Assembly (NCBI GenBank): GCA_029838195.1
Contig: JALGVJ010000017.1
Coordinates: 105,690 to 169,689, forward strand
Direction of reading: 5' to 3'
Origin: Promethearchaeota archaeon
GTDB lineage: Archaea; Asgardarchaeota; Lokiarchaeia; Sigyniarchaeales; SOKP01
DNA length: 64,000 bases
The translations under genes and the position numbers were made by a program. Of the stretch, positions 1-64,000 are shown one piece after another. The notes beneath the pieces were generated by a model that saw nothing but the letters and a program-made list of their open reading frames with translations, did no database searches and had not been told where the DNA came from. Position 1 is the first letter of the stretch. Every line of letters starts with the position of its first letter.

Positions 1-1
1 C

Positions 2-76
2 ATTCTAGATGATGGAAAGAAAATAGTAGTGAAAGATTTATTGGGTCATGCGGAAGATATTTACTGGCGATGGTAA
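2..76 (+). CDS. 3' end of a gene entering from the left edge, DUF2804-like C-terminus (partial)
   Basis: Manual translation ILDDGKKIVVKDLLGHAEDIYWRW*, resembling the LDDG...G(F/H)AE...W terminus of DUF2804 proteins. Confidence 0.6.
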   Translation: MLDDGKKIVVKDLLGHAEDIYWRW

Positions 77-414
77 TCAAATATAATTTTTTTCGTTTTT
101 TTTACTTATCATATCTCATCTCGTTCGCTTACTTTTAATTAGTGTGTATGCCCTGCTCGAGTACCATTTTAATTCATGCTTCAAAATTGATTAAAAAGTA
201 CAATTTTTATTAATTTACATCCTTCTCTTTTTCTTTTTTATTGCTCGAATAATACTCCTTTTATAAATAAAAATAAAAATAAAAATAATTTTGATAACTA
301 GTCGGCGATTGATAAATTTATCAAGAACTCCTTGTAATCACTATTTTAAAAAATAAACTAAAACAAGAACTGAAAAAAAAGGAGATTCTTTAATAGTAAT
401 CTAATTTTTTTAGC

Positions 415-1152
415 TCATGCTGCTTCTTTAACTATCAACTTAGCTAGTTTTGGAGGCATGGTCCACCCGATATAGAAGATAATCGAGGAGATTAGCAAGA
501 TTAACCGCGTGATAAATAAGGTTAAGGCTATTAAAGAAATTACGGAATCTAGAATTGCTCCAATTCCGAAAAATAAGAATGCAAGTAAAATTAATTTTGC
601 CTTCCATTGAATGACTCGATTGGGAGATTGCATGGATTTTCTTATGAAAATAAGGATAGTAAGCAAGTTTATCGCGATGGTAATCAAGACATAAGAAGCA
701 ACGATAAGCTTAGTTTCACTATCAAATTTTGATACCCGAATGGCTAATAAAGAAGGATCTGTAACCAGGTAATAGAAAAAAATGATAATATACGCAATAT
801 TAAAGGCTAAATAAATTAATAATATTTTCCATTTGGAATACGGGTATACTAAAAGCGCAAATGAATACATCCATAATAAAGAAGCGATTGGAATCAGACC
901 AAAACTAATGAAAATGTAGAATGTATCTGATACGTCCACGTTAAAAACTAAAATGGTAATGAAAGCAATTGCTGAACCCCACCAAGGAGAAAATAGAAAA
1001 ATTAACATTAGACCTACCGTTACCAGTTCAATTTGCTTATATGAAAAATATTTCGATACAATTCGAAATCCCAACAAGAAATTTACCGTGAGGGTTAATA
1101 ATTCAAATGTTCCGTAAAATAACTCAAGAGATGTAAAACTTTCAATTCCCAT
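415..1152 (-). CDS. Standalone ~7TM membrane protein (paralog 1)
   Basis: 245 aa, about seven hydrophobic segments, no soluble domain; closely similar to 1796-2533. Confidence 0.85.
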   Translation of the reverse strand: MGIESFTSLELFYGTFELLTLTVNFLLGFRIVSKYFSYKQIELVTVGLMLIFLFSPWWGSAIAFITILVFNVDVSDTFYIFISFGLIPIASLLWMYSFALLVYPYSKWKILLIYLAFNIAYIIIFFYYLVTDPSLLAIRVSKFDSETKLIVASYVLITIAINLLTILIFIRKSMQSPNRVIQWKAKLILLAFLFFGIGAILDSVISLIALTLFITRLILLISSIIFYIGWTMPPKLAKLIVKEAA

Positions 1153-1446
1153 ATCCTAACCTCAATTTTATTAAACATGATTTCATGATATTTAAGATGT
1201 TTTAATGCAAATTTAAATGTTTCTATCTAAATCGATGATAAAAATTAAAAAATCCTTTCTTTTCATTGGTTATTTTATATAAAAATGGAGTAGTCTTCAA
1301 TTTATCATGCAAGGCAAAAGAGAACCCCTTATCCATGGCTTCAAGATTTACATGTAAGAGAACTTGGTTTCATGCATCTTACTTTGTAATTATAGGAATA
1401 AAAATTAAAAAAAATAAAAAACTGAAAGAAGAATGAATATACAAAA

Positions 1447-1467
1447 GATATCTATTGGCGATGGTAA
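1447..1467 (+). repeat. Duplication scar: copy of the last codons (DIYWRW*) of the gene ending at 76
   Basis: gatatctattggcgatggtaa versus gatatttactggcgatggtaa at 56-76; offset 1391, close to the 1381 offset of the two 7TM genes. Confidence 0.75.
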
Positions 1468-1795
1468 TATTTTTTTAACCTTTTTTTCCTTTTCTTTTCA
1501 TTTTTTCGTTCATTTTTCTTTTGTTAATTCTTGCTCATGTTAATCTGAACTTGGGAAATATCTTGAATATCTTAATCCTTTTCTGGTTTTCATTTTTTAA
1601 TGGTTAAAAAGACTTCCGGTTCAGCTTTATAATAATAATAAAAAACCGTGCTTTCTTAATTTAAGTGCTTTTCCTTTTCTCAAACATTCTTTTAAACCCA
1701 ATAAAGAAAATAAGTTAAAGAATTATCCAAATTCACGACTTTCAAGCATGCATGGTGCTTATTTGAATGTTAACTGAAATTAATCGGATTTTTCT

Positions 1796-2533
1796 TCAAG
1801 CTTCCTCCTTACTCAACAACTTGGCCACTCTTGGAGGCATGATCCATCCAATATAGGAAATGACGGAAGAAATCATCAAAATTAGTCGCGTGAAAAATAA
1901 TGTAGGGGGTGTTAAAGAAACGACAGAATCAAGGACCGCTCCGATCACAAAAATGACAAGTGCGAGAAAAATTAATTTCCCTTTCCATTGGATTGTTTTG
2001 TCGGGGGAAAGCATGGATTTTCTCATGAAAATAAATGTTGTTATTAGAGAGATTGCTAACGTGATCATGACATACGATGTCACCACGAGTTCGGTTTCAC
2101 TATCGATTTTCGATACTCGAATGACTAATAGAGAAGAATTCGTTATCAAGTAGTAGAAAAAAATAATGACATATGCGAAATTAAAAACCAAATAAATTAA
2201 GAAAAGTTTCCACTTGGAATGGGGGTATACCAAAAGTGCAAACGAGTACATCCATAATAAAGAAGCGATTGGAATTAACCCATAACTTATGATGATGTAA
2301 AATGTATCTGATACGTCCACGTTAAAAACTAAAATGGTAATGAATGAAATTGCTGAGCCCCACCATGCAGAATATAAAAAAATTAACATGAGCCCTACAG
2401 TTATCAATTCTTTTCTTTTAATGGTACGATATTTCAATATAATTCGAATCCCCAACAAGAAATTCACCGTTAACATTGCCAATCCAAAACCCCCTTGAAA
2501 CAATTCAAAAGAAGTAAAACTCTCAACTCCCAT
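1796..2533 (-). CDS. Standalone ~7TM membrane protein (paralog 2, tandem duplicate)
   Basis: 245 aa, collinear with 415-1152 (ELxTVGLMLIF, WWGSAI, GLIPIASLLWMYSFALLVYP). Confidence 0.85.
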   Translation of the reverse strand: MGVESFTSFELFQGGFGLAMLTVNFLLGIRIILKYRTIKRKELITVGLMLIFLYSAWWGSAISFITILVFNVDVSDTFYIIISYGLIPIASLLWMYSFALLVYPHSKWKLFLIYLVFNFAYVIIFFYYLITNSSLLVIRVSKIDSETELVVTSYVMITLAISLITTFIFMRKSMLSPDKTIQWKGKLIFLALVIFVIGAVLDSVVSLTPPTLFFTRLILMISSVISYIGWIMPPRVAKLLSKEEA

Positions 2534-2837
2534 TTTTTAACCCTTGTTAATTGTATTAGATATAATTTATATAGTAATCATCATGGGGACACGCTAATTT
2601 AAATATTACCATCTAAATCCATTTAAAATTTTTAAATTTCTTTTTCTTTCCCCATTGTATTTATCATTAACTTAGAATTTCCAATCCACCATTCAAATCA
2701 TGAAACAATTATCGATCGATAAAACAAGACGCTTAACTCAAATGAGAGCGCTATTTCAAACTTTTTCCAAGTAATAAAAGAATAAAAGGTAAAAAATTAA
2801 GGATTAAAAAAAAATAAAGAAAATCATAAAGTATTAT

Positions 2838-4283
2838 CTAAAGATCTAAGCCCATTTCTTTCAATTTTCGCTTGTTTTCTTGAACTAATTCAGGCGTAAT
2901 GTCATACCATTTCCAGAAAATAAAAATCGTCACGAGAACAATAAACGCCGGAATGAGAGCAGCATGCATGCGAATTCCAAGAAGTGCCAGCTCTGGAGTG
3001 GGACTCACGGCTACTAATTCTGAATAGCTCGATACGCCCTCCACGAACCCCGTTAAATTATGAATGACAGCAAATACAAGTGCCTGTGCAACCGTGCTCA
3101 AGCGAATGAAAAATGCATTAATGCCGTAATATATTGCCGGTTGACGCTTGCCCGTGCGAACACTTAGATCATCAATTACATCCGCCATGGCTGGCGGATC
3201 CACATACCACTGCCCTCCAAGACCAATGCCGAATAAGAATAACGCAATTATGAAAAATATGAAGCTATTGGCGAAGAAAATGGGCAAAAACGTTATGACC
3301 ATGGCAAATCCCGCATAGATGGAAATTTTTTTGTTATTATTCATCTTCTGAGCGAAAAAATTCCAGAGTGGAACCGAAACAAAAGCACCAACTAGCATTA
3401 ATGCCATTAAAATGCTAAGCGCTGAAGCTTGTTCCTGAATAACGAATGTTACCATGTAGGGCGCTGAAGCCGACAAAAAGGCAACAGCACATTGATAACC
3501 GAAAAAGAAGATCACTTTCGTCATAAAGCGCCGATCGGTAATGGATTGACGGGCAATACTGAAAAAATTTTCCATTTCACTTTTTTCTGCGAGTTGTTTT
3601 TGTTCTTCATATCGTTTTCGCATTACTTTATTTTCCCACGTTCCGGGAATCATTAATACAAACAGGCACATGGCAACGGCAACGGAGAGCCAAGCAGAAT
3701 ACCGGTAAGATTCAGGAACTCCCGTCGTTATGAACAAAGGGGCAAAAATAGAACCCGCAACAATACCTGCCATGCCAATAATCGTTCCAATCCCTGTGCA
3801 CGTTCTTCTTTCCTCTAAAGTAGTGAATTTATCCGGGTAGATGGCGACAGCATTAATATTCCAGAGCGTGAATAAAGTATCATATAGGCAAATCATGATG
3901 AGGAGCCACAAAAAGACAAGCCATTGATCATCGACGGGATCCCATTCAAGAGGGACAAGAAATACAGCCAAATAGGAAAAGAGCCAGGGAATGGCACCAA
4001 ATAAGATCCAAGGAAATCTTCGCCCTAATTTTCGTTCCCACGGCATGTGAATTCGTTCTAGGATGTATCCAATCAAGGGATCATTAATAGCATTCCATAC
4101 GGAGAAAATGATAAAGGCCAAGGCAACAAGTCCGACATTTAATCCGATTTCTGCTTCATAAAAGAAAAACGTGAAGAGTCCGAAGGGTCCCGTGATGAAT
4201 TGGCTAAAGAATTGGAAGGTTTGATAGCTTGCCATGATCCATTTTGAATTTTGAGGCGTTGGTTGAATCGCTTTTTCCGTCAT
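2838..4283 (-). CDS. MFS transporter, GPH/MelB-like family
   Basis: WNAINDPLIGY and GRRFPW motifs, ~12 TM; ATG at 4283 preferred to the TTG at 4334. Confidence 0.85.
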   Translation of the reverse strand: MTEKAIQPTPQNSKWIMASYQTFQFFSQFITGPFGLFTFFFYEAEIGLNVGLVALAFIIFSVWNAINDPLIGYILERIHMPWERKLGRRFPWILFGAIPWLFSYLAVFLVPLEWDPVDDQWLVFLWLLIMICLYDTLFTLWNINAVAIYPDKFTTLEERRTCTGIGTIIGMAGIVAGSIFAPLFITTGVPESYRYSAWLSVAVAMCLFVLMIPGTWENKVMRKRYEEQKQLAEKSEMENFFSIARQSITDRRFMTKVIFFFGYQCAVAFLSASAPYMVTFVIQEQASALSILMALMLVGAFVSVPLWNFFAQKMNNNKKISIYAGFAMVITFLPIFFANSFIFFIIALFLFGIGLGGQWYVDPPAMADVIDDLSVRTGKRQPAIYYGINAFFIRLSTVAQALVFAVIHNLTGFVEGVSSYSELVAVSPTPELALLGIRMHAALIPAFIVLVTIFIFWKWYDITPELVQENKRKLKEMGLDL

Positions 4284-4506
4284 TTTTAATACACTTTTAA
4301 TTGAGAATAGTTTAATTATTCCTTTAATTTTCAATTTTTATTTCAAAAAAAAAACCATGTTCCAAAAAGATAAATTTTAATATTTCATTTCGTTTGAGAA
4401 ATTAACCATTATAAAAAAAGGATATAGATTTTTAGAAATCTAAAAGTTACTAACAAAGATGATGAGTAAATAGTAGGGCAACTTTCGAAAATAAAGGAGG
4501 TGAATC

Positions 4507-4965
4507 ATGGTAAGGGAAGAAAACACGATTGTAAAAATAAAATTAAAAAATGGCTTCATTTTTTCGAGTGAATTGAATCATGAGCAGGTAAAACAGCTTG
4601 TTATTGATGAAACCATTGAAAAGGAAGGCAGAGCGCGAGGCCCGGATGCTGCAGAATTATTGGGGCTCGCTATTTTATCTTGTTTGAGCGCCAGTTTTTT
4701 ATTTTGTTTACAGAAAAAAAATCTCACCGTGGACGATTTAGAAACAACAGCAGAAATATCGTTTAAGAAAAATGAGAAAGGATATGTAAGAGTAAAGGCA
4801 ATTGATGTTAAATTAATTCCTAAAAGTACAGATCCGTCCGTATTGCGCAGAATAGAGCAATGCAAGAGAGAAGTGAAAAGTGGACACATGTTTTTTGAAG
4901 AAACGTGCATTATCACCTCCTCGGTAAGAGAAGGAATAAAGGTGACCGTGGACATGGGTTCATGA
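4507..4965 (+). CDS. OsmC/Ohr-family protein
   Basis: GPDAAELL...SC and distal C(IITSS); strong SD GGAGGTGA upstream. Confidence 0.8.
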   Translation: MVREENTIVKIKLKNGFIFSSELNHEQVKQLVIDETIEKEGRARGPDAAELLGLAILSCLSASFLFCLQKKNLTVDDLETTAEISFKKNEKGYVRVKAIDVKLIPKSTDPSVLRRIEQCKREVKSGHMFFEETCIITSSVREGIKVTVDMGS

Positions 4966-5064
4966 AACCTTACATTTTTAAGAAAAAATTTTCATTAAAA
5001 TGCATGACTCAAGTCATTTGAGATGGATTCATACTCATATAAGAATAAAATAGATAATATAAAA
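4811..5064 (+). repeat. 254-bp direct repeat, left copy (osmC 3' end plus downstream DNA)
   Basis: Aligns without gaps to 20311-20564; 18 mismatches by manual count. Confidence 0.95.
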
Positions 5065-6370
5065 CGGGCCAACGGGTTATATTTTCAAGAATCCGGAATC
5101 AAGATATTCAGATTATAAATCCTCTCAAAATCCAAATGATATTAGAGATTATGGTGCCGTTAATGCCTATTATGATAGTGATATACTCACTCAAGAAATT
5201 ATCGGAGAAAATACTGAAGCTATTAATAAAGCTATACAGCGAGGAAGCTTGTTGGGGAAGGTTGTCTTGATTCCCGAAGGAGATTACGTTTGCGGAACAA
5301 TTAAGCTTCAGGGCAATCTAATTTTAAAGATTAAAGGAAATCTGATTGGAAGTCGTGATAGGAACGATTATTCTCCGAAGAATTTTCTTATTGGTGAAAA
5401 TATCAGCAATCTCGTTATTGAAGGAGAAGGAGGTAAGATAATGGGCGAAGGAGAGTATTTCTGGAACAATCCTATACTAAAGCCTCTCGAATCAAATCCA
5501 GAAATTTCTGATATTAGAATGCTTCAATTAAACCACTTTCTAGCAAAACGGGAAAAAAAAGATAACAGACCCTCTCCCTTTATTAGAATCACTGGAAGTA
5601 AAGACATTTTGATCAGAAATCTAATAATAGAAAACTCCCCTGGCTGGACTTTAAGCTTTGAATTATTTAACAATGGTAAAATAAGAGACCTAATAATTCA
5701 CAATAACATCCGAGGGGGTAATGTGAATGGCATAGATATCGTCGGAACCAGTAATGTAAATATTAATAATGTATTGGTTTCCACGGCAGATGATGGTATA
5801 GTGCTTAAAAATCCCACCTCTGTTCCTATGAGTAACATTAAGATTAGAAATGCCAGGATCTCCACAACAGCTAACGGATTTAAGATAATGACTGAAACGT
5901 ATTCAGATATTAACGACGTGTCCTTCACGGATAGTGAGATAATTACAACCGAATTTTTCCCCGGGGCGATTTCTGGTGTTGCTATTGAATCGGTTGATGG
6001 AAGTCATGTGAGTAATATTAAAGTGGACAATATCATAATGAATGGAGTTCTGGGCCCATTATTCATTCGCTTAGGGAATCGCAATAAATATGATACTAAG
6101 GATTTAATGAGTAGAATCGATAATATAAGAATAAGTAATATTTATTGCTATAATTGTCAATTACCAAGTATAATTAGTGGAGTTATGGACAAAGACTCGG
6201 AACTCACGATAACCAATGTCCTTATAAACAATTTTGATATGCAATATCTCGATAATAAAGAATTTCTCATACTTCTCCCATCGGTTCCTGAAAATCCAGC
6301 GGTTTATCAAAAGGTCAATATTATTCCAAGGGCGGTCAATACCCGTGAAATGATTGTTATAGAAGGATGA
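5063..6370 (+). pseudogene. GH28/pectin-lyase-fold glycoside hydrolase, 5'-truncated and probably degenerate
   Basis: Frame open from 5063 (repeat junction) through DIRDYGA...NTEAINKAI with no start codon; NSPGW and DD present but the NTDG motif reads NVNG; aberrant C-terminus. Confidence 0.65.
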
Positions 6371-6668
6371 ATAAATTTCCAAATCTTTCAAATCCTGTGA
6401 GGGATATTTCATCAAATAGAACCTTGATGTTCATTGGAACCATAGATTACAATCTCTCCAGATATCATATCTTGTGCATATGAAATTATCTCTTTTATAT
6501 TCTCTCTGGATATGGTGGAAAGATTTTAAAGAATTTCCTTAAAGTCTTTTCCTTCTTTATCCAATCCAAAATATCCATAACTAGAACCCTAATTCCCTTA
6601 ATAACTGGAGCTCCACCACATACCTCTGGGTCCCTAATAATACTTACATATTTACCTAATTTAATCAC
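6370..6668 (-). pseudogene. DUF433 antitoxin (frameshift and stop) followed by the start of a DUF5615 PIN-toxin remnant
   Basis: IRDPEVCGGAPVIKG then shifted frame KEIL*...RENIKEIISYA; overlapping MNIKVLFDE from 6434. Confidence 0.65.
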
Positions 6669-6749
6669 ACTGACTTTATATTTTAAAGATTGTTGAATTT
6701 TAAATCCACTAATTGCTAGATGTATTATTAATAAAAAAAAGGTATCCAA

Positions 6750-7469
6750 TCAGAGAATTGCCGAAACTGAGAGAAATATCCCGGCACCATTGACTAGAAA
6801 ATGGCATACAATTCCAGGCCAGATATTTTTCAATTTCTGAGCAACATGGGGTATAATTTGGCATGTAATTAACATGAAGGGAATGGCATACCATTTAAAC
6901 ATGTGAAAGCAAGCCCATAAACAACCATGGAGCAATCAAATAAATCTTCCAAAAGCCACTTCTTGACGTGGTAAGATATATGACCGCCACCATAATTCTT
7001 CTCCAAAAATGTTTAAGGATAAAGTTACCAATGTCATCCATAATATAGGTTCCTCATCCGTATACAACTCAGGTAGAGGGAAATTAGTTATCTCATATAA
7101 CAATCCCGCTATAAAATTAAAAAGTAGAGATAGAATCCCAAAAATTAATGCCGCAATAATAGTTATTATCCAACCTTTAGCAGAAAGGTTCGAGAGGCGC
7201 ATGCGCTTACAGAAGTTACTCCAAGCCCAAAGATTTCCTTCTCACTTATATCCTACAATAGCAGCAACAAATAAGCCTCCAGTGAGAAGGGATACTGAAA
7301 AAGAATATAAACCATAATCCGAAAATCCTGCATTCCGTAATATTGGCCATAACCACCAATTACTCCACATGGCAACTAACATTGGAATTCCAAATAAAAG
7401 AAGAGAACTTAATAATCCTATTGGTTTGAGCTCTCTTTATTGATTAATTTGTAATATTTATTGAGTCAT
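6750..7469 (-). pseudogene. CPBP (Abi/CAAX) intramembrane protease pseudogene
   Basis: EELWWR, FH and HxxxN motifs in one frame interrupted by several stops. Confidence 0.8.
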
Positions 7470-7560
7470 ATTTTATAGTGGATCTGAAAGATTCTTATAT
7501 AATTTGGAGACCAATTTTTTAAGCTCATAGATGACTTTCCTTAAGGAACGATATTTAAAG

Positions 7561-9381
7561 TTAGAAAGATATTTTAAGTTTTTGAATGTCCTTATAGATA
7601 TCAGGTGTGAGGGCTTCATAATTATCTCTTTCTGGTAAGAGTACAAATAAAGGATCTTCATGAATATATAAATCGAAACTATCTTTTTTAAGAGAAGATT
7701 TCTTGAGTTTAAAAGTAGATGTGATTTCCAAATCCTTTCTAAATCTTAAGAATAAGGGAATTGCATAACTTGCGAGGTTTTTATTCAAGTGTTCCTTAAA
7801 ATGATTAAAATCAAATTCTTCAAGGTCCGTTTTTAAAACTAAAGTTGCCATTCCTGCTCGTCCATCTGTACCTGGAATTTTCACTCCATATACGCATGAA
7901 AATAATACCTCATCACATGCATTAAGAATCCCCTCTACTTCAGTAGTAGAAATATTGTGTCCCTTCCAGCGAAAGGTATCTCCTATACGATCCACGAATA
8001 AGACGTGATTACATCCTTGATCAAGAACAATATCTCCCGTATTTACATACGCATCTCCTTTCTTAAAAGCATTGCGTATGAGTTTACTTTCAGTGTCTTT
8101 TTTATTTAGATAACCTAAAAATGCAAGCTTATCTGCTTTTGCATTGAATAACAATAGACCCGGTTCATCTTTATCGACCTTTACCAAGAATCCTTCTTCG
8201 TCCCTGATAAGCTCATCATTTTCTGTATCATATTTAACCAATACATAAGGTTTATTACAATATCCAGAGGTTTTATCAAAATTAAAAAAATTGAAGAATC
8301 CTCCTCCCAATTCGGTGGCAGCATAGTACTCTCCTATAGTTTCAATGGCAAATCTGTCCTTGAATTCATTCCAGATCTCGGGACGTAATCCATTTCCTAA
8401 GACAACTCGCACTTGATTATCCTTATCCTCTGGGGTTTGCGGAGCATTTACTAAATAACGACATACCTCTCCCACGTAGTTGAAACAAGTAGCCTCATAC
8501 TTGCGGATATCATTCCAAAAATTAATAATGCTAAATCGCCTAGCAAGGGCAAAAGTACAACCTATATTAAGAGGAGGAGCCCAACCACTTATAAGAGGAT
8601 TAGAATGAAACAATGGAAGGGGACAATATAATGTATCTTCTGGTTCTAAATTTGCTATTAACTTTCCAAACAATAGTCCTCCACAGACTATTCTCTGATG
8701 AGGGATGGGGACTGCTTTTGGTAAACCCGTGGTGCCCGAGGTAAACACATAAGCAAACGTATCAAAAGTCTTGATATTTGCTGTCGTTGGTGGATTTTCC
8801 GCTGGGAATGGCTCCACTTTTTTCATAAGATCTATAAATCCTTCTGGTAATGGAACTTTTCCCTGATCTCTTACAAACAATAAAATTTGTTCCTTGGTCA
8901 ATCCCATGCTTGGTTTAACCGCTTCGAATGCTTCATAACAGGTTTCGTCAATTATTATAATTTTTGAAGGAGAAATCGTAAGAGAGTGTATTAGCGCTTC
9001 TCCCTGAAAATCAGAATTGATAAGGGAAGAAATGACACCGATTTTCGCAAGAGCACTCAAAATAAATAGCAGTTCAAGACGATTTTTCATTAATACCACA
9101 GCAACATCCTTCTTTTTAAGCCCGATGGAGATAAAATAATGAGCATAACGATTAACGCATTCATTGAATTCCTTATAGGTTAATTTTTCATCCTCAAACT
9201 TCACTGCAATTATGTCTGAAAATTCTCTAGCATTTCTTTCTATTAACGTTCCAATGGACATCTTATTTTCCTTCATTCTAGTCATTATTTCTCGAAGGAT
9301 GTAGTCATTTTCAGCATAAAAGTTCCTTAATTTTCTTCGAAATGTTTTCCTGTCAATCTTTAGTTTTATCGATTCTGACAT
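7561..9381 (-). CDS. Long-chain acyl-CoA synthetase, FATP/SLC27-like
   Basis: YVFTSGTTGLPK, YVGEVCRYL, GNGLRP, DRIGDTFRWKG, DGRAGM. Confidence 0.92.
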   Translation of the reverse strand: MSESIKLKIDRKTFRRKLRNFYAENDYILREIMTRMKENKMSIGTLIERNAREFSDIIAVKFEDEKLTYKEFNECVNRYAHYFISIGLKKKDVAVVLMKNRLELLFILSALAKIGVISSLINSDFQGEALIHSLTISPSKIIIIDETCYEAFEAVKPSMGLTKEQILLFVRDQGKVPLPEGFIDLMKKVEPFPAENPPTTANIKTFDTFAYVFTSGTTGLPKAVPIPHQRIVCGGLLFGKLIANLEPEDTLYCPLPLFHSNPLISGWAPPLNIGCTFALARRFSIINFWNDIRKYEATCFNYVGEVCRYLVNAPQTPEDKDNQVRVVLGNGLRPEIWNEFKDRFAIETIGEYYAATELGGGFFNFFNFDKTSGYCNKPYVLVKYDTENDELIRDEEGFLVKVDKDEPGLLLFNAKADKLAFLGYLNKKDTESKLIRNAFKKGDAYVNTGDIVLDQGCNHVLFVDRIGDTFRWKGHNISTTEVEGILNACDEVLFSCVYGVKIPGTDGRAGMATLVLKTDLEEFDFNHFKEHLNKNLASYAIPLFLRFRKDLEITSTFKLKKSSLKKDSFDLYIHEDPLFVLLPERDNYEALTPDIYKDIQKLKISF

Positions 9382-9424
9382 AATTTAGTAATTTAAGACA
9401 TTCTTAAAAAATCTTGCTCAGTGG

Positions 9425-9440
9425 TTATCACTGGTGACAA
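9425..9440. promoter_or_regulatory. Candidate palindromic operator TTATCAC-TG-GTGACAA
   Basis: Near-perfect inverted repeat in the divergent ligase/regulator intergenic region; matches 14207-14222 in reverse complement. Confidence 0.55.
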
Positions 9441-9510
9441 TAACTTTAAATGATGTGGCAGATAATAATTAAGTATTGATTCTTATAAGAATTATTAACA
9501 ATTAGAGAAG

Positions 9511-10209
9511 ATGGCTAGTAAAAAATCTTATAAGAAACTTAAACCCGAGGAATGGAAAAATGAAATCCTTGAATTTTTAGAGAATAATCCATCGGGATTT
9601 ACTATCACCGACATTGCTGAAGAGATAAATTCTACACGTACTACTGTTTCAAAATATCTTTCCTTACTGGAGCAAGAGAAAAAAGTATTATCCAAGGAAA
9701 TTGGCGTTTATAAACTCTATTTCAGTGCGGAACGGAGATTTATGGCATTAAATCTTTTTCAAGCTTACTATAAATCACTATTAATGGGCATAAAGGATAA
9801 GTTTTCAGATAAACAAGATTTTAAAGAAATCGGGTATCAAATTTGCGACAACCTTTTTGATTTCTTCTATAACCAATTTCCAAAGAGTATAAGAGATCAA
9901 ATAAAGAGCTTTAAAGATTTCTTAAAATTCTTTGGAAAAGTCTATCCCGAATTGGACTTCATTTATTCGGATAATTTGACCATACAAGAAAATGTTAATC
10001 TTGAAAATGAAGAGGCCATTTACCAGTTTAAGAACATTGGAATTTTAGACTTTCCACTTGATTTGGAATACCATTTTTATATCATTTCGGGAATGATTGA
10101 GAGAAGTCTAACAAAAATCTTTAAAAAAGGGGGAAAAAGAATATATTCTGACATTCAATCCATCGACAAAAAGAATAAAATAGTCACTCTTACAATACAA
10201 CGTAAGTAG
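9511..10209 (+). CDS. Winged-HTH transcriptional regulator with C-terminal V4R-like domain
   Basis: EILEFL...TITDIA...TRTTVSKYL HTH; C-terminal KEIG...HFYIISGMIE; paralog of 18992-19681. Confidence 0.75.
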   Translation: MASKKSYKKLKPEEWKNEILEFLENNPSGFTITDIAEEINSTRTTVSKYLSLLEQEKKVLSKEIGVYKLYFSAERRFMALNLFQAYYKSLLMGIKDKFSDKQDFKEIGYQICDNLFDFFYNQFPKSIRDQIKSFKDFLKFFGKVYPELDFIYSDNLTIQENVNLENEEAIYQFKNIGILDFPLDLEYHFYIISGMIERSLTKIFKKGGKRIYSDIQSIDKKNKIVTLTIQRK

Positions 10210-10359
10210 GTTATATAATTTTATTTAATTTTAAAGAACCTATCAAGTGTATTTCATAAATACATCTTTATATATCTTCTTTTATTCTACCAAATATAGG
10301 ATTAGGTAAAAACATTAAAATATACTTTTTTGCTTCAATCATCAAACCAAGATACTAAA

Positions 10360-11280
10360 AGATTGTAGATTCTGAAAATAAAATCAATTCTAGGCTTGAT
10401 GTAATTAAATCTACGGAATCATCCCCTAAACGCTTTGATATTCCGCTAGAAGCCCTTTCTTATTTCGAACGAGGTTTTAAGCCATCCTTTTTTAATAAAA
10501 AAGTACTGCCTTATACAATGCGTAGCATGAGAGAGATTAGAAAATCCTTTAAATCAATTAAAAAAACCCTTTAAATCCAAAAACTTCCGTTAATCCAGAA
10601 TTTATTAGATCATTTGAAGAATTTTGTTATAGAATTGGAGCTAGTGCAATCGGATATACCAAAATTCCTCCTGAATTTTTGTTTAAAGACAAGGGAGTAA
10701 TCTTTGATAATGCTATTGTATTTGCTATGGAAATGGATAAAGATAAAATCGCAAAGGCATCCGGTTTAGATGCATTAATCGAAGTTCAAAAAACATATCG
10801 AGATTTAGGGAGGATTGTAAATTCTGCAGCAGAATTTTTACGTAATTGCGGTTATGCCGCTCAAGCCAGTCGTCCTTTGGGAGGAGTTATATTGTATCCC
10901 CGATTGGCAAGATTGGCAAATCTAGGCTGGCAAGGAAGCCATGGCATGTTGATTACACCTCAATATGGTCCTAGAGTTCGTTTAGCAGCGGTTTTCACGA
11001 GCATCTCAAATATACATCTCTCTAGAAACAATACACATGCCTGGATCGAGTCGTATTGTAAAATATGTGGCATTTATATAAAAAAATGTCCTGTAAATGC
11101 CATATATTCAGAACCAATTAAAAAAGATAACGGAGTTATTACACATATAGATGTAAATAAGTGCTTTCCCTATTTCCTGAAAATTATGGATGTTCTGTTT
11201 GCATGGATCGTTGTCAATTCAACCGAATTGGTTATAACAAATTAAAGGCACGCATGATGGAAATAAATAAAAAAAATTAA
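10360..11280 (+). pseudogene. Reductive-dehalogenase (RdhA/QueG)-like Fe-S protein pseudogene
   Basis: ANLGWQGSHGMLITPQYGPRVRL; CKICGIYIKKCP (one Cys lost); second cluster GCSVCMDRC in a shifted frame; another frameshift near 10565; limits approximate. Confidence 0.75.
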
Positions 11281-11467
11281 ATTTTTTTTTATTATGATCA
11301 TTAAGATCAGTTTAAATCTTCTTCTTTTAATAAAGATTATAAGTAAAAATTCAAATTACAATTATTCAAAAAAATGAAATTTTAACAAATAAAAAACTTT
11401 ATTCTGATTTGAAATAATACCAATTTTATTCTATTAGATAAAAAAATAAGGGAAAGTAACGATATAT

Positions 11468-12985
11468 TTAGGTCAAGGCTATTCTTTTCGGATATATGCT
11501 CTGGGCTTGAAGATTCTCGTGGAGTAGACGTTCAATCATTTGATTACGTAATTTCGGTTTAGATTCCCATAAATTCTGTAATTCATTAGGATCATCTTTT
11601 CTATCAAACAAATCTCCATAACCATTTAATCCCGCATAGACAGTTAATTTATGTTTTTCAGTGATTAAATGCCTTAAACGCACATTTATACCAAAATTAA
11701 ACAATTCTTCATCATGTTCAACCAAACATGCTTCCCTAATAGTTTCTTGTGAATCTTGTAAAATCGGTGTCATATCACGCCCTTGCATTCCATAAGGCTG
11801 TTCTTTTCGCTTAATTCCCACCAGCTCCAAAATAGTTTTTGGAATGTCGATTGAGCTAACTAAAGAATCCGTGTGAGTTCCCTTAGTCATTCCGGGCACT
11901 TTCCATATTAAAGGAACTCTTAAAATTCCATCAAAAGGACAAGGTCCTTTTAAAATTAATCCATGGTCACCCATCATGTCCCCATGATCACTGGTATAAA
12001 TTACCATAGTGTTTTTATCCAATCCAAATTTTTCCAATGCCGCTAAGATCTGACCCACTCCATAATCCACCATTGCAACTGATCCATAAGTTCTAGCTAT
12101 GAATTCCTTAACCACCTTCTCCGGCTCAGTCCGTAATACCATTCCCCGAAAAAAGGCATTGTCCAAAAGATCTCCCAAAAAAGGATGATTTTTTAAATTT
12201 TCTTGATCCTTATAACTTTCGGGAAGTTCAATCTTATTTGGGTCATACATATCCCAGTACTTGCCAGGCGGACTGACAGGGTGATGCGGATCTGGAAAAG
12301 AACAATGGAGATAAAATGGTTTGTCTCCATGCTCACCGTTGACGTGATCTTTCAGATAGGATATAGTTCGTTCGGTTATATAGGTTGTAGGATATAGTTC
12401 CTCCGGTATGGGTGATTCACAATGCGTTTTGTTAAAAAATGCTTTTGCTCTTTTCCTAATAATGGGTAAATATTGTGGTGCCCTTTCTTCTAGCCAATCA
12501 AGATAATGCCCACAACAAACATCTCCATGGCCCAAAACCATCTCAACATCTTCAAACCCATAATAAGGACGGGGAAGATTCTTGTCCATTTTATATCGCC
12601 ATTTTTCGGAGAACCAATGATTAACGCTCTCGTAAGAATAGGCGGATTTTTCAAATTTTTGAGCCCAAAATTGTAAGTGCATCTTTCCAATAGCATGAGT
12701 ATGATATCCATTATTATATAAAATTTGTGAAATAGTAGGCACGTTCTCCGGCAAGTTAATGCCATTACTCCTTACGCCGTGCATGTTTGGATATAATCCT
12801 GTTAGCAAGCTTGCTCTGTTTGGAGAGCATATAGGATTAGCACAATAAGCTGAAGTAAAATGCACTCCTTGATCTGCTAATTTGTCCAGATTGGGAGTCT
12901 TCAAGACAGAATTTCCCGCACAACTCATGTGGTCAGCTCGATGCTGATCCGTCATGATAAATAACACGTTCATTTTCTCGCTCAT
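11468..12985 (-). CDS. Cys-type (formylglycine) sulfatase
   Basis: TDQHR, CSPNRASLLTG, GKMH, DPHHP, SDHGD. Confidence 0.93.
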   Translation of the reverse strand: MSEKMNVLFIMTDQHRADHMSCAGNSVLKTPNLDKLADQGVHFTSAYCANPICSPNRASLLTGLYPNMHGVRSNGINLPENVPTISQILYNNGYHTHAIGKMHLQFWAQKFEKSAYSYESVNHWFSEKWRYKMDKNLPRPYYGFEDVEMVLGHGDVCCGHYLDWLEERAPQYLPIIRKRAKAFFNKTHCESPIPEELYPTTYITERTISYLKDHVNGEHGDKPFYLHCSFPDPHHPVSPPGKYWDMYDPNKIELPESYKDQENLKNHPFLGDLLDNAFFRGMVLRTEPEKVVKEFIARTYGSVAMVDYGVGQILAALEKFGLDKNTMVIYTSDHGDMMGDHGLILKGPCPFDGILRVPLIWKVPGMTKGTHTDSLVSSIDIPKTILELVGIKRKEQPYGMQGRDMTPILQDSQETIREACLVEHDEELFNFGINVRLRHLITEKHKLTVYAGLNGYGDLFDRKDDPNELQNLWESKPKLRNQMIERLLHENLQAQSIYPKRIALT

Positions 12986-13005
12986 TTTTAGTTAAGCACC
13001 TTTTT

Positions 13006-14109
13006 TCAATTCCGCTTTCTTTTTTTTAAACCACGTTTATAGTTATAATCATACAATCGCATGTGTTTCGGATCCATAGATTGAAACACTTTTTCTGCTT
13101 CCTCAGGAGGTAAAATTAATATTTCTCCATTTTCTTTTTGAATTACGCAGCCAGAGTTCGTTAGGATTTTATAATTTTTAGCCGTTTCTTTGGGATCTCC
13201 AAAGCAAATATTACTGCAGTTTCCACATGAGATTTGAATATCATAACCAAGATCAACTGATACGTTAAATCCTTTGGAGCCATCGGGAATCTGTGGCCAT
13301 TTTCCTTTTGTCATAGAAGAATGTACTAACAATCGAGTTACCTCATCCTCATCTTCGGGATATTCAAATCTGCCGGGACTCCACGTAGAAAACTTTCCGC
13401 TGTGATGCAAGCCAGTTAATCCCATACATCCAATGATACACCTTCTAATATCAATGCGTTTCGCATAAGAATATTCACGTCCTCCCATCTTAAAGGTAAA
13501 AGCCTCTTTATCAGAAAACATTTTCAGAGGACAGACCCGTGCGCATAATTTGCAATCATTACAAAATGATTCTTCTTCGGGGATGGGGTCCGACGGTTCC
13601 AGTACCGCATCTGTCACCACTGCTCCTAATAGAATAGTAGTACCATAGTCTTTAATTCCGACATTGCCACTCCATCCAAATGAGCCGACACCAGATGCCA
13701 CGGCCACATAACGGAGGCATAATTCTGGTACAACTTTTAATCTCCAACCCGGAATATCTTCCCTAAATTTATTATTCGGGAAGAATGCCGCCCCTTTAAA
13801 CCCCTTTTTTTGTAGCAATACAACCAATTCTTTTTCTATTCTCCAAATCCGTATATATAGGTCAAACATATGTTTTTCAAAATTAGACCTACCATTCGGT
13901 AATTTCTTAGCTAAATAAGCTCTAATGAGTTTTTTGTCTAAAGGCATGGCGAAGCTAATAGCTGATTTAGCTTCGGGCAGCTTATAGGTTATATCCGTGA
14001 TATCCGGAACTCCCGCAAGAGTTTGCTGATTAGCAAAACCAACTCTAATTGCACCTCTTTCACGTAAAAATTGTTCTATTTCCTTGTTTAAACTAATGGT
14101 TCTCACCAA
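13006..14109 (-). CDS. QueG/RdhA-like cobalamin, 2x[4Fe-4S] oxidoreductase
   Basis: SGVGSFGWSGN, CNDCKLCARVCP, CIIGC, STWSPGRF, CGNCSNIC; no TAT signal; 20 bp upstream of the sulfatase. Confidence 0.8.
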   Translation of the reverse strand: MVRTISLNKEIEQFLRERGAIRVGFANQQTLAGVPDITDITYKLPEAKSAISFAMPLDKKLIRAYLAKKLPNGRSNFEKHMFDLYIRIWRIEKELVVLLQKKGFKGAAFFPNNKFREDIPGWRLKVVPELCLRYVAVASGVGSFGWSGNVGIKDYGTTILLGAVVTDAVLEPSDPIPEEESFCNDCKLCARVCPLKMFSDKEAFTFKMGGREYSYAKRIDIRRCIIGCMGLTGLHHSGKFSTWSPGRFEYPEDEDEVTRLLVHSSMTKGKWPQIPDGSKGFNVSVDLGYDIQISCGNCSNICFGDPKETAKNYKILTNSGCVIQKENGEILILPPEEAEKVFQSMDPKHMRLYDYNYKRGLKKRKRN

Positions 14110-14206
14110 TTCTATAATTTTACCTTGAAGTTTAAATTAAAGATTATTATTATAGAGATTAAATATATATAGGAATCGAATCTATTTATAAATTAATGTT
14201 TGGAGA

Positions 14207-14222
14207 TTATCACCAGTGAATA
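14207..14222. promoter_or_regulatory. Candidate palindromic operator TTATCAC-CA-GTGAATA
   Basis: Between the divergent QueG-like genes; same TCACCAGTGA core as 9425-9440. Confidence 0.55.
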
Positions 14223-14241
14223 AGGAAATATAGAATTTAAA

Positions 14242-15390
14242 ATGACTGAAAATAACTCTATTTCATTAGAAGATCAAATCAAGAGTTTAGCACTAAAAGA
14301 AGGAGCAGATTTAGTTGGAATTTGTGAAGCTGCTCCGCTAAGCAATAAGATTTTTTCAGATGCGAGTTTTTTACTAAAAGATGCTCAATCTATTATAAGC
14401 ATCGCGATATCTCAAGACCAAAAAAGCATTGAAAAATATCTTTCAAAGCAAGATCGAGCAGATTTTTGCATTAAGGCTGATGAGATTACACAAAAATTAC
14501 GAGCGATTGGTGAGAAAATTAAGATCTTATTAGAACAAGAAGGATTTAATGCTTTTAACTGCAATATTAACTTCGATTATAGAAATGCCAATCGCAATCC
14601 GACAACCTATAAAGCATTGGATACCCTTGTTTCCCTCATAGACAAGGAAAAATCGGGTGCGGAATTATCTCATAGTGAGAAGAAAACCTTGAGTGCATTA
14701 AAGAAGATGCTTAAAATCGGGATAAGAAAAAATCCCATTGATTTTGTTCCTGAATTCTCTCACCGTTGTGCTGCTGAAGCTGCAGGATTAGGAAGAATAG
14801 GGTGGAGCGGAAATTTGATAACGGAAAAATATGGGGCACGAGTCATGCTGACTTCCGTGATAACGAATGCCACACTCATGCCGGATAAACCCTTAGAAAA
14901 AAATCCTTGTCTAATGTGCAAATTATGCGAAAAAGCATGTCAAGGAGGTTTTTTTGATAAAAAGGAAGAAGAGTGCATTCAAATTGCTAATATGGAAGAG
15001 AAAATTGGTAAAAGAAAATCTTATTCATATTGTGCGGTGATTTGTGGGGGATTTATTGGTCAAAATCGATTTAAAGAGTGGAGCACCTGGAGCCCTTATC
15101 GATTTAAAAGTTATGGTCTTGAAACCATCGATCAATTACCCAATGATGATTCTGTCGATGATATTTACTTGGATATTATGGAAAGGGCGATTCTAGAAGG
15201 TGGTAGGAAAGCTCAAAATGTCTTGAAATTAAATAGAACAATTCTGGTAGGATTACATAACAAGCCAAAAGAAGATTGGATCCCTACGTGTGCCAATTGC
15301 CAAATCATCTGCGGTCCCACCATGCAAGAAAAGAAGAAAAGCCTTAATTTACTCATAAATGGGGGCAATATTGAAGATGGAGATATATGA
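14242..15390 (+). CDS. QueG/RdhA-like cobalamin, 2x[4Fe-4S] oxidoreductase (paralog)
   Basis: AAGLGRIGWSGN, CLMCKLCEKAC, CAVIC, WSTWSPYRF, CANCQIIC. Confidence 0.8.
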   Translation: MTENNSISLEDQIKSLALKEGADLVGICEAAPLSNKIFSDASFLLKDAQSIISIAISQDQKSIEKYLSKQDRADFCIKADEITQKLRAIGEKIKILLEQEGFNAFNCNINFDYRNANRNPTTYKALDTLVSLIDKEKSGAELSHSEKKTLSALKKMLKIGIRKNPIDFVPEFSHRCAAEAAGLGRIGWSGNLITEKYGARVMLTSVITNATLMPDKPLEKNPCLMCKLCEKACQGGFFDKKEEECIQIANMEEKIGKRKSYSYCAVICGGFIGQNRFKEWSTWSPYRFKSYGLETIDQLPNDDSVDDIYLDIMERAILEGGRKAQNVLKLNRTILVGLHNKPKEDWIPTCANCQIICGPTMQEKKKSLNLLINGGNIEDGDI

Positions 15391-15517
15391 TTTAATTTAT
15401 AGCGTAATCTTGAAGTTAATCATAAAATCACATGTCGCTATTCCCTGGTTGGTATCTATTCGAAAAATTTAAAAATTATTTATTAGTAATAATCTTTAAA
15501 AATTAAAAAGTGATCAA

Positions 15518-16810
15518 ATGTCAGGGCGAGAAGGCAGTTCAAAAAAATTGACAAGGTCTTATTTTCTTTATATGGTATTTATTCTAATTCTGGTCCAGGT
15601 TTTAGATTCCTATACTACTTCCTTTCCTACACTCATTCCCTCTCGTATCATAGAAGAATTTTTATCCGGATATCCTGAAAACATTGCTTTATCCTTATTT
15701 ACACTCAGTACGGGGATAGGTACTATGGGCATGTACATTTGTGCATTGAACACGTATTTTTCTGATAAATTTGGAAGGAAAGTGATGCTAGTTGTAACGA
15801 TTTTCGGAATGGCTGGAATCCTTTTTTTAATGAATTTCAGTACCAGCATTATAGATTTCACGATATATTTATTTTTTCTATGGTTCTTCACACGGTCGGA
15901 TATATGGATGATTTTTATCAGTGAAGAGGCCCCGAAAGAGAAGCGAGCTTTCTGGATGCAAGTTATTTTAATTGGAGGAACCGTGGGTGCTATCCTTGGT
16001 CCTATATTGCGTTCTGTATACATAACTGAGACGTCCTCAAATTGGAGAGGTCTTACCTATTTTCCGATTGTCTTTGGAGTCATTTTAGGAGTAATCGCTT
16101 TACTGACGCTAAAAGAACCGAAAATCTTTCAAGAAGATGTGGGAAACAAGTTATCCGGCGGAACTTCAATTTCTTTAAGAAAAAATGTGAAATCCTTGCT
16201 AAAAGCCCCGAATAAAAAAGAATTAATTGCCCTCTTAATAATGAGTTTTGTTTTAGGAACTAATTCCATCTTTAGAAATTTAATGGAGCCTTATATCTTT
16301 GGGGAAGGAATTTTAAATGAAGTACAAATTAGTTTAGTAATTCTCGGAGCCACTCTTGCTGTTTATATAGCATTTCTCTTGATTGGTGTCCTTGCAGACA
16401 GAATTGGCAGGATTCCGCTTCTATATCTTGGTTCAGTTTTAGTACCCATTTCACAAGTTTTATTTGTTATCGGGAGCACGATCCCTGAAATTGCTTTATT
16501 TAGCGGATTATTGTTCGGAGGACTTTCAGCCTTAGGGTATTGGTTGTCATGGATTGTAGTTTCCATGGTGATTCTGGAAGTCGTCCCCACGGACTCCAGA
16601 GGGACAGGAGCGGGCCTAAAATCTCTTTTCGGGGCAGCAGGAATAACTTTAGGTTTCTTTTTTACGAGCTTGTTTACCTATTTATTTGGACTAGGTTTGG
16701 CCGTTATCATCATTAGCTTATCTGTTGGTTTAAACATTCCGTTAATTTATTTCTACGTAAAAGAAACTAAAGGAACGGATCTAAGAGATGTTTATGGACT
16801 AAAATTTTAA
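15518..16810 (+). CDS. MFS transporter
   Basis: SDKFGRK and ADRIGR motif A, terminal ETKG, ~12 TM. Confidence 0.88.
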   Translation: MSGREGSSKKLTRSYFLYMVFILILVQVLDSYTTSFPTLIPSRIIEEFLSGYPENIALSLFTLSTGIGTMGMYICALNTYFSDKFGRKVMLVVTIFGMAGILFLMNFSTSIIDFTIYLFFLWFFTRSDIWMIFISEEAPKEKRAFWMQVILIGGTVGAILGPILRSVYITETSSNWRGLTYFPIVFGVILGVIALLTLKEPKIFQEDVGNKLSGGTSISLRKNVKSLLKAPNKKELIALLIMSFVLGTNSIFRNLMEPYIFGEGILNEVQISLVILGATLAVYIAFLLIGVLADRIGRIPLLYLGSVLVPISQVLFVIGSTIPEIALFSGLLFGGLSALGYWLSWIVVSMVILEVVPTDSRGTGAGLKSLFGAAGITLGFFFTSLFTYLFGLGLAVIIISLSVGLNIPLIYFYVKETKGTDLRDVYGLKF

Positions 16811-16868
16811 TTATAAAAATTTTTTTTTTAATTGAGAAATGGGAGTCTATTTTTAATTGACGGATAAA

Positions 16869-17110
16869 TTACATTTTTAAAAATATTGATACAATATCAC
16901 CGTCCGTTAAAGGCTGGTCCCCATCTCTAAATTTCTGACCAGGATGTTTTGCCGTATCTCCCCATATCATTGCGAAACGGAATTGATTTATAAAATCCTT
17001 GTGCAAGCGCTTGCAAAGCGATTTGAGAGTGTCTCCCTCACGCATTATAATTGGCTCTTTCATATCAGCTTCCTCTTTGGGTGGTTTTAAATACATTTTT
17101 ATTAAGTTCA
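16869..17110 (-). pseudogene. Orphan C-terminal TGS domain of a DRG/Rbg-type GTPase
   Basis: LNLIKMYLKPP...LHKDF...FRFAMIWG..AKHPGQK...L.DGDIVSI; GTPase domain absent. Confidence 0.7.
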
Positions 17111-17256
17111 GTTTAGGTCCAAATCAACAACCCATCCCCGCAACTGTTAAAGAAGTTAAAGAAGTTGTAGTATTAGATTTTTCAAAAGGGATATTCTTAT
17201 TAGTTTTATAAAGTAAGAATAAATGTTAATTAATCGCATTTTCAGTGAATCTTAAA

Positions 17257-18762
17257 TTAGTTATAAGCACAGCGTTCTGGGTATTTAGGTTGAAGTTTAA
17301 TGATTTCTCTAAGAAGTTGGTTGGTTAATTGGTTTTTTAATTCTTTATTCTCCCCCCATAAATTATTAACTTCTTGGGGTTCATTTTCATAGTCATAGAT
17401 ATCTCCAAAAGTATCCAAACCATCATATATGGACAAACGATGTTGTTCGGTTATCAAGGTTCGAACCCGGAATCTTTTGTCCTTCCAAATCTCTTCATCG
17501 TGTTCTATTAATACCTTGTCCCGCACCTTTTTATTCGGATTTTTTAAGATTGATGAAACATCCTCTCCTTGCATTCGTTTGAGGTATTTTTTCTTACCTA
17601 ATCCTAATAGGTTCAAGATGGTAACTGGTAAGTCCACGGTACTTATTAGGGAATTAGAAATTCCCGTGTGGGTTAACCCGGGTATTTTCCATAATAAAGG
17701 CATATTAATCACGCTCCGATAATGAGCAGGACCCTTTAAAACTAAACCATGATCGCCACAATAATCTCCATGATCGCTTGTATAAATTACCATCGTGTTT
17801 TTTGAAAGCCCTGTTTTTTCCAAGGCGTTTAAAATTTTTCCTACCGCATCATCAATCATGGCAATGGAACCATAAGTATAGGCCGTAAATTTTTTTGCTG
17901 TTTGCTCATCCACTTTCTGAGGAAGAAGATGGACAAACCGAGAATCTTTTAAATGTTCTCCTAAAAAGGGATGATTTAACAAGTTCTCAGCATCTTCAAA
18001 ATTATCTGGAAGCTTAATATCTTCGGGATTGTACAAGATCCTATACTTGCCGGGAGGACAAACGGGATGATGTGGGTCATTAAAAGAGCAATGCAAAAAG
18101 AAAGGTTTATCCCCATTATTGCCCTCAGCATATCCTTCGAGGTATTCAACCGTCCGATCGGCAATATAAGAAGTCGGATATAATTCTTCTGATAGGTCTG
18201 TATCATATGTCAAATCATTTATTACTCGTATATTTTTTTTCAACCATTCGACAAATTGAGGATCTCTCTCTTTTATCCATTCAATATAATGACCAGTACA
18301 AACCACTCCATGCCCCGTGGTAAGCGCAGAACACTCTTCAAATCCATAATATGGATTCGGAAAATTTTTAGAATTTAATGTACCGTACAACCATTCAAAA
18401 AGATTTTCATATGATATAACCCCTTTCTTTTGAGGATTTGCATAAAAATTAAAATGCATTTTCCCCACACTACAAGTGTGATATCCGTTTTCTCTTAAGA
18501 TTTCCGAGAGAGTTGGAATGGTTGGATCCAAATTAATTCCATTTGAGCGTGTTTTGTGAACACTTGGATACATCCCGGTAAAGAAACTCGCTCTATTAGG
18601 CATGCAAATAGGAGTGGCACTAAAATATTTAGTAAAAATCATACCATCCTTGGCAATACTGTCAATATTTGGCGTCTTTAAAAAAGAGTGCCCTCTGCAA
18701 CTTAAATGATCAGCACGCTGCTGGTCTGTTATTATGAATAACACGTTCATTTTCTCGCTCAT
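17257..18762 (-). CDS. Cys-type (formylglycine) sulfatase (paralog)
   Basis: TDQQR, CMPNRASFFTG, GKMH, DPHHP, SDHGD; same MSEKMNVLFI start as 11468-12985. Confidence 0.93.
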   Translation of the reverse strand: MSEKMNVLFIITDQQRADHLSCRGHSFLKTPNIDSIAKDGMIFTKYFSATPICMPNRASFFTGMYPSVHKTRSNGINLDPTIPTLSEILRENGYHTCSVGKMHFNFYANPQKKGVISYENLFEWLYGTLNSKNFPNPYYGFEECSALTTGHGVVCTGHYIEWIKERDPQFVEWLKKNIRVINDLTYDTDLSEELYPTSYIADRTVEYLEGYAEGNNGDKPFFLHCSFNDPHHPVCPPGKYRILYNPEDIKLPDNFEDAENLLNHPFLGEHLKDSRFVHLLPQKVDEQTAKKFTAYTYGSIAMIDDAVGKILNALEKTGLSKNTMVIYTSDHGDYCGDHGLVLKGPAHYRSVINMPLLWKIPGLTHTGISNSLISTVDLPVTILNLLGLGKKKYLKRMQGEDVSSILKNPNKKVRDKVLIEHDEEIWKDKRFRVRTLITEQHRLSIYDGLDTFGDIYDYENEPQEVNNLWGENKELKNQLTNQLLREIIKLQPKYPERCAYN

Positions 18763-18863
18763 TTTTATTAGGAAAATTGTTTTCTATTCTTTTTACATTT
18801 AAAGGAGAATATGAAATTCTTGTCAATTAGAAAACTTCATAATTAATAAGTTTTTATACGGTA

Positions 18864-18935
18864 GTGATAATCATCATTAGCATAACACGAAAAATATGAT
18901 GGTTAAGACTCTATTATATGTGATAATCACCATTA
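18864..18935. promoter_or_regulatory. Two copies of GTGATAATCAyCATTA (18864-18879, 18920-18935), candidate operators
   Basis: 16-bp direct repeat with one mismatch, containing the GTGATAA half-site, in the sulfatase/regulator divergent region. Confidence 0.5.
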
Positions 18936-18991
18936 TTTTTTAGAAATAGAAGATCTCCATATAAATGGAATTGTACTAAATAGGTATTATC

Positions 18992-19681
18992 TTGACTAGT
19001 TCAACAGAAAAAAAAGGGAAAGGAACCAATTGGAAAAAAGAAATCCTTGAATTTCTTAACAAGAATCCTTCAGGATATACCATCACAGATATTGCAAAAG
19101 GAATTAAATCCACCCGGATTACTGTCTCGAAGTATCTTTCCTTGCTGAAGAATGAGAAAAAGGTGATCTCCAAAGATATTGGCGTATACAAACTTTATTT
19201 TAGCAAAGATAGAAAGTTTATCGACTTGGGATTGGTTCGGTCTTTCTACAAAGCTTTTTTAAGCGGAATAAAATCTAAAATAACTCGTGTACAAGAATAT
19301 AAGGAGTTAGGCCATTTTATTTCTGATTCCATGTTTAAATACATCATTGAAGTGTATCCCGAAAGTTTGAGAAAACAAATCACATCGTTCAAGGATTTCT
19401 TGCAATTCTTTAGCAAAATGTATCCATATCATGACTTTCTTTATACTAATGACCTGATTATAGAGGAGAATTTGGACCTTGCGAATGAAAAGGGTGTTTA
19501 CAAGTTAAGTAATGTTGAAATTCTCGATATATCGGACAATTTCAAACTTCATTTTTACATATTATCAGGAATTTTTGAACACACGCTTTCCAAGATTTTT
19601 AGACGGAAACCAATTGTCTGTAATATTGAAAAGATTGATAAAAAAAAGAAAGAAGTCGTGATCTCGCTACAACGAAAGTAA
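18992..19681 (+). CDS. Winged-HTH regulator with V4R-like domain (paralog)
   Basis: WKKEILEFL..NPSGYTITDIA...TVSKYLSLL; HFYILSGIFE. Confidence 0.75.
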   Translation: MTSSTEKKGKGTNWKKEILEFLNKNPSGYTITDIAKGIKSTRITVSKYLSLLKNEKKVISKDIGVYKLYFSKDRKFIDLGLVRSFYKAFLSGIKSKITRVQEYKELGHFISDSMFKYIIEVYPESLRKQITSFKDFLQFFSKMYPYHDFLYTNDLIIEENLDLANEKGVYKLSNVEILDISDNFKLHFYILSGIFEHTLSKIFRRKPIVCNIEKIDKKKKEVVISLQRK

Positions 19682-20123
19682 TTAATTTCTAATTAAATCA
19701 AAAAGAATCTTAATGGTAAGTTTTAGCCCTAAATTTATTATATTATAAAAAAAGATTCCACATCCTTTTTATAATGAAGGCTGGAACTCTGTCCTATAAT
19801 ATCTGATATTTGGACATTATCTCCTTCTAAAAGGCTAAGGAGCAATAAGAATTATAATGTTTGGAATCCAATATATTTTCTTTTTAAAAAATCTTTTTTT
19901 AGTCTATTTCAATTTTGAATATGGAAAAATCATAGTTTTTCTAAAATTCCCATTATGAACATCACTACTTCTTTTGTCTGTCAATAAAATTTCGGTTTTT
20001 AATCTTTTACATAATGATTACAGAGAAAAAAACTTAAATAAAATTTTCTTACAAGAAGCGAAATGCTTATCAGAATTCCCATAATACTGGAAATGAAAAA
20101 AGGAATTAAAGAAAAAATTCCTT

Positions 20124-20139
20124 GCGAACTAAAGTTCGC
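20124..20139. repeat. REP-like hairpin GCGAAC-TAAA-GTTCGC
   Basis: Perfect 6-bp GC-rich stem in AT-rich DNA near the island end. Confidence 0.35.
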
Positions 20140-20310
20140 TTCTAATCACTAAAATTTTTTCCTTTAATTATAAGATGGATTATATCAAGGGAAAAAAAAA
20201 ATAAAAAATAAAATTTATTTGGTGATTGAAGCTTAAATTAGATTATAAAATTATATTCACTCTAGATCTTCTAACTCCTCTTGCATGAGTCCAAGAACTT
20301 CTCCAAAGGC

Positions 20311-20564
20311 AATTAATTCCTAAAAGTACAGATCCGTCCGTATTGCGAAGAATAGAGCAATGAAAAAGAGAAATGAAAAAGAGACACATGTTTTTTGAAG
20401 AAACGTGCATTATTACCTCTTCGGTAAGAGAAGGAATAAAGTTGAACGTGGACATGGGTTCATGAAACCTTACATTTTTAAGAAAAAATTTTCATTAAAA
20501 TACATGACTCATGTCATTTGAGATAAGTTCATGCTCATATAAGAATTAAATAGATAATATAAAA
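20311..20564 (+). repeat. 254-bp direct repeat, right copy (decayed osmC 3' end)
   Basis: Matches 4811-5064; TGC->TGA nonsense change at 20361. Confidence 0.95.
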
Positions 20565-20582
20565 ACATGCCGAAGAGGATTC

Positions 20583-21170
20583 ATGTCGGAATATAACGGA
20601 GAAAATACTTTTATTGAATGCCTCTGGATATTAGATAGCCGTTCGGGAATCTGTATCTTTGAGCAAAATTATGTTGATATCACGAAAGATAACGTGTCGG
20701 TCGATATCATTTCAAGTTTTTTTTCTGCCATCTTAAGCATAGCAAGAGAATCGTTTGTCGACCAGATTCAATATATCAAGTTTTCAAAACGAAAAATTTT
20801 CTTCAAATTTCATGAAGATCTTTTATTCATTATTTCGGTAAAAGATACACCACGAGGTAATGACTTTTGGGTTCAAAAAACCATTCAACAGATAGCTGAA
20901 CAATTTATCGCAAAATACAAACCTCAATTAATGAATTTTGATGGAAATATCTCCCAATTTAATGGGTTTTCAGACGATTTGGAAAAAATCGTGAGAGAAA
21001 AACCCTTACCCTTGAGAATCCTGCAAGTAGAGCAACTAAAAGAAGGTTTCAAGAAGTTCATTTCCTTTCAAATTAAATTATATAAAAAACGAAAAAAGGC
21101 TTTCGAGAAAATCATCGAGCAAATTAAAAAGGATTTCATGGATAATTATCGGTATTTAAATAAACTATAA
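20583..21170 (+). CDS. Longin-like domain protein (Asgard eukaryotic-signature type) with basic C-terminal helix
   Basis: LWIL..SGICIF...IISSFFSAI...F..KY...L..FDGNI..F..F pattern. Confidence 0.65.
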   Translation: MSEYNGENTFIECLWILDSRSGICIFEQNYVDITKDNVSVDIISSFFSAILSIARESFVDQIQYIKFSKRKIFFKFHEDLLFIISVKDTPRGNDFWVQKTIQQIAEQFIAKYKPQLMNFDGNISQFNGFSDDLEKIVREKPLPLRILQVEQLKEGFKKFISFQIKLYKKRKKAFEKIIEQIKKDFMDNYRYLNKL

Positions 21171-21336
21171 ATTATGCCTTAATTTCGCTTTTTTCCTTTT
21201 TTTTCTTTGAATGAGCCCAACCTTCTTTATTTATTAATACATGGTAATGAGTTAACTATATTAAGAATCACATCACGTTTAATAATTATATGTGCTTTTT
21301 GTATCTAATACAATTATAAAAATAAATGAAAAAATC

Positions 21337-22812
21337 ATGGCAGAAGATAAAGAATTAAAACGTGGGCTGAACTTGCCCATGGCTATTTTCATAATCATTG
21401 GAATGGTGATAGGTTCAAGCATCTGGATTTCTCCTGCAGCATGGCTGTCGAGAACCGGACCTGCTATTTTTATCTCTTATCTTATCGCCGTCATTCCTGC
21501 AATATTCGTGGCATACATCGCTGCATATATTGGGGCGGCGCTACCGGTTGCGGGGGGTACCTACATGATTAACTCACGCTTATTCAAGAGTAGTTTCCTG
21601 GGATTTTTAAGCGTTTGGTTAGTTATTTTAGCAGTAAGTGCTGCTTTAGCCTTTTTATCCGCGACTTTCGCTGTATTTCTCTCAGAAATCCTTCTAATTG
21701 CCGAGGAATCTAAAATGGCATTCGTGATTGGAGTAGGAGTTATTGTGTTGGTTGCTTTTTACATTCTGAACTTTTTTAAAGTGGAAATCACCGGGCTCGT
21801 GGAAATGATCATCACGATTTTTGGAGATATCTTGGTAATGTTGATTTTTATTTTTGCTGCCATCCCTGCGTTTAAAGTCAAGAATTTTCAACCGCTCATG
21901 CCCTTAGGATTTAGTCCTGTATTGTTTGCCGCTTTAACTTTTTATTTTTCGTACACTGGTTTCACTCTTATCATCGACGTAGCCGGGGAGGTAAAAAAAC
22001 CTCAGAGAAACATTCCTTTAGCTCTTTTAATAAGCATACCTCTCTTGACTATTCTTTATACCTTGCAAGCCCTGATGGTAGCGGGACTGCAGCCTTATGA
22101 TCAACCGGTAGGAACGGTGACGGAAATCATCTTAACGGGAGGATTACTTCCTCAAGGCACCATTATTTTCATTACGATTCTTATTGCCATTGCAATCGCC
22201 TCGACCTTGCATCCCTTATATTTGGCATTCTCCCGTGATCTCTTAATGGCAGGAAGAGATCAGTTATTTCCGGCTAAATTAGCTAAAGTACATGAAAGAT
22301 TCAAAACACCCATACCAGCGCTTACCGTTCTTTTCATTTTTGGACTTGCTTTTCTCCTTACGTTCATTCCAATATTCGGTCCTATTTATGGAATTGAAAC
22401 AGCCGCCGTTCTCCTCAGCGCAATCACAGGAGTCACAGTTTTAATATTACAAATTCCTATTTGCTTCGGAGCAGTTAAATTCAAGCAGAATTATCCTGAA
22501 TTGCATGAAAAATCAAGATTTAAACCCAGTGAGAAAAAAATAAAAATCATGGGCTGGGCAGGAGGGATATCTTCCTTGGTTTTTGTATTATTGTTATTCA
22601 CGGACCCTGATGCAGGCACCATCGTATCATTAATTCTGTTTCCTTTTGCTGGGGTAGGTGTAATTTTATACTTTATTAGGAAACTCATGCTGAAAAAACG
22701 GGGAATAGAAATCGCCACTATTGTAAAGACTTTTCCGGAGCAAGTTTCATTCGAAGAAGAAATTCCTCCTAAAAGTAAAATTGAGCGCTTAGCGGATGAG
22801 AAAGAACAATAA
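21337..22812 (+). CDS. APC-family amino acid permease
   Basis: ELKRGL...GMVIGSSI, AGGTY, GEVKKPQRNIP, ~12 TM. Confidence 0.9.
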   Translation: MAEDKELKRGLNLPMAIFIIIGMVIGSSIWISPAAWLSRTGPAIFISYLIAVIPAIFVAYIAAYIGAALPVAGGTYMINSRLFKSSFLGFLSVWLVILAVSAALAFLSATFAVFLSEILLIAEESKMAFVIGVGVIVLVAFYILNFFKVEITGLVEMIITIFGDILVMLIFIFAAIPAFKVKNFQPLMPLGFSPVLFAALTFYFSYTGFTLIIDVAGEVKKPQRNIPLALLISIPLLTILYTLQALMVAGLQPYDQPVGTVTEIILTGGLLPQGTIIFITILIAIAIASTLHPLYLAFSRDLLMAGRDQLFPAKLAKVHERFKTPIPALTVLFIFGLAFLLTFIPIFGPIYGIETAAVLLSAITGVTVLILQIPICFGAVKFKQNYPELHEKSRFKPSEKKIKIMGWAGGISSLVFVLLLFTDPDAGTIVSLILFPFAGVGVILYFIRKLMLKKRGIEIATIVKTFPEQVSFEEEIPPKSKIERLADEKEQ

Positions 22813-23291
22813 GAAAACACTTGAAACATGAACATGCCTTCAATACGTTTTTAATAATTTTTTTATTTTATTTGCATTTTTCTTTTAAAAGTTTTACTTT
22901 TGCTGAAGTATAGATGATTCATTTCATTTTGTTTTATCTTCACTCGTCATTTATTTACTCATTCACCTCATTCTCGTGTTTTACTATTATCATTCCTCTT
23001 TTGAAACTTTCCATCTCATTTTCCTTTTTGCTTTTTTCAATTTAGAAGGATTATATAGCATTAATTCTTTCATTAGGCCGAAATTGAGAGAAGCCACGCT
23101 ATTATCATGCGGGAAATGTCAAGTATTCTTATTATTAAGTATCAATAAACTATTTTTTTCTAATACAATTTTCTCACTTAATTTCATGGGTATTCTAAAT
23201 TAAAATCAAGAATTTAAAATGAGGAAAAAGAAAGCATGGAAAAAAAAAAGCTTTCCATGTTTCATTCATGAAATATATCAAGGTGCATAAA

Positions 23292-24914
23292 ATGGAATAT
23301 GATATAATCATAAAAAATGGGAAGATAATAGATGGCGCAGGCAATCCATGGTATCGAGGGGAAATCGGAATCAAAAATGGAAAAATCATGAAAATAAGGA
23401 CTAAAATCAATGAGCCTGCTGCGAAGATAGTTGATGCGAGGGGATTGATAGTATCTCCCGGCTTCATTGATATTCATTCTCATTCTGATCTCGTTTTGCC
23501 GATTTCAAGGACGTTGGAATCCACGCTCCATCAAGGCATTACAACGAGCGTGGTTGGAATGTGCGGGGACGGCATGGCGCCAATTCCCCCCGGGAAAGAA
23601 GAGGAATTCAAAAAAATAGTAGCAACCATGGATCCTGCGCTTGCTGAAATGGAGTATCCTTATCACACTTTTGCGGAATATCTGGATTTTTTACAGAGAA
23701 AAAAAATTTCGGCAAATCTGGCATTTTTAGTTGGATATGGGAATATTCGCTTTGCTGGGGGTCAAGGGGGTGAAAATAGGGATGCAACCCCGGAAGAGAT
23801 GGAAGCCATGAAGGGGTACTTGCGAGAGGCAATGGAGGCAGGAGCTTTTGGCATGAGCACGGGTTTAATTTATGCTCCTCAAATTTTTGCGAAGACGGAA
23901 GAAATCATTGAATTAATGAAAATAGTCGCAGAATATAATGGATATTATTTTTCTCACATTCGCGGGGAGGGAGAAAATGTAATTAATGCCGTTAAGGAAG
24001 TCATTGAGATCGTGGAAAAATCGGGCTGCGCTGGGGGGCAGATTGCTCATCATAAGATATCAGGAAAAGCATTTTGGGGGAGGAGTAAGGAAACGCTTCG
24101 CTTGATAGAAGAAGCAAATGAAAGAGGAATAAGCGTGACATGTGATCAGTATCCATATAATCGGGGCATGTCCGATTTACCAACAGCCTTGCCGGGTTGG
24201 GCACGAGAAGGGACAAAAACGGAGATCTTGGAACGCATAAGGAATCCCGAAATCCAAGCAAGAATTCGAAAAGAAGTGGAAGAGGGTCTTTTGCAAGGGG
24301 AAAATTGGATCAAGGATGAAAGATTTGAAAACATTTATATTTCGTCGGTGAGCAAGAAGGAATGGGAGGATGTTATGGGAAAATCCATATCAGAAATAAC
24401 TAAGATGAAAAATTTTAAAGATGACTGGGAAACATTTTTTAAACTCATCATTGAAAATGAATTGGCGGTAATGGTCACGATTGAGTCCATGGGAGAGGAA
24501 GACATTCGAAGAATCATGACCAGTCGGTATCAGATGGTTGGAACGGATGGATTTGGCATTCCAGTAGCTTTTAGCAGGGGGGCATTTCATCCTCGTTGTT
24601 TTGGCACGTATCCTCGGGTGTTAGGTAAATATGTCCGGGAAGAAAAGCTTTTAACGTTAGAGCAAGCTATTCGTAAGATGACGTCCTTTCCTGCTCAGAG
24701 GATTGGGATACAAGATAGGGGATTATTAATAGAAAATAGTTGGGCAGATATCGTAATTTTTAATCCGGATACAATAAGAGATAGAGCAACCTATGAACGC
24801 CCGTATCAAACTCCAGAAGGTATATCGCATGTCCTTGTAAATGGTGTAGTGATGATAAAAGATGGTAAGCAGAGTAAGAAAAAACCCGGCATGATAATAA
24901 GAAGGCCTACATGA
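23292..24914 (+). CDS. N-acyl-D-amino-acid deacylase (D-aminoacylase) family amidohydrolase
   Basis: PGFIDIHSHSD, GMCG, STGLIYAP, SHIR, HHK, GTDG, HPRCFGTYPR. Confidence 0.9.
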   Translation: MEYDIIIKNGKIIDGAGNPWYRGEIGIKNGKIMKIRTKINEPAAKIVDARGLIVSPGFIDIHSHSDLVLPISRTLESTLHQGITTSVVGMCGDGMAPIPPGKEEEFKKIVATMDPALAEMEYPYHTFAEYLDFLQRKKISANLAFLVGYGNIRFAGGQGGENRDATPEEMEAMKGYLREAMEAGAFGMSTGLIYAPQIFAKTEEIIELMKIVAEYNGYYFSHIRGEGENVINAVKEVIEIVEKSGCAGGQIAHHKISGKAFWGRSKETLRLIEEANERGISVTCDQYPYNRGMSDLPTALPGWAREGTKTEILERIRNPEIQARIRKEVEEGLLQGENWIKDERFENIYISSVSKKEWEDVMGKSISEITKMKNFKDDWETFFKLIIENELAVMVTIESMGEEDIRRIMTSRYQMVGTDGFGIPVAFSRGAFHPRCFGTYPRVLGKYVREEKLLTLEQAIRKMTSFPAQRIGIQDRGLLIENSWADIVIFNPDTIRDRATYERPYQTPEGISHVLVNGVVMIKDGKQSKKKPGMIIRRPT

Positions 24915-25350
24915 GCCCTTTCACGCTATCTTAAATGAATGTCGAAGAATCTTTTGGGGGATTATTTTAATTATTTCTTTTTTTTAAATTTTTTTCCCTA
25001 TTGTGATGGGATACGAAAGACTCTTATTTTCTAATATTTTCTAAAAATTACATTTTATCAGGCCATGAGGCCAGTCCTCCTCCACCATCTTCAAAATTAG
25101 AAGGTACCATGAAAGGATATTGTACATTAACCGCCCCCCTAAGAACAATGGGGTCATGTTCATTGTCAGGTGCCATGGATTTACCTGTATCCATTTGAAA
25201 TCACGTATTTCCCTTCCAATTAGATTTTTATACACGTAATATTAAGTTATAAGTAAGGCTTAATTTTATTGTAATTAAATTGATTGCTGAAAAAATACAA
25301 AATAAATAAAATAAATTCTTGTTTAACCTTAAAAACTATCTTGACTAATC

Positions 25351-26439
25351 ATGAAGCAACCAATAGCTATTTTGGGGGGTGGAAATGGAGGTCATCAAAT
25401 GGCGATTGATTTAGCTTTGCGAGGACAAGATGTTATACTCTGCGAACACCCTCAATTTAAAGATAAGTTTGAAAACACGTTAAAGACAAGGACAATTGAA
25501 TGCACGGGAATGCTAGAGGCAAAAACGGAGATTTACAAGACCACCATTGATTTTAAAATGGCTTTAAGAGAAGCCGATCTGATATATCTCGTGGTTCCGG
25601 CAATTGCTCATGAAACTTTTTTTGATCTCATGATACCACACCTCAAGGATGGGCACATTATCGTGATTTGGGCAGGTGATGCGGGAGCACTTCGATTAGC
25701 TAAGCGCTTGAGAGAAGAGGCTCCAAAATTGCGGGTAAAAATTGCAGAAACTAATACACTTCCCTATGGTACGAGACTAATTGGGCCTTCAAAATTGGAT
25801 CTTTTTGTAACGGCAAAAAAAATATTGTTCTCGGCCTTTCCTGCTTCAGACACCGAGGAAATTTTAGAAAGAGTAAAGGACACGTTTCCTGTGTTAGAAC
25901 CCATTGATAATGTTCTTTCCGTATCCTTTAGTAATCCCAATCCCACGGTTCATCCAGCTCCAAGCTTGTTGAATACGGGAAGGATTCAATATTCGAAAGG
26001 AGAATTTTACCTTTATCGTGAAGGGATTACGGAAGCCACTGGCAGGGTCATTAAAAAAGTATACGATGAAACCTTGGCAATTGCCAGAGCATTTGGGTTT
26101 AGAATGCGGGAATTTGAAGATGAAGAGTTTAGAAATCCTTGCAGCATAATGTGCGTGGATTTCTGGGCACCTTTTGATAAAGCGGGGATTGTCTCTAACA
26201 TGAAAGGGCCCTCCACGATCTATAATCGATATATCATTGAGGATTTACCATATGGATTAGTCCATCGTTCCCAACTGGGAGACGTCGTGAAGATCTCTAC
26301 TCCCATAATAGATTCGATTGTGAATTTAGGAGAAGCGGTATGTAATATGAAATTCTGGGAGGATAGAACTCTTGCTCACTTAGGATTGGATGGAAAGAAC
26401 AAGGCAGAAATCATGCAATACGTTCAAGAAGGGCATTAA
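25351..26439 (+). CDS. NAD/NADP octopine/nopaline (opine) dehydrogenase family protein
   Basis: GGGNGG Rossmann motif, ETNTLPY, NPNPTVHP, RYIIEDLPYGL. Confidence 0.88.
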   Translation: MKQPIAILGGGNGGHQMAIDLALRGQDVILCEHPQFKDKFENTLKTRTIECTGMLEAKTEIYKTTIDFKMALREADLIYLVVPAIAHETFFDLMIPHLKDGHIIVIWAGDAGALRLAKRLREEAPKLRVKIAETNTLPYGTRLIGPSKLDLFVTAKKILFSAFPASDTEEILERVKDTFPVLEPIDNVLSVSFSNPNPTVHPAPSLLNTGRIQYSKGEFYLYREGITEATGRVIKKVYDETLAIARAFGFRMREFEDEEFRNPCSIMCVDFWAPFDKAGIVSNMKGPSTIYNRYIIEDLPYGLVHRSQLGDVVKISTPIIDSIVNLGEAVCNMKFWEDRTLAHLGLDGKNKAEIMQYVQEGH

Positions 26440-27282
26440 TACATGCTGCCCTTTTTATGGTTAATATCTAACTTTTTTTATTTATTTTCTAACATGTACC
26501 GAATTTTTAAACATTCTCATTACATTCATTTATCAATGAAATCGAAAAAATTCAATAAAATTATTCGCTTACATGAATGAATTAGAACAGGATCTTAACA
26601 CGTGATGAAAACCTAAAATGATAATAAAAAATTAATGACGTTTAAATTCATTATCCGTCTCTTGAAAGATGTAGCTTTGCGGCTTTCGTTGCGACTTTTT
26701 TTATCGCTTGAATAAACGAGTTCATGAATTCTATCCCCAAATTCTTTTTTCTTTCCAATCAAGATTTTTAAATTGATCTAATTCGTGTTTCCAATCAATT
26801 CTTTTGAAAATTAAATCACTGCGCATTCTTTATTCTCCACTTTTTTGATTTTATCCGTAATCGTGCAGGTACGTTTTTCCTTGAAAAAAACCTTTAAAAC
26901 TTCAAAAGCGTCATGATAATTCTTTTGTTTTTTAATCTCCTTCTTCATTATTCTTGGTGTTCCCTTTTAATTAAAAGATTTATTATGAGGATAGAATAAT
27001 TAAAAAAATTTAAACATAAATTCTTAAGGAAAACTTTTACAAATCATCATTTTCTCGTTTTATTTTATATTGCCGTGAGAAGGAAGAATCGGAAAGTGTA
27101 ATCAATAAATTTAAGTCTTTTCTAATTATTAATGCTCTTTTATGGGCAGATGAAACAACAACAATAAAATTTTTAAACTTAGCAAAGATTTATTTTAGCA
27201 TTGGGTTTCTACTTGATATTTTTTACTTAAATTAATAAAATAATATAGATTATAATTAAAAGAAAGATTAAAATGTGATTAT

Positions 27283-28290
27283 ATGGCCGTTAAAAATAAA
27301 GAATCCATAATGGAAGTGGCAAAGATCAATCCGAAATTAGCGGAATTGCTCGAAGAAGATGCGAAGCTAAGTGAAATGGCAGCAGCCCAATTTGCGAAAA
27401 TGAAAGGAATATCCGTGGAGGATGCGATCAATAGAAGAGGAGATTGGGGCATTATATTAGAGTTAACCCGCTTTATATCCGATTATTTAGCCAAGGAAAA
27501 TAATAAAAGATTACCAAAGGATATTAAATTTGAACGAGTAGATGCTGGCGGCATTCCGGCAGAATGGATCTTAAATCCAAACGCTACGGATGAGGGAATT
27601 CTATTTCATTTATTTGGAGGAGGATACATCATGGGAAGTTTGGAAACGAGAAGAACGAATCCCTCGATGATAGCACGAGCGGCTAATATACGTTGCTTAA
27701 ACGTTCAGTATCGCCTCGCACCTGAATATCCTTTCCCGGCAGCCGTAGAAGATTCGATTCAAGCATATAGATGGTTATTGTCGACAGGTATAAATTCAAA
27801 AAAAATAATTATTGAAGGAGAATCAGCTGGAGGAGGTCTTTCAGTTGCCACCTTGCTTAAAATAAAAGAATTATCTTTACCCATGCCGGCAGGTGCCATT
27901 TTATTGTCTCCTTGGGTTGATTTGACTTGTAAAGGAAAATCCATTAAAACAAATGCGAAGTATGAACCTGAACTAGCATCTTCCGTGAGAGCCTTGGCAA
28001 GCCTTTATTTAAATGGCGCTAATCGAAAGAATCCGCTTGCTTCTCCACTTCATGGGGATTTGTCGGGATTACCCCCATTATTAATACAAGTTGGAGAAAT
28101 AGAAGTATTACGTGATGAATGCGTGGCTTTAGCAGAAAAGGCACGAGATGCTGGTGTAGATGTCACGCTTGAAGTATGGAAAGGCATGACTCATGTTTTT
28201 CAGAGTTTTGGTGATGCGCTTCCAGAAAGTAAAAAAGCCATTGAAAGCATAAAAGAGTTTATTCATCGAGTCCTCAACATTAAAAAATAG
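27283..28290 (+). CDS. Alpha/beta hydrolase, HSL-family esterase
   Basis: FGGG oxyanion loop (HGGG variant), YRLAPE, GESAGG, HVF. Confidence 0.88.
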   Translation: MAVKNKESIMEVAKINPKLAELLEEDAKLSEMAAAQFAKMKGISVEDAINRRGDWGIILELTRFISDYLAKENNKRLPKDIKFERVDAGGIPAEWILNPNATDEGILFHLFGGGYIMGSLETRRTNPSMIARAANIRCLNVQYRLAPEYPFPAAVEDSIQAYRWLLSTGINSKKIIIEGESAGGGLSVATLLKIKELSLPMPAGAILLSPWVDLTCKGKSIKTNAKYEPELASSVRALASLYLNGANRKNPLASPLHGDLSGLPPLLIQVGEIEVLRDECVALAEKARDAGVDVTLEVWKGMTHVFQSFGDALPESKKAIESIKEFIHRVLNIKK

Positions 28291-28783
28291 AAATTCAGAA
28301 TGGTGCCAAGGGGTTATTAATAATGCAGCATGAGCTTTACATGCCCTATTTTCATGTATCTTTTTTATTTGGAAAGAAATCGTGTCCATTTCTCCGAAAC
28401 ACTATCGAAGAAGATAAAATAATGGGGTCCATGATCCAGCAAATCTCTTCCTCTATTCTGCTTATCCAAAAGACGACATACTCCTTGATTTTTAGCACTA
28501 TTAATACCTAATTTCTTGAAGATATTTAAATCTCGTTAAGTCCATTTGGCTTCCAAATCAAGAATAGAATTAGTCATTTCTAATACTCATTTTTTTACAT
28601 GATTGCGTTAATTCTTTAAAAGCGAGATTAAATAATTAATAGTTTCATAGAGGTTTCAACTTACTGGATGACCTTTTTAAAAATATTATTTGGGACGTGA
28701 AAAAAGTACGTGAAACCCTCCTTTCACGATCATTCAAGTTAATTTCAATAAAAATAAAAATTAGAGTTAAAAAAAGAAATGAA

Positions 28784-29197
28784 TTAAGATTTGAGTTTCG
28801 AGAGAACTCGGTCTAATTCCTCATTAGTAGCACTCGTTTTAGGGAGGGATAATCTAATTTTCATGTCTCCGAACGTTCTTGGGATGATGTGTACGTGCGA
28901 GTGATTTATTTCTTGGCCAGCAGCTTTAAAATTATTTTGAACAACATTATATCCATCGATGTTTAATTTCTCATGAAGCAACATTGCAATTTTTTTGACT
29001 ACTTGAAATAACTTAGAAAGCTCATCGTCCGGAAGATCTTCTAACGTGTTATAATGCTTTTTTGGAATTACTATAGCATGTCCTTCCGAGATGGGATTGA
29101 TGTCTAAAAATGCCATGTTATCTTCATTTTCAAAAATAATTTTTGATGGAATTTCTTTTTGCACGATTTTACAAAAAATACACGTTTCATCACTCAT
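28784..29197 (-). CDS. HIT family hydrolase
   Basis: CIFC, HSHVHII. Confidence 0.92.
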   Translation of the reverse strand: MSDETCIFCKIVQKEIPSKIIFENEDNMAFLDINPISEGHAIVIPKKHYNTLEDLPDDELSKLFQVVKKIAMLLHEKLNIDGYNVVQNNFKAAGQEINHSHVHIIPRTFGDMKIRLSLPKTSATNEELDRVLSKLKS

Positions 29198-29356
29198 TTT
29201 GAATGGCCCATTTTCTTTTTCTGGTAGATTAAAATGAATAGAAATCTATTTTGAATAGGTTTTAGTGCTTTAAAAGTTTTAAGCTAAAAGCCTTTCTCTC
29301 AATGAAAGATAGCACCGTTCCTAATATTTTTTAAATATAAATACCTTTTAAATTGC

Positions 29357-30514
29357 ATGCCTTTAACAAAACGAAATCGCGTGTTTAAAACTTTAGAGCT
29401 CGATGGAGAACCTGACATGGTTCCAATTCATACTTTAGGCTTTGAACAAACGGGCACGGCGTTCCAAGTCTTTTTGAAATCTAAAGAAAGAGAAAAATAT
29501 CATGGACGGGTACAATCAACTACTTCGAACGTGAAATATTACATTACTGAACAGAGATTCTGGAATGTAGATTTATATGCCATGGACCCTTGGCCCGCAA
29601 AACTGAAAGAACGATCAAAAAAAGCCCCGCCGAAATATCCCGATTGTAGGATAAATCTAATTAATGGCAAGCTTTATAAAATCGTCAAACAAATAGAAAC
29701 GGGTATAGATTATTCGTGGTATATGGGAGGTTTTTATACCGATCCTGAAATAGTTCATTCTTATTGGGAACAATACGGCCGTCCTACAGAATTAATTAAT
29801 GATAGGGTGAATTACTCCCCTAAAGTTTGGGAAGGATTTGTTGAAGCCTTAGCCCCTTATTTTTATCCCGCGGCAATGCTACCGTTAGCCCCCAATGAAT
29901 CTTTATTTGAAGGCATGACAATAGCAAAAGTGGCTTATTACATGAGAAAAAATCCTCAATTCATTCATGAAGTCATGAGTGAATATACTAATGTAAATTT
30001 AGAAATCATCAAGCGTTTTTCTGAAGCAGGAGTGGATTTAGCTTGGTTGTTTGATGATTTAGGCTATAAGGGTAAATCTATTTTTTCAATAGATGATTTC
30101 AAAAAATTCATTCTTCCCTATTATAAAAAAATTTATGATGCTTGTCACAAACACGGCATGCTAATTATTCAGCATTCTTGTGGATACATTGATAAACTCT
30201 TGCCTTACATGGCTGATGCCGGACTGGATGCAATTCAGGCACTTGAACCTGCCGCTGGAGTAGATTTAAAAGCATTAAAAGAGAATTTAGGGGATAAAAT
30301 ATGTTTTATCGGAGGAATGGATTCTTCACGGGTTCTAAATTTTGGAACTCCTAAAGAAGTAGAGGAAGACGTAAAAAAATGCATTAAAGCCGCAGCTCCC
30401 GGAGGAGGGTATTTTGCCGGGCCCTCCCACAATATCCTAAACGTTCCTTGGGAAAATATATTAGCGTTGAGAGATGCAATAGAGAAATATCGAAAATATC
30501 CTTTACGATTTTAA
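29357..30514 (+). CDS. Uroporphyrinogen decarboxylase / MtaA-CmuA methyltransferase family protein
   Basis: DDLG, HSCG, GGMD, GGGYF TIM-barrel motifs. Confidence 0.8.
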   Translation: MPLTKRNRVFKTLELDGEPDMVPIHTLGFEQTGTAFQVFLKSKEREKYHGRVQSTTSNVKYYITEQRFWNVDLYAMDPWPAKLKERSKKAPPKYPDCRINLINGKLYKIVKQIETGIDYSWYMGGFYTDPEIVHSYWEQYGRPTELINDRVNYSPKVWEGFVEALAPYFYPAAMLPLAPNESLFEGMTIAKVAYYMRKNPQFIHEVMSEYTNVNLEIIKRFSEAGVDLAWLFDDLGYKGKSIFSIDDFKKFILPYYKKIYDACHKHGMLIIQHSCGYIDKLLPYMADAGLDAIQALEPAAGVDLKALKENLGDKICFIGGMDSSRVLNFGTPKEVEEDVKKCIKAAAPGGGYFAGPSHNILNVPWENILALRDAIEKYRKYPLRF

Positions 30515-31003
30515 TTTTTACTTTCTATATTATTTATGATTGTAGTAGATTTATAGTGGAATTATTATTAATCATCTTTATCGTTCATTTTTTTCAGAAG
30601 TAGGCATGTTGTAATGTAATGAATTACCCAAGATAATGATATTTTTTTCCTCTATCATTTAACATGATGATATCATAATCTTTTAATAGAATGATAAAGC
30701 ACGGTAAATATTGTCCAATAATCATTTTTATACTTGCATTCTAATAAGAGGGCTTAATTGAAAAAAATTAATTTTAATTCTGCTTAATGAGTTTAATTTA
30801 AGAAAATGGTTTTTAAAACCCATATATGTTCATGTACTTTTTGTAATATGAAATTCAAATCATCTTTTAGAAATAAAAGGCGCTCTTTTATATTAAATTA
30901 AAAATGATTTCATTTTTAAATAAATAAATCTCTTTTTATATGGTAGAATACTTATTTTATTTATTAAAATTAATTTAATACTAAATATAGAAAAAGATTA
31001 AAA

Positions 31004-32422
31004 ATGAGTCAATTGAAAAGCCAAAATGAAGCTTCTAATGAGAGTTATACCCTTAAGGATCGAATTTTTTTCGGAATAAGTGCCATTCCTGATCAGTTAA
31101 CCTATCAATCCTTTACTCTTCTTGTATTCACTTATTATTTTGCTGTTATAGGCTTGGACGTCTTACTCGTAATGACTTGCTATATCATCTGGGGTGTTTG
31201 GAATGCGGTAAACGATCCCGTCCTTGGGGCCCTCTCAGATCGGACGAGATTTAAAAAAAGATTCGGGAAGCGCAAGTTTTACTTTATTATCTCAATCATA
31301 CCTCTAAGTTTGATCATGGTATTGTTATTCTCAGTACCTATTACTAATTCGTTTATTGAATTTATTTATTTTATTATAGTAATTTTAACTTTCGAGCTCG
31401 TATATACAATGTATAGTGTCAATGTGAATGCAATTTTTCCGGAAATGTTTCCTACGGAAAATGAAAGAGCAAAAACAAATATATTTATCAAAGGATTTAC
31501 AGTTATTGCCGTTATTTGTGCCAGTCTTCTTCCAACAATTATCATTTCGCCCATGGTTCCGGTTGAACAAAACCCCTCTGTGGAAACAATTCTACATTTT
31601 CGATCAATGTATATCATAGCAGGATTAATTCTTGGTGTTATTATACTTTTAACAGGAATTCTATTCATATCTAAAGGAGTGAGAGAAAAAGAAGAACATT
31701 TGGAAGATTTTGAAAATCGTCCGAAATTTTTTGAATCGCTGAAATTCTGTCTAAAAAACAAGACATTTTTAAAATTTACTGTTGCAAACATGTGTATATG
31801 GTATTGCTTTACAACTTTATTGACGATATTCCCCTTATATTGTACGTGGGTTCTTGGTTATAAAGAAGAATCAATGCTTATCGGTATTGCTTTGATGCTT
31901 GCTTTAATTGTTGCGGCATTAGTCTTACCAATGTATAAAAAAATTGGTCAAAAAATTGGAATGAGGAATGGTTTAATCCTTGCTGAAGTATTATGGATTG
32001 GCTTATTATTCCCTTTTATTCTTCTTAATAATGATCCAAATATTAGAATGTTTGGTATTCTTGTTACAGCTTCTCAAGGATTGGCTTTAGGGGGGGCATT
32101 GTTTTATGTGGATATTTTAATCGGCGATGTCATAGATGCAGATGAGGTTCAATTTGGAATGAAGAGATCAGCAAGTTATTATGGAGTTAATGCTTTTATT
32201 CATAGATTCTCTCAAATTTTTTCAATGATTACAATAGGACTTATTTTTTCAGGAACGGGGTGGTCACAATATCAACCTAATCCAGGTGCTAATATATTAT
32301 TGGGTTTAAAATCGATAATTTTTCTTTTTCCGGCAATTGCACTGATAATTTCAATATTGTGTTTAAAATCTTTTGAATTACATGGCCAAAAATTGAAAGA
32401 AATGAGAGAAAAAAAACAATAA
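31004..32422 (+). CDS. MFS transporter, GPH family
   Basis: WNAVNDPVLGALSDRT...GKR. Confidence 0.87.
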   Translation: MSQLKSQNEASNESYTLKDRIFFGISAIPDQLTYQSFTLLVFTYYFAVIGLDVLLVMTCYIIWGVWNAVNDPVLGALSDRTRFKKRFGKRKFYFIISIIPLSLIMVLLFSVPITNSFIEFIYFIIVILTFELVYTMYSVNVNAIFPEMFPTENERAKTNIFIKGFTVIAVICASLLPTIIISPMVPVEQNPSVETILHFRSMYIIAGLILGVIILLTGILFISKGVREKEEHLEDFENRPKFFESLKFCLKNKTFLKFTVANMCIWYCFTTLLTIFPLYCTWVLGYKEESMLIGIALMLALIVAALVLPMYKKIGQKIGMRNGLILAEVLWIGLLFPFILLNNDPNIRMFGILVTASQGLALGGALFYVDILIGDVIDADEVQFGMKRSASYYGVNAFIHRFSQIFSMITIGLIFSGTGWSQYQPNPGANILLGLKSIIFLFPAIALIISILCLKSFELHGQKLKEMREKKQ

Positions 32423-32801
32423 AATAATTTGACATCGATTATTTTTTTTTAACTCATCTTCTTTTTTTTAAATAATTTTTCAATTCAATTCTCAATATCA
32501 AACATTATTTAAAATTATATTTAGGGTAAGATATACACTTTTAAAAAGCATGAAGTTCTTTTGTAAAAACCTATAATTACATCATTAAAAACTTTAAAAA
32601 TGATAATGAACTACCTGATAAACGCTTTTTTAAAGAACTTTTTCTCATTATTCAATGCGTGAAATAATGGAAAAAGGAATTGTCGTTCTTTCTAATAATA
32701 AAATAATCGAATTGTTTTAATATTTTTCTCAATATCAAAAAAGATATGAAAATTGGAAATTTAAAATAAAATATTGCATTTGAACTGCTTTTTACTGCTT
32801 T

Positions 32802-33407
32802 TTAAACTCTAACATTTAATTCTCGTAATTTTTCCCTAATATCCGTATCGGGTTTTACCCAAATTACTTTCATTCCCAAATTTTTAGCGGGTGTGAGAAA
32901 CCCTTTAATATCATCCAAAAAAACCGATTGCCGTGGATTAATATTAAAAGTTTCAATAAGAGCTTTATAAATTCGAATATCCGGCTTGATAACTTTAATT
33001 TCCCATGAAAGTATTTTTCCATCAAAAAAAGTAAAAAAATCATAGATGCGTTTTACATGCTCATAAGCTTCTTTAATAAAATTAGATACAATATATAATT
33101 TATACCCATTTTGCTTTAAATCTTTTAAAACTTGAATGTTCTTCTCAATTGGTTTTAAAATATCCATCCAATTGGCTAAAAAAGGAATTAATAAATCTGT
33201 TTCTTCCGGATACGTGTTAATAAAATAGTTTTCCGCTTCTCTCATGGTAATTAATCCTTGATCTAATTTCCACCATGTTTGACTTCGCGTTATCTTATTT
33301 AAAAAGGTATTAATTCGGGCCGTATCTCGTGTATATTGTTTTAAATAATTTTCTGGCTTGAAAGATAATAATACATTTCCTAAATCGAAAATGATGTTTT
33401 TTATCAT
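32802..33407 (-). CDS. HAD-family phosphatase
   Basis: FDLGNVL, SN, KP, FLDD. Confidence 0.9.
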   Translation of the reverse strand: MIKNIIFDLGNVLLSFKPENYLKQYTRDTARINTFLNKITRSQTWWKLDQGLITMREAENYFINTYPEETDLLIPFLANWMDILKPIEKNIQVLKDLKQNGYKLYIVSNFIKEAYEHVKRIYDFFTFFDGKILSWEIKVIKPDIRIYKALIETFNINPRQSVFLDDIKGFLTPAKNLGMKVIWVKPDTDIREKLRELNVRV

Positions 33408-33703
33408 TCATGCTCTCCTGGAATGATTAAATGAAATTATTAACAAGAAAAATGAATGCCCTCAAAAGAATTTTTTATTAATTATCGATATTCTTCTTAA
33501 ATTTTTATTTATACAATTTTATCACAATAATCAGTAATTATTCGTTTAAAGGATTAGAAATTATCATTTTTCCTCGTCTAAAGAGGTAATAAATTTCTAT
33601 TCTATTAAAATGAGGATAAATGCTACATTTATTTTTACCTTTAAAAGTCGAAAGAATTTTAAAAAGAAAAATTCATTATTAAATTGTTAATTAATAATAA
33701 GGG

Positions 33704-34441
33704 GTGATTACAATAATAGAATTTACACCATTAGAACTCTTACAAGGGAGTTTAACTCTTGGTTTTGTAGTGATTTCCACATTTTTGGGGTTATTAATAA
33801 TGATAAAATATCGTAAAATTAAATTAAAAGTGCTTTTATTTGTCGGGATTTCATGGATTTTGCTCATGAGTCCTTATTGGCCTGATGCGATTAATTTTAT
33901 CATGGGATTATCGATTGGAGAATTATTAAATCATCAAACTTACTTCTTCTTAGCAAATGGATTAATCCCAATTGTACACGTGACATGGCTTTTTGCCTTT
34001 ACTGAGTTATTATATAAAAACAAGCAGCGATTAATCGTGCTAATTTTTACTATTGAAGCCATCATGTTCGAAATTTTCTTTTTGTATTTTCTATTTACGA
34101 TTCCTGAACAAATTGGAACTCAAATGGCTCCATTTTACGTGGAATGGACGGATTTTATCGTATTTTACTTGCTCTTCTCTATTATCGTATTTTTAGCCAC
34201 CGGATTATTATTTGCCGGAAAAAGTATTAGGTCAGAGAACGAGGAAGTACGATTGAAAGGGAAATTCCTTTTGATAGCTTTCGTTTCTTTTGCCATTGGA
34301 ACATTTATAGACGCCATTGGAGGCTTAACTGAAATCACATTAGTTCTTGCAAGAACTTTCGTTACAATCGGAGCCATCATGTTTTATATTGGTTTTATAC
34401 TGCCACGATTTGTTAAAAACGTATTCATACGAGAAGAATAA
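33704..34441 (+). CDS. Standalone ~7TM membrane protein (paralog 3)
   Basis: FTPLEL, SPYWP, KGKFLLIAF..F.IG..ID...R..YIGF..P shared with 415 and 1796. Confidence 0.82.
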   Translation: MITIIEFTPLELLQGSLTLGFVVISTFLGLLIMIKYRKIKLKVLLFVGISWILLMSPYWPDAINFIMGLSIGELLNHQTYFFLANGLIPIVHVTWLFAFTELLYKNKQRLIVLIFTIEAIMFEIFFLYFLFTIPEQIGTQMAPFYVEWTDFIVFYLLFSIIVFLATGLLFAGKSIRSENEEVRLKGKFLLIAFVSFAIGTFIDAIGGLTEITLVLARTFVTIGAIMFYIGFILPRFVKNVFIREE

Positions 34442-35114
34442 AGGGAATAAACTATAGCAATAATAAAAATATTTTCTCTTTTTCCTAAAAAAATATTTTT
34501 TGAGGATTTTTAAAGTGCTGTATAAATTAGAATATTTATTTTTTTTATTATATCTTCTTCATTTTCACCTTATTCGTTTATTTAACATTTAAATTCTGCT
34601 AATTCGGAGAAAAAAATAATTTTCTATGCAAGAATCTTCTTTGTGATGTTTACCACAAAAATTTAAGTAGCTTTTAAGTCCACTATTTATTAACATGGCA
34701 GATAATTTTTGCGTTTTGGTTCGGATTGATAAGAAAATTCGCAAATCATTTTCTAGTTGATGATAAAACCGTTTCGCATGCTTTTAGCATTTGCACAAAT
34801 GTTAACCCTCCAGAATTGAATGAAGTAGAATGGACTCCTGAAAACGTGAAAAAATATAAACGGGAGATAGGGGATTGATGTGTATTATATTCGGGTCAAT
34901 TTCCCGATTATCATGAATTGTTGTATGATAGAAGAATCAATGAAAATCTATCTAACAGAACCTCTGAAGTGCATTTTATACATCGAATTTCCGCCTTTAT
35001 TTACATAAAACCCAATAATTATACAAAGTATTTCATTAAGGATGAGCAAGCTCCTAATTCCACGGGATATATGTTCAATACTCTAATTATAAATTTAAAC
35101 AAACAGTCCTATCA

Positions 35115-35212
35115 TCCCGTCGTTAGAGGAAACGGGAAAGATCGATGATGCATCACGGCGGCGAGAGGCCACCGCATGCGAGATGATCTTGAAGTAATAA
35201 CGCCGAGAGGCG
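35115..35212 (+). ncRNA. Candidate structured RNA (three GC-rich hairpins)
   Basis: Stems TCCCGT/ACGGGA; AAGATC/GATCTT enclosing GCAT/ATGC and CGGCGGC/GCCACCG; CGCC-GAGA-GGCG; TATA-like TTATAAAT at 35087-35094. Confidence 0.4.
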
Positions 35213-35318
35213 GGCGGAATTCGAGTTTATCCAAAAAGCTGAAAAGAAATAAGAAAAATAAAAAAAAGTCCGAATTAAAGGGAAATTAGCATGATTATTT
35301 TTTTTCTAACCAATTTTT

Positions 35319-36245
35319 TCATTCGAGTTCTTTGATCAATTTGAAATAGATAAACATCATCCATCCAATCAAGCCAACGTGCAAAATATCATTAGCATTG
35401 AACCATATCCCATGTGACCACAAAATAGAGGCCACACCGGAGAAGTAATAAGCGAAATACACTGACATCACGATTGCCAGAAAAATCCATATCCTTATTA
35501 AAGATAATTCTACCTTAGCTTTTGTTTTCCGGTATTCTACAATATTTTGAATGAATAATAAAATAAAACTACTTAATTGAAACACCACCATCATTTCGAA
35601 GGAAATTAAAAACCGATTCACTAAAACCATACCGAAAGATAAGATTAGAAAATATGAGCAAAGATTGACGCCGGCATAAACTTTCATGGTTTTTTGAACC
35701 TTTTCGGATTGACGCAAAAATGATTGAGCCAATACCATCCCGTTTATGCTGATTACGGTTAAAGCTAAGTATCCGATCTCCCACCAAGTGGTCCACAAGC
35801 AGTATTCTTGTCCACGACATTTTAATTCATAAAAAAATGCTTGATAACTGGTTCCCGCAAATAATGTGCCGATACCCCATATAATCAGAGAAATTCCCCA
35901 CATTTCAACAAATTTTATTTTATCTTTACCATTTGTACGCAATTTTCGAGTTTTTGAAGATTTCGATAAGAGAACGACGCCAATTATAATAGTGATTAGC
36001 CCTAATCCGTAAACGAAGATGGTGGAACTGGGTTCCGACCAAATAAAGGATAAGGTTCCCCAGTTCACTTCAATATATGGGTGAGTTGCTAAATACTCCA
36101 CCGGTTTCATGTTAGGTTCTTGTAATAAGAGGGCTAGGTTGTTAAAGGTGATCAATACCACCAGAAAGATGAAAAAAGCTAGTAAATTAAAGATAATTAA
36201 AATTATATCCCATCTAGATTTTTTTCCTTGCATACTAATATGCAA
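35319..36245 (-). CDS. Multi-pass membrane protein, DUF6962/CREST-like
   Basis: ~8 TM, EPSS near the N-terminus, WFNANDILH at the C-terminus. Confidence 0.55.
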   Translation of the reverse strand: MHISMQGKKSRWDIILIIFNLLAFFIFLVVLITFNNLALLLQEPNMKPVEYLATHPYIEVNWGTLSFIWSEPSSTIFVYGLGLITIIIGVVLLSKSSKTRKLRTNGKDKIKFVEMWGISLIIWGIGTLFAGTSYQAFFYELKCRGQEYCLWTTWWEIGYLALTVISINGMVLAQSFLRQSEKVQKTMKVYAGVNLCSYFLILSFGMVLVNRFLISFEMMVVFQLSSFILLFIQNIVEYRKTKAKVELSLIRIWIFLAIVMSVYFAYYFSGVASILWSHGIWFNANDILHVGLIGWMMFIYFKLIKELE

Positions 36246-36421
36246 GTAATTCCTTTTTTAAAAATAATACCGTCAATACTTATTTAAAAACATTAAAGCT
36301 CTGCGTTTAACAAACTAAGAAATTTTTAAAGAAAAAAGCAAAAAACAAGGCTATTTAAAGGAATTTCGTTTCTTAAAATTTTTCATTAATAATATCGAGG
36401 AGCGTATCTTGACCAAAAATC

Positions 36422-37660
36422 CTAATAGTTAAAACCCTTTAACTGCTGTACCGTGGTGTACATGTCTTTACCACCTTTTCTTAAATAGTCCATGGCTTCC
36501 TCAATTCCTTCAATAGTTAAATTAAACATTGGAATTATTGAAGATATAACTTTTCTCGTCCAAGGCATCCACTCAAACCGAATGATCTCAGGATTTAACC
36601 ATACCACGTTGTTTTTAAAATGATTCGCAATTTCTTTTAGATAATAAATACCGGGTAGTTCATTACGGTGATAATAATAAATTGAGCCGTACTTTTCAGT
36701 CAACTCATAAGAAGCCATTGCGGCATCCCCAACAATGCAAACTTTATAGGAGCTGTTATATTTTTTGAGAAAATCCTCGAATGAAATGGACTCATCGGGA
36801 TTTCTCTGAGCGTTAAAATACAACGATTCATAAATGCAGTTGTGAAAATAATAGTATTTAAAATCTTTCCAATGGGACATGTTATGGGCAGCTGAGAATA
36901 AGAGATTTACCAAATGAGCGTATGGTGTCATGGATCCCCCGACATCCATCAATAATATGAGTTTCACCTCATTCTTGCGTCGTTTGTCAAATACAATTTC
37001 AATATCTCCGCCATTTTTGGCCGTTTTGTCTATCGTTTTATCAATGTTTAATTCATTTCTTTTTCCAATTTCCTCCAATTTTCTAAGCCGTTTAAGAGCA
37101 ACTTTTATTTGTCGGGTATCTAAAACAATATCTTTTCGGTAATCTTGAAAAATGCGTTTTTGAGCTATTTGAATCGCCATGCGCATGCCCGAATTACCCC
37201 CTACTCGCATTCCCATGGGGTTTTGTCCCATGTTTCCAAATTGAGAATCTCCTTGCGTTCCAATCCAATGATGACCAAAATTATGTTCTTCATCTTGTTT
37301 CTTCATTAATTCTTCAAAATGCTTCTGTAATTCTTCAATATTAAAGTCGTACATCATGTCCTTAAACATTTGAGACATTTCTTCTAATTCGGCAGAATCG
37401 AACTTCTTCTCCAGCCAATCCCAAATTTGCTTTTTTATATCTTCGGGAAAAGAAAGGCGTGCATCACGAAAATAGTTCGCAAAAGCGATATCATACACGT
37501 CATATTGGTGCTCATTTTTACAGAGAATCGAACGAGAAGTATAATAAAATTCTACCATGTTATGAACAAGACCTTTATCCAAAGCTTCCATGAGAGTCAT
37601 GTACTCATGGATGGAAACGGGCAATCTCTCCTTCAAGTAATAAAAAAAATCAATGAACAT
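36422..37660 (-). CDS. CoxE-like VWA-domain protein
   Basis: DVGGSM MIDAS, YFHNCIY, VGDAAM, WLNP. Confidence 0.88.
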   Translation of the reverse strand: MFIDFFYYLKERLPVSIHEYMTLMEALDKGLVHNMVEFYYTSRSILCKNEHQYDVYDIAFANYFRDARLSFPEDIKKQIWDWLEKKFDSAELEEMSQMFKDMMYDFNIEELQKHFEELMKKQDEEHNFGHHWIGTQGDSQFGNMGQNPMGMRVGGNSGMRMAIQIAQKRIFQDYRKDIVLDTRQIKVALKRLRKLEEIGKRNELNIDKTIDKTAKNGGDIEIVFDKRRKNEVKLILLMDVGGSMTPYAHLVNLLFSAAHNMSHWKDFKYYYFHNCIYESLYFNAQRNPDESISFEDFLKKYNSSYKVCIVGDAAMASYELTEKYGSIYYYHRNELPGIYYLKEIANHFKNNVVWLNPEIIRFEWMPWTRKVISSIIPMFNLTIEGIEEAMDYLRKGGKDMYTTVQQLKGFNY

Positions 37661-37869
37661 AATAATACATGAATCATTATTTTTTATTCGTTTTTACATG
37701 TTATAAAAATGATAATCTTACAAAATAACAATGGCATTTTTTGCCTAAAATTTTTATTATTTTCACAAATTCATACCTCGTGAAAAAATAAACATAAATC
37801 AAAAAAAGTCTTTTTGTCAACTATTTTTATTTATTTTGTCTTGCATGCACAAATTTAAGTTATCATTTT

Positions 37870-38223
37870 TCAATAGATTCGATTTTTTTTTTTAATTTTT
37901 TCTTTATATTCTTGAATGTTAAATTTTTTAACACGATTAATTCCGATGTCCGCATCTTCTTCTGTTAGATCCAATTGAATATTATTTTTTCTACAATATT
38001 CGATGAATTCCCATAGAGTTATTCCGGCTAATTCTGCTGCTTTTCCTAAAGATAATTTTCTTTTTCTATATTCATTTAGCATTGTTTCAATTTTTACTTC
38101 TCGAATTGATTTATTTAGTAAATACCTTATGAGATTACTTCTATCCATATTGAGCAAGTTTTGTAAATTGTTAATTTCTTCATTCATTTTTTTTGGTATG
38201 ATAATAGTTATTCTTTTACTCAT
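37870..38223 (-). CDS. UPF0175-family antitoxin-like protein
   Basis: RHH-like N-terminus, LSLGKAAELAGITLWEF. Confidence 0.75.
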   Translation of the reverse strand: MSKRITIIIPKKMNEEINNLQNLLNMDRSNLIRYLLNKSIREVKIETMLNEYRKRKLSLGKAAELAGITLWEFIEYCRKNNIQLDLTEEDADIGINRVKKFNIQEYKEKIKKKNRIY

Positions 38224-38545
38224 AATTTTTCCCCTCATTTTAATATTTTTGATAAACCAATGCTCCTAACCAACCATCTGAAGAATATCTTGCAAGATTT
38301 ATAACATATTCCTCCGTATTTATAATATCATTTTTTAATAAAAGTAATAAAGTATCGGTTGTTGTTAAAAACTTAATTTTGTGTTATTCTGCTAAAATCC
38401 TTGCTTTTTTTTCATCTATTATGAGAATACAATCAAAATATTTTGCTAATTGAATAGATTCTGATTCTCCGGGATGTAAATAATTCGTTAATAATGAATC
38501 AGGATTTTATACATGAATTATTTTTATTTTATTATCAAATTATAA
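38216..38545 (-). pseudogene. DUF3368-type PIN toxin pseudogene
   Basis: LHPGESESIQLA...LIIDEKKAR with in-frame stops; N-terminus missing. Confidence 0.7.
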
Positions 38546-38695
38546 TTCGTTAAAAATTATAAAAACTTAAATTGGAAATCTTACCTTATCCAAAACAAAA
38601 AAAATCAATGAAAATGATATTTTTGCTGCATTATTTTTATTCGTTTGAACTATAATTTAAAAAGAATTTAATTTAACAAGAAAATATTAATTCTT

Positions 38696-39547
38696 TTAGA
38701 TGGGAAATTTAACTTTATCCAAAACGATCTCAAGATCTTTTTCCTTTTTAATTAAAACGCCGAGGAAAGGAATGTGATGCTTCATTTCATCCACTGTTAT
38801 TCCACTTTTCAAGAGAACACCAATCCAATCAAGAAGTTCTGAAGTAGAAGGCATTTTTCTAAGTTGAGTAATGGTTCTTAACATGTAGAAATGCTTCAAA
38901 CATTGATTTAATAAATTTTCTTTTAAGTTTGGATAATGTAGCTTACAAATTTCTGCCATGAATTCCTTAGAGGGAAATTCAATATAATGAAATACACAGC
39001 GACGCAAAAAGGCATCAGGAAGCTCTTTTTCATTATTTGATGTGATGATGACGATGGGCCTGGTTTTTGCTTTTATGAATTCCCGAGTTTCTTTTATATA
39101 AAATTCCATGACATCTAATTCTTGAAGTAAATCATTTGGAAATTCTATATCTGCTTTATCAATCTCATCTATTAGTAATACACATTGCTCTTCAGATACA
39201 AAAGCCTCCCCAAGGGGGCCAAGCGTGATGTAATCATGTATGTTATTCACATCCCTTTCATCGCTTCCAAATCTGCTGTCATTTAACCTCTGAACGGTAT
39301 CGTACATGTAACAACCGTCAATAGCCTCAGTGGTGCTTTTAATGTTCCAAATGATTAATCGCTTTCCTAGGGCTTCTGCTATGGCGTGAGCCAAGAGAGT
39401 TTTTCCCGTACCAGGCTCTCCTTTTACGAGAAGCGGACGGCCCAGCGCAATAGATACATTTACTATATTTCTGAGTTGGGGATCTGCGATGTATTTAATC
39501 CTGTCAGTATTGACGTCTCCCTTAAATTGATTAAAGGATTGACTCAT
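38696..39547 (-). CDS. MoxR/CoxD-family AAA+ ATPase
   Basis: GEPGTGKT, LLIDEIDKAD, ELPDAFLRRC. Confidence 0.92.
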   Translation of the reverse strand: MSQSFNQFKGDVNTDRIKYIADPQLRNIVNVSIALGRPLLVKGEPGTGKTLLAHAIAEALGKRLIIWNIKSTTEAIDGCYMYDTVQRLNDSRFGSDERDVNNIHDYITLGPLGEAFVSEEQCVLLIDEIDKADIEFPNDLLQELDVMEFYIKETREFIKAKTRPIVIITSNNEKELPDAFLRRCVFHYIEFPSKEFMAEICKLHYPNLKENLLNQCLKHFYMLRTITQLRKMPSTSELLDWIGVLLKSGITVDEMKHHIPFLGVLIKKEKDLEIVLDKVKFPI

Positions 39548-39706
39548 GCTTGAGTAAATTTTCTGAAAGATAAAAGTTTTTTGTTTAAATTAGAGAAGAT
39601 AAAAAAATTAAAGGAATGAGAATATATAGAAAATAATTGAAATTCATGATGTTCTTTATTGAATACATGAATTTTTATTAAATCGTAATAAAGCACCAAG
39701 TGATTC

Positions 39707-40603
39707 ATGATGGAAATAATACGCACGCCCGATGAGAGATTTGAAAATCTCGCGGGATATGATTTTAGACCTAATTATCTTCACGTTAATGGGCTTAGGC
39801 TTCATTACGTCGATGAAGGAACAGTAGCAAGCGAAACCATTCTATTAATGCATGGAGAACCGTCTTGGGCATTTTTATATCGGCACATGATACCTCCTTT
39901 GGTAGAATCCGGATTCAGAGTAATCGCGCCCGATTTAATCGGATTTGGCCGTTCGGATAAACCCATGAAACAAGCGGATCATTCTTATCAAAAACACGTG
40001 GAATGGATTGCAAGTTGGATGAAAACCATTAATCTTAAGAACATCACGATGTTCTGCCAAGATTGGGGTTCACTTATTGGGTTAAGGGTTGCTATAGAAA
40101 ATAAAGAAAGATTTAAACGGATCATTCTTGCAAATGGCGGGCTACCGACCGGCGAGCAACGCATGAATGAAGCTTTTTTAAGATGGAGAGAATTTTCCCG
40201 AAATTCTCGGCAATTTAAAATTGAAAGAATAATTCAAGGAGGAACCGTTACAAAATTAACTAAAAAGGTTTTACAAGGCTATGCAGCCCCCTTTCCAGAC
40301 GATTCTTACATGGCAGGGGCTCGCATCATGCCTTCTTTAGTTCCAATTAGCACGGATGACCCCGAGCATGAGGCTAACAAGAGAGCGATTGAAGAATATA
40401 AAAAATGGGATATTCCTTTCTTGACGGCATTTTCCGATAAGGACCCTATTACTCGAGGTGGAGAAAAATTTTGGCAAGAAAATGTTCCGGGAGCAAGAAA
40501 TCAAGATCATATTATCATTAAAAATGCGGGACATTTTTTACAAGAAGATAAAGGGTCCGAAATAGCGGAAGTTATCATTAAATTTATTGAAAAAAATCCT
40601 TGA
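39707..40603 (+). CDS. Haloalkane dehalogenase (DhlA/DhmA-like)
   Basis: RTPDERF, HGEPSW, QDWG nucleophile motif, DPIT, GHFLQED. Confidence 0.9.
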   Translation: MMEIIRTPDERFENLAGYDFRPNYLHVNGLRLHYVDEGTVASETILLMHGEPSWAFLYRHMIPPLVESGFRVIAPDLIGFGRSDKPMKQADHSYQKHVEWIASWMKTINLKNITMFCQDWGSLIGLRVAIENKERFKRIILANGGLPTGEQRMNEAFLRWREFSRNSRQFKIERIIQGGTVTKLTKKVLQGYAAPFPDDSYMAGARIMPSLVPISTDDPEHEANKRAIEEYKKWDIPFLTAFSDKDPITRGGEKFWQENVPGARNQDHIIIKNAGHFLQEDKGSEIAEVIIKFIEKNP

Positions 40604-41158
40604 TGAATTGTTTTTTCTTTCCTATTAAACAAACTACATGCGATTTTCCGATATCCAACCTTATATTTTTATTATTTATTAATTTTTTAATTTGTTTAAA
40701 ATATTACATGTTTTTAGTGGTTGATCCGATATACCATTTTTATATAAAATTTACTTTTTTCATGGAAAAAATTCAATATTCTTGGGCGTTCATGTCCTTA
40801 GCTCCAATAAATTATTTAGCTTTTTACTATCCATTTATTAGGGTCATTGTTTTAATTTCCATGAAAAGTTCTCATGTTTTTACTTTTTAAAAGATTAAAA
40901 ATTTTTTTAATGCATTTATTTATTCTCTATTTTATTTTTGTAGCTACATGTTCTCATGAACTTAAATTAAAATTATTTAATTAATCGTAATAGATTTCGG
41001 AACTATTATAAACAATTTATTGACTTTCAATTTAACATATTACATTAAAGAGTATTCTCTTAATTATTTTTATTAAAGAGAATCTCTTCCATAAAATATA
41101 GCGCAATGTTTTTTTACCTTTATTTATCCTAAAATAGGATATAATTCCGTGAATAGAT

Positions 41159-41890
41159 ATGAAAAAATTTCTAACTGTTTTTGGAATCGTGCATTGGGGG
41201 CTTATTGGGTTTTTGATTTATTATTCCATTTTCGTTTTAAAAATAAATTGGAGCTGGATTTTATTTGGCTTTCTCGTTTACTTGGTATTTTTTTTCTTAG
41301 TAATTGTTCGAATTATTCGCCATTACTATCATTTCCCCATTCCTTCTATCATGACTCAAGTTATTGATAATCCCTTGCGGAGGAAATTCATTCAAAATCC
41401 TGAAATTATTGCGGATAGAATGCAACTTGAACCCGGAATGAACATTGTAGAGATCGGCCCAGGTAAAGGACATTATACAATTGCCGTGGCAAAACGTATT
41501 TTACCCGATGGAAAAGTATACGCAGTAGATATTTCAGAAAAAGTTATTAACCTTTTGAAAAGAAAGATAGAAAAAGAAAGAATTACTAACATCATTCCTC
41601 AAATAGAAAATGCACATGCTTTTTCTTTTTCTAATGAAAGCATAGACCGAGTATTTGCAATTGCTTGCTTACCAGAAATTCCTGAACCGGTAAAAGTATT
41701 GAAAGAATGTTATAGAATCTTAAAGCCAATGGGATTAGTAAGCCTTTGCGAATTATTTATCGATCCAGATTATCCTCGCAGAAAAACAGAAATGAAATGG
41801 GCAAGAAAAGCGGGATTCGAATTGGAGCAAGGATTCGGAAATTGGTTTGCCTATCAATTAAATTTTCGTAAAAAGTTCAATAAATTTTGA
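41159..41890 (+). CDS. Class I SAM-dependent methyltransferase with N-terminal TM segments
   Basis: VEIGPGKG, YAVDI, RILKPMG. Confidence 0.87.
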   Translation: MKKFLTVFGIVHWGLIGFLIYYSIFVLKINWSWILFGFLVYLVFFFLVIVRIIRHYYHFPIPSIMTQVIDNPLRRKFIQNPEIIADRMQLEPGMNIVEIGPGKGHYTIAVAKRILPDGKVYAVDISEKVINLLKRKIEKERITNIIPQIENAHAFSFSNESIDRVFAIACLPEIPEPVKVLKECYRILKPMGLVSLCELFIDPDYPRRKTEMKWARKAGFELEQGFGNWFAYQLNFRKKFNKF

Positions 41891-41902
41891 GTTAGACACG
41901 AA

Positions 41903-42594
41903 TCAAATAAAAGATTTTAAAGCATGCTCTCCCTCTTTGAGTGCTAAATCAAGTATAGCTTCTACCTGAATTTCTACCGTATTAAGTAAAGGAATGGTCG
42001 TCATGTATTGAGTTATAATTAAATGAAGTTCCGTGCACCCTAAAATCACGCCATCAATATCTTTTACTTTTATAAGCGAGAGCATGTTATTACAGCTTTG
42101 TTCCTAAGTGACACCTATAACTAAATCGTTAAATTTTATTTTATCAATAATGTTTTGATTCTCCAAACTCGGAGTAATCACTGCGATTCCATATTGTTTA
42201 AACCCATCCTGATAAAATGAAAACTGCATGGTTATTTATTCCTAATATTAATACTTTTTTCATCTCTTTTTCTCTTACTTTTCAAGTTCATGAAAAACTA
42301 ATAGAGGAGAATTAGCAACCACAAGGATTAATTCCGCTCCAGCAGCTTGTAATGAGGAAATTCCTTTTAAAAGACATGCTAAAGGATTTGATTTATCAAT
42401 CGCATTTTTAAAATCGGTAAATTTCTGAAAATTCACACTGAAAATGATGATTCTTGAGTAATAATAATCATGAAAACGCTTGAAATAATTGTAGTGTATC
42501 AAATCGTAATACATTAGAGTTGATTTATAACTCATTCCTCCTAATATTCCAATCCTTTTTTTCCTTTTTCCAGAAATCCTTCAATTTCCAACAT
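41903..42594 (-). pseudogene. Asp/Glu (YgeA-like) racemase pseudogene
   Basis: GILGGMS..ST..YY, TM...FY, ILGCTEL spread over fragments with stops and frameshifts. Confidence 0.8.
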
Positions 42595-42710
42595 GAAAAT
42601 GAATTAATTGACCGAAGGACTCTATTGTTTAAAAAATATTATTTAATCGATTCATAAAAAAATTAAAAAAAAATGAGAGGTATTTTTCCTTCTTTATCTC
42701 CTATAATTTA

Positions 42711-43439
42711 TTATCCTCGTATTAATCCAAAATAAAAAAGCCAAAAGCTACTTAAATATCCAATCCGAATAAAAACAATAGCAATTCCGGGCACCGTTAC
42801 CCCTTCGAACAATCCAAAAATACAAAATGAAAACGACCCCAAGGATAATAATAGGAATTTTTTCCTCATGGTTCCCGAGGACTGCCATGCTTTCCTCAAG
42901 AAACCAATTCCTAGAAAAAACACGAGAGAGAAGAGTAAAATAGCCATCAAGATTCCCGCTACTGAGTATAAATTAATGTTATAATCAATTAAAACTTCTG
43001 GCGATTCCATGTTAACAGGGTATACAAAATTAAAAGAATCTAAAGGATTAAGGAATATTATAACTTCGAAAAGAATGCTTAAAATGATAAAAATGGAAAG
43101 AATGAGCCAATTATTTTTCTCTAATAATAACTCCACGCCAATATAAATCGATACGATTATTACCGGCGCATACCAAACATAACTTAAAAGCCCCACCAAG
43201 CCATGATCATTGGGAAGATTCTGTCCCACCAAAAGAACGGAAAGAAAATCTAAAAACACTCCCAAAAACATGAGTCCGGCAAACATTGAAGCAGCTCCTA
43301 AATAAATCAACAGTTTCGCATTAAGTTTTTTCGCTCTATAAATGAAAAAACTCCCAAATATTATCCCAAAAATCACCACGAAAGAAGAAGTTATCCCATC
43401 TATCCATCCAAAGGTATTTAACACGATTTTAACCTCCAT
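42711..43439 (-). CDS. Standalone ~7TM membrane protein (distant paralog 4)
   Basis: 242 aa, about seven TM, RKKFLLLSLG...FEG...R...YFG terminal pattern. Confidence 0.75.
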   Translation of the reverse strand: MEVKIVLNTFGWIDGITSSFVVIFGIIFGSFFIYRAKKLNAKLLIYLGAASMFAGLMFLGVFLDFLSVLLVGQNLPNDHGLVGLLSYVWYAPVIIVSIYIGVELLLEKNNWLILSIFIILSILFEVIIFLNPLDSFNFVYPVNMESPEVLIDYNINLYSVAGILMAILLFSLVFFLGIGFLRKAWQSSGTMRKKFLLLSLGSFSFCIFGLFEGVTVPGIAIVFIRIGYLSSFWLFYFGLIRG

Positions 43440-43704
43440 GAGTTTAATTTAAAATAATACCATTTGATCATAAATAGAATGCATATTTATTCTTTTGGTA
43501 ATTTTTTCTATAAACGTGATCATGGTTTAAAAATTAAAGACAATGCTTATGCCAGTAAGAACCAAAATAACAAGAAATTCAAAATTATAAGGGTTTAAAA
43601 TAAAAAAATATTTTTTTTAATTATTTATTTTGAATATGCCATTATCTTGTTTAAGAAGCGCGGCAACATCATGATTGCTAATCGGATGCTTCAGATCTCA
43701 TTTA

Positions 43705-44892
43705 TCATTTATTTTGGGCAAGAATTGTAACTGAAGCTACTGAGAATGCACCCCCTAAGTTATGACAGAGCCCTATTCTTGCGTCAGGAACTTGCCTGCC
43801 TTCTGCTCTTCCTTGCAATTGCTTGGTGATTTCCTGAAGCATTCGACAGCCTGTAGAACCAATGGGGTGGCCAAAAGATTTTAGTCCACCTGAAGGGTTT
43901 ACTGCTGTTTCTCCATCCCAATTGAAGGTACCATTTTTTAACTCCTCTGCCGCTTTTCCTCGATCGCAGAATTGTAAATCCTGGCAGTTGATTAATTCGG
44001 TAATTGTAAAACAATCGTGAACTTCAGCACAATTAATTTCTTTTCGTGGATTAGTTATGCCGGCTTCCTTATAGGCCATTTCAGCAGCTTTTACTGTTGA
44101 CGGAAATGAAGTAAAATCCCAACCGGGACCTGGTGGCGGAATGTACCATGGAAAATTTGTTCTGCATGATATTGCGTTTGCTTTTATTACCACGAAATCA
44201 TCGCCATGAGCATAGCTTGGCGCCAGTTCCGGACGTGTTAATATTAACGCAGCTGCACCATCCGACATGGCACAACAATCAAATCTCCCTAAGGGATCCG
44301 CAATCATGGGGGCGCGCATGGCAGTTTCAATCGTAATTTTCGACCGAAAATGAGCTTTTGGATGATAACTACCATTATCATGATTTTTAACGGCCACACG
44401 TGCTAAATCTTCTTTTGTCCAACCAAATTCGTGGAAACAGCGAGTAGCTGCCATGGAAAACATTGCAGGTGCAGAGGGTAAAGGTAATACAGGGTGGCCA
44501 AAAATTTTGAAGCCCGGAAGGCCGCTAGAACCTTCATCCATTAATTTTTCTACGCCACATGCCATGACCACGTCATAGGTACCTGAAGCCACGCCAAAAC
44601 ATGCGTTTCTAAAAGCGTCCATTCCGCTCGCACAATAATTCTCTATACGCGTGATGGGAATGCCATCGAGTCTCAAGATATCCTCTACCGTTGCTCCGGA
44701 CATTCCCGTAAAGTAATAATAGATTCCCACCCATACGGCTTCCACTTCTTCTTTTTTCATGCCCGCATCTTTGAACGCCCCTTGAGCCGCATCAAATAAG
44801 AGATCGTACTGATTCTTATCCCATCTTTCGCCATATTTTGTTGCATCAGCTCCAATAATAGCTACTTTATCTCGAATTCCTTTTATACCCAT
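43705..44892 (-). CDS. Archaeal/SCP2-type thiolase (acetyl-CoA acetyltransferase)
   Basis: ENYCASG, SDGAAA, EVHDCF, GHPIGSTG, HNLGG. Confidence 0.9.
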   Translation of the reverse strand: MGIKGIRDKVAIIGADATKYGERWDKNQYDLLFDAAQGAFKDAGMKKEEVEAVWVGIYYYFTGMSGATVEDILRLDGIPITRIENYCASGMDAFRNACFGVASGTYDVVMACGVEKLMDEGSSGLPGFKIFGHPVLPLPSAPAMFSMAATRCFHEFGWTKEDLARVAVKNHDNGSYHPKAHFRSKITIETAMRAPMIADPLGRFDCCAMSDGAAALILTRPELAPSYAHGDDFVVIKANAISCRTNFPWYIPPPGPGWDFTSFPSTVKAAEMAYKEAGITNPRKEINCAEVHDCFTITELINCQDLQFCDRGKAAEELKNGTFNWDGETAVNPSGGLKSFGHPIGSTGCRMLQEITKQLQGRAEGRQVPDARIGLCHNLGGAFSVASVTILAQNK

Positions 44893-44926
44893 TTTTCACT
44901 TACCTCCTTTAATTTTTTATAATTAA

Positions 44927-46366
44927 TTAAGGTCGACCTCTTACGGGACGACACTTCCAATAATAATTTTTAAATTCTGCTCCTTCATGGACTTTTCTGA
45001 AGGTCATTTCTACTTCCATGCCGATTTTCACGTTTTCTTCGGGTTTCTCGATTTCTGTCATGTCCAAGAGCACTCTGCCTCCATTCTCTAAATCAATAAC
45101 GCATCGTGGAACGGGCGTGTCATAATAATTTCCTCCAACGAGGTGATCGAGTGTGAACGTGAAGATCTTGCCTTTATAAGCTAATTGAACTTCTTCAAAT
45201 TGTTGATCCGCTCGACATACGGAACATGCTTGTCCCATTATAGGATATTGTACAGCACCACACTTCAAGCATTTTCGTCCATGCCATTTATATACGGAGG
45301 AAGTATCTCGCCAGAGGGTAACGGCAGAACTTTTTCGAGTATACCTATCTTTCAGTAAGAGCTCCTTGTTTTCAATGTAAACATTATAGTTTTTCAAAAC
45401 GATCATTGATTTTTGATGCCCCGTAACACCCATACGGGTTTTGGAAAGTCCTCGCAAAGCTTTCTTATCACTTACTTGCATTAAAATTGCATCAGCACCA
45501 TCGCCATATCCTGCCATGATTATTTTTGCATCTTCTTTTGGCCTGCGCAAGGCAGAAATCAATAACATGAAAGGCATGGGGGTTCCCGTATCGCCTACTT
45601 GAAAGAATAAGCCATTTTGAGCCACTCCTTGAGGAAATTTCATCATTTTAGCAATTCTCCCTTGAAGGCGTGGATTATTATAATAGTAAGCTGCGACTCC
45701 GATATCTTCAGGATTCAAATTATTTCTTTTCATTATCCCTGCCATAGCTTTCGTAACACTGTTAATGTAAAACTGCGTGTCCATTTTCACTTCAAAGGTT
45801 CGAATGAACGAGTCTTTTTCTGCTCTTTTCCAAGGACCTGTAACGTTGGCCGCTACGGAATAATGATCTAAAATGGCTAATGGAATCGGATCTTCATCTG
45901 CGACTAATAGTGCTGCTGCTCCATCACCAAATCCATACTCCCACATGGTTGAAGGTTCGGGTTTTCTCATATCTGCAGCCACAATTAAAATACTATGAAT
46001 GTCATCATTAGCCTTAATGGTATCTACGGCACGGGCTAAGGCCGTCGTTCCGGCTTTTGTTGAATCCGTAAAATCGGCAGTTATAATATCCTCTCGAAAA
46101 TCTAAAACGGTGGCTATTAAGGAGGCAGAATCTTTTTCCGTATATACTTGCGAAGTCGAGGCAAAAAATAATCCATCTACTTTTTTTGGATCCAATCCCA
46201 TCATGCAATCTAAAGATGCCTCCACCGCCATTGTAAGACTATCCTCATCGGCGTTAGCCACTGCTTTCGTGCCCGGCACTGCGGGAAAATCCCAAGCTTT
46301 AGCAATCAATTCACGAGGAAGGAGATATCGGGGTAAGTACGCCCCATAGCTTTTAATTCCAATCAT
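44927..46366 (-). CDS. HMG-CoA-synthase-like domain fused to DUF35 (Zn-ribbon/OB-fold)
   Basis: YGAYLPRY, DEDSLTM, GDGAAA, GYGDGAD; C-terminal CxxC...CxxC and GMEVEMTFRK...YYWKCRP. Confidence 0.85.
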   Translation of the reverse strand: MIGIKSYGAYLPRYLLPRELIAKAWDFPAVPGTKAVANADEDSLTMAVEASLDCMMGLDPKKVDGLFFASTSQVYTEKDSASLIATVLDFREDIITADFTDSTKAGTTALARAVDTIKANDDIHSILIVAADMRKPEPSTMWEYGFGDGAAALLVADEDPIPLAILDHYSVAANVTGPWKRAEKDSFIRTFEVKMDTQFYINSVTKAMAGIMKRNNLNPEDIGVAAYYYNNPRLQGRIAKMMKFPQGVAQNGLFFQVGDTGTPMPFMLLISALRRPKEDAKIIMAGYGDGADAILMQVSDKKALRGLSKTRMGVTGHQKSMIVLKNYNVYIENKELLLKDRYTRKSSAVTLWRDTSSVYKWHGRKCLKCGAVQYPIMGQACSVCRADQQFEEVQLAYKGKIFTFTLDHLVGGNYYDTPVPRCVIDLENGGRVLLDMTEIEKPEENVKIGMEVEMTFRKVHEGAEFKNYYWKCRPVRGRP

Positions 46367-46695
46367 TTTTTTTTTCTCTTAGTATAACTTTTTATAATAT
46401 ATTAAAAATGAATCTTATTTTGAATTTAACACTTATTAATTTTTCTTTTCTTGAAAATAAAGTCAACAAATCCTTGACAATTGAACCCTTCAGAATTGAG
46501 GGGCTTCCTTCTGCTCAGAAAGCTCGTGAACATGTCCTCTGAAGGAATAAATGGAAAAAATTGACGCAAATTTCTTGACTCTTACTACTTTCTCCCACTA
46601 CTTGAACTAGGTAAATTTTTATACGTGAGAAAGTTTAAAAAAATATTATTTAACAATTTTAATAGCAGGGATTTAATTAAAGAAGTGTTTGATAA

Positions 46696-47676
46696 ATGAA
46701 AAAAGACCATGCCATAATATATAATCCAAAGGCCGGGAAAAAAAAGAAAACTCAGCGTGATATAGAATATATGATAAAATGCTTGAATGATATAGGTATT
46801 TCTTATAAATTATTTGAAACACGATACCCGGGACATGCCATCGAGCTTGCAGAACAATGTGCAAAGGATGGATATCGAGTGATCGGGGCAGGTGGGGATG
46901 GAACGTGCAATGAAGTCATGAATGGCGTAATTAATTCCGGAACAGGCGAGCTCGTGGGATTTATCCCTATGGGTACAGGCAATGATATTCCCGGCGCAAT
47001 CGGAATCTTACCGGACATAAAACGGGCGTGCGAGATTATACATGAAGGCCATAGTTCCAAGTCGGATATAGGCTTAGCAATAACGGATGCTGGTGTGAAA
47101 CGTTATTTTTTGGGAATCGGTTCGCAAGGCTTTGATGCAGAAGTAACTAAACGAACTAATGAGATGCGAAAGATCTTCAAGGGAACCAAAAACTATATCG
47201 TGCAAGTATTAAAGACAATAATTATATGGAAAAATAAGGAGATAAGAGTCATGATGGATGGAGATATTCATGAAGGTCCGGCTAACTTGATAGCGGTTGC
47301 AAATGGCCCGAGCTATGGCGGGTGGATGTATATTTGCCAAAAAGCCCGGGTCAATGACGGAATTTTCCACGTGAACGTTGTCAACATGAAAAAAATACGC
47401 TTATTAAAAGATTTCAACAAGATGTACAAAGCAAAAGTCCTTCCTCATCCTGATATATACGAGTACACGAGTGAAAAAGTAAGAATTGAGATGTTAAATG
47501 CCGAAGCGGATGAGCATTATTTCTGCCAAGTAGACGGAGAAGTATTGGGACACGTGCCGGTTAATTACGAATGCATTCCCGATGGATATGAATTTCTTAG
47601 ACCAGAAATTGATGAAGTAGCCGAAGCATTCAAGCAAAAGCATGGACGATATTTTTGGGAATGTGATTATGAATGA
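46696..47676 (+). CDS. Diacylglycerol/lipid kinase family (YegS/DgkB-like)
   Basis: NPKAG, GGDGT, PMGTGND, GFDA, QVDGE. Confidence 0.9.
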   Translation: MKKDHAIIYNPKAGKKKKTQRDIEYMIKCLNDIGISYKLFETRYPGHAIELAEQCAKDGYRVIGAGGDGTCNEVMNGVINSGTGELVGFIPMGTGNDIPGAIGILPDIKRACEIIHEGHSSKSDIGLAITDAGVKRYFLGIGSQGFDAEVTKRTNEMRKIFKGTKNYIVQVLKTIIIWKNKEIRVMMDGDIHEGPANLIAVANGPSYGGWMYICQKARVNDGIFHVNVVNMKKIRLLKDFNKMYKAKVLPHPDIYEYTSEKVRIEMLNAEADEHYFCQVDGEVLGHVPVNYECIPDGYEFLRPEIDEVAEAFKQKHGRYFWECDYE

Positions 47677-48234
47677 GGAATGAAAAGTAATAAATAATTC
47701 TTATTTGAAGTTATGTTCATTTTTCTTAATAATAAATTAAGTGAAATTATTCTTAAAATTAGAAAACGAATTCACCTTATCATCCTATAATTTATAGCAT
47801 ATTATTATTCAATAAGATAAAAAAATACTTCAAAAAATTTGGAATGAATTGGGGCCCCAATGTAAGGAGATTTCCATTTTAAAATGAAATAATACGATGA
47901 TTTATCATTATTAATAACTTGTTATTAAAAGTGCTCATCTAACCTCAAAAATAATAATTTCATTCTTGAAAGCTTGCTCAAAACCTAATCAAATATCGTC
48001 ACCGCCGATTCAGCAAAATAAATCTATGGCCCTACATGTTCTTTTTTTTTCTCGATTTTGAAACGTTTATTACTTATCATCATCATCATCGGATACTAAT
48101 ATTCTAGCATTTTTCCTTGAAACATGAAAGTGAATTATTCGAAAATATTAATATTCTATTCATTAGAAAATATTAATATTCTATTCATTAATATTATAAA
48201 TTGGAAACACGAATTTAAAATTCAAGTGATATCC

Positions 48235-50031
48235 ATGCAAGTAGAAAATGAAGATGAAGTAAAGCGTTATTGGGATAAGAATTGGCCTGAAGAAGTACCC
48301 AAGTCTATTGATTATGAAGAAATTTCTTTGGGACAAATGCTTCGGAACGCTGCCACCCAATATCCTGATTCGCAAGCCATTTATTTTGAAGGATGGCGCT
48401 GCACGTATCAAGAATTAGATGCGTTGGTAGATCAATTTGCCACGGCTTTAACACGCATGGGAATAAAAAAGGGCGATGTCGTACTCATCGATCTTCCTAA
48501 CGTGCCTCAATTCATCATTAGTTATTATGGTATTGTAAGAATAGGGGCCGTTGCGAATCCCATTATTCCCCTAAACCGATACACGGAAATCATCCATCAA
48601 GTTAATGATTCTAAGGGAAAAATGCTCATCAGCCTCGACGTGCTTTTCGAAGAACACCTCTATGGTAAGGACTTGAGCAAAATGCCTACTTTAAAGGATA
48701 TCATCCTCACGGGTATATCAGAATACTTGCCTCCTATTAAGGCTAAATTAGGAAAACTCCTTGGAAAAGTTCCGATGATGAAAAAATGGCCATCAGGAAA
48801 AGTTAACGGTGTTACTTACCATGCTTTTCAAGATATTCTCCAAAAAGGTCTTCCCGTTGAAGTTCCGGCTGTCAAAATAGATCCTAAAAAAGATGTTTCT
48901 ACTTTAATTTATACCGGTGGTACAACGGGATTACCTAAAGGCTGTCAAATATCTCATTATAATCTAGTGGTTAACGCTCAACAAGGAAACGTGTGGGCTC
49001 AATCTCAATTACCTCAACTGAAAGAAACCATGGGAAAAGGAGGCATGTTTATTGTTCTGCCACTCGCTCATGAATTTGCTCTTTCAGTCGGCATGAACAT
49101 CGCCATTAGCAATGGATATAAAATGATCTTATTTCCAAAGCCACCAGAAAAAATTTCCAAAATTTTAGAGATAATTAAAAAAGAGGGGGCAACTTTTGGC
49201 CCCGGCGTGCCCACGCTATGGAATGCATTAGCGAATTCTAAAGAAGCGCCAAAATATAAGGGAAAATTAGATTCCTTGGTAGCTTGCTTGAGCGGAGCTT
49301 CGGCATTACCCTTAGAAGTGAAGAAAAAATTTGAGGAGATTACAGGAGCTCTCATCGTGGAAGGTTTTGGCATGAGCGAGACCAGCCCCATTCTCACGGT
49401 AACACCTTTTCACAAATACAAGGAAAACACCGTAGGATTTCCCGTTTCAGATACACTAATTAAAATTGTTGATATTGAAACGGGAACGAAAATTTTGCCT
49501 CAATGTCCTAATGAAAGTTGCGATAACTGTGGAGCTGAAGAGGCAGAAAAGTATATTGGTGAAATTTGTGGGTGCGGCCCCCAAGTATTTCTTGGATACT
49601 TAAACCGACCAGAAGCAACGGAATATGCATTAAGAAAGGATTCTAAAGGGCGAACGTGGTATTATACGACCGATATAGGGTGCATCGATAAAGATGGGTA
49701 TCTTCATATAAAAGATCGCAAGCGAGACATGATAAAATATAAAGGACATAGCGTATTTCCACGAGAAGTAGAGGACCTCATGTATCAACATCCTGCTATT
49801 AATGAAGTAGGTGTTGTCGGCGTTCCCGACCCAGAAGTGGGCGAGAATATTAAAGCTTACGTGTCTTTAAAGCCGGAATACGTGGGCAAAGTATCGGAAG
49901 AAGATTTAAAGAAATGGTGTATGGAAAATATCAGTGCTTATAAATATCCGCGAATCATCGAAATCATTCCAGAAATGCCAAAATCCGTAGTGGGAAAAAT
50001 CTTAAGAAGAGAATTGCGAGTTAAAGAATGA
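48235..50031 (+). CDS. Long-chain fatty acid-CoA ligase
   Basis: YTGGTTGLPKG, EGFGMSE, DRKRDMI, PKSVVGKILRR; ATG at 48235 preferred. Confidence 0.92.
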   Translation: MQVENEDEVKRYWDKNWPEEVPKSIDYEEISLGQMLRNAATQYPDSQAIYFEGWRCTYQELDALVDQFATALTRMGIKKGDVVLIDLPNVPQFIISYYGIVRIGAVANPIIPLNRYTEIIHQVNDSKGKMLISLDVLFEEHLYGKDLSKMPTLKDIILTGISEYLPPIKAKLGKLLGKVPMMKKWPSGKVNGVTYHAFQDILQKGLPVEVPAVKIDPKKDVSTLIYTGGTTGLPKGCQISHYNLVVNAQQGNVWAQSQLPQLKETMGKGGMFIVLPLAHEFALSVGMNIAISNGYKMILFPKPPEKISKILEIIKKEGATFGPGVPTLWNALANSKEAPKYKGKLDSLVACLSGASALPLEVKKKFEEITGALIVEGFGMSETSPILTVTPFHKYKENTVGFPVSDTLIKIVDIETGTKILPQCPNESCDNCGAEEAEKYIGEICGCGPQVFLGYLNRPEATEYALRKDSKGRTWYYTTDIGCIDKDGYLHIKDRKRDMIKYKGHSVFPREVEDLMYQHPAINEVGVVGVPDPEVGENIKAYVSLKPEYVGKVSEEDLKKWCMENISAYKYPRIIEIIPEMPKSVVGKILRRELRVKE

Positions 50032-50190
50032 ATCAATAATACACGTTTTATTTTTTTTCAATTTATTCGTTTTTTTAAATCTAACTCCTGAACTTTTTAA
50101 AAATCTTTAAATTATGATCCATTCTTTTGAGTGACTTAACAATACATAACATGATGTAAACGAATAAAATTTAAATGGGTTAAAAAGAGA

Positions 50191-51570
50191 ATGGAACAGC
50201 AAGGATTGACCATGAAACAAAAAGTGGGATATGCTTTCGGCGCTATTCCCGCAGCGATACTTCTTTATCTGTTTTACTTGTATTATATCGAATTTTTTTA
50301 TGATGATTTGAAACTGATGCCCTTTTTATTCATAATTGGTCAAGGAATTTTTGCTACAATCAACGCCGTTAATGATCCGCTTATGGGACAGCTTTCAGAC
50401 AAGACAAATAGAGAAAAATGGGGTGGTCGTAGAATTCCTTTTATAAAATACGGTGCTCCGATTTGGGCAATTACCTATGCTCTTACATGGTTTCCGTGGA
50501 GTTATGACAATCAAATTCTCATATTTCTGCAGTTCGTGACATTTACGTGTGCGTATGATACTATGATGACGTTAGTCATCTTGTGTTGGATGGCCCTTCT
50601 TCCTGAAATGACTTCAGATATTCAAGAACGAAATCAAGTGAATTTTATCGTGGGCATACTGGGTCTTGTAGGATTACTTCCTTTTATTATTTTAGCACCT
50701 ATATATAAGAGTGCGGGGTTGCTTTCTTTTCAGATTTTTAACATCGTGGTGGCGATTATATCCGCAACATGCTTTATAATCGTAGCAAGAGTAAGCAAAG
50801 AACGTCCAGAGTTTCAACATGAAGAGGTATTTCCTATTGGAAAATCGCTTAAAGAGACGTTAAAAATGAAGTCCTTCAGGTTTTTTGTACTTTATAATTT
50901 CTTTGTAACTCTTAATTCTTCGATTGGCTTATCCTATTTATTTGCATACGTGTTCATTTTAGGAGGCGATTTTGTTTCCGCATTTATTTTATATTTTTTG
51001 ATATTCATTTTGGTTGGCTATAGTTCTAATTTTTTTTGCATAAAACTAGCTCCAAAATTTGGAATGTGGAACATTACGATACGGTTTGGGCTTATTTTAG
51101 TGGCCTTGAGAATTATCTTTTTCTTTATTGTTTTGAATCCCGCCTTAGAAAATCTTATCTGGCTTGGACTTGTACTAATGACTATATTTGGAGGACATGG
51201 TGTTTTTAACACTAATTATCTTTATTTATGTATGGACGAGGATGAAATTAATCAAGGAATTCGTCGTGAAGGAATGTTTCTTGGCACGAATGCGTTAATC
51301 ACCAAACCTGCTCAGAGTTTAGGACCCATCATTGCGACGGTAATTTTCACTTACTTTAGCTTCGTTCAAGATGCCCCCGTACAATCTGCTCAAGCGATTT
51401 TAGGGATTAAAATTCTATTCTTTCTCGTTCCAGCATTTTCAAGCTTGATTGGTTTGTTATTTTTCTATTTCTATCCCCTTCATGGAGAAAGATTAGAGGG
51501 ATTAAAAAAGGAATTAGAAGATCTACATGTTAAAAAACGAATGAAATTAAACACTTTATCAAACGAATAG
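50191..51570 (+). CDS. MFS transporter, GPH family
   Basis: NAVNDPLMGQLSDKT...GRRIPF, RREG. Confidence 0.87.
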   Translation: MEQQGLTMKQKVGYAFGAIPAAILLYLFYLYYIEFFYDDLKLMPFLFIIGQGIFATINAVNDPLMGQLSDKTNREKWGGRRIPFIKYGAPIWAITYALTWFPWSYDNQILIFLQFVTFTCAYDTMMTLVILCWMALLPEMTSDIQERNQVNFIVGILGLVGLLPFIILAPIYKSAGLLSFQIFNIVVAIISATCFIIVARVSKERPEFQHEEVFPIGKSLKETLKMKSFRFFVLYNFFVTLNSSIGLSYLFAYVFILGGDFVSAFILYFLIFILVGYSSNFFCIKLAPKFGMWNITIRFGLILVALRIIFFFIVLNPALENLIWLGLVLMTIFGGHGVFNTNYLYLCMDEDEINQGIRREGMFLGTNALITKPAQSLGPIIATVIFTYFSFVQDAPVQSAQAILGIKILFFLVPAFSSLIGLLFFYFYPLHGERLEGLKKELEDLHVKKRMKLNTLSNE

Positions 51571-51647
51571 GAGTAAGAAAAGAAGCTTAGAAGAGATCTC
51601 AAGAATAAGTAAAAAGAAAAAGCAAGCAAAGAGGTAAGGATAAAGAA

Positions 51648-53141
51648 ATGATCGTATTAAATACGAAAAAAGGAAAAATAAAAGGAATTCAAGAGGCAAA
51701 TTATCAAGCATTTTTGGGAATTCCTTATGCTAAAGCACCAACAGGAAAATTAAGGTTTCAAGAGCCTCAGCCCATGGAACCATGGGAGATTATTCGGGAT
51801 TGCACGAAATTTGGACCAATAGCGCCTCAACATCAAGCTGACATGCCCCCCATCAATCAACCAGAGAGCGAAGATTGTCTTTATTTAAACGTGTGGACGC
51901 CTAAAGCTGATGATCAATTAAGGCCTGTAATGGCATGGATTCACGGTGGGGCATTTTTAATTGGAGCGGGTTCTCGACCCCGGTTAAATGGAGCACGATT
52001 AGCTTCTTTTGGAGATGTTGTGGTGGTAACTTTTAATTATCGCTTGGGCAGCTTGGGTTTTCTTAATCTTCCTTGGATCCCTCCAAATTTAGGCATTCAA
52101 GATCAAATAGCTGCGCTTAAGTGGATTAAAGAAAATATTAAGGTATTTGGTGGAGATCCGAATAACATCACTATTTTTGGAGAGTCGGCGGGAGGAGGAT
52201 CCGTTTCAATCTTGCTTGCAATACCTCCTGCAAGGGGATTATTTCACCGTGCCATCATGGAAAGTGGTGTTGCCTCTCCATTAGATTATGAACCCGAATC
52301 AGCGAAGAAGGGTGCTGAAAAATTCATTTCGAAATTAGGATTTTCGGGAGAAAATATTGAGGAATTGCAAGCTATTCAGCTGAAAAAGATCATTAGAACT
52401 CAGAAAAAAATAGCGGGATTAATAGGGCTTTCTTTTAGTAATCCATTCCGACCATGTGTAGATGGTAAAATAATTCCGGAACATCCCTTAGAATTAATTA
52501 GAAAAGGAAAAGCAAGTAAAGTTCCGATCATCATTGGAACAAATCTCAACGAAGCCAGCTTTATTAATGCCTTTTTTACCATGGCAACTGATGATAGCAA
52601 GACTAAAAATTTAAATGCCACGCTAAAAGATGGAATCAAAGCACTTGGGCTTAAAGAAAAAGCTATAGACAAGCTAATTGCTATTTATGAAAAAACAGCT
52701 CGAGAAAAATATCCCTCTAAACCATTCAAGTATTGGGAAATGCTGATCACGGATTTAATGTTTCGTATTCCTTCTATTCGGCAATTAGAAGCATTTATTC
52801 AGCACCATCCGGATGCCTATTGTTATTTATTCACGATGGGAGCTTCCAAGGATGGGAATGCTTTTCATACCGTTGAAATTCCTTTTGTTTTTGGAAACCT
52901 CGATTCAAAGGATATGAACGAAAATTTCGTGGGTACTGGAGAAAGTGCCAAAAAATTATCTGAAATCATAATGAGAACTTGGACCTCATTTGCACGAAAG
53001 GGGAACCCCAATCATGAAGAATTACCTAAATGGCCTTCTTATGACCTTCAAGATCGTGCGACCATGATTTTTGATGCTTCTCCTCGGGTGGAGAATGCTC
53101 CCTTGGATGAATTAAGAAAGGTGTGGGATGGGATACTATAG
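51648..53141 (+). CDS. Type-B carboxylesterase
   Basis: FLGIPYA, SEDCLYLNVW, HGGAF, GESAG, HTVE. Confidence 0.92.
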   Translation: MIVLNTKKGKIKGIQEANYQAFLGIPYAKAPTGKLRFQEPQPMEPWEIIRDCTKFGPIAPQHQADMPPINQPESEDCLYLNVWTPKADDQLRPVMAWIHGGAFLIGAGSRPRLNGARLASFGDVVVVTFNYRLGSLGFLNLPWIPPNLGIQDQIAALKWIKENIKVFGGDPNNITIFGESAGGGSVSILLAIPPARGLFHRAIMESGVASPLDYEPESAKKGAEKFISKLGFSGENIEELQAIQLKKIIRTQKKIAGLIGLSFSNPFRPCVDGKIIPEHPLELIRKGKASKVPIIIGTNLNEASFINAFFTMATDDSKTKNLNATLKDGIKALGLKEKAIDKLIAIYEKTAREKYPSKPFKYWEMLITDLMFRIPSIRQLEAFIQHHPDAYCYLFTMGASKDGNAFHTVEIPFVFGNLDSKDMNENFVGTGESAKKLSEIIMRTWTSFARKGNPNHEELPKWPSYDLQDRATMIFDASPRVENAPLDELRKVWDGIL

Positions 53142-53292
53142 TTTCCTTTTTCCTTCACTTGTTTTTTTATTTTTCATGTTTATTTGCTTGAAATATAGCA
53201 AAATGAAATATATTTATTTTTTATCAAATAATTACCACCTAATTTTATAGTTTCTCTTAACTCATATTAAAAGAAAGGAAGGGATTAAAGAA

Positions 53293-54360
53293 TTAAGCAA
53301 GTAGCAGATTCCAATCTAATGCCTTGTCAAGAATGTCCAATATCAAGTTTATTTCCTTTTCTTGAATACTGGGTTTTATTCTCATGAGATTTCTCATGGT
53401 CGTATACGTATCAGAAGGCGAAAGAATTATGGGAATACCTCGTTCATTAGCCGCAGTTATAACTTTAATGTCTGGCTGGATAAAACCAGTTAAAATTAAA
53501 CAAGAAATATCTTCATTAATAGCAGCTAAAATAAGATCTGAGCGATCTCCACCAGTTATGAATGCTGCTCGCTTGACTTGTCTTAGATATTTCAAAGCAC
53601 TTTGAGTATTCATCGCTCCTATTATGTATGTTTCAACTAAATCATCTAAGCTTTCTGAAGTGATTTCATTAATTAATTCTCCTCCGATTGCTTCCATTAT
53701 TTCTAAAACTCTTGGAGAAAATAACTCTAAGCTTTTTTCTATAATTCCAATAATAGGAATGTTATATTTTTTAATATGGTTAATTTCTAATTCTTTAATG
53801 CGAGCAATGTAATCATGGTCAATTTTATTAAAAATAATCCCTTTAATACCAATTTTTCGATAATCAAAATATTTTTTGGTAAAAAACAAGTTGTCTATAC
53901 ATTTGTCGCTTGATTCCGTTTCCACGTATATAACCTCTTGCAAGTCAAGAGATTGAGCTATCGTGATGTCATCTAGGCCTACTCTAATGAATTTTTTAAT
54001 GGTCGGTGCTCCTTCAATTATAACGTAATCTACATCTTTTGAAATGGTATTATAAGCTTGTTTGATAAGTTCTAAATATTCTATTTTTTTTCTTTGATCT
54101 ACTAAATCTATATAATAACAATCAGGAATTGAAACGGGAGAATGAAGATCATAAGGAAATCTAGATTGATCTATACATGTTTTTTGGATAAAACCAACAT
54201 CTCTATCAGCTTTAGCAGAATAGGCGCTTGCGGGAATCCCAATTGGTTTAAAATAAATCGCCTTTTTGTTTTCCATTTTCAATTTTTGTAAAATGCCAAT
54301 TGACAGAAAACTTTTTCCAACTCTTTCCCTTAAACTGCAAAGATAAATAGTTTTTACCAT
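53293..54360 (-). CDS. Phosphotransacetylase N-terminal-like (AAA_26 plus DRTGG) protein
   Basis: GKS, YFKP, IIEG, ITGGDRSD, LILTG. Confidence 0.85.
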   Translation of the reverse strand: MVKTIYLCSLRERVGKSFLSIGILQKLKMENKKAIYFKPIGIPASAYSAKADRDVGFIQKTCIDQSRFPYDLHSPVSIPDCYYIDLVDQRKKIEYLELIKQAYNTISKDVDYVIIEGAPTIKKFIRVGLDDITIAQSLDLQEVIYVETESSDKCIDNLFFTKKYFDYRKIGIKGIIFNKIDHDYIARIKELEINHIKKYNIPIIGIIEKSLELFSPRVLEIMEAIGGELINEITSESLDDLVETYIIGAMNTQSALKYLRQVKRAAFITGGDRSDLILAAINEDISCLILTGFIQPDIKVITAANERGIPIILSPSDTYTTMRNLMRIKPSIQEKEINLILDILDKALDWNLLLA

Positions 54361-54417
54361 TCTTTCTCACTTCTTTTTATTACATGTTAAATTAATTAGT
54401 TTATTTTATATATTTTT

Positions 54418-56568
54418 CTAATCACGCGAAATTGTAATTTTAATATCCACAGCTGAATATCCATGAATAAATGATAACAATGGATTAATATCTAACTCCA
54501 AAATTTCTGGAAAATCATTAACTAATTGAGTAACTCGCAATAATACATTAATGATGGCATCGATATCGGATGGACTTTCTCCCCTTACCCCTTGTAACAA
54601 GCTATATATCCGTGTCTTTTTAAGCATTTCCCTGGCATCTCTTTCTGTAAAGTTGTATGCCAATCCAAAAGATACATCTTTCAAGAAATTTGCATAAATT
54701 CCGCCTGCTCCTATCATCAATAATGGTCCAAATTGAGGATCTCTTGACATTCCCATGATTAATTCTATAACTTTCTTTTCTTTCTTAAAATCAATCATTT
54801 CTTGAATTTCTACACCATAGATTTTAATATTTGGAGGACCATATTTTTTTACATTATCAATTATTTGAGTAAAAGCATCAAAAGCATCTTGTGGTGTTTC
54901 TACGTTTAAAACGATGCCACCTACATCCGTTTTATGAATGATCTGAGGGCTTACTATCTTCATGGCGGATTTTCCTATTTCTCCTTGAATTTCCATGGCC
55001 TCTCGCGGTGTTCGTGCTAATCTAGATTTTGGTGAATGAATTCCATAACATTCAAAGATTTCACTTGTTTCATGGCTTAATAGTACGGTCCTATCATCCA
55101 ATCGAGCATTCTCAATTATTTCTTTAACTTTCTCTTGGTTAGCCTCAAAAATAGGAGTCTCTTTTTCATGAAAAGGTAAAGATTTTAAAATTTCCCCCCT
55201 TTTTATGAGTATTTTAATACAATGAGCAGCTCTATCGGGAAATTGAAAACACGGAATACCATTTCGTTTTAAGTAGTTTTTAGCTTCAGAAATCGATTTT
55301 TCTCCTATAAATGAACAGATAATGGGTTTATCTTTTAAATGGTTCGATGCAATATGATGGATGATCCGTGCTACTTCAGATGGATTTGTTTGAGCTTGAG
55401 GGGTTAAAATTATCAGGCATCCATCAGTGGTTACAACATTCTTTCTACCATGAAACTTTTCATTTAGACCAAAAATTGTTTCTAACGTGAATTTATATCG
55501 TCCAGGAGTAGCATCTCCAATAATATCTACGGGATTGAAAATTGCAGCTTCTGGCGGTAAATTCTCTCTTAACTCATGTAAAATGGGTTCTGAAAATTCA
55601 GCAAGCTTTATTCCTTCTTGTTCAAAAGCATCCGTTGCGACAATTCCCGGACCGCCTGCATTTGTAATAATTGCAAACGAATTTGTTTTTGGAATGGGTT
55701 GATATAGAAAAATTTCTCCATAATCAAACAAATCTTCGATGGACCAAGCTCTAAGTACACCACATTTTTCAAAAGCTAAATCATAGGCGATATCTGAGCC
55801 CGCTAAAGCACCTGTATGACTAGAAGCAGCTCGAGCTCCTGCTTCGCTGATTCCCGATTTCAGGATGATAATGGGTTTTTTCCTCGCTGCTTTAGGAACT
55901 ATTTCTAAAAATCGCTCTCCATCCTTAATGCTTTCTAAATAACACAAAATGACATGCGTGTTATCATCATCAGCCAAGTATTCAATGAAATCTACGGCGC
56001 CCAAATCCGCTTTGTTTCCAAGACTAATATTACAAGAAAATCCAAAGGGCTGCATCATGGAATAATCCATCATTCCTGTAAGCATGGCTCCAGATTGAGA
56101 TATCATGGCAATATTCCCTTTCTTAGGCGTTTCTACTGCAAATGAACCATTATAATCGAGACCAATGAATCCTAAACAATTCGGACCTAAAATGCGCATG
56201 CCATGTTTCCTTGCTAATTGTTTTAATTCTTCTTCGCGCTGAACACCCTCTCCTCCAATTTCTTTGAAACCCGCAGAAATTATTATTAGTCCTTTTATCT
56301 TTTTCTTTCCGCATTCTTCGACGATAGGATTTACTAATTTAGCAGGTATCACGAAAATAGCCATATCAATCTCTCCGGGCACGTCTAAGACACTTTTATA
56401 TGCCGGACATCCCAGGATGATTTTTTCAGTTGGGTGAATGGGGTAGATTTTACCTTGATAATTTGAATTAATGATATTTTTCAAAACGATATTTCCTACT
56501 TTTCCTTCTTTTGAACTGGCACCTATAACAGCAATGCTTTTCGGATGGAAGAGGAAATCTAAGCTCAT
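54418..56568 (-). CDS. ADP-forming acetyl/acyl-CoA synthetase (alpha-beta fusion)
   Basis: SIAVIGAS, GPNCLG, SQSG, SHTGALAG, NAGGPG, HKTDVGG, DPQFGP, ELDINP. Confidence 0.92.
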   Translation of the reverse strand: MSLDFLFHPKSIAVIGASSKEGKVGNIVLKNIINSNYQGKIYPIHPTEKIILGCPAYKSVLDVPGEIDMAIFVIPAKLVNPIVEECGKKKIKGLIIISAGFKEIGGEGVQREEELKQLARKHGMRILGPNCLGFIGLDYNGSFAVETPKKGNIAMISQSGAMLTGMMDYSMMQPFGFSCNISLGNKADLGAVDFIEYLADDDNTHVILCYLESIKDGERFLEIVPKAARKKPIIILKSGISEAGARAASSHTGALAGSDIAYDLAFEKCGVLRAWSIEDLFDYGEIFLYQPIPKTNSFAIITNAGGPGIVATDAFEQEGIKLAEFSEPILHELRENLPPEAAIFNPVDIIGDATPGRYKFTLETIFGLNEKFHGRKNVVTTDGCLIILTPQAQTNPSEVARIIHHIASNHLKDKPIICSFIGEKSISEAKNYLKRNGIPCFQFPDRAAHCIKILIKRGEILKSLPFHEKETPIFEANQEKVKEIIENARLDDRTVLLSHETSEIFECYGIHSPKSRLARTPREAMEIQGEIGKSAMKIVSPQIIHKTDVGGIVLNVETPQDAFDAFTQIIDNVKKYGPPNIKIYGVEIQEMIDFKKEKKVIELIMGMSRDPQFGPLLMIGAGGIYANFLKDVSFGLAYNFTERDAREMLKKTRIYSLLQGVRGESPSDIDAIINVLLRVTQLVNDFPEILELDINPLLSFIHGYSAVDIKITISRD

Positions 56569-56738
56569 GATAGAAAAAAACTTAATTAGTTTGCAAATTG
56601 GTAAGGGGCTTTTTAATGTATTGTATAAAGAATTCATGACATTTAAAGATCTTTTCATGAAATATCAGTTCAGATAAATTAGAATTTTTTTTAGATGAGT
56701 AAAAAAAGAATTAATAATAGTGTAACTTTACACTCTTC

Positions 56739-57218
56739 ATGACAACTATTATCATGAAAACAAGCAAGGGAGATATCCATCTCGATTTATTCGATAATGA
56801 AGCACCAATGACGGTGGCTTCTTTTCTCTTCTTGATTAAGCAAGGATTCTATAATGGTATTAAATTCCACCGAGTTATAAAAGATTTCATGATACAAGGA
56901 GGGGATCCTTTAGGAAATGGAAGAGGAGGGCCGAAGGATAAGCAAATTTACTCTTTTTCATTCCAAGAAAAACAAATTAAGTACCCCTTTCCTGATGAAT
57001 TCCAAAGCGGAAGGACATTTAATAAACCGGGAATATTAGCCATGGCAAATGCCGGACCCAACACCAATGGTTCTCAATTCTTCATCACGCATGTTCCAAC
57101 TCCTTGGTTAAATAATAAACATACCATTTTTGGAGAAGTCATTAGCAAGCAAGATCAAGAAGTAGTGGATGCAATTGAACAAGGAGATTTAATTCAAGAA
57201 ATTCAAATACTAGATTAA
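56739..57218 (+). CDS. Cyclophilin-type peptidyl-prolyl isomerase
   Basis: [29 protein letters not shown]. Confidence 0.95.
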
Positions 57219-57469
57219 CCATAAGCCATGAATAATTTTTCTGAACAAATATACTTATGGGTCCCTTGAAATGAACTAGCTCATAGAATCTAATTTTATA
57301 TCTAATGAAAATTTTCGTTATTTTTTAAGGGTTCTCTAAAAAACAAATTAATTCTTTTTTAATTAGAAGCAATAAAATTAAATTATTTACCTCTATTCTA
57401 TCATAAGATATGTTAATACCTAGCTGAAAAAGATTTAAATATCTTGGAAAGCATGGATGTGAATCACCT

Positions 57470-57721
57470 TTGAGAAAATACACTCCGAATCGTTGGAACT
57501 ATTCAGAAAAAGCGGGAAAATGGGTTTACGTGGAAATAGATGATAATGGAAATAGAACTTATACCTATAAATTAGAACCCCCGCCCGAATTTATTGAATT
57601 ATCGCAACAAATCTCTATAATAAATAAAAAATTATTGCGTACTACCGATATAGAAGAAAACAACCAACTTTTTAAAGAATTAATGAGAATTTCGAAAAAG
57701 ATGCAAGAGATGGGAAAATGA
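57470..57721 (+). CDS. Hypothetical protein
   Basis: 83-aa ORF with natural composition and no recognised motif. Confidence 0.55.
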   Translation: MRKYTPNRWNYSEKAGKWVYVEIDDNGNRTYTYKLEPPPEFIELSQQISIINKKLLRTTDIEENNQLFKELMRISKKMQEMGK

Positions 57722-57758
57722 AAAGAAAACCATCATGCTCTTTCCCTTCTTAACTTTT

Positions 57759-58511
57759 CTATTTCTTTTCTTGTTTTCTCTCTTGAATCGCCTTATTTAT
57801 TCTCCTTTTTAGCTCACTAAAAACGGAAAAATCAATAGCCAAGAATACTCGTACAGCACTTACTAAAGAGATATTGTTTCCTACCGAAATATAATAATAT
57901 TTTTTAGAGTTAGGGCGAGGAACTCCCATGCCAATCGTTTCTCCCTCACATGTAATTTGTAAGAGAGAAGAATTCTTTTCTTTTAAGATAGTGCCAAATA
58001 AAAGGGATTCCGTATATCCAATTACAGGAATATTAATTTGCTTTCCTACATCGCAAGCTGCCCCATAAAAAAAAGGGTGAATGCGTCCGCTACTATTTAA
58101 TAAATAACAATCTGGCTGCTTTTCTAATTCATTAATGATTTTCAAGTATAGATTGGAATGATTTAAAAAAAGAACCGAGGGAAAATATCTCGTGAAAATA
58201 GGTTCAAGCGATGTCATCTTGAATGATGAAATTTTTTTTTCTACAAGCGAATATCGTAGATATCCAATATGAGCCAGATTTTCTTGGAATTTAATTTTAA
58301 TAATCCCTACCACCTCATGGTCCCGTACAATATCATTCTGATTTACTTCTTTAGCCATTTCTCGTTGATAATGACGTATTTCATCCAAGCTTGAAAAAGG
58401 TGTAGCTTTTAAATAAGGTTTTAAACAATCCGGACAGGTATAATAATAGCTCGTACCGTGCATTTCGCATGTTCGCATTAAATCATGCCGATTTTTCATT
58501 CCACGCCTCAT
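57759..58511 (-). CDS. Endonuclease V-like protein, apparently lacking catalytic residues, with N-terminal Zn-finger
   Basis: YFPSVL, PD, G.IHP...GAA...G...IPVIG...LLFG and ISVG follow EndoV order; CEMH-x7-CPDC. Confidence 0.65.
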   Translation of the reverse strand: MRRGMKNRHDLMRTCEMHGTSYYYTCPDCLKPYLKATPFSSLDEIRHYQREMAKEVNQNDIVRDHEVVGIIKIKFQENLAHIGYLRYSLVEKKISSFKMTSLEPIFTRYFPSVLFLNHSNLYLKIINELEKQPDCYLLNSSGRIHPFFYGAACDVGKQINIPVIGYTESLLFGTILKEKNSSLLQITCEGETIGMGVPRPNSKKYYYISVGNNISLVSAVRVFLAIDFSVFSELKRRINKAIQERKQEKK

Positions 58512-58655
58512 TTTTATATTTTATAAATAATTATCTAGAATACCTATTTGATTTAAAATGTTTAACCATTTGAATTTGTAAATTTAAACTAAAAATTTAA
58601 TTCCATTCATTAAATTTATACATTAAGGTTTTAAAAGAAAAAAGGTGCTTAAAAG

Positions 58656-59459
58656 CTGAAAATCGCTGTTAGTGGAAAAGGCGGCGTTGGAAAGACACTT
58701 ATAGCCGGCACTTTAGCCCGATTATTTGCCAAAGACCATTTTAAGGTATTAGCAATTGATAATGATTCTGCCATGAACTTGAGTTATACTCTCGGAATTG
58801 AACAAGATGTTAAGAATACCATTGTACCTATATCTAAAATGAGGGGGCTCGTGGAAGAGAGAGTAATTATAAAAGATGCAGGACCTGGCGTGTATAACAT
58901 CAACCCTAATGTTTCGGATATTCCCGATAAATATAAAGTCTCTGGTCCCGATGGATTGGAATTGCTAGTATTAGGCTCAATCGAAGAGCCTTCGACAGGA
59001 TGCCTCTGTCCGGAAAATGCTCTCATTCGCACTCTCCTTTATAATTTATTTGTAAAAAGAAATGAAGTAATAATCGTTGATTTTGAAGCGGGATTAGAGC
59101 ATTTAGGGAGAGGAACCGCAAAAGGCATTGATGTCATGCTGGTTATCACGGAGCCTTCTCAAAAATCTCTGGATATATCAAATAAAATCCTTGATTTATG
59201 TAAAAAATTGGGAATCGTGAATATTTTTTTAATAGTGAATAAAGTAATTGATGATTCTCAAATAGAAGAAATCAATAGTAGAATAGAGTCTTGGAATGTA
59301 CCACTATATCACGTCATTCCAAGCGACCCGGAAATAGGAAAAGCCGATCTCATGGGAGTTTCTCCAATAGACCATGACCCCGATTCTCCCGCCATGCAAT
59401 CCATAAAACGATTATATCTTAAATTAAAAGAATTAAAAGAACACGTGTTTGATATTTGA
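58656..59459 (+). CDS. cooC: CooC-type nickel-insertion ATPase (CTG start)
   Basis: KIAVSGKGGVGKT upstream of the tracked ATG, GCLC, DFEAGLEHLGRG. Confidence 0.88.
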   Translation: MKIAVSGKGGVGKTLIAGTLARLFAKDHFKVLAIDNDSAMNLSYTLGIEQDVKNTIVPISKMRGLVEERVIIKDAGPGVYNINPNVSDIPDKYKVSGPDGLELLVLGSIEEPSTGCLCPENALIRTLLYNLFVKRNEVIIVDFEAGLEHLGRGTAKGIDVMLVITEPSQKSLDISNKILDLCKKLGIVNIFLIVNKVIDDSQIEEINSRIESWNVPLYHVIPSDPEIGKADLMGVSPIDHDPDSPAMQSIKRLYLKLKELKEHVFDI

Positions 59460-59486
59460 GCCGGGAGGATTGTTGCTTGTTAGATT

Positions 59487-59735
59487 TTAAATGAGATCGG
59501 ATAAGTCTAAATCTTGCTCTTTCGCAATTTCTTTCCACTGCTCAATTGCTTCTATGGCTTTTTCTTCATTCATTTGTTCAATAGCATATCCCGCATGTAC
59601 GACAACATAATTTCCAACCCTCGGTTCTTGAAGCAGAGCAATAATGACTTCTTGCTTCAAGCCATCAAAATCTACTAAGGCCGTCTTCTTTTCGGGATTA
59701 ATTTCAAGAATTTTTCCGGGAATAGCTAAACACAT
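59487..59735 (-). CDS. hypC: Hydrogenase maturation chaperone HypC
   Basis: MCLAIPG, VVVHAGYAI. Confidence 0.95.
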   Translation of the reverse strand: MCLAIPGKILEINPEKKTALVDFDGLKQEVIIALLQEPRVGNYVVVHAGYAIEQMNEEKAIEAIEQWKEIAKEQDLDLSDLI

Positions 59736-60044
59736 GAATGTATCCTCTTTATTATTAACGTTATTCTAATAACTTATAAAATACCTGAAAAAAAATAAAC
59801 ATGTCTCTTATGTAATTTAATCTTAAAAAAGTAATTGTTTTGGAAATGAAATCGATTTCAAAAAAAATAATACTAAAAATTAATTCTACTATAACTCATG
59901 CTTTCATTTGTCGTAAAGCTCCTAAATTATCCGCAAAATATATTATTTTTACAACTTTTTACTCCTTGATAATCTCATCTTGCAATGATGAGAGTCGGTA
60001 TTTCCTAGTAGAACATCCTCAATTATTTTCACGAATGAAAAAAA

Positions 60045-61223
60045 ATGCGAAACGAAGGATTGGATAAACGGAAAATACTTCAAATATTAGAAGAAAAACT
60101 GGCGTGCGATCATTCATATGATGAAGGATATATCCTTGGATCCATGTGCACGGAAGTTAACGAATTTGGTAAAGAAGTGTATTTGAAATATATTAGTAAA
60201 AATCTGGGGGATCCGGGTTTATTTCCTGGCACCGCCAAGTTGGAAGAGGAAGTAGTGGCAGAGATCGGAGAGTTATTTAACGGTTCAAATATCATCGGGT
60301 CATTCATGACCGGTGGCTCCGAAGCGAATTTAATTGCCATGCGTATTGCAAAAAAATTACATGAAGATATTAAAGAACCAGAAATCGTCGTTCCTATATC
60401 TGCTCATCGCTCCTTCGATAAAGCCGGTGATCTCCTAAATATTAAGATAAAAAAAGCACGTCTCAAAAATAATTTTGAATTAGACTTAGAGCATTTTAAT
60501 TCCTTGATTTCTGAAAATACGTGTGGCGTCGTGGCAATTGCCGGCACCACCTCTCTTGGTTTAATTGATCCCATTGAAAAAATAGGAGAAATTATCGATG
60601 GTAGAGATATATTTTTCCACGTGGATGCTGCTTTCGGCGGGTTTGTCCTTCCTTTTTTGAAACAATTAAGCTACGACATTCCTCCTTGGGATTTCAGCGT
60701 AAAGCAAGTTGATTCCATTACTGCGGATCCGCACAAAATGGGCATGGGAGTAATTCCCTCAGGAGGATTGTTCTTGAGAAATAAAGAAATAATCCAAAAG
60801 GTAGGGTTTGAAATTCCTTATTTAGCTGGAGGAAATTTTAAGCACCTCCACTTAGTAGGAACACGCCCAGGTGCCACTGTAATAGCTTTTTGGGCTATTA
60901 TGGAATATCTCGGCATTAAGGGTTTTACTCAAATTGTACAAAAATGCATGGATAACACGCACTATTTAGCTGAACAAATTAAAGAAATAAAGGGTGTTGC
61001 CCTAGCAGCAGAACCAGTCATGAACGTCATAGGCATTACGACGGAAAATGGCGAAAGCATCTGCGAATTGGATAAAGAATTGAGAAAAATGCACTGGATG
61101 TTAGGAAAATTTGAAGAATTTAATCTTATTCGCGCTGTCATCATGCCGCACGTGACGAGAGAACATCTCGGGCGATTTGTTAATGATTTAAAAATCGCGG
61201 TTAAAAAATTAAAATTAAATTGA
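60045..61223 (+). CDS. mfnA: L-tyrosine/L-aspartate decarboxylase (PLP)
   Basis: ILGSMCT, NLGDPGLFPG, GGSEAN, HVDAAFGG, DPHK, GTRPG. Confidence 0.9.
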   Translation: MRNEGLDKRKILQILEEKLACDHSYDEGYILGSMCTEVNEFGKEVYLKYISKNLGDPGLFPGTAKLEEEVVAEIGELFNGSNIIGSFMTGGSEANLIAMRIAKKLHEDIKEPEIVVPISAHRSFDKAGDLLNIKIKKARLKNNFELDLEHFNSLISENTCGVVAIAGTTSLGLIDPIEKIGEIIDGRDIFFHVDAAFGGFVLPFLKQLSYDIPPWDFSVKQVDSITADPHKMGMGVIPSGGLFLRNKEIIQKVGFEIPYLAGGNFKHLHLVGTRPGATVIAFWAIMEYLGIKGFTQIVQKCMDNTHYLAEQIKEIKGVALAAEPVMNVIGITTENGESICELDKELRKMHWMLGKFEEFNLIRAVIMPHVTREHLGRFVNDLKIAVKKLKLN

Positions 61224-61402
61224 AATTGAAATCCCATTTACAATTTTTATCTAATTTTTGCTTATTTTTACTCTTAACTAATTGCTCTTACGAAGTTAAT
61301 AAAGATTTAAATTAGGCCATGAATTTACTTTTCCTAATTCCTAATTAAAAACTTCTAATCATATAAGAATATAAATGATTTAAATTAAGGGCGTATTAAT
61401 AC

Positions 61403-61951
61403 ATGAATATAAATAAATTAAAAGAATGGCCAAATACCAAACTACTATTGGTTTTAACTGTCATTGGTTTCGTTATTTTCATTCTCATAAACCAATTTGT
61501 ATTCGTTCCGCTAAGTGCCACATACACGTCGTATGGTATCCTTGAATTCGAATTCGCCTGGACACGGGGAAGAGTGATTTCAATTTTTACCATGTGGGGC
61601 CAACAAGGCATGCACGACCAAAAATTAGGTATATATTGGGATTTCCTGTATATTATTGGCTATATTTTTTTTATAATGGGCTGTATCATCTTAATTACGA
61701 GACAACTTGAAGGTAAAATCGAAAATATTGGCTATAAAATCAGCCTCTTGATAGTCCTCGCCGGTATTTTCGACGTTATCGAAAATATTAATCTTCTCAT
61801 CATGTTAGAAAATCCAACAACCTTCTCATCCATTGTTCCCACCTTGGCTTCGATTTGTTCGTCTATTAAATTCACCTTATTGATAATCGGAATCGTCTAT
61901 TTCGTTATTGCACTCCTTATGTTTATTTACACTATTCTTAAGAAAAAGTAA
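61403..61951 (+). CDS. Hypothetical 4-TM membrane protein
   Basis: FEFAW, DFLYI, FDVIEN, KF motifs in hydrophobic segments. Confidence 0.7.
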   Translation: MNINKLKEWPNTKLLLVLTVIGFVIFILINQFVFVPLSATYTSYGILEFEFAWTRGRVISIFTMWGQQGMHDQKLGIYWDFLYIIGYIFFIMGCIILITRQLEGKIENIGYKISLLIVLAGIFDVIENINLLIMLENPTTFSSIVPTLASICSSIKFTLLIIGIVYFVIALLMFIYTILKKK

Positions 61952-62065
61952 TGAAAAGGTGATATGATTCTTTAATACTGACGAAATAATCGATACTTAG
62001 AAACAAAAATTAAAACGAAATTTTAAAAAAAAAAGAAAAATTGTTTTTTTGTTTTTCTCAAATTC

Positions 62066-62938
62066 TTATAATCCAATCTTTTCAAGAGCAGATTTCACGC
62101 GAACTCGATGAAATTTCAAACCAATCTCATCCGGATTTATTCCCATTCCTAATGCTAATAATTCCGTGAGATATAACACTGGGATATCATAATTTGCATC
62201 AAATTTTTTCGAAAGATCTCTCTGTTTTGTATCAAATTGCTGAAAGCAAGCGGGACAATTCACCACAATAACATCTGCTCCGGCTTTACTAATGCTATCC
62301 AGTTTTTTCTTTAAAATTTGATCACCGTACTCTTCATAAGCATTCGAGACAGCAGAACCGCAACAGAGTGCCAATTCATCATAATCGACAACAGTTGCGC
62401 CTGTAGCCGCCACAATATTTTTCAGATTTTCGGGTCTTAACGGATCATCTGCTTCCATCCATTCCGCCGGCCGCATGTAATGACAACCCGGATGACACGC
62501 CACCTTTAGTCCACTTAATTGTTTGGTCAAGGCACCTTTTACACTGTCCAAGTTCTCTTTGATTACGTCCACGAAATGCTTGACTTCTACTGAACCTTTA
62601 TATTCCTTGCCAATTTTTTCTAATTGCTTGTTCACCTTCTCTTTCAAGTGAGAATCATGTTTTAATTGATGCTGAACCCCTCTTAACGTGTTGGTACAAC
62701 CATTACAAAGAGATACAATTGGCTTTCCCTCCGCTTCTGCTAAGCATAAGTTAAACGCACCCATCGCCAACCAGACATCATTATCAAAACTCTTCATCCC
62801 CGTTGGATCGGGACAACACGCAAATGGCGCCTCCGAGGTGGTGATTCCAACTTTCTCAAAAACTTTCCTTGATGCGGCTTCAATGAAGGGAATCCTATTC
62901 CCTATCGTACAACCCTCAAACATTTTATATTCTGTCAT
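62066..62938 (-). CDS. hdrB: Heterodisulfide reductase subunit B
   Basis: GC, CCP, CNGC, HPGCH, CCG, CPAC (CCG domains); SD GGAGG before ATG 62938. Confidence 0.93.
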   Translation of the reverse strand: MTEYKMFEGCTIGNRIPFIEAASRKVFEKVGITTSEAPFACCPDPTGMKSFDNDVWLAMGAFNLCLAEAEGKPIVSLCNGCTNTLRGVQHQLKHDSHLKEKVNKQLEKIGKEYKGSVEVKHFVDVIKENLDSVKGALTKQLSGLKVACHPGCHYMRPAEWMEADDPLRPENLKNIVAATGATVVDYDELALCCGSAVSNAYEEYGDQILKKKLDSISKAGADVIVVNCPACFQQFDTKQRDLSKKFDANYDIPVLYLTELLALGMGINPDEIGLKFHRVRVKSALEKIGL

Positions 62939-62951
62939 GTTTCTACCCTCC

Positions 62952-63458
62952 TTATTTGAGTTTCTTATCCGCTCCAATGTTTTTAATTAAAGATTGTACT
63001 ATATTTACATCAGGAGAAGGAATCTCTGGCAAGCCTAACTGCTGTCTCCTACGTTCTATCGCCGGCTGAGAAGGAATTGCTTTACCATTCTCGAATATCG
63101 CTTTTGCTTGACCATAAATAAATTCTGGTGCTTTGCCCATTTCCGTGCTTTTATTTTTTAGAAACGTAAAGATCTCCGTGAGCTCGATGTTCTGCGGGCA
63201 AACCTCATCGCATGTGTCGCATACCGTACAGCCCCAGATTGCTAGGGGGTCCGCCGAAAAGATTGCATCTTTATATCCGAGGAGAGCATTCAAAATATTT
63301 GCTCTTGGATTATAGCCACTCGTGGTATAAAAATCAATGGAAACTGCCGAGACAGGACAGTTGTCCGTGCATCTACTGCACTGGTAACAATATTTGATTA
63401 AATCCGAGCTAATATGGTGGTCCATTACTTGTTTTCTAAATTCAAAATCTAATACCAT
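62952..63458 (-). CDS. hdrC: Heterodisulfide reductase subunit C
   Basis: CYQCSRCTDNCP and CTVCDTCDEVCP, directly upstream of hdrB. Confidence 0.92.
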   Translation of the reverse strand: MVLDFEFRKQVMDHHISSDLIKYCYQCSRCTDNCPVSAVSIDFYTTSGYNPRANILNALLGYKDAIFSADPLAIWGCTVCDTCDEVCPQNIELTEIFTFLKNKSTEMGKAPEFIYGQAKAIFENGKAIPSQPAIERRRQQLGLPEIPSPDVNIVQSLIKNIGADKKLK

Positions 63459-63532
63459 ATTACTTACACTCCTTTTTTTTCTATAAAATTATATTTCATG
63501 TTCATGTGGTATTGGCTTTTTACCCTTGCAAG

Positions 63533-63581
63533 GGCAGTCATATTCAATCTCTTTTTTTTTATTGAATATTCATCCTAAGCC
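63533..63581 (-). promoter_or_regulatory. Eukaryote-type SECIS element of vhuU
   Basis: GGC..AG-G-AUGA-AUAUUCAAU-AAAAAAAAAGAG-AUUGAAUAU-GA-CUGCC: AUGA/GA core, perfect 9-bp stem, A-rich loop. Confidence 0.75.
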
Positions 63582-63722
63582 AACATTCAGCTTGCGGGAG
63601 TATATTTCATTGCCCTTTTCATCCACGACCGTGATGTGGGCTGCACACGATAGTCAGCAATCAAAGCAGCGGACGACCATCTCCAGAACATTCACTACTC
63701 CCTCGGGTACTTCTTCACTCAT
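63570..63722 (-). CDS. vhuU: Selenoprotein VhuU, small subunit of the split F420-non-reducing [NiFeSe] hydrogenase
   Basis: MSEEVPEGVVNVLEMVVRCFDC-U-LSCAAHITVVDEKGNEIYSRKLNVGLG*; in-frame TGA at 63654-63656 in the Ni-ligand position. Confidence 0.92.
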
Positions 63723-63756
63723 TTTTTTTTACCTCCTACTCATTCACACATTTATT

Positions 63757-63999
63757 TTATTTAATCCAAGGGTCAGGTAATTTTAACCCTTCCAAGGCCT
63801 TATCTTCAAAGACTTGCTTCGCCACGTGCATGAGAGTCTTCTCGATTCCCGCAATGTTGTGATTCGTTGCCACCAGGAGATTCAACTTCTTGCACATGCC
63901 GTCGGCATCGGACCAGATGTTGTAGAGCAAGATACCTCTCGGAGCTTCCACCATGCCCACGCCATTACCTTCCCGCGGCTCCACGTCCAGTGTCTTGCA
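63757..63999 (-). CDS. vhuA: F420-non-reducing hydrogenase large subunit, C-terminal part (partial)
   Basis: GVGMVEAPRGIL...NLLVAT..N; ends without DPCxxC, which VhuU supplies. Confidence 0.9.
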   Translation of the reverse strand, partial: CKTLDVEPREGNGVGMVEAPRGILLYNIWSDADGMCKKLNLLVATNHNIAGIEKTLMHVAKQVFEDKALEGLKLPDPWIK

Positions 64000-64000
64000 A

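Follow-up and report, generated by a model that had tools for sequence, protein, structure and literature searches.

To our knowledge, reductive dehalogenation and epoxyqueuosine reduction are the only chemistries established for the RdhA/QueG fold of B12/Fe-S enzymes, and we know of no queuosine synthesis in archaea. As known from NpRdhA/PceA, halophenol dehalogenases need a free ortho-hydroxyl, a group that is masked by sulfation. Here we describe a locus of an uncultured Asgard archaeon in which genes of this superfamily, belonging to what we term the STWSP clade, adjoin genes for S1 formylglycine sulfatases. The pairing is seen again in many anaerobes, and its probable role is to degrade sulfated organic compounds taken up by the cell, through a chemistry that is putative. 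For the locus itself we favor, with a probability of about 0.55, a catabolic island that was acquired, is induced by a ligand, and acts on small organosulfates (one or more) brought in from outside. Literature searches on sulfatases with epoxyqueuosine reductase, reductive dehalogenase, and Asgard archaea or Lokiarchaeota returned no description of the linkage, and those on DUF169 returned nothing useful.

Gene content and boundaries of the island

The sulfatase/reductase cluster is part of a 15.2-kb insertion within the window, by which we mean the whole 64,000-nucleotide stretch of DNA that was analyzed (Table 1). The insertion has no counterpart in a congeneric genome, where the OsmC gene adjoins a 195-aa gene with no island between them. 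The direct repeats that bound it are 93% identical at a spacing of 15500 bp, and the right copy matches OsmC residues 100-152 with 83% identity and an internal stop.

Table 1. Features of the island and its boundaries, in window coordinates
Feature	Coordinates	Strand	Remarks
Left 254-bp direct repeat copy	4811..5064	+	3' end of OsmC gene (4507-4965); left boundary of island
GH28-family glycoside hydrolase	5249..6370	+	PF00295, E 2.8e-17; within island
Ligase: long-chain (FATP/FadD6-type) acyl-CoA synthetase	7561..9381	-	NF006134; divergent from reg1
Operator-like box GTGGTTATCACTGGTGAC	9421..9438		Between ligase and reg1
reg1: N-terminal winged helix and predicted C-terminal V4R/Bet3-fold ligand domain	9511..10209	+	
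Classical RDH-like (TIGR02486-type) Fe-S pseudogene	10359..11280	+	Frames 10359-10574, 10562-11245, 11161-11280
sulf1: cytoplasmic Cys-type S1 sulfatase	11468..12985	-	C53-S-P-N-R57; 20 bp downstream of queA
queA: STWSP-clade member of RdhA/QueG B12/Fe-S superfamily	13006..14109	-	Ends 20 bp before sulf1
Operator-like box GAGATTATCACCAGTGA	14203..14219		Between queA and queB
queB: divergent queA paralog, own clade	14242..15390	+	26% identity to queA
MFS transporter	15518..16810	+	127 bp after queB; weakly similar to metabolite and aromatic-acid:H+ symporters
sulf2: cytoplasmic Cys-type S1 sulfatase	17257..18762	-	CMPNR; divergent from reg2
Two operator-like boxes (GTGATAATCAT, GTGATAATCAC)	18864..18930		Between sulf2 and reg2
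reg2: reg1 paralog	18992..19681	+	54% identity
Right 254-bp repeat copy	20311..20564	+	Orphan osmC 3' fragment; right boundary of island

An earlier, sequence-only reading had claimed for this cluster two CxPxR sulfatases, two intact QueG/RdhA-like genes (one of them 20 bp upstream of a sulfatase) and a decayed one, an MFS transporter downstream of a reductase, a FATP-type ligase, and two wHTH-V4R regulators, laid out as three divergent units that share a DNA motif. All of these genes were recovered at the positions it gave, and both the layout and the common motif were confirmed. The decayed gene is a classical RDH-like gene with broken frames; it carries at least two frameshifts and a Cys-to-Tyr replacement in its first Fe-S motif (CxxCxxY for CxxCxxC), and intact paralogs are encoded elsewhere in the genome (C54 and C84). 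The ligase scored 676.9 bits against NF006134, above the curated cut-off of 625. Paralogs of the MFS transporter elsewhere in the genome adjoin sulfatases or anSME, and an ortholog (52%) lies directly upstream of a sulfatase in another locus.

The C-terminal domain of the regulators matches palmitate-binding Bet3/TRAPPC3 (E 8.5e-6), as well as H-NOX and BcsD; Bet3/TRAPPC3 and H-NOX belong to one fold class with V4R. In the regulators this domain follows a winged helix. The Pfam V4R model (PF02830) misses them; their language-model neighbors include HTH_5+V4R clusters (0.90-0.91). A V4R/Bet3-type ligand domain is a candidate assignment at the level of the fold. Sites within one mismatch of GTGATAATCAC occur at 9421, 14203, 18864, and 18920, where 0.9 matches would be expected in the window, and all four fall in the three divergent intergenic regions. 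A near-identical box lies upstream of regulator orthologs in five other loci. The exact palindrome GTGATAATCAC is absent from orthologous loci; the conserved element is an overlapping box, TTATCAC-YRG-TG, with seven occurrences in 4.2 kb of regulator-upstream DNA versus 0.46 expected. In 5 species-representative loci a member of the regulator family is placed divergently upstream of the reductase gene, and 9 metagenome loci have one no more than 3 kb from it.

Family membership of the sulfatases and reductases

The two sulfatases are 50% identical and scored 183.1 and 170.5 bits against the Sulfatase model (PF00884; cut-off 25), with residues C53, P55, R57, D13, Q14, K101, H103, D333, and H334 invariant among 19 sequences. 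The Pfam domain begins at residue 6, which leaves no space for a signal peptide and points to a cytoplasmic location for these leaderless enzymes. Neither anSME nor FGE is encoded in the window. The genome encodes a canonical anSME (C9:25206-26276) that scored 413.5 bits against TIGR03942 (cut-off 349); FGE was not found in this genome, and FGE-dependent maturation was rejected on that basis. Among 25 sampled genomes of the host's family, the sulfatase subfamily was detected in 20 and anSME in 19, including 5 of the 6 that bear an STWSP reductase; 14 genomes encode the sulfatase subfamily and no STWSP-clade member.

The structure model of queA (pLDDT 89), which ends in a small alpha/beta unit, matched PceA, QueG, and NpRdhA first in Foldseek and CblC/CblD next, and the profile search hit QueG (E 4.5e-9) and PceA (E 1.6e-6). 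The hallmarks of the RdhA/QueG/CblC superfamily, a nitroreductase-like B12-binding fold and, after it, a two-cluster ferredoxin domain, are present. Nine cysteines are invariant, as are the motifs of the two clusters (CxxCxxCxxxC and CxxCxxxC) and, among Arg/Lys residues, K68, R116, R218, and R247. Cobamide use by queA and queB is probable, with binding predicted from the fold, and the genome encodes CobS and CbiB. The clade comprises 131 representative clusters (E <= 1e-30) from Asgard archaea, Desulfobacterota, Actinomycetota, and others, and databases annotate its homologs as 'epoxyqueuosine reductase'. Sulfatase-reductase fusions were sought among long homologs; forms of 730-840 aa are tandem QueG-like modules instead.

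The reductases are not true QueG, nor are they canonical RdhA. Grouping with true QueG, which the sequence-only reading had held to be fatal to its proposal, was not observed: queA and queB scored 30.3 and 36.6 bits against TIGR00276 (QueG), far below the cut-off of 200, and matched neither PF08331 (DUF1730) nor the HEAT models of a tRNA-binding region, so that identity as QueG was rejected. The best TIGR00276 match in the whole genome was 41.3 bits. Respiratory RdhA identity was rejected because scores against TIGR02486 (RdhA) were 36.1 bits for queA and 29.4 bits for queB (cut-off 160), neither protein matched PF13486 or has a Tat signal (the N-termini run directly into the conserved domain), and no small membrane-protein gene that might encode RdhB adjoins them. 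In an HMM alignment to 4UQU, the column of the catalytic PceA residue R305 (GPNVRL) is Leu/Ile in the clade (YGTTILL) and Tyr in QueG, an alignment-based comparison in which Tyr246 falls outside the aligned stretch.

These results bear on catabolic reductive dehalogenation, the leading idea of the sequence-only reading, in which the sulfatases would unmask the hydroxyl of a halogenated, sulfated natural product and queA/queB would then take off the halide. The fold of queA is nearest to those of PceA and NpRdhA, a classical RDH-like gene is present in the same island, the free ortho-hydroxyl required by halophenol dehalogenases is what desulfation would expose, and Asgard genomes have been reported to carry putative PF13486-type RDases (PMC6737245, in which sulfatases are never mentioned). 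However, that gene is dead and is the sole one of its kind in the island, no halogen-specific gene was seen in any neighborhood examined, and the low RdhA scores, the missing PF13486 domain, Tat signal, and RdhB, and the apparent replacement of Arg305 all argue against this chemistry. We consider dehalogenation unlikely, and the halogenated or epoxidized substrate of the sequence-only reading finds no support in these data.

Recurrence of the sulfatase/reductase linkage

Sulfatases and STWSP-type QueG-like genes are linked repeatedly, in Asgard archaea as well as in anaerobic bacteria. No other gene neighbors STWSP-clade members as often as a sulfatase does: 20 of the 80 species-representative loci have one, and in an independent metagenome sample one was located within 3 kb in 31 of 80 loci. 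These counts overstate independence, since many of the Asgard loci are related; the chance level, estimated as the share of this genome within 3 kb of its ~20 sulfatase genes, is about 3%. Of 42 metagenome loci whose downstream flank reaches 2 kb or more, 18 have a same-strand downstream sulfatase, often 21-138 bp away, and in four loci a sulfatase sits between two reductase genes. On the reductase tree, the linkage requires 14 gains or losses, and well-supported branches make no fewer than 10 of these unavoidable. The linkage is present in the queA clade, in the queB clade (5 of 6 members within 3 kb of a sulfatase), and in bacterial branches with only distantly related sulfatases.

The coupling is one-sided and not obligatory. 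Well over half of STWSP-clade loci have no sulfatase nearby, and the reductase was detected in 6 of the 25 sampled genomes of the host's family, versus 20 for the sulfatase subfamily. In many loci the gene that directly follows the reductase gene encodes a flavodoxin, the neighbors of bacterial relatives include acyl-CoA dehydrogenase, thiolase, SCP2, AMP-ligase, and TetR genes, and CoA-thioester enzymes accompany such reductases in other loci. Contexts vary from a fucosidase with GH28 to a beta-eliminating lyase, glycyl-radical enzymes, and lipid-type CoA enzymes, and this heterogeneity makes a single common substrate class unlikely.

Alternatively, sulfatases, QueG-like genes, MFS transporters, and ligases could be paralog-rich accessory families that pile up in flexible islands without functional coupling. 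The facultative linkage fits such a scenario, as do ~20 sulfatases and 8 QueG/RdhA-like genes in one genome and an insertion, absent from the congeneric genome, that already holds a pseudogene and gene fragments. It is harder to reconcile with operon-like same-strand spacing in dozens of loci, with linkage in separate clades, including bacteria with unrelated sulfatases, and with a conserved operator box common to three promoters. Moreover, the same gene set has been built a second time in this genome from different paralogs, in a cluster (C26) that encodes a crotonase, another QueG/RdhA-like protein, an MFS transporter, two sulfatases of the same subfamily, and an acyl-CoA ligase. Fortuitous accumulation is thus quite unlikely, and the data support a coherent, co-regulated, and conserved system, as the sequence-only reading had proposed.

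Proposed function and relation to known systems

In the favored reading of an organosulfate catabolic island, the MFS transporter would import a compound that is probably hydrophobic and carboxylated, and its sulfate would be stripped by sulf1 and sulf2, the cytoplasmic formylglycine sulfatases, whose maturation would fall to the canonical radical-SAM anSME encoded in the genome. The soluble queA and queB, which carry two [4Fe-4S] motifs and probably a cobamide, would represent a third RdhA/QueG branch and, possibly as a pair, reductively remove or rearrange a substituent of the same molecule. The FATP-type ligase would then activate the carboxylate for CoA-dependent degradation. The two wHTH regulators would recognize the GTGGTTATCAC-YRG-TG boxes of all three divergent promoters, and their V4R/Bet3-fold domain would sense a hydrophobic ligand. 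We infer this order of steps, as well as cobamide use and every substrate. The sequence-only reading is partly supported: the coherent conserved system and the CoA-thioester enzymes found beside reductases elsewhere are in its favor, nothing in the data indicates its substrate class, and the chlorosulfolipids and bromophenol sulfates that it named are guesses.

More speculatively, the STWSP clade could be a third functional branch of the superfamily with sulfate-ester chemistry, either reductive C-O-SO3 cleavage or elimination or an obligatory reduction of freshly desulfated skeletons, which we regard as distinctly improbable. In the most direct version, cob(I)alamin would displace or eliminate sulfate as a pseudo-halide (reductive desulfation or vicinal elimination), acting beside the sulfatases on esters poorly handled by hydrolysis. 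Cob(I)alamin can react with alkyl sulfates as electrophiles, and QueG with its epoxide offers an analog for vicinal elimination. The tight and repeatedly evolved adjacency is to sulfatases and not to halogen-related genes, and since members of the clade fall short of both the RdhA and the QueG model and the alignment shows no counterpart of PceA Arg305, a different leaving group is conceivable. The invariant K68, R116, R218, and R247 might bind an anion, although such residue arguments are weak. However, such an enzyme is without known precedent, its activity would be partly redundant beside the hydrolytic sulfatase that the operon also encodes, and many clade members have no sulfatase or sulfate-related neighbor. 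Direct attack on the ester is, in our view, very unlikely.

The sequence-only reading also raised maturation of the sulfatases by the Fe-S proteins. Widened to include repair or activation, with the Fe-S proteins serving either as a third system that generates formylglycine or as an anSME accessory, this idea would suit genes that follow each other directly on one strand (20 bp apart in this island, 21-138 bp apart in many other loci) and the sulfatases flanked by two reductase genes, but is rendered highly improbable by a canonical anSME that exceeds its curated cut-off and closely tracks the sulfatases across the family, by the absence of an STWSP reductase from most sampled genomes with the sulfatase subfamily, by the many clade members without a nearby sulfatase, and by a fold typical of substrate-reducing B12 enzymes, formylglycine formation being an oxidation.

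The STWSP clade fails the tests for RdhA and QueG, yet shows a consistent partnership, evolved more than once, with cytoplasmic sulfatases, flavodoxin, DUF169, and a dedicated regulator. With its defined operons, its operator, and a regulator that is a candidate sensor of the inducer, this partnership provides a concrete handle on a third chemistry. It would help to explain how sediment anaerobes use organosulfates, a large pool of sulfur and carbon, and sulfate-ester chemistry, if true, would constitute an unrecognized cobamide-dependent route in the organosulfur cycling of anaerobes, including Asgard archaea. Recognition of the clade also corrects a systematic mis-annotation in Asgard genomes.

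Among known systems, RdhA enzymes are the best structural matches of queA (PceA, 4UQU/4UR3/8Q4H; NpRdhA, 4RAS; Foldseek E 2e-8, TM about 0.44). They share with the clade the core A..G.G..G....G...L..V.T...L.P..P, the CxxCxxCxxxC that follows it, and a second, split Fe-S motif, and NpRdhA is likewise soluble and cytoplasmic. In contrast to RdhA, the clade has its Fe-S motifs separated by an insert of roughly 100 residues, in which C224-x3-C228 and STWSP are invariant, and its genes adjoin sulfatases rather than rdh accessory genes; unlike NpRdhA, it lacks a reductase domain of that kind. QueG (5D08, 5D6S) is the best sequence-profile match, over the cobalamin/Fe-S core, and its soluble architecture of B12 and two [4Fe-4S] clusters is predicted for the clade as well, whereas the clade is patchy and accessory (15 of 151 sampled genomes of the phylum) and its neighborhoods are catabolic. 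The sulfatases resemble S1 formylglycine sulfatases with anSME in their Sulfatase domain, C-x-P-x-R motif, metal and active-site residues, and the presence of anSME in the genome, and their best PDB match and nearest solved relative is 4UPI, an arylsulfatase-like protein from Silicibacter pomeroyi (E 4.5e-52). Compared with typical S1 sulfatases, however, the subfamily described here is leaderless and often shares operons with B12/Fe-S reductase-like genes.

The gene cluster and its insertion beside osmC

The window corresponds to positions 105690-169689 of contig C35 in an Asgard (Promethearchaeota-type) metagenome-assembled genome of 4.5 Mb with a completeness of 96.6%, and all of the genes that a reading of the sequence alone had named were recovered at the positions in the table below. 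Three true paralog pairs were identified: sulf1 and sulf2 (50% identity), reg1 and reg2 (54%), and queA and queB (26%). The catalytic domain of both sulfatases begins at residue 6, and they are therefore cytoplasmic. The decayed gene is interrupted by two or more frameshifts and lacks one cluster cysteine.

Coordinates and assignments of features in the window
Feature	Position	Strand	Remarks
Direct repeat, first copy	4811-5064		3' end of OsmC gene
Long-chain acyl-CoA synthetase	7561-9381	-	NF006134, 676.9 bits vs cut-off 625
reg1 regulator	9511-10209	+	
Decayed RDH-like gene	10359-11280	+	Classical RDH type, TIGR02486, E 2e-12
sulf1 sulfatase	11468-12985	-	C-x-P-x-R
queA	13006-14109	-	
queB	14242-15390	+	
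MFS transporter	15518-16810	+	
sulf2 sulfatase	17257-18762	-	C-x-P-x-R
reg2 regulator	18992-19681	+	
Direct repeat, second copy	20311-20564		Orphan copy

The two copies of the 254-bp direct repeat are 93% identical. The 15.2 kb between them is interpreted as an insertion because the flanks are contiguous in a congeneric genome (L091, G154:C51:20000-32000), where the empty site has the gene order MFS_2, OsmC, 195-aa gene, amino-acid permease, and amidohydrolase, with nothing between. The insertion contains the whole cluster, no integrase was found within it, and its form fits homologous single-crossover integration through the osmC fragment. In a genome of another genus (L092, G135:C157:12000-31900), a related regulator/sulfatase/QueG-like plus MFS/sulfatase cluster abuts that genome's own OsmC ortholog, and islands of this type may insert repeatedly in the osmC neighborhood. 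A series of short ORFs (61-102 aa) within the island at 6370-7561, one with a weak match to Rce1/CAAX-protease, look like remnants of decayed genes.

Linkage of sulfatases with STWSP-clade genes

The pairing noted in the sequence-only reading, that of sulfatases with members of the STWSP clade (the branch of the RdhA/QueG superfamily that includes queA and queB), recurs among Asgard archaea and bacteria. When neighbors were clustered without prior labels in 80 species-representative reductase loci, the most common was a sulfatase (20 of 80). Four or five of these 20 loci were bacterial, and their sulfatases are only distantly related. A second, independent set of metagenome loci, also numbering 80, had a sulfatase within 3 kb in 31 cases. 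For comparison, an estimated ~3% of the source genome lies within 3 kb of its ~20 sulfatases. A same-strand downstream sulfatase was present in 18 of the 42 metagenome loci with enough downstream DNA, often at a distance of 21-138 bp or directly past a flavodoxin gene. 'Reductase-sulfatase-reductase' sandwiches were also seen in neighborhoods of the clade. A tree of 89 clade members requires 14 changes in the presence of a sulfatase within 3 kb, of which supported branches force at least 10, and linked loci occur in both the queA clade and the queB clade. No description of this linkage was found in the literature searched.

Other recurrent partners comprised flavodoxin, DUF169, DUF1848, FAD-binding oxidase, further QueG-like/Fe-S proteins, and the same regulator family as reg1/reg2, while acyl-CoA dehydrogenase, thiolase, SCP2, AMP-ligases, and TetR surround the bacterial relatives. 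A conserved Asgard string (FAD_binding_4 oxidase, DUF1848, QueG-like, flavodoxin, DUF169, and sulfatase) was observed in L021, L023, L026, L030, L032, L034, L039, and many metagenome loci (L113-L166), often near SnoaL, fucosidase, AFOR, or a glycyl-radical enzyme. No function is known for DUF169 or DUF1848. A second cluster, built from different paralogs, is encoded on contig C26 of the source genome (L088, G000:C26:20000-39000, 3301-12973) and comprises a crotonase, a 313-aa QueG/RdhA-like protein, MFS_2, an uncharacterized 307-aa protein, a tandem pair of sulfatases from the subfamily found in the window, and a divergent acyl-CoA ligase.

In three further loci (L011, L012, and L041), a QueG-like gene and a 240-aa uncharacterized protein adjoin an AMP-ligase, a glycyl-radical enzyme, and a beta-eliminating lyase of the tyrosine phenol-lyase/tryptophanase family. 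This suggests an aromatic amino-acid-derived substrate for this sub-branch.

Regulation, proposed pathway, and sulfatase maturation

The three divergent units share a DNA motif, as previously proposed: GTGATAATCAC (≤1 mismatch) occurs at four sites, all in the three divergent intergenic regions, against 0.9 expected. The operator-like boxes are at 9421, 14203, 18864, and 18920. An overlapping box is present as GTGGTTATCACTGGTGAC at 9421 and GAGATTATCACCAGTGA at 14203, and a near-identical box, GTGGTTATCACTAGTGTAAAG, lies upstream of regulator orthologs at five other loci. Overall, regulator-upstream DNA contains 7 box matches in 4.2 kb (0.46 expected). The Pfam V4R model does not match the regulators. 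Their structural model combines a winged helix with a domain resembling palmitate-binding Bet3/TRAPPC3 and H-NOX, and this domain is probably of the V4R fold class. A hydrophobic inducer is plausible from this model.

The evidence best supports an interpretation of the cluster as an inducible island for the catabolism of one or more imported organosulfates. The MFS importer would take up the organosulfate, the cytoplasmic sulfatases would act on it, QueA and QueB would catalyze a cobamide/Fe-S reductive step, and the ligase would activate the product with CoA. Three features suggest that the substrate is a hydrophobic carboxylic acid: the ligase is of the FATP type, the sensor domain is Bet3-like, and lipid-type CoA enzymes surround the bacterial relatives. 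Fucosidase, GH28, and beta-eliminating lyase contexts at other loci point to other substrates, and the clade probably serves several. A less probable reading is that the reductases act on the sulfate ester itself. As to the halogenated or epoxidized substrate proposed earlier, this analysis found no specific sign of halogens or epoxides.

The more speculative proposal that the Fe-S proteins mature the sulfatases is unlikely. A genome search recovered a canonical anSME, on contig C9, but no FGE in the source genome. Among 151 sampled genomes of the phylum, 25 belong to the window's family; the sulfatase subfamily is present in 20 of these 25, whereas the reductase clade is present in only six. 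AnSME is encoded in 19 of the 25, including five of the six with a reductase. The sulfatases therefore do not need STWSP-clade Fe-S proteins, and sulfatase-based catabolism seems to include the reductases only as an optional extra. In a related genome (G144:C42:555-4802), two tandem sulfatases of the window's subfamily lie directly downstream of an anSME gene, which is a canonical maturase-sulfatase operon.

Relationship of QueA and QueB to known enzyme families

More than 580 close homologs of QueA, mostly Asgard, carry the database label 'epoxyqueuosine reductase'. An exhaustive profile search with the QueA family yielded 2691 representatives at E ≤ 1e-3, of which 131 reached E ≤ 1e-30. Invariant in the family alignment are GWSG, CxxCxxCxxxC, C224-x3-C228, STWSP, and a distant CxxCxxxC. 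Relatives of 730-840 aa (P0181, P0182, P0194, and others) are tandem fusions of two or three QueG-like modules, and GW(S/N)G and CxxCxxCxxxC are present in every module. These fusions hint weakly at paired action of QueA and QueB. CobS and CbiB are encoded in the source genome, and a cobamide is therefore plausibly available.

The QueA model (pLDDT 89) matched the structures of PceA, QueG, and NpRdhA first, followed by the B12 chaperones CblD and CblC. The reductase-family profile matched QueG (E 4.5e-9) and PceA (E 1.6e-6), with only the cobalamin/first-cluster core covered. Assignment of QueA and QueB to either known family was rejected, as their scores are far below both curated cut-offs (30-37 bits versus 200 for QueG; 29-36 bits versus 160 for the RDH family). 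No gene of the source genome reached the QueG cut-off in a whole-genome profile search. Neither a Tat leader nor an RdhB was found for QueA or QueB and, in the alignment, the column of the catalytic Arg305 of PceA holds Leu/Ile in the STWSP clade. Collectively, these sequence comparisons indicate that QueA and QueB are a third branch of the superfamily, outside both known families.
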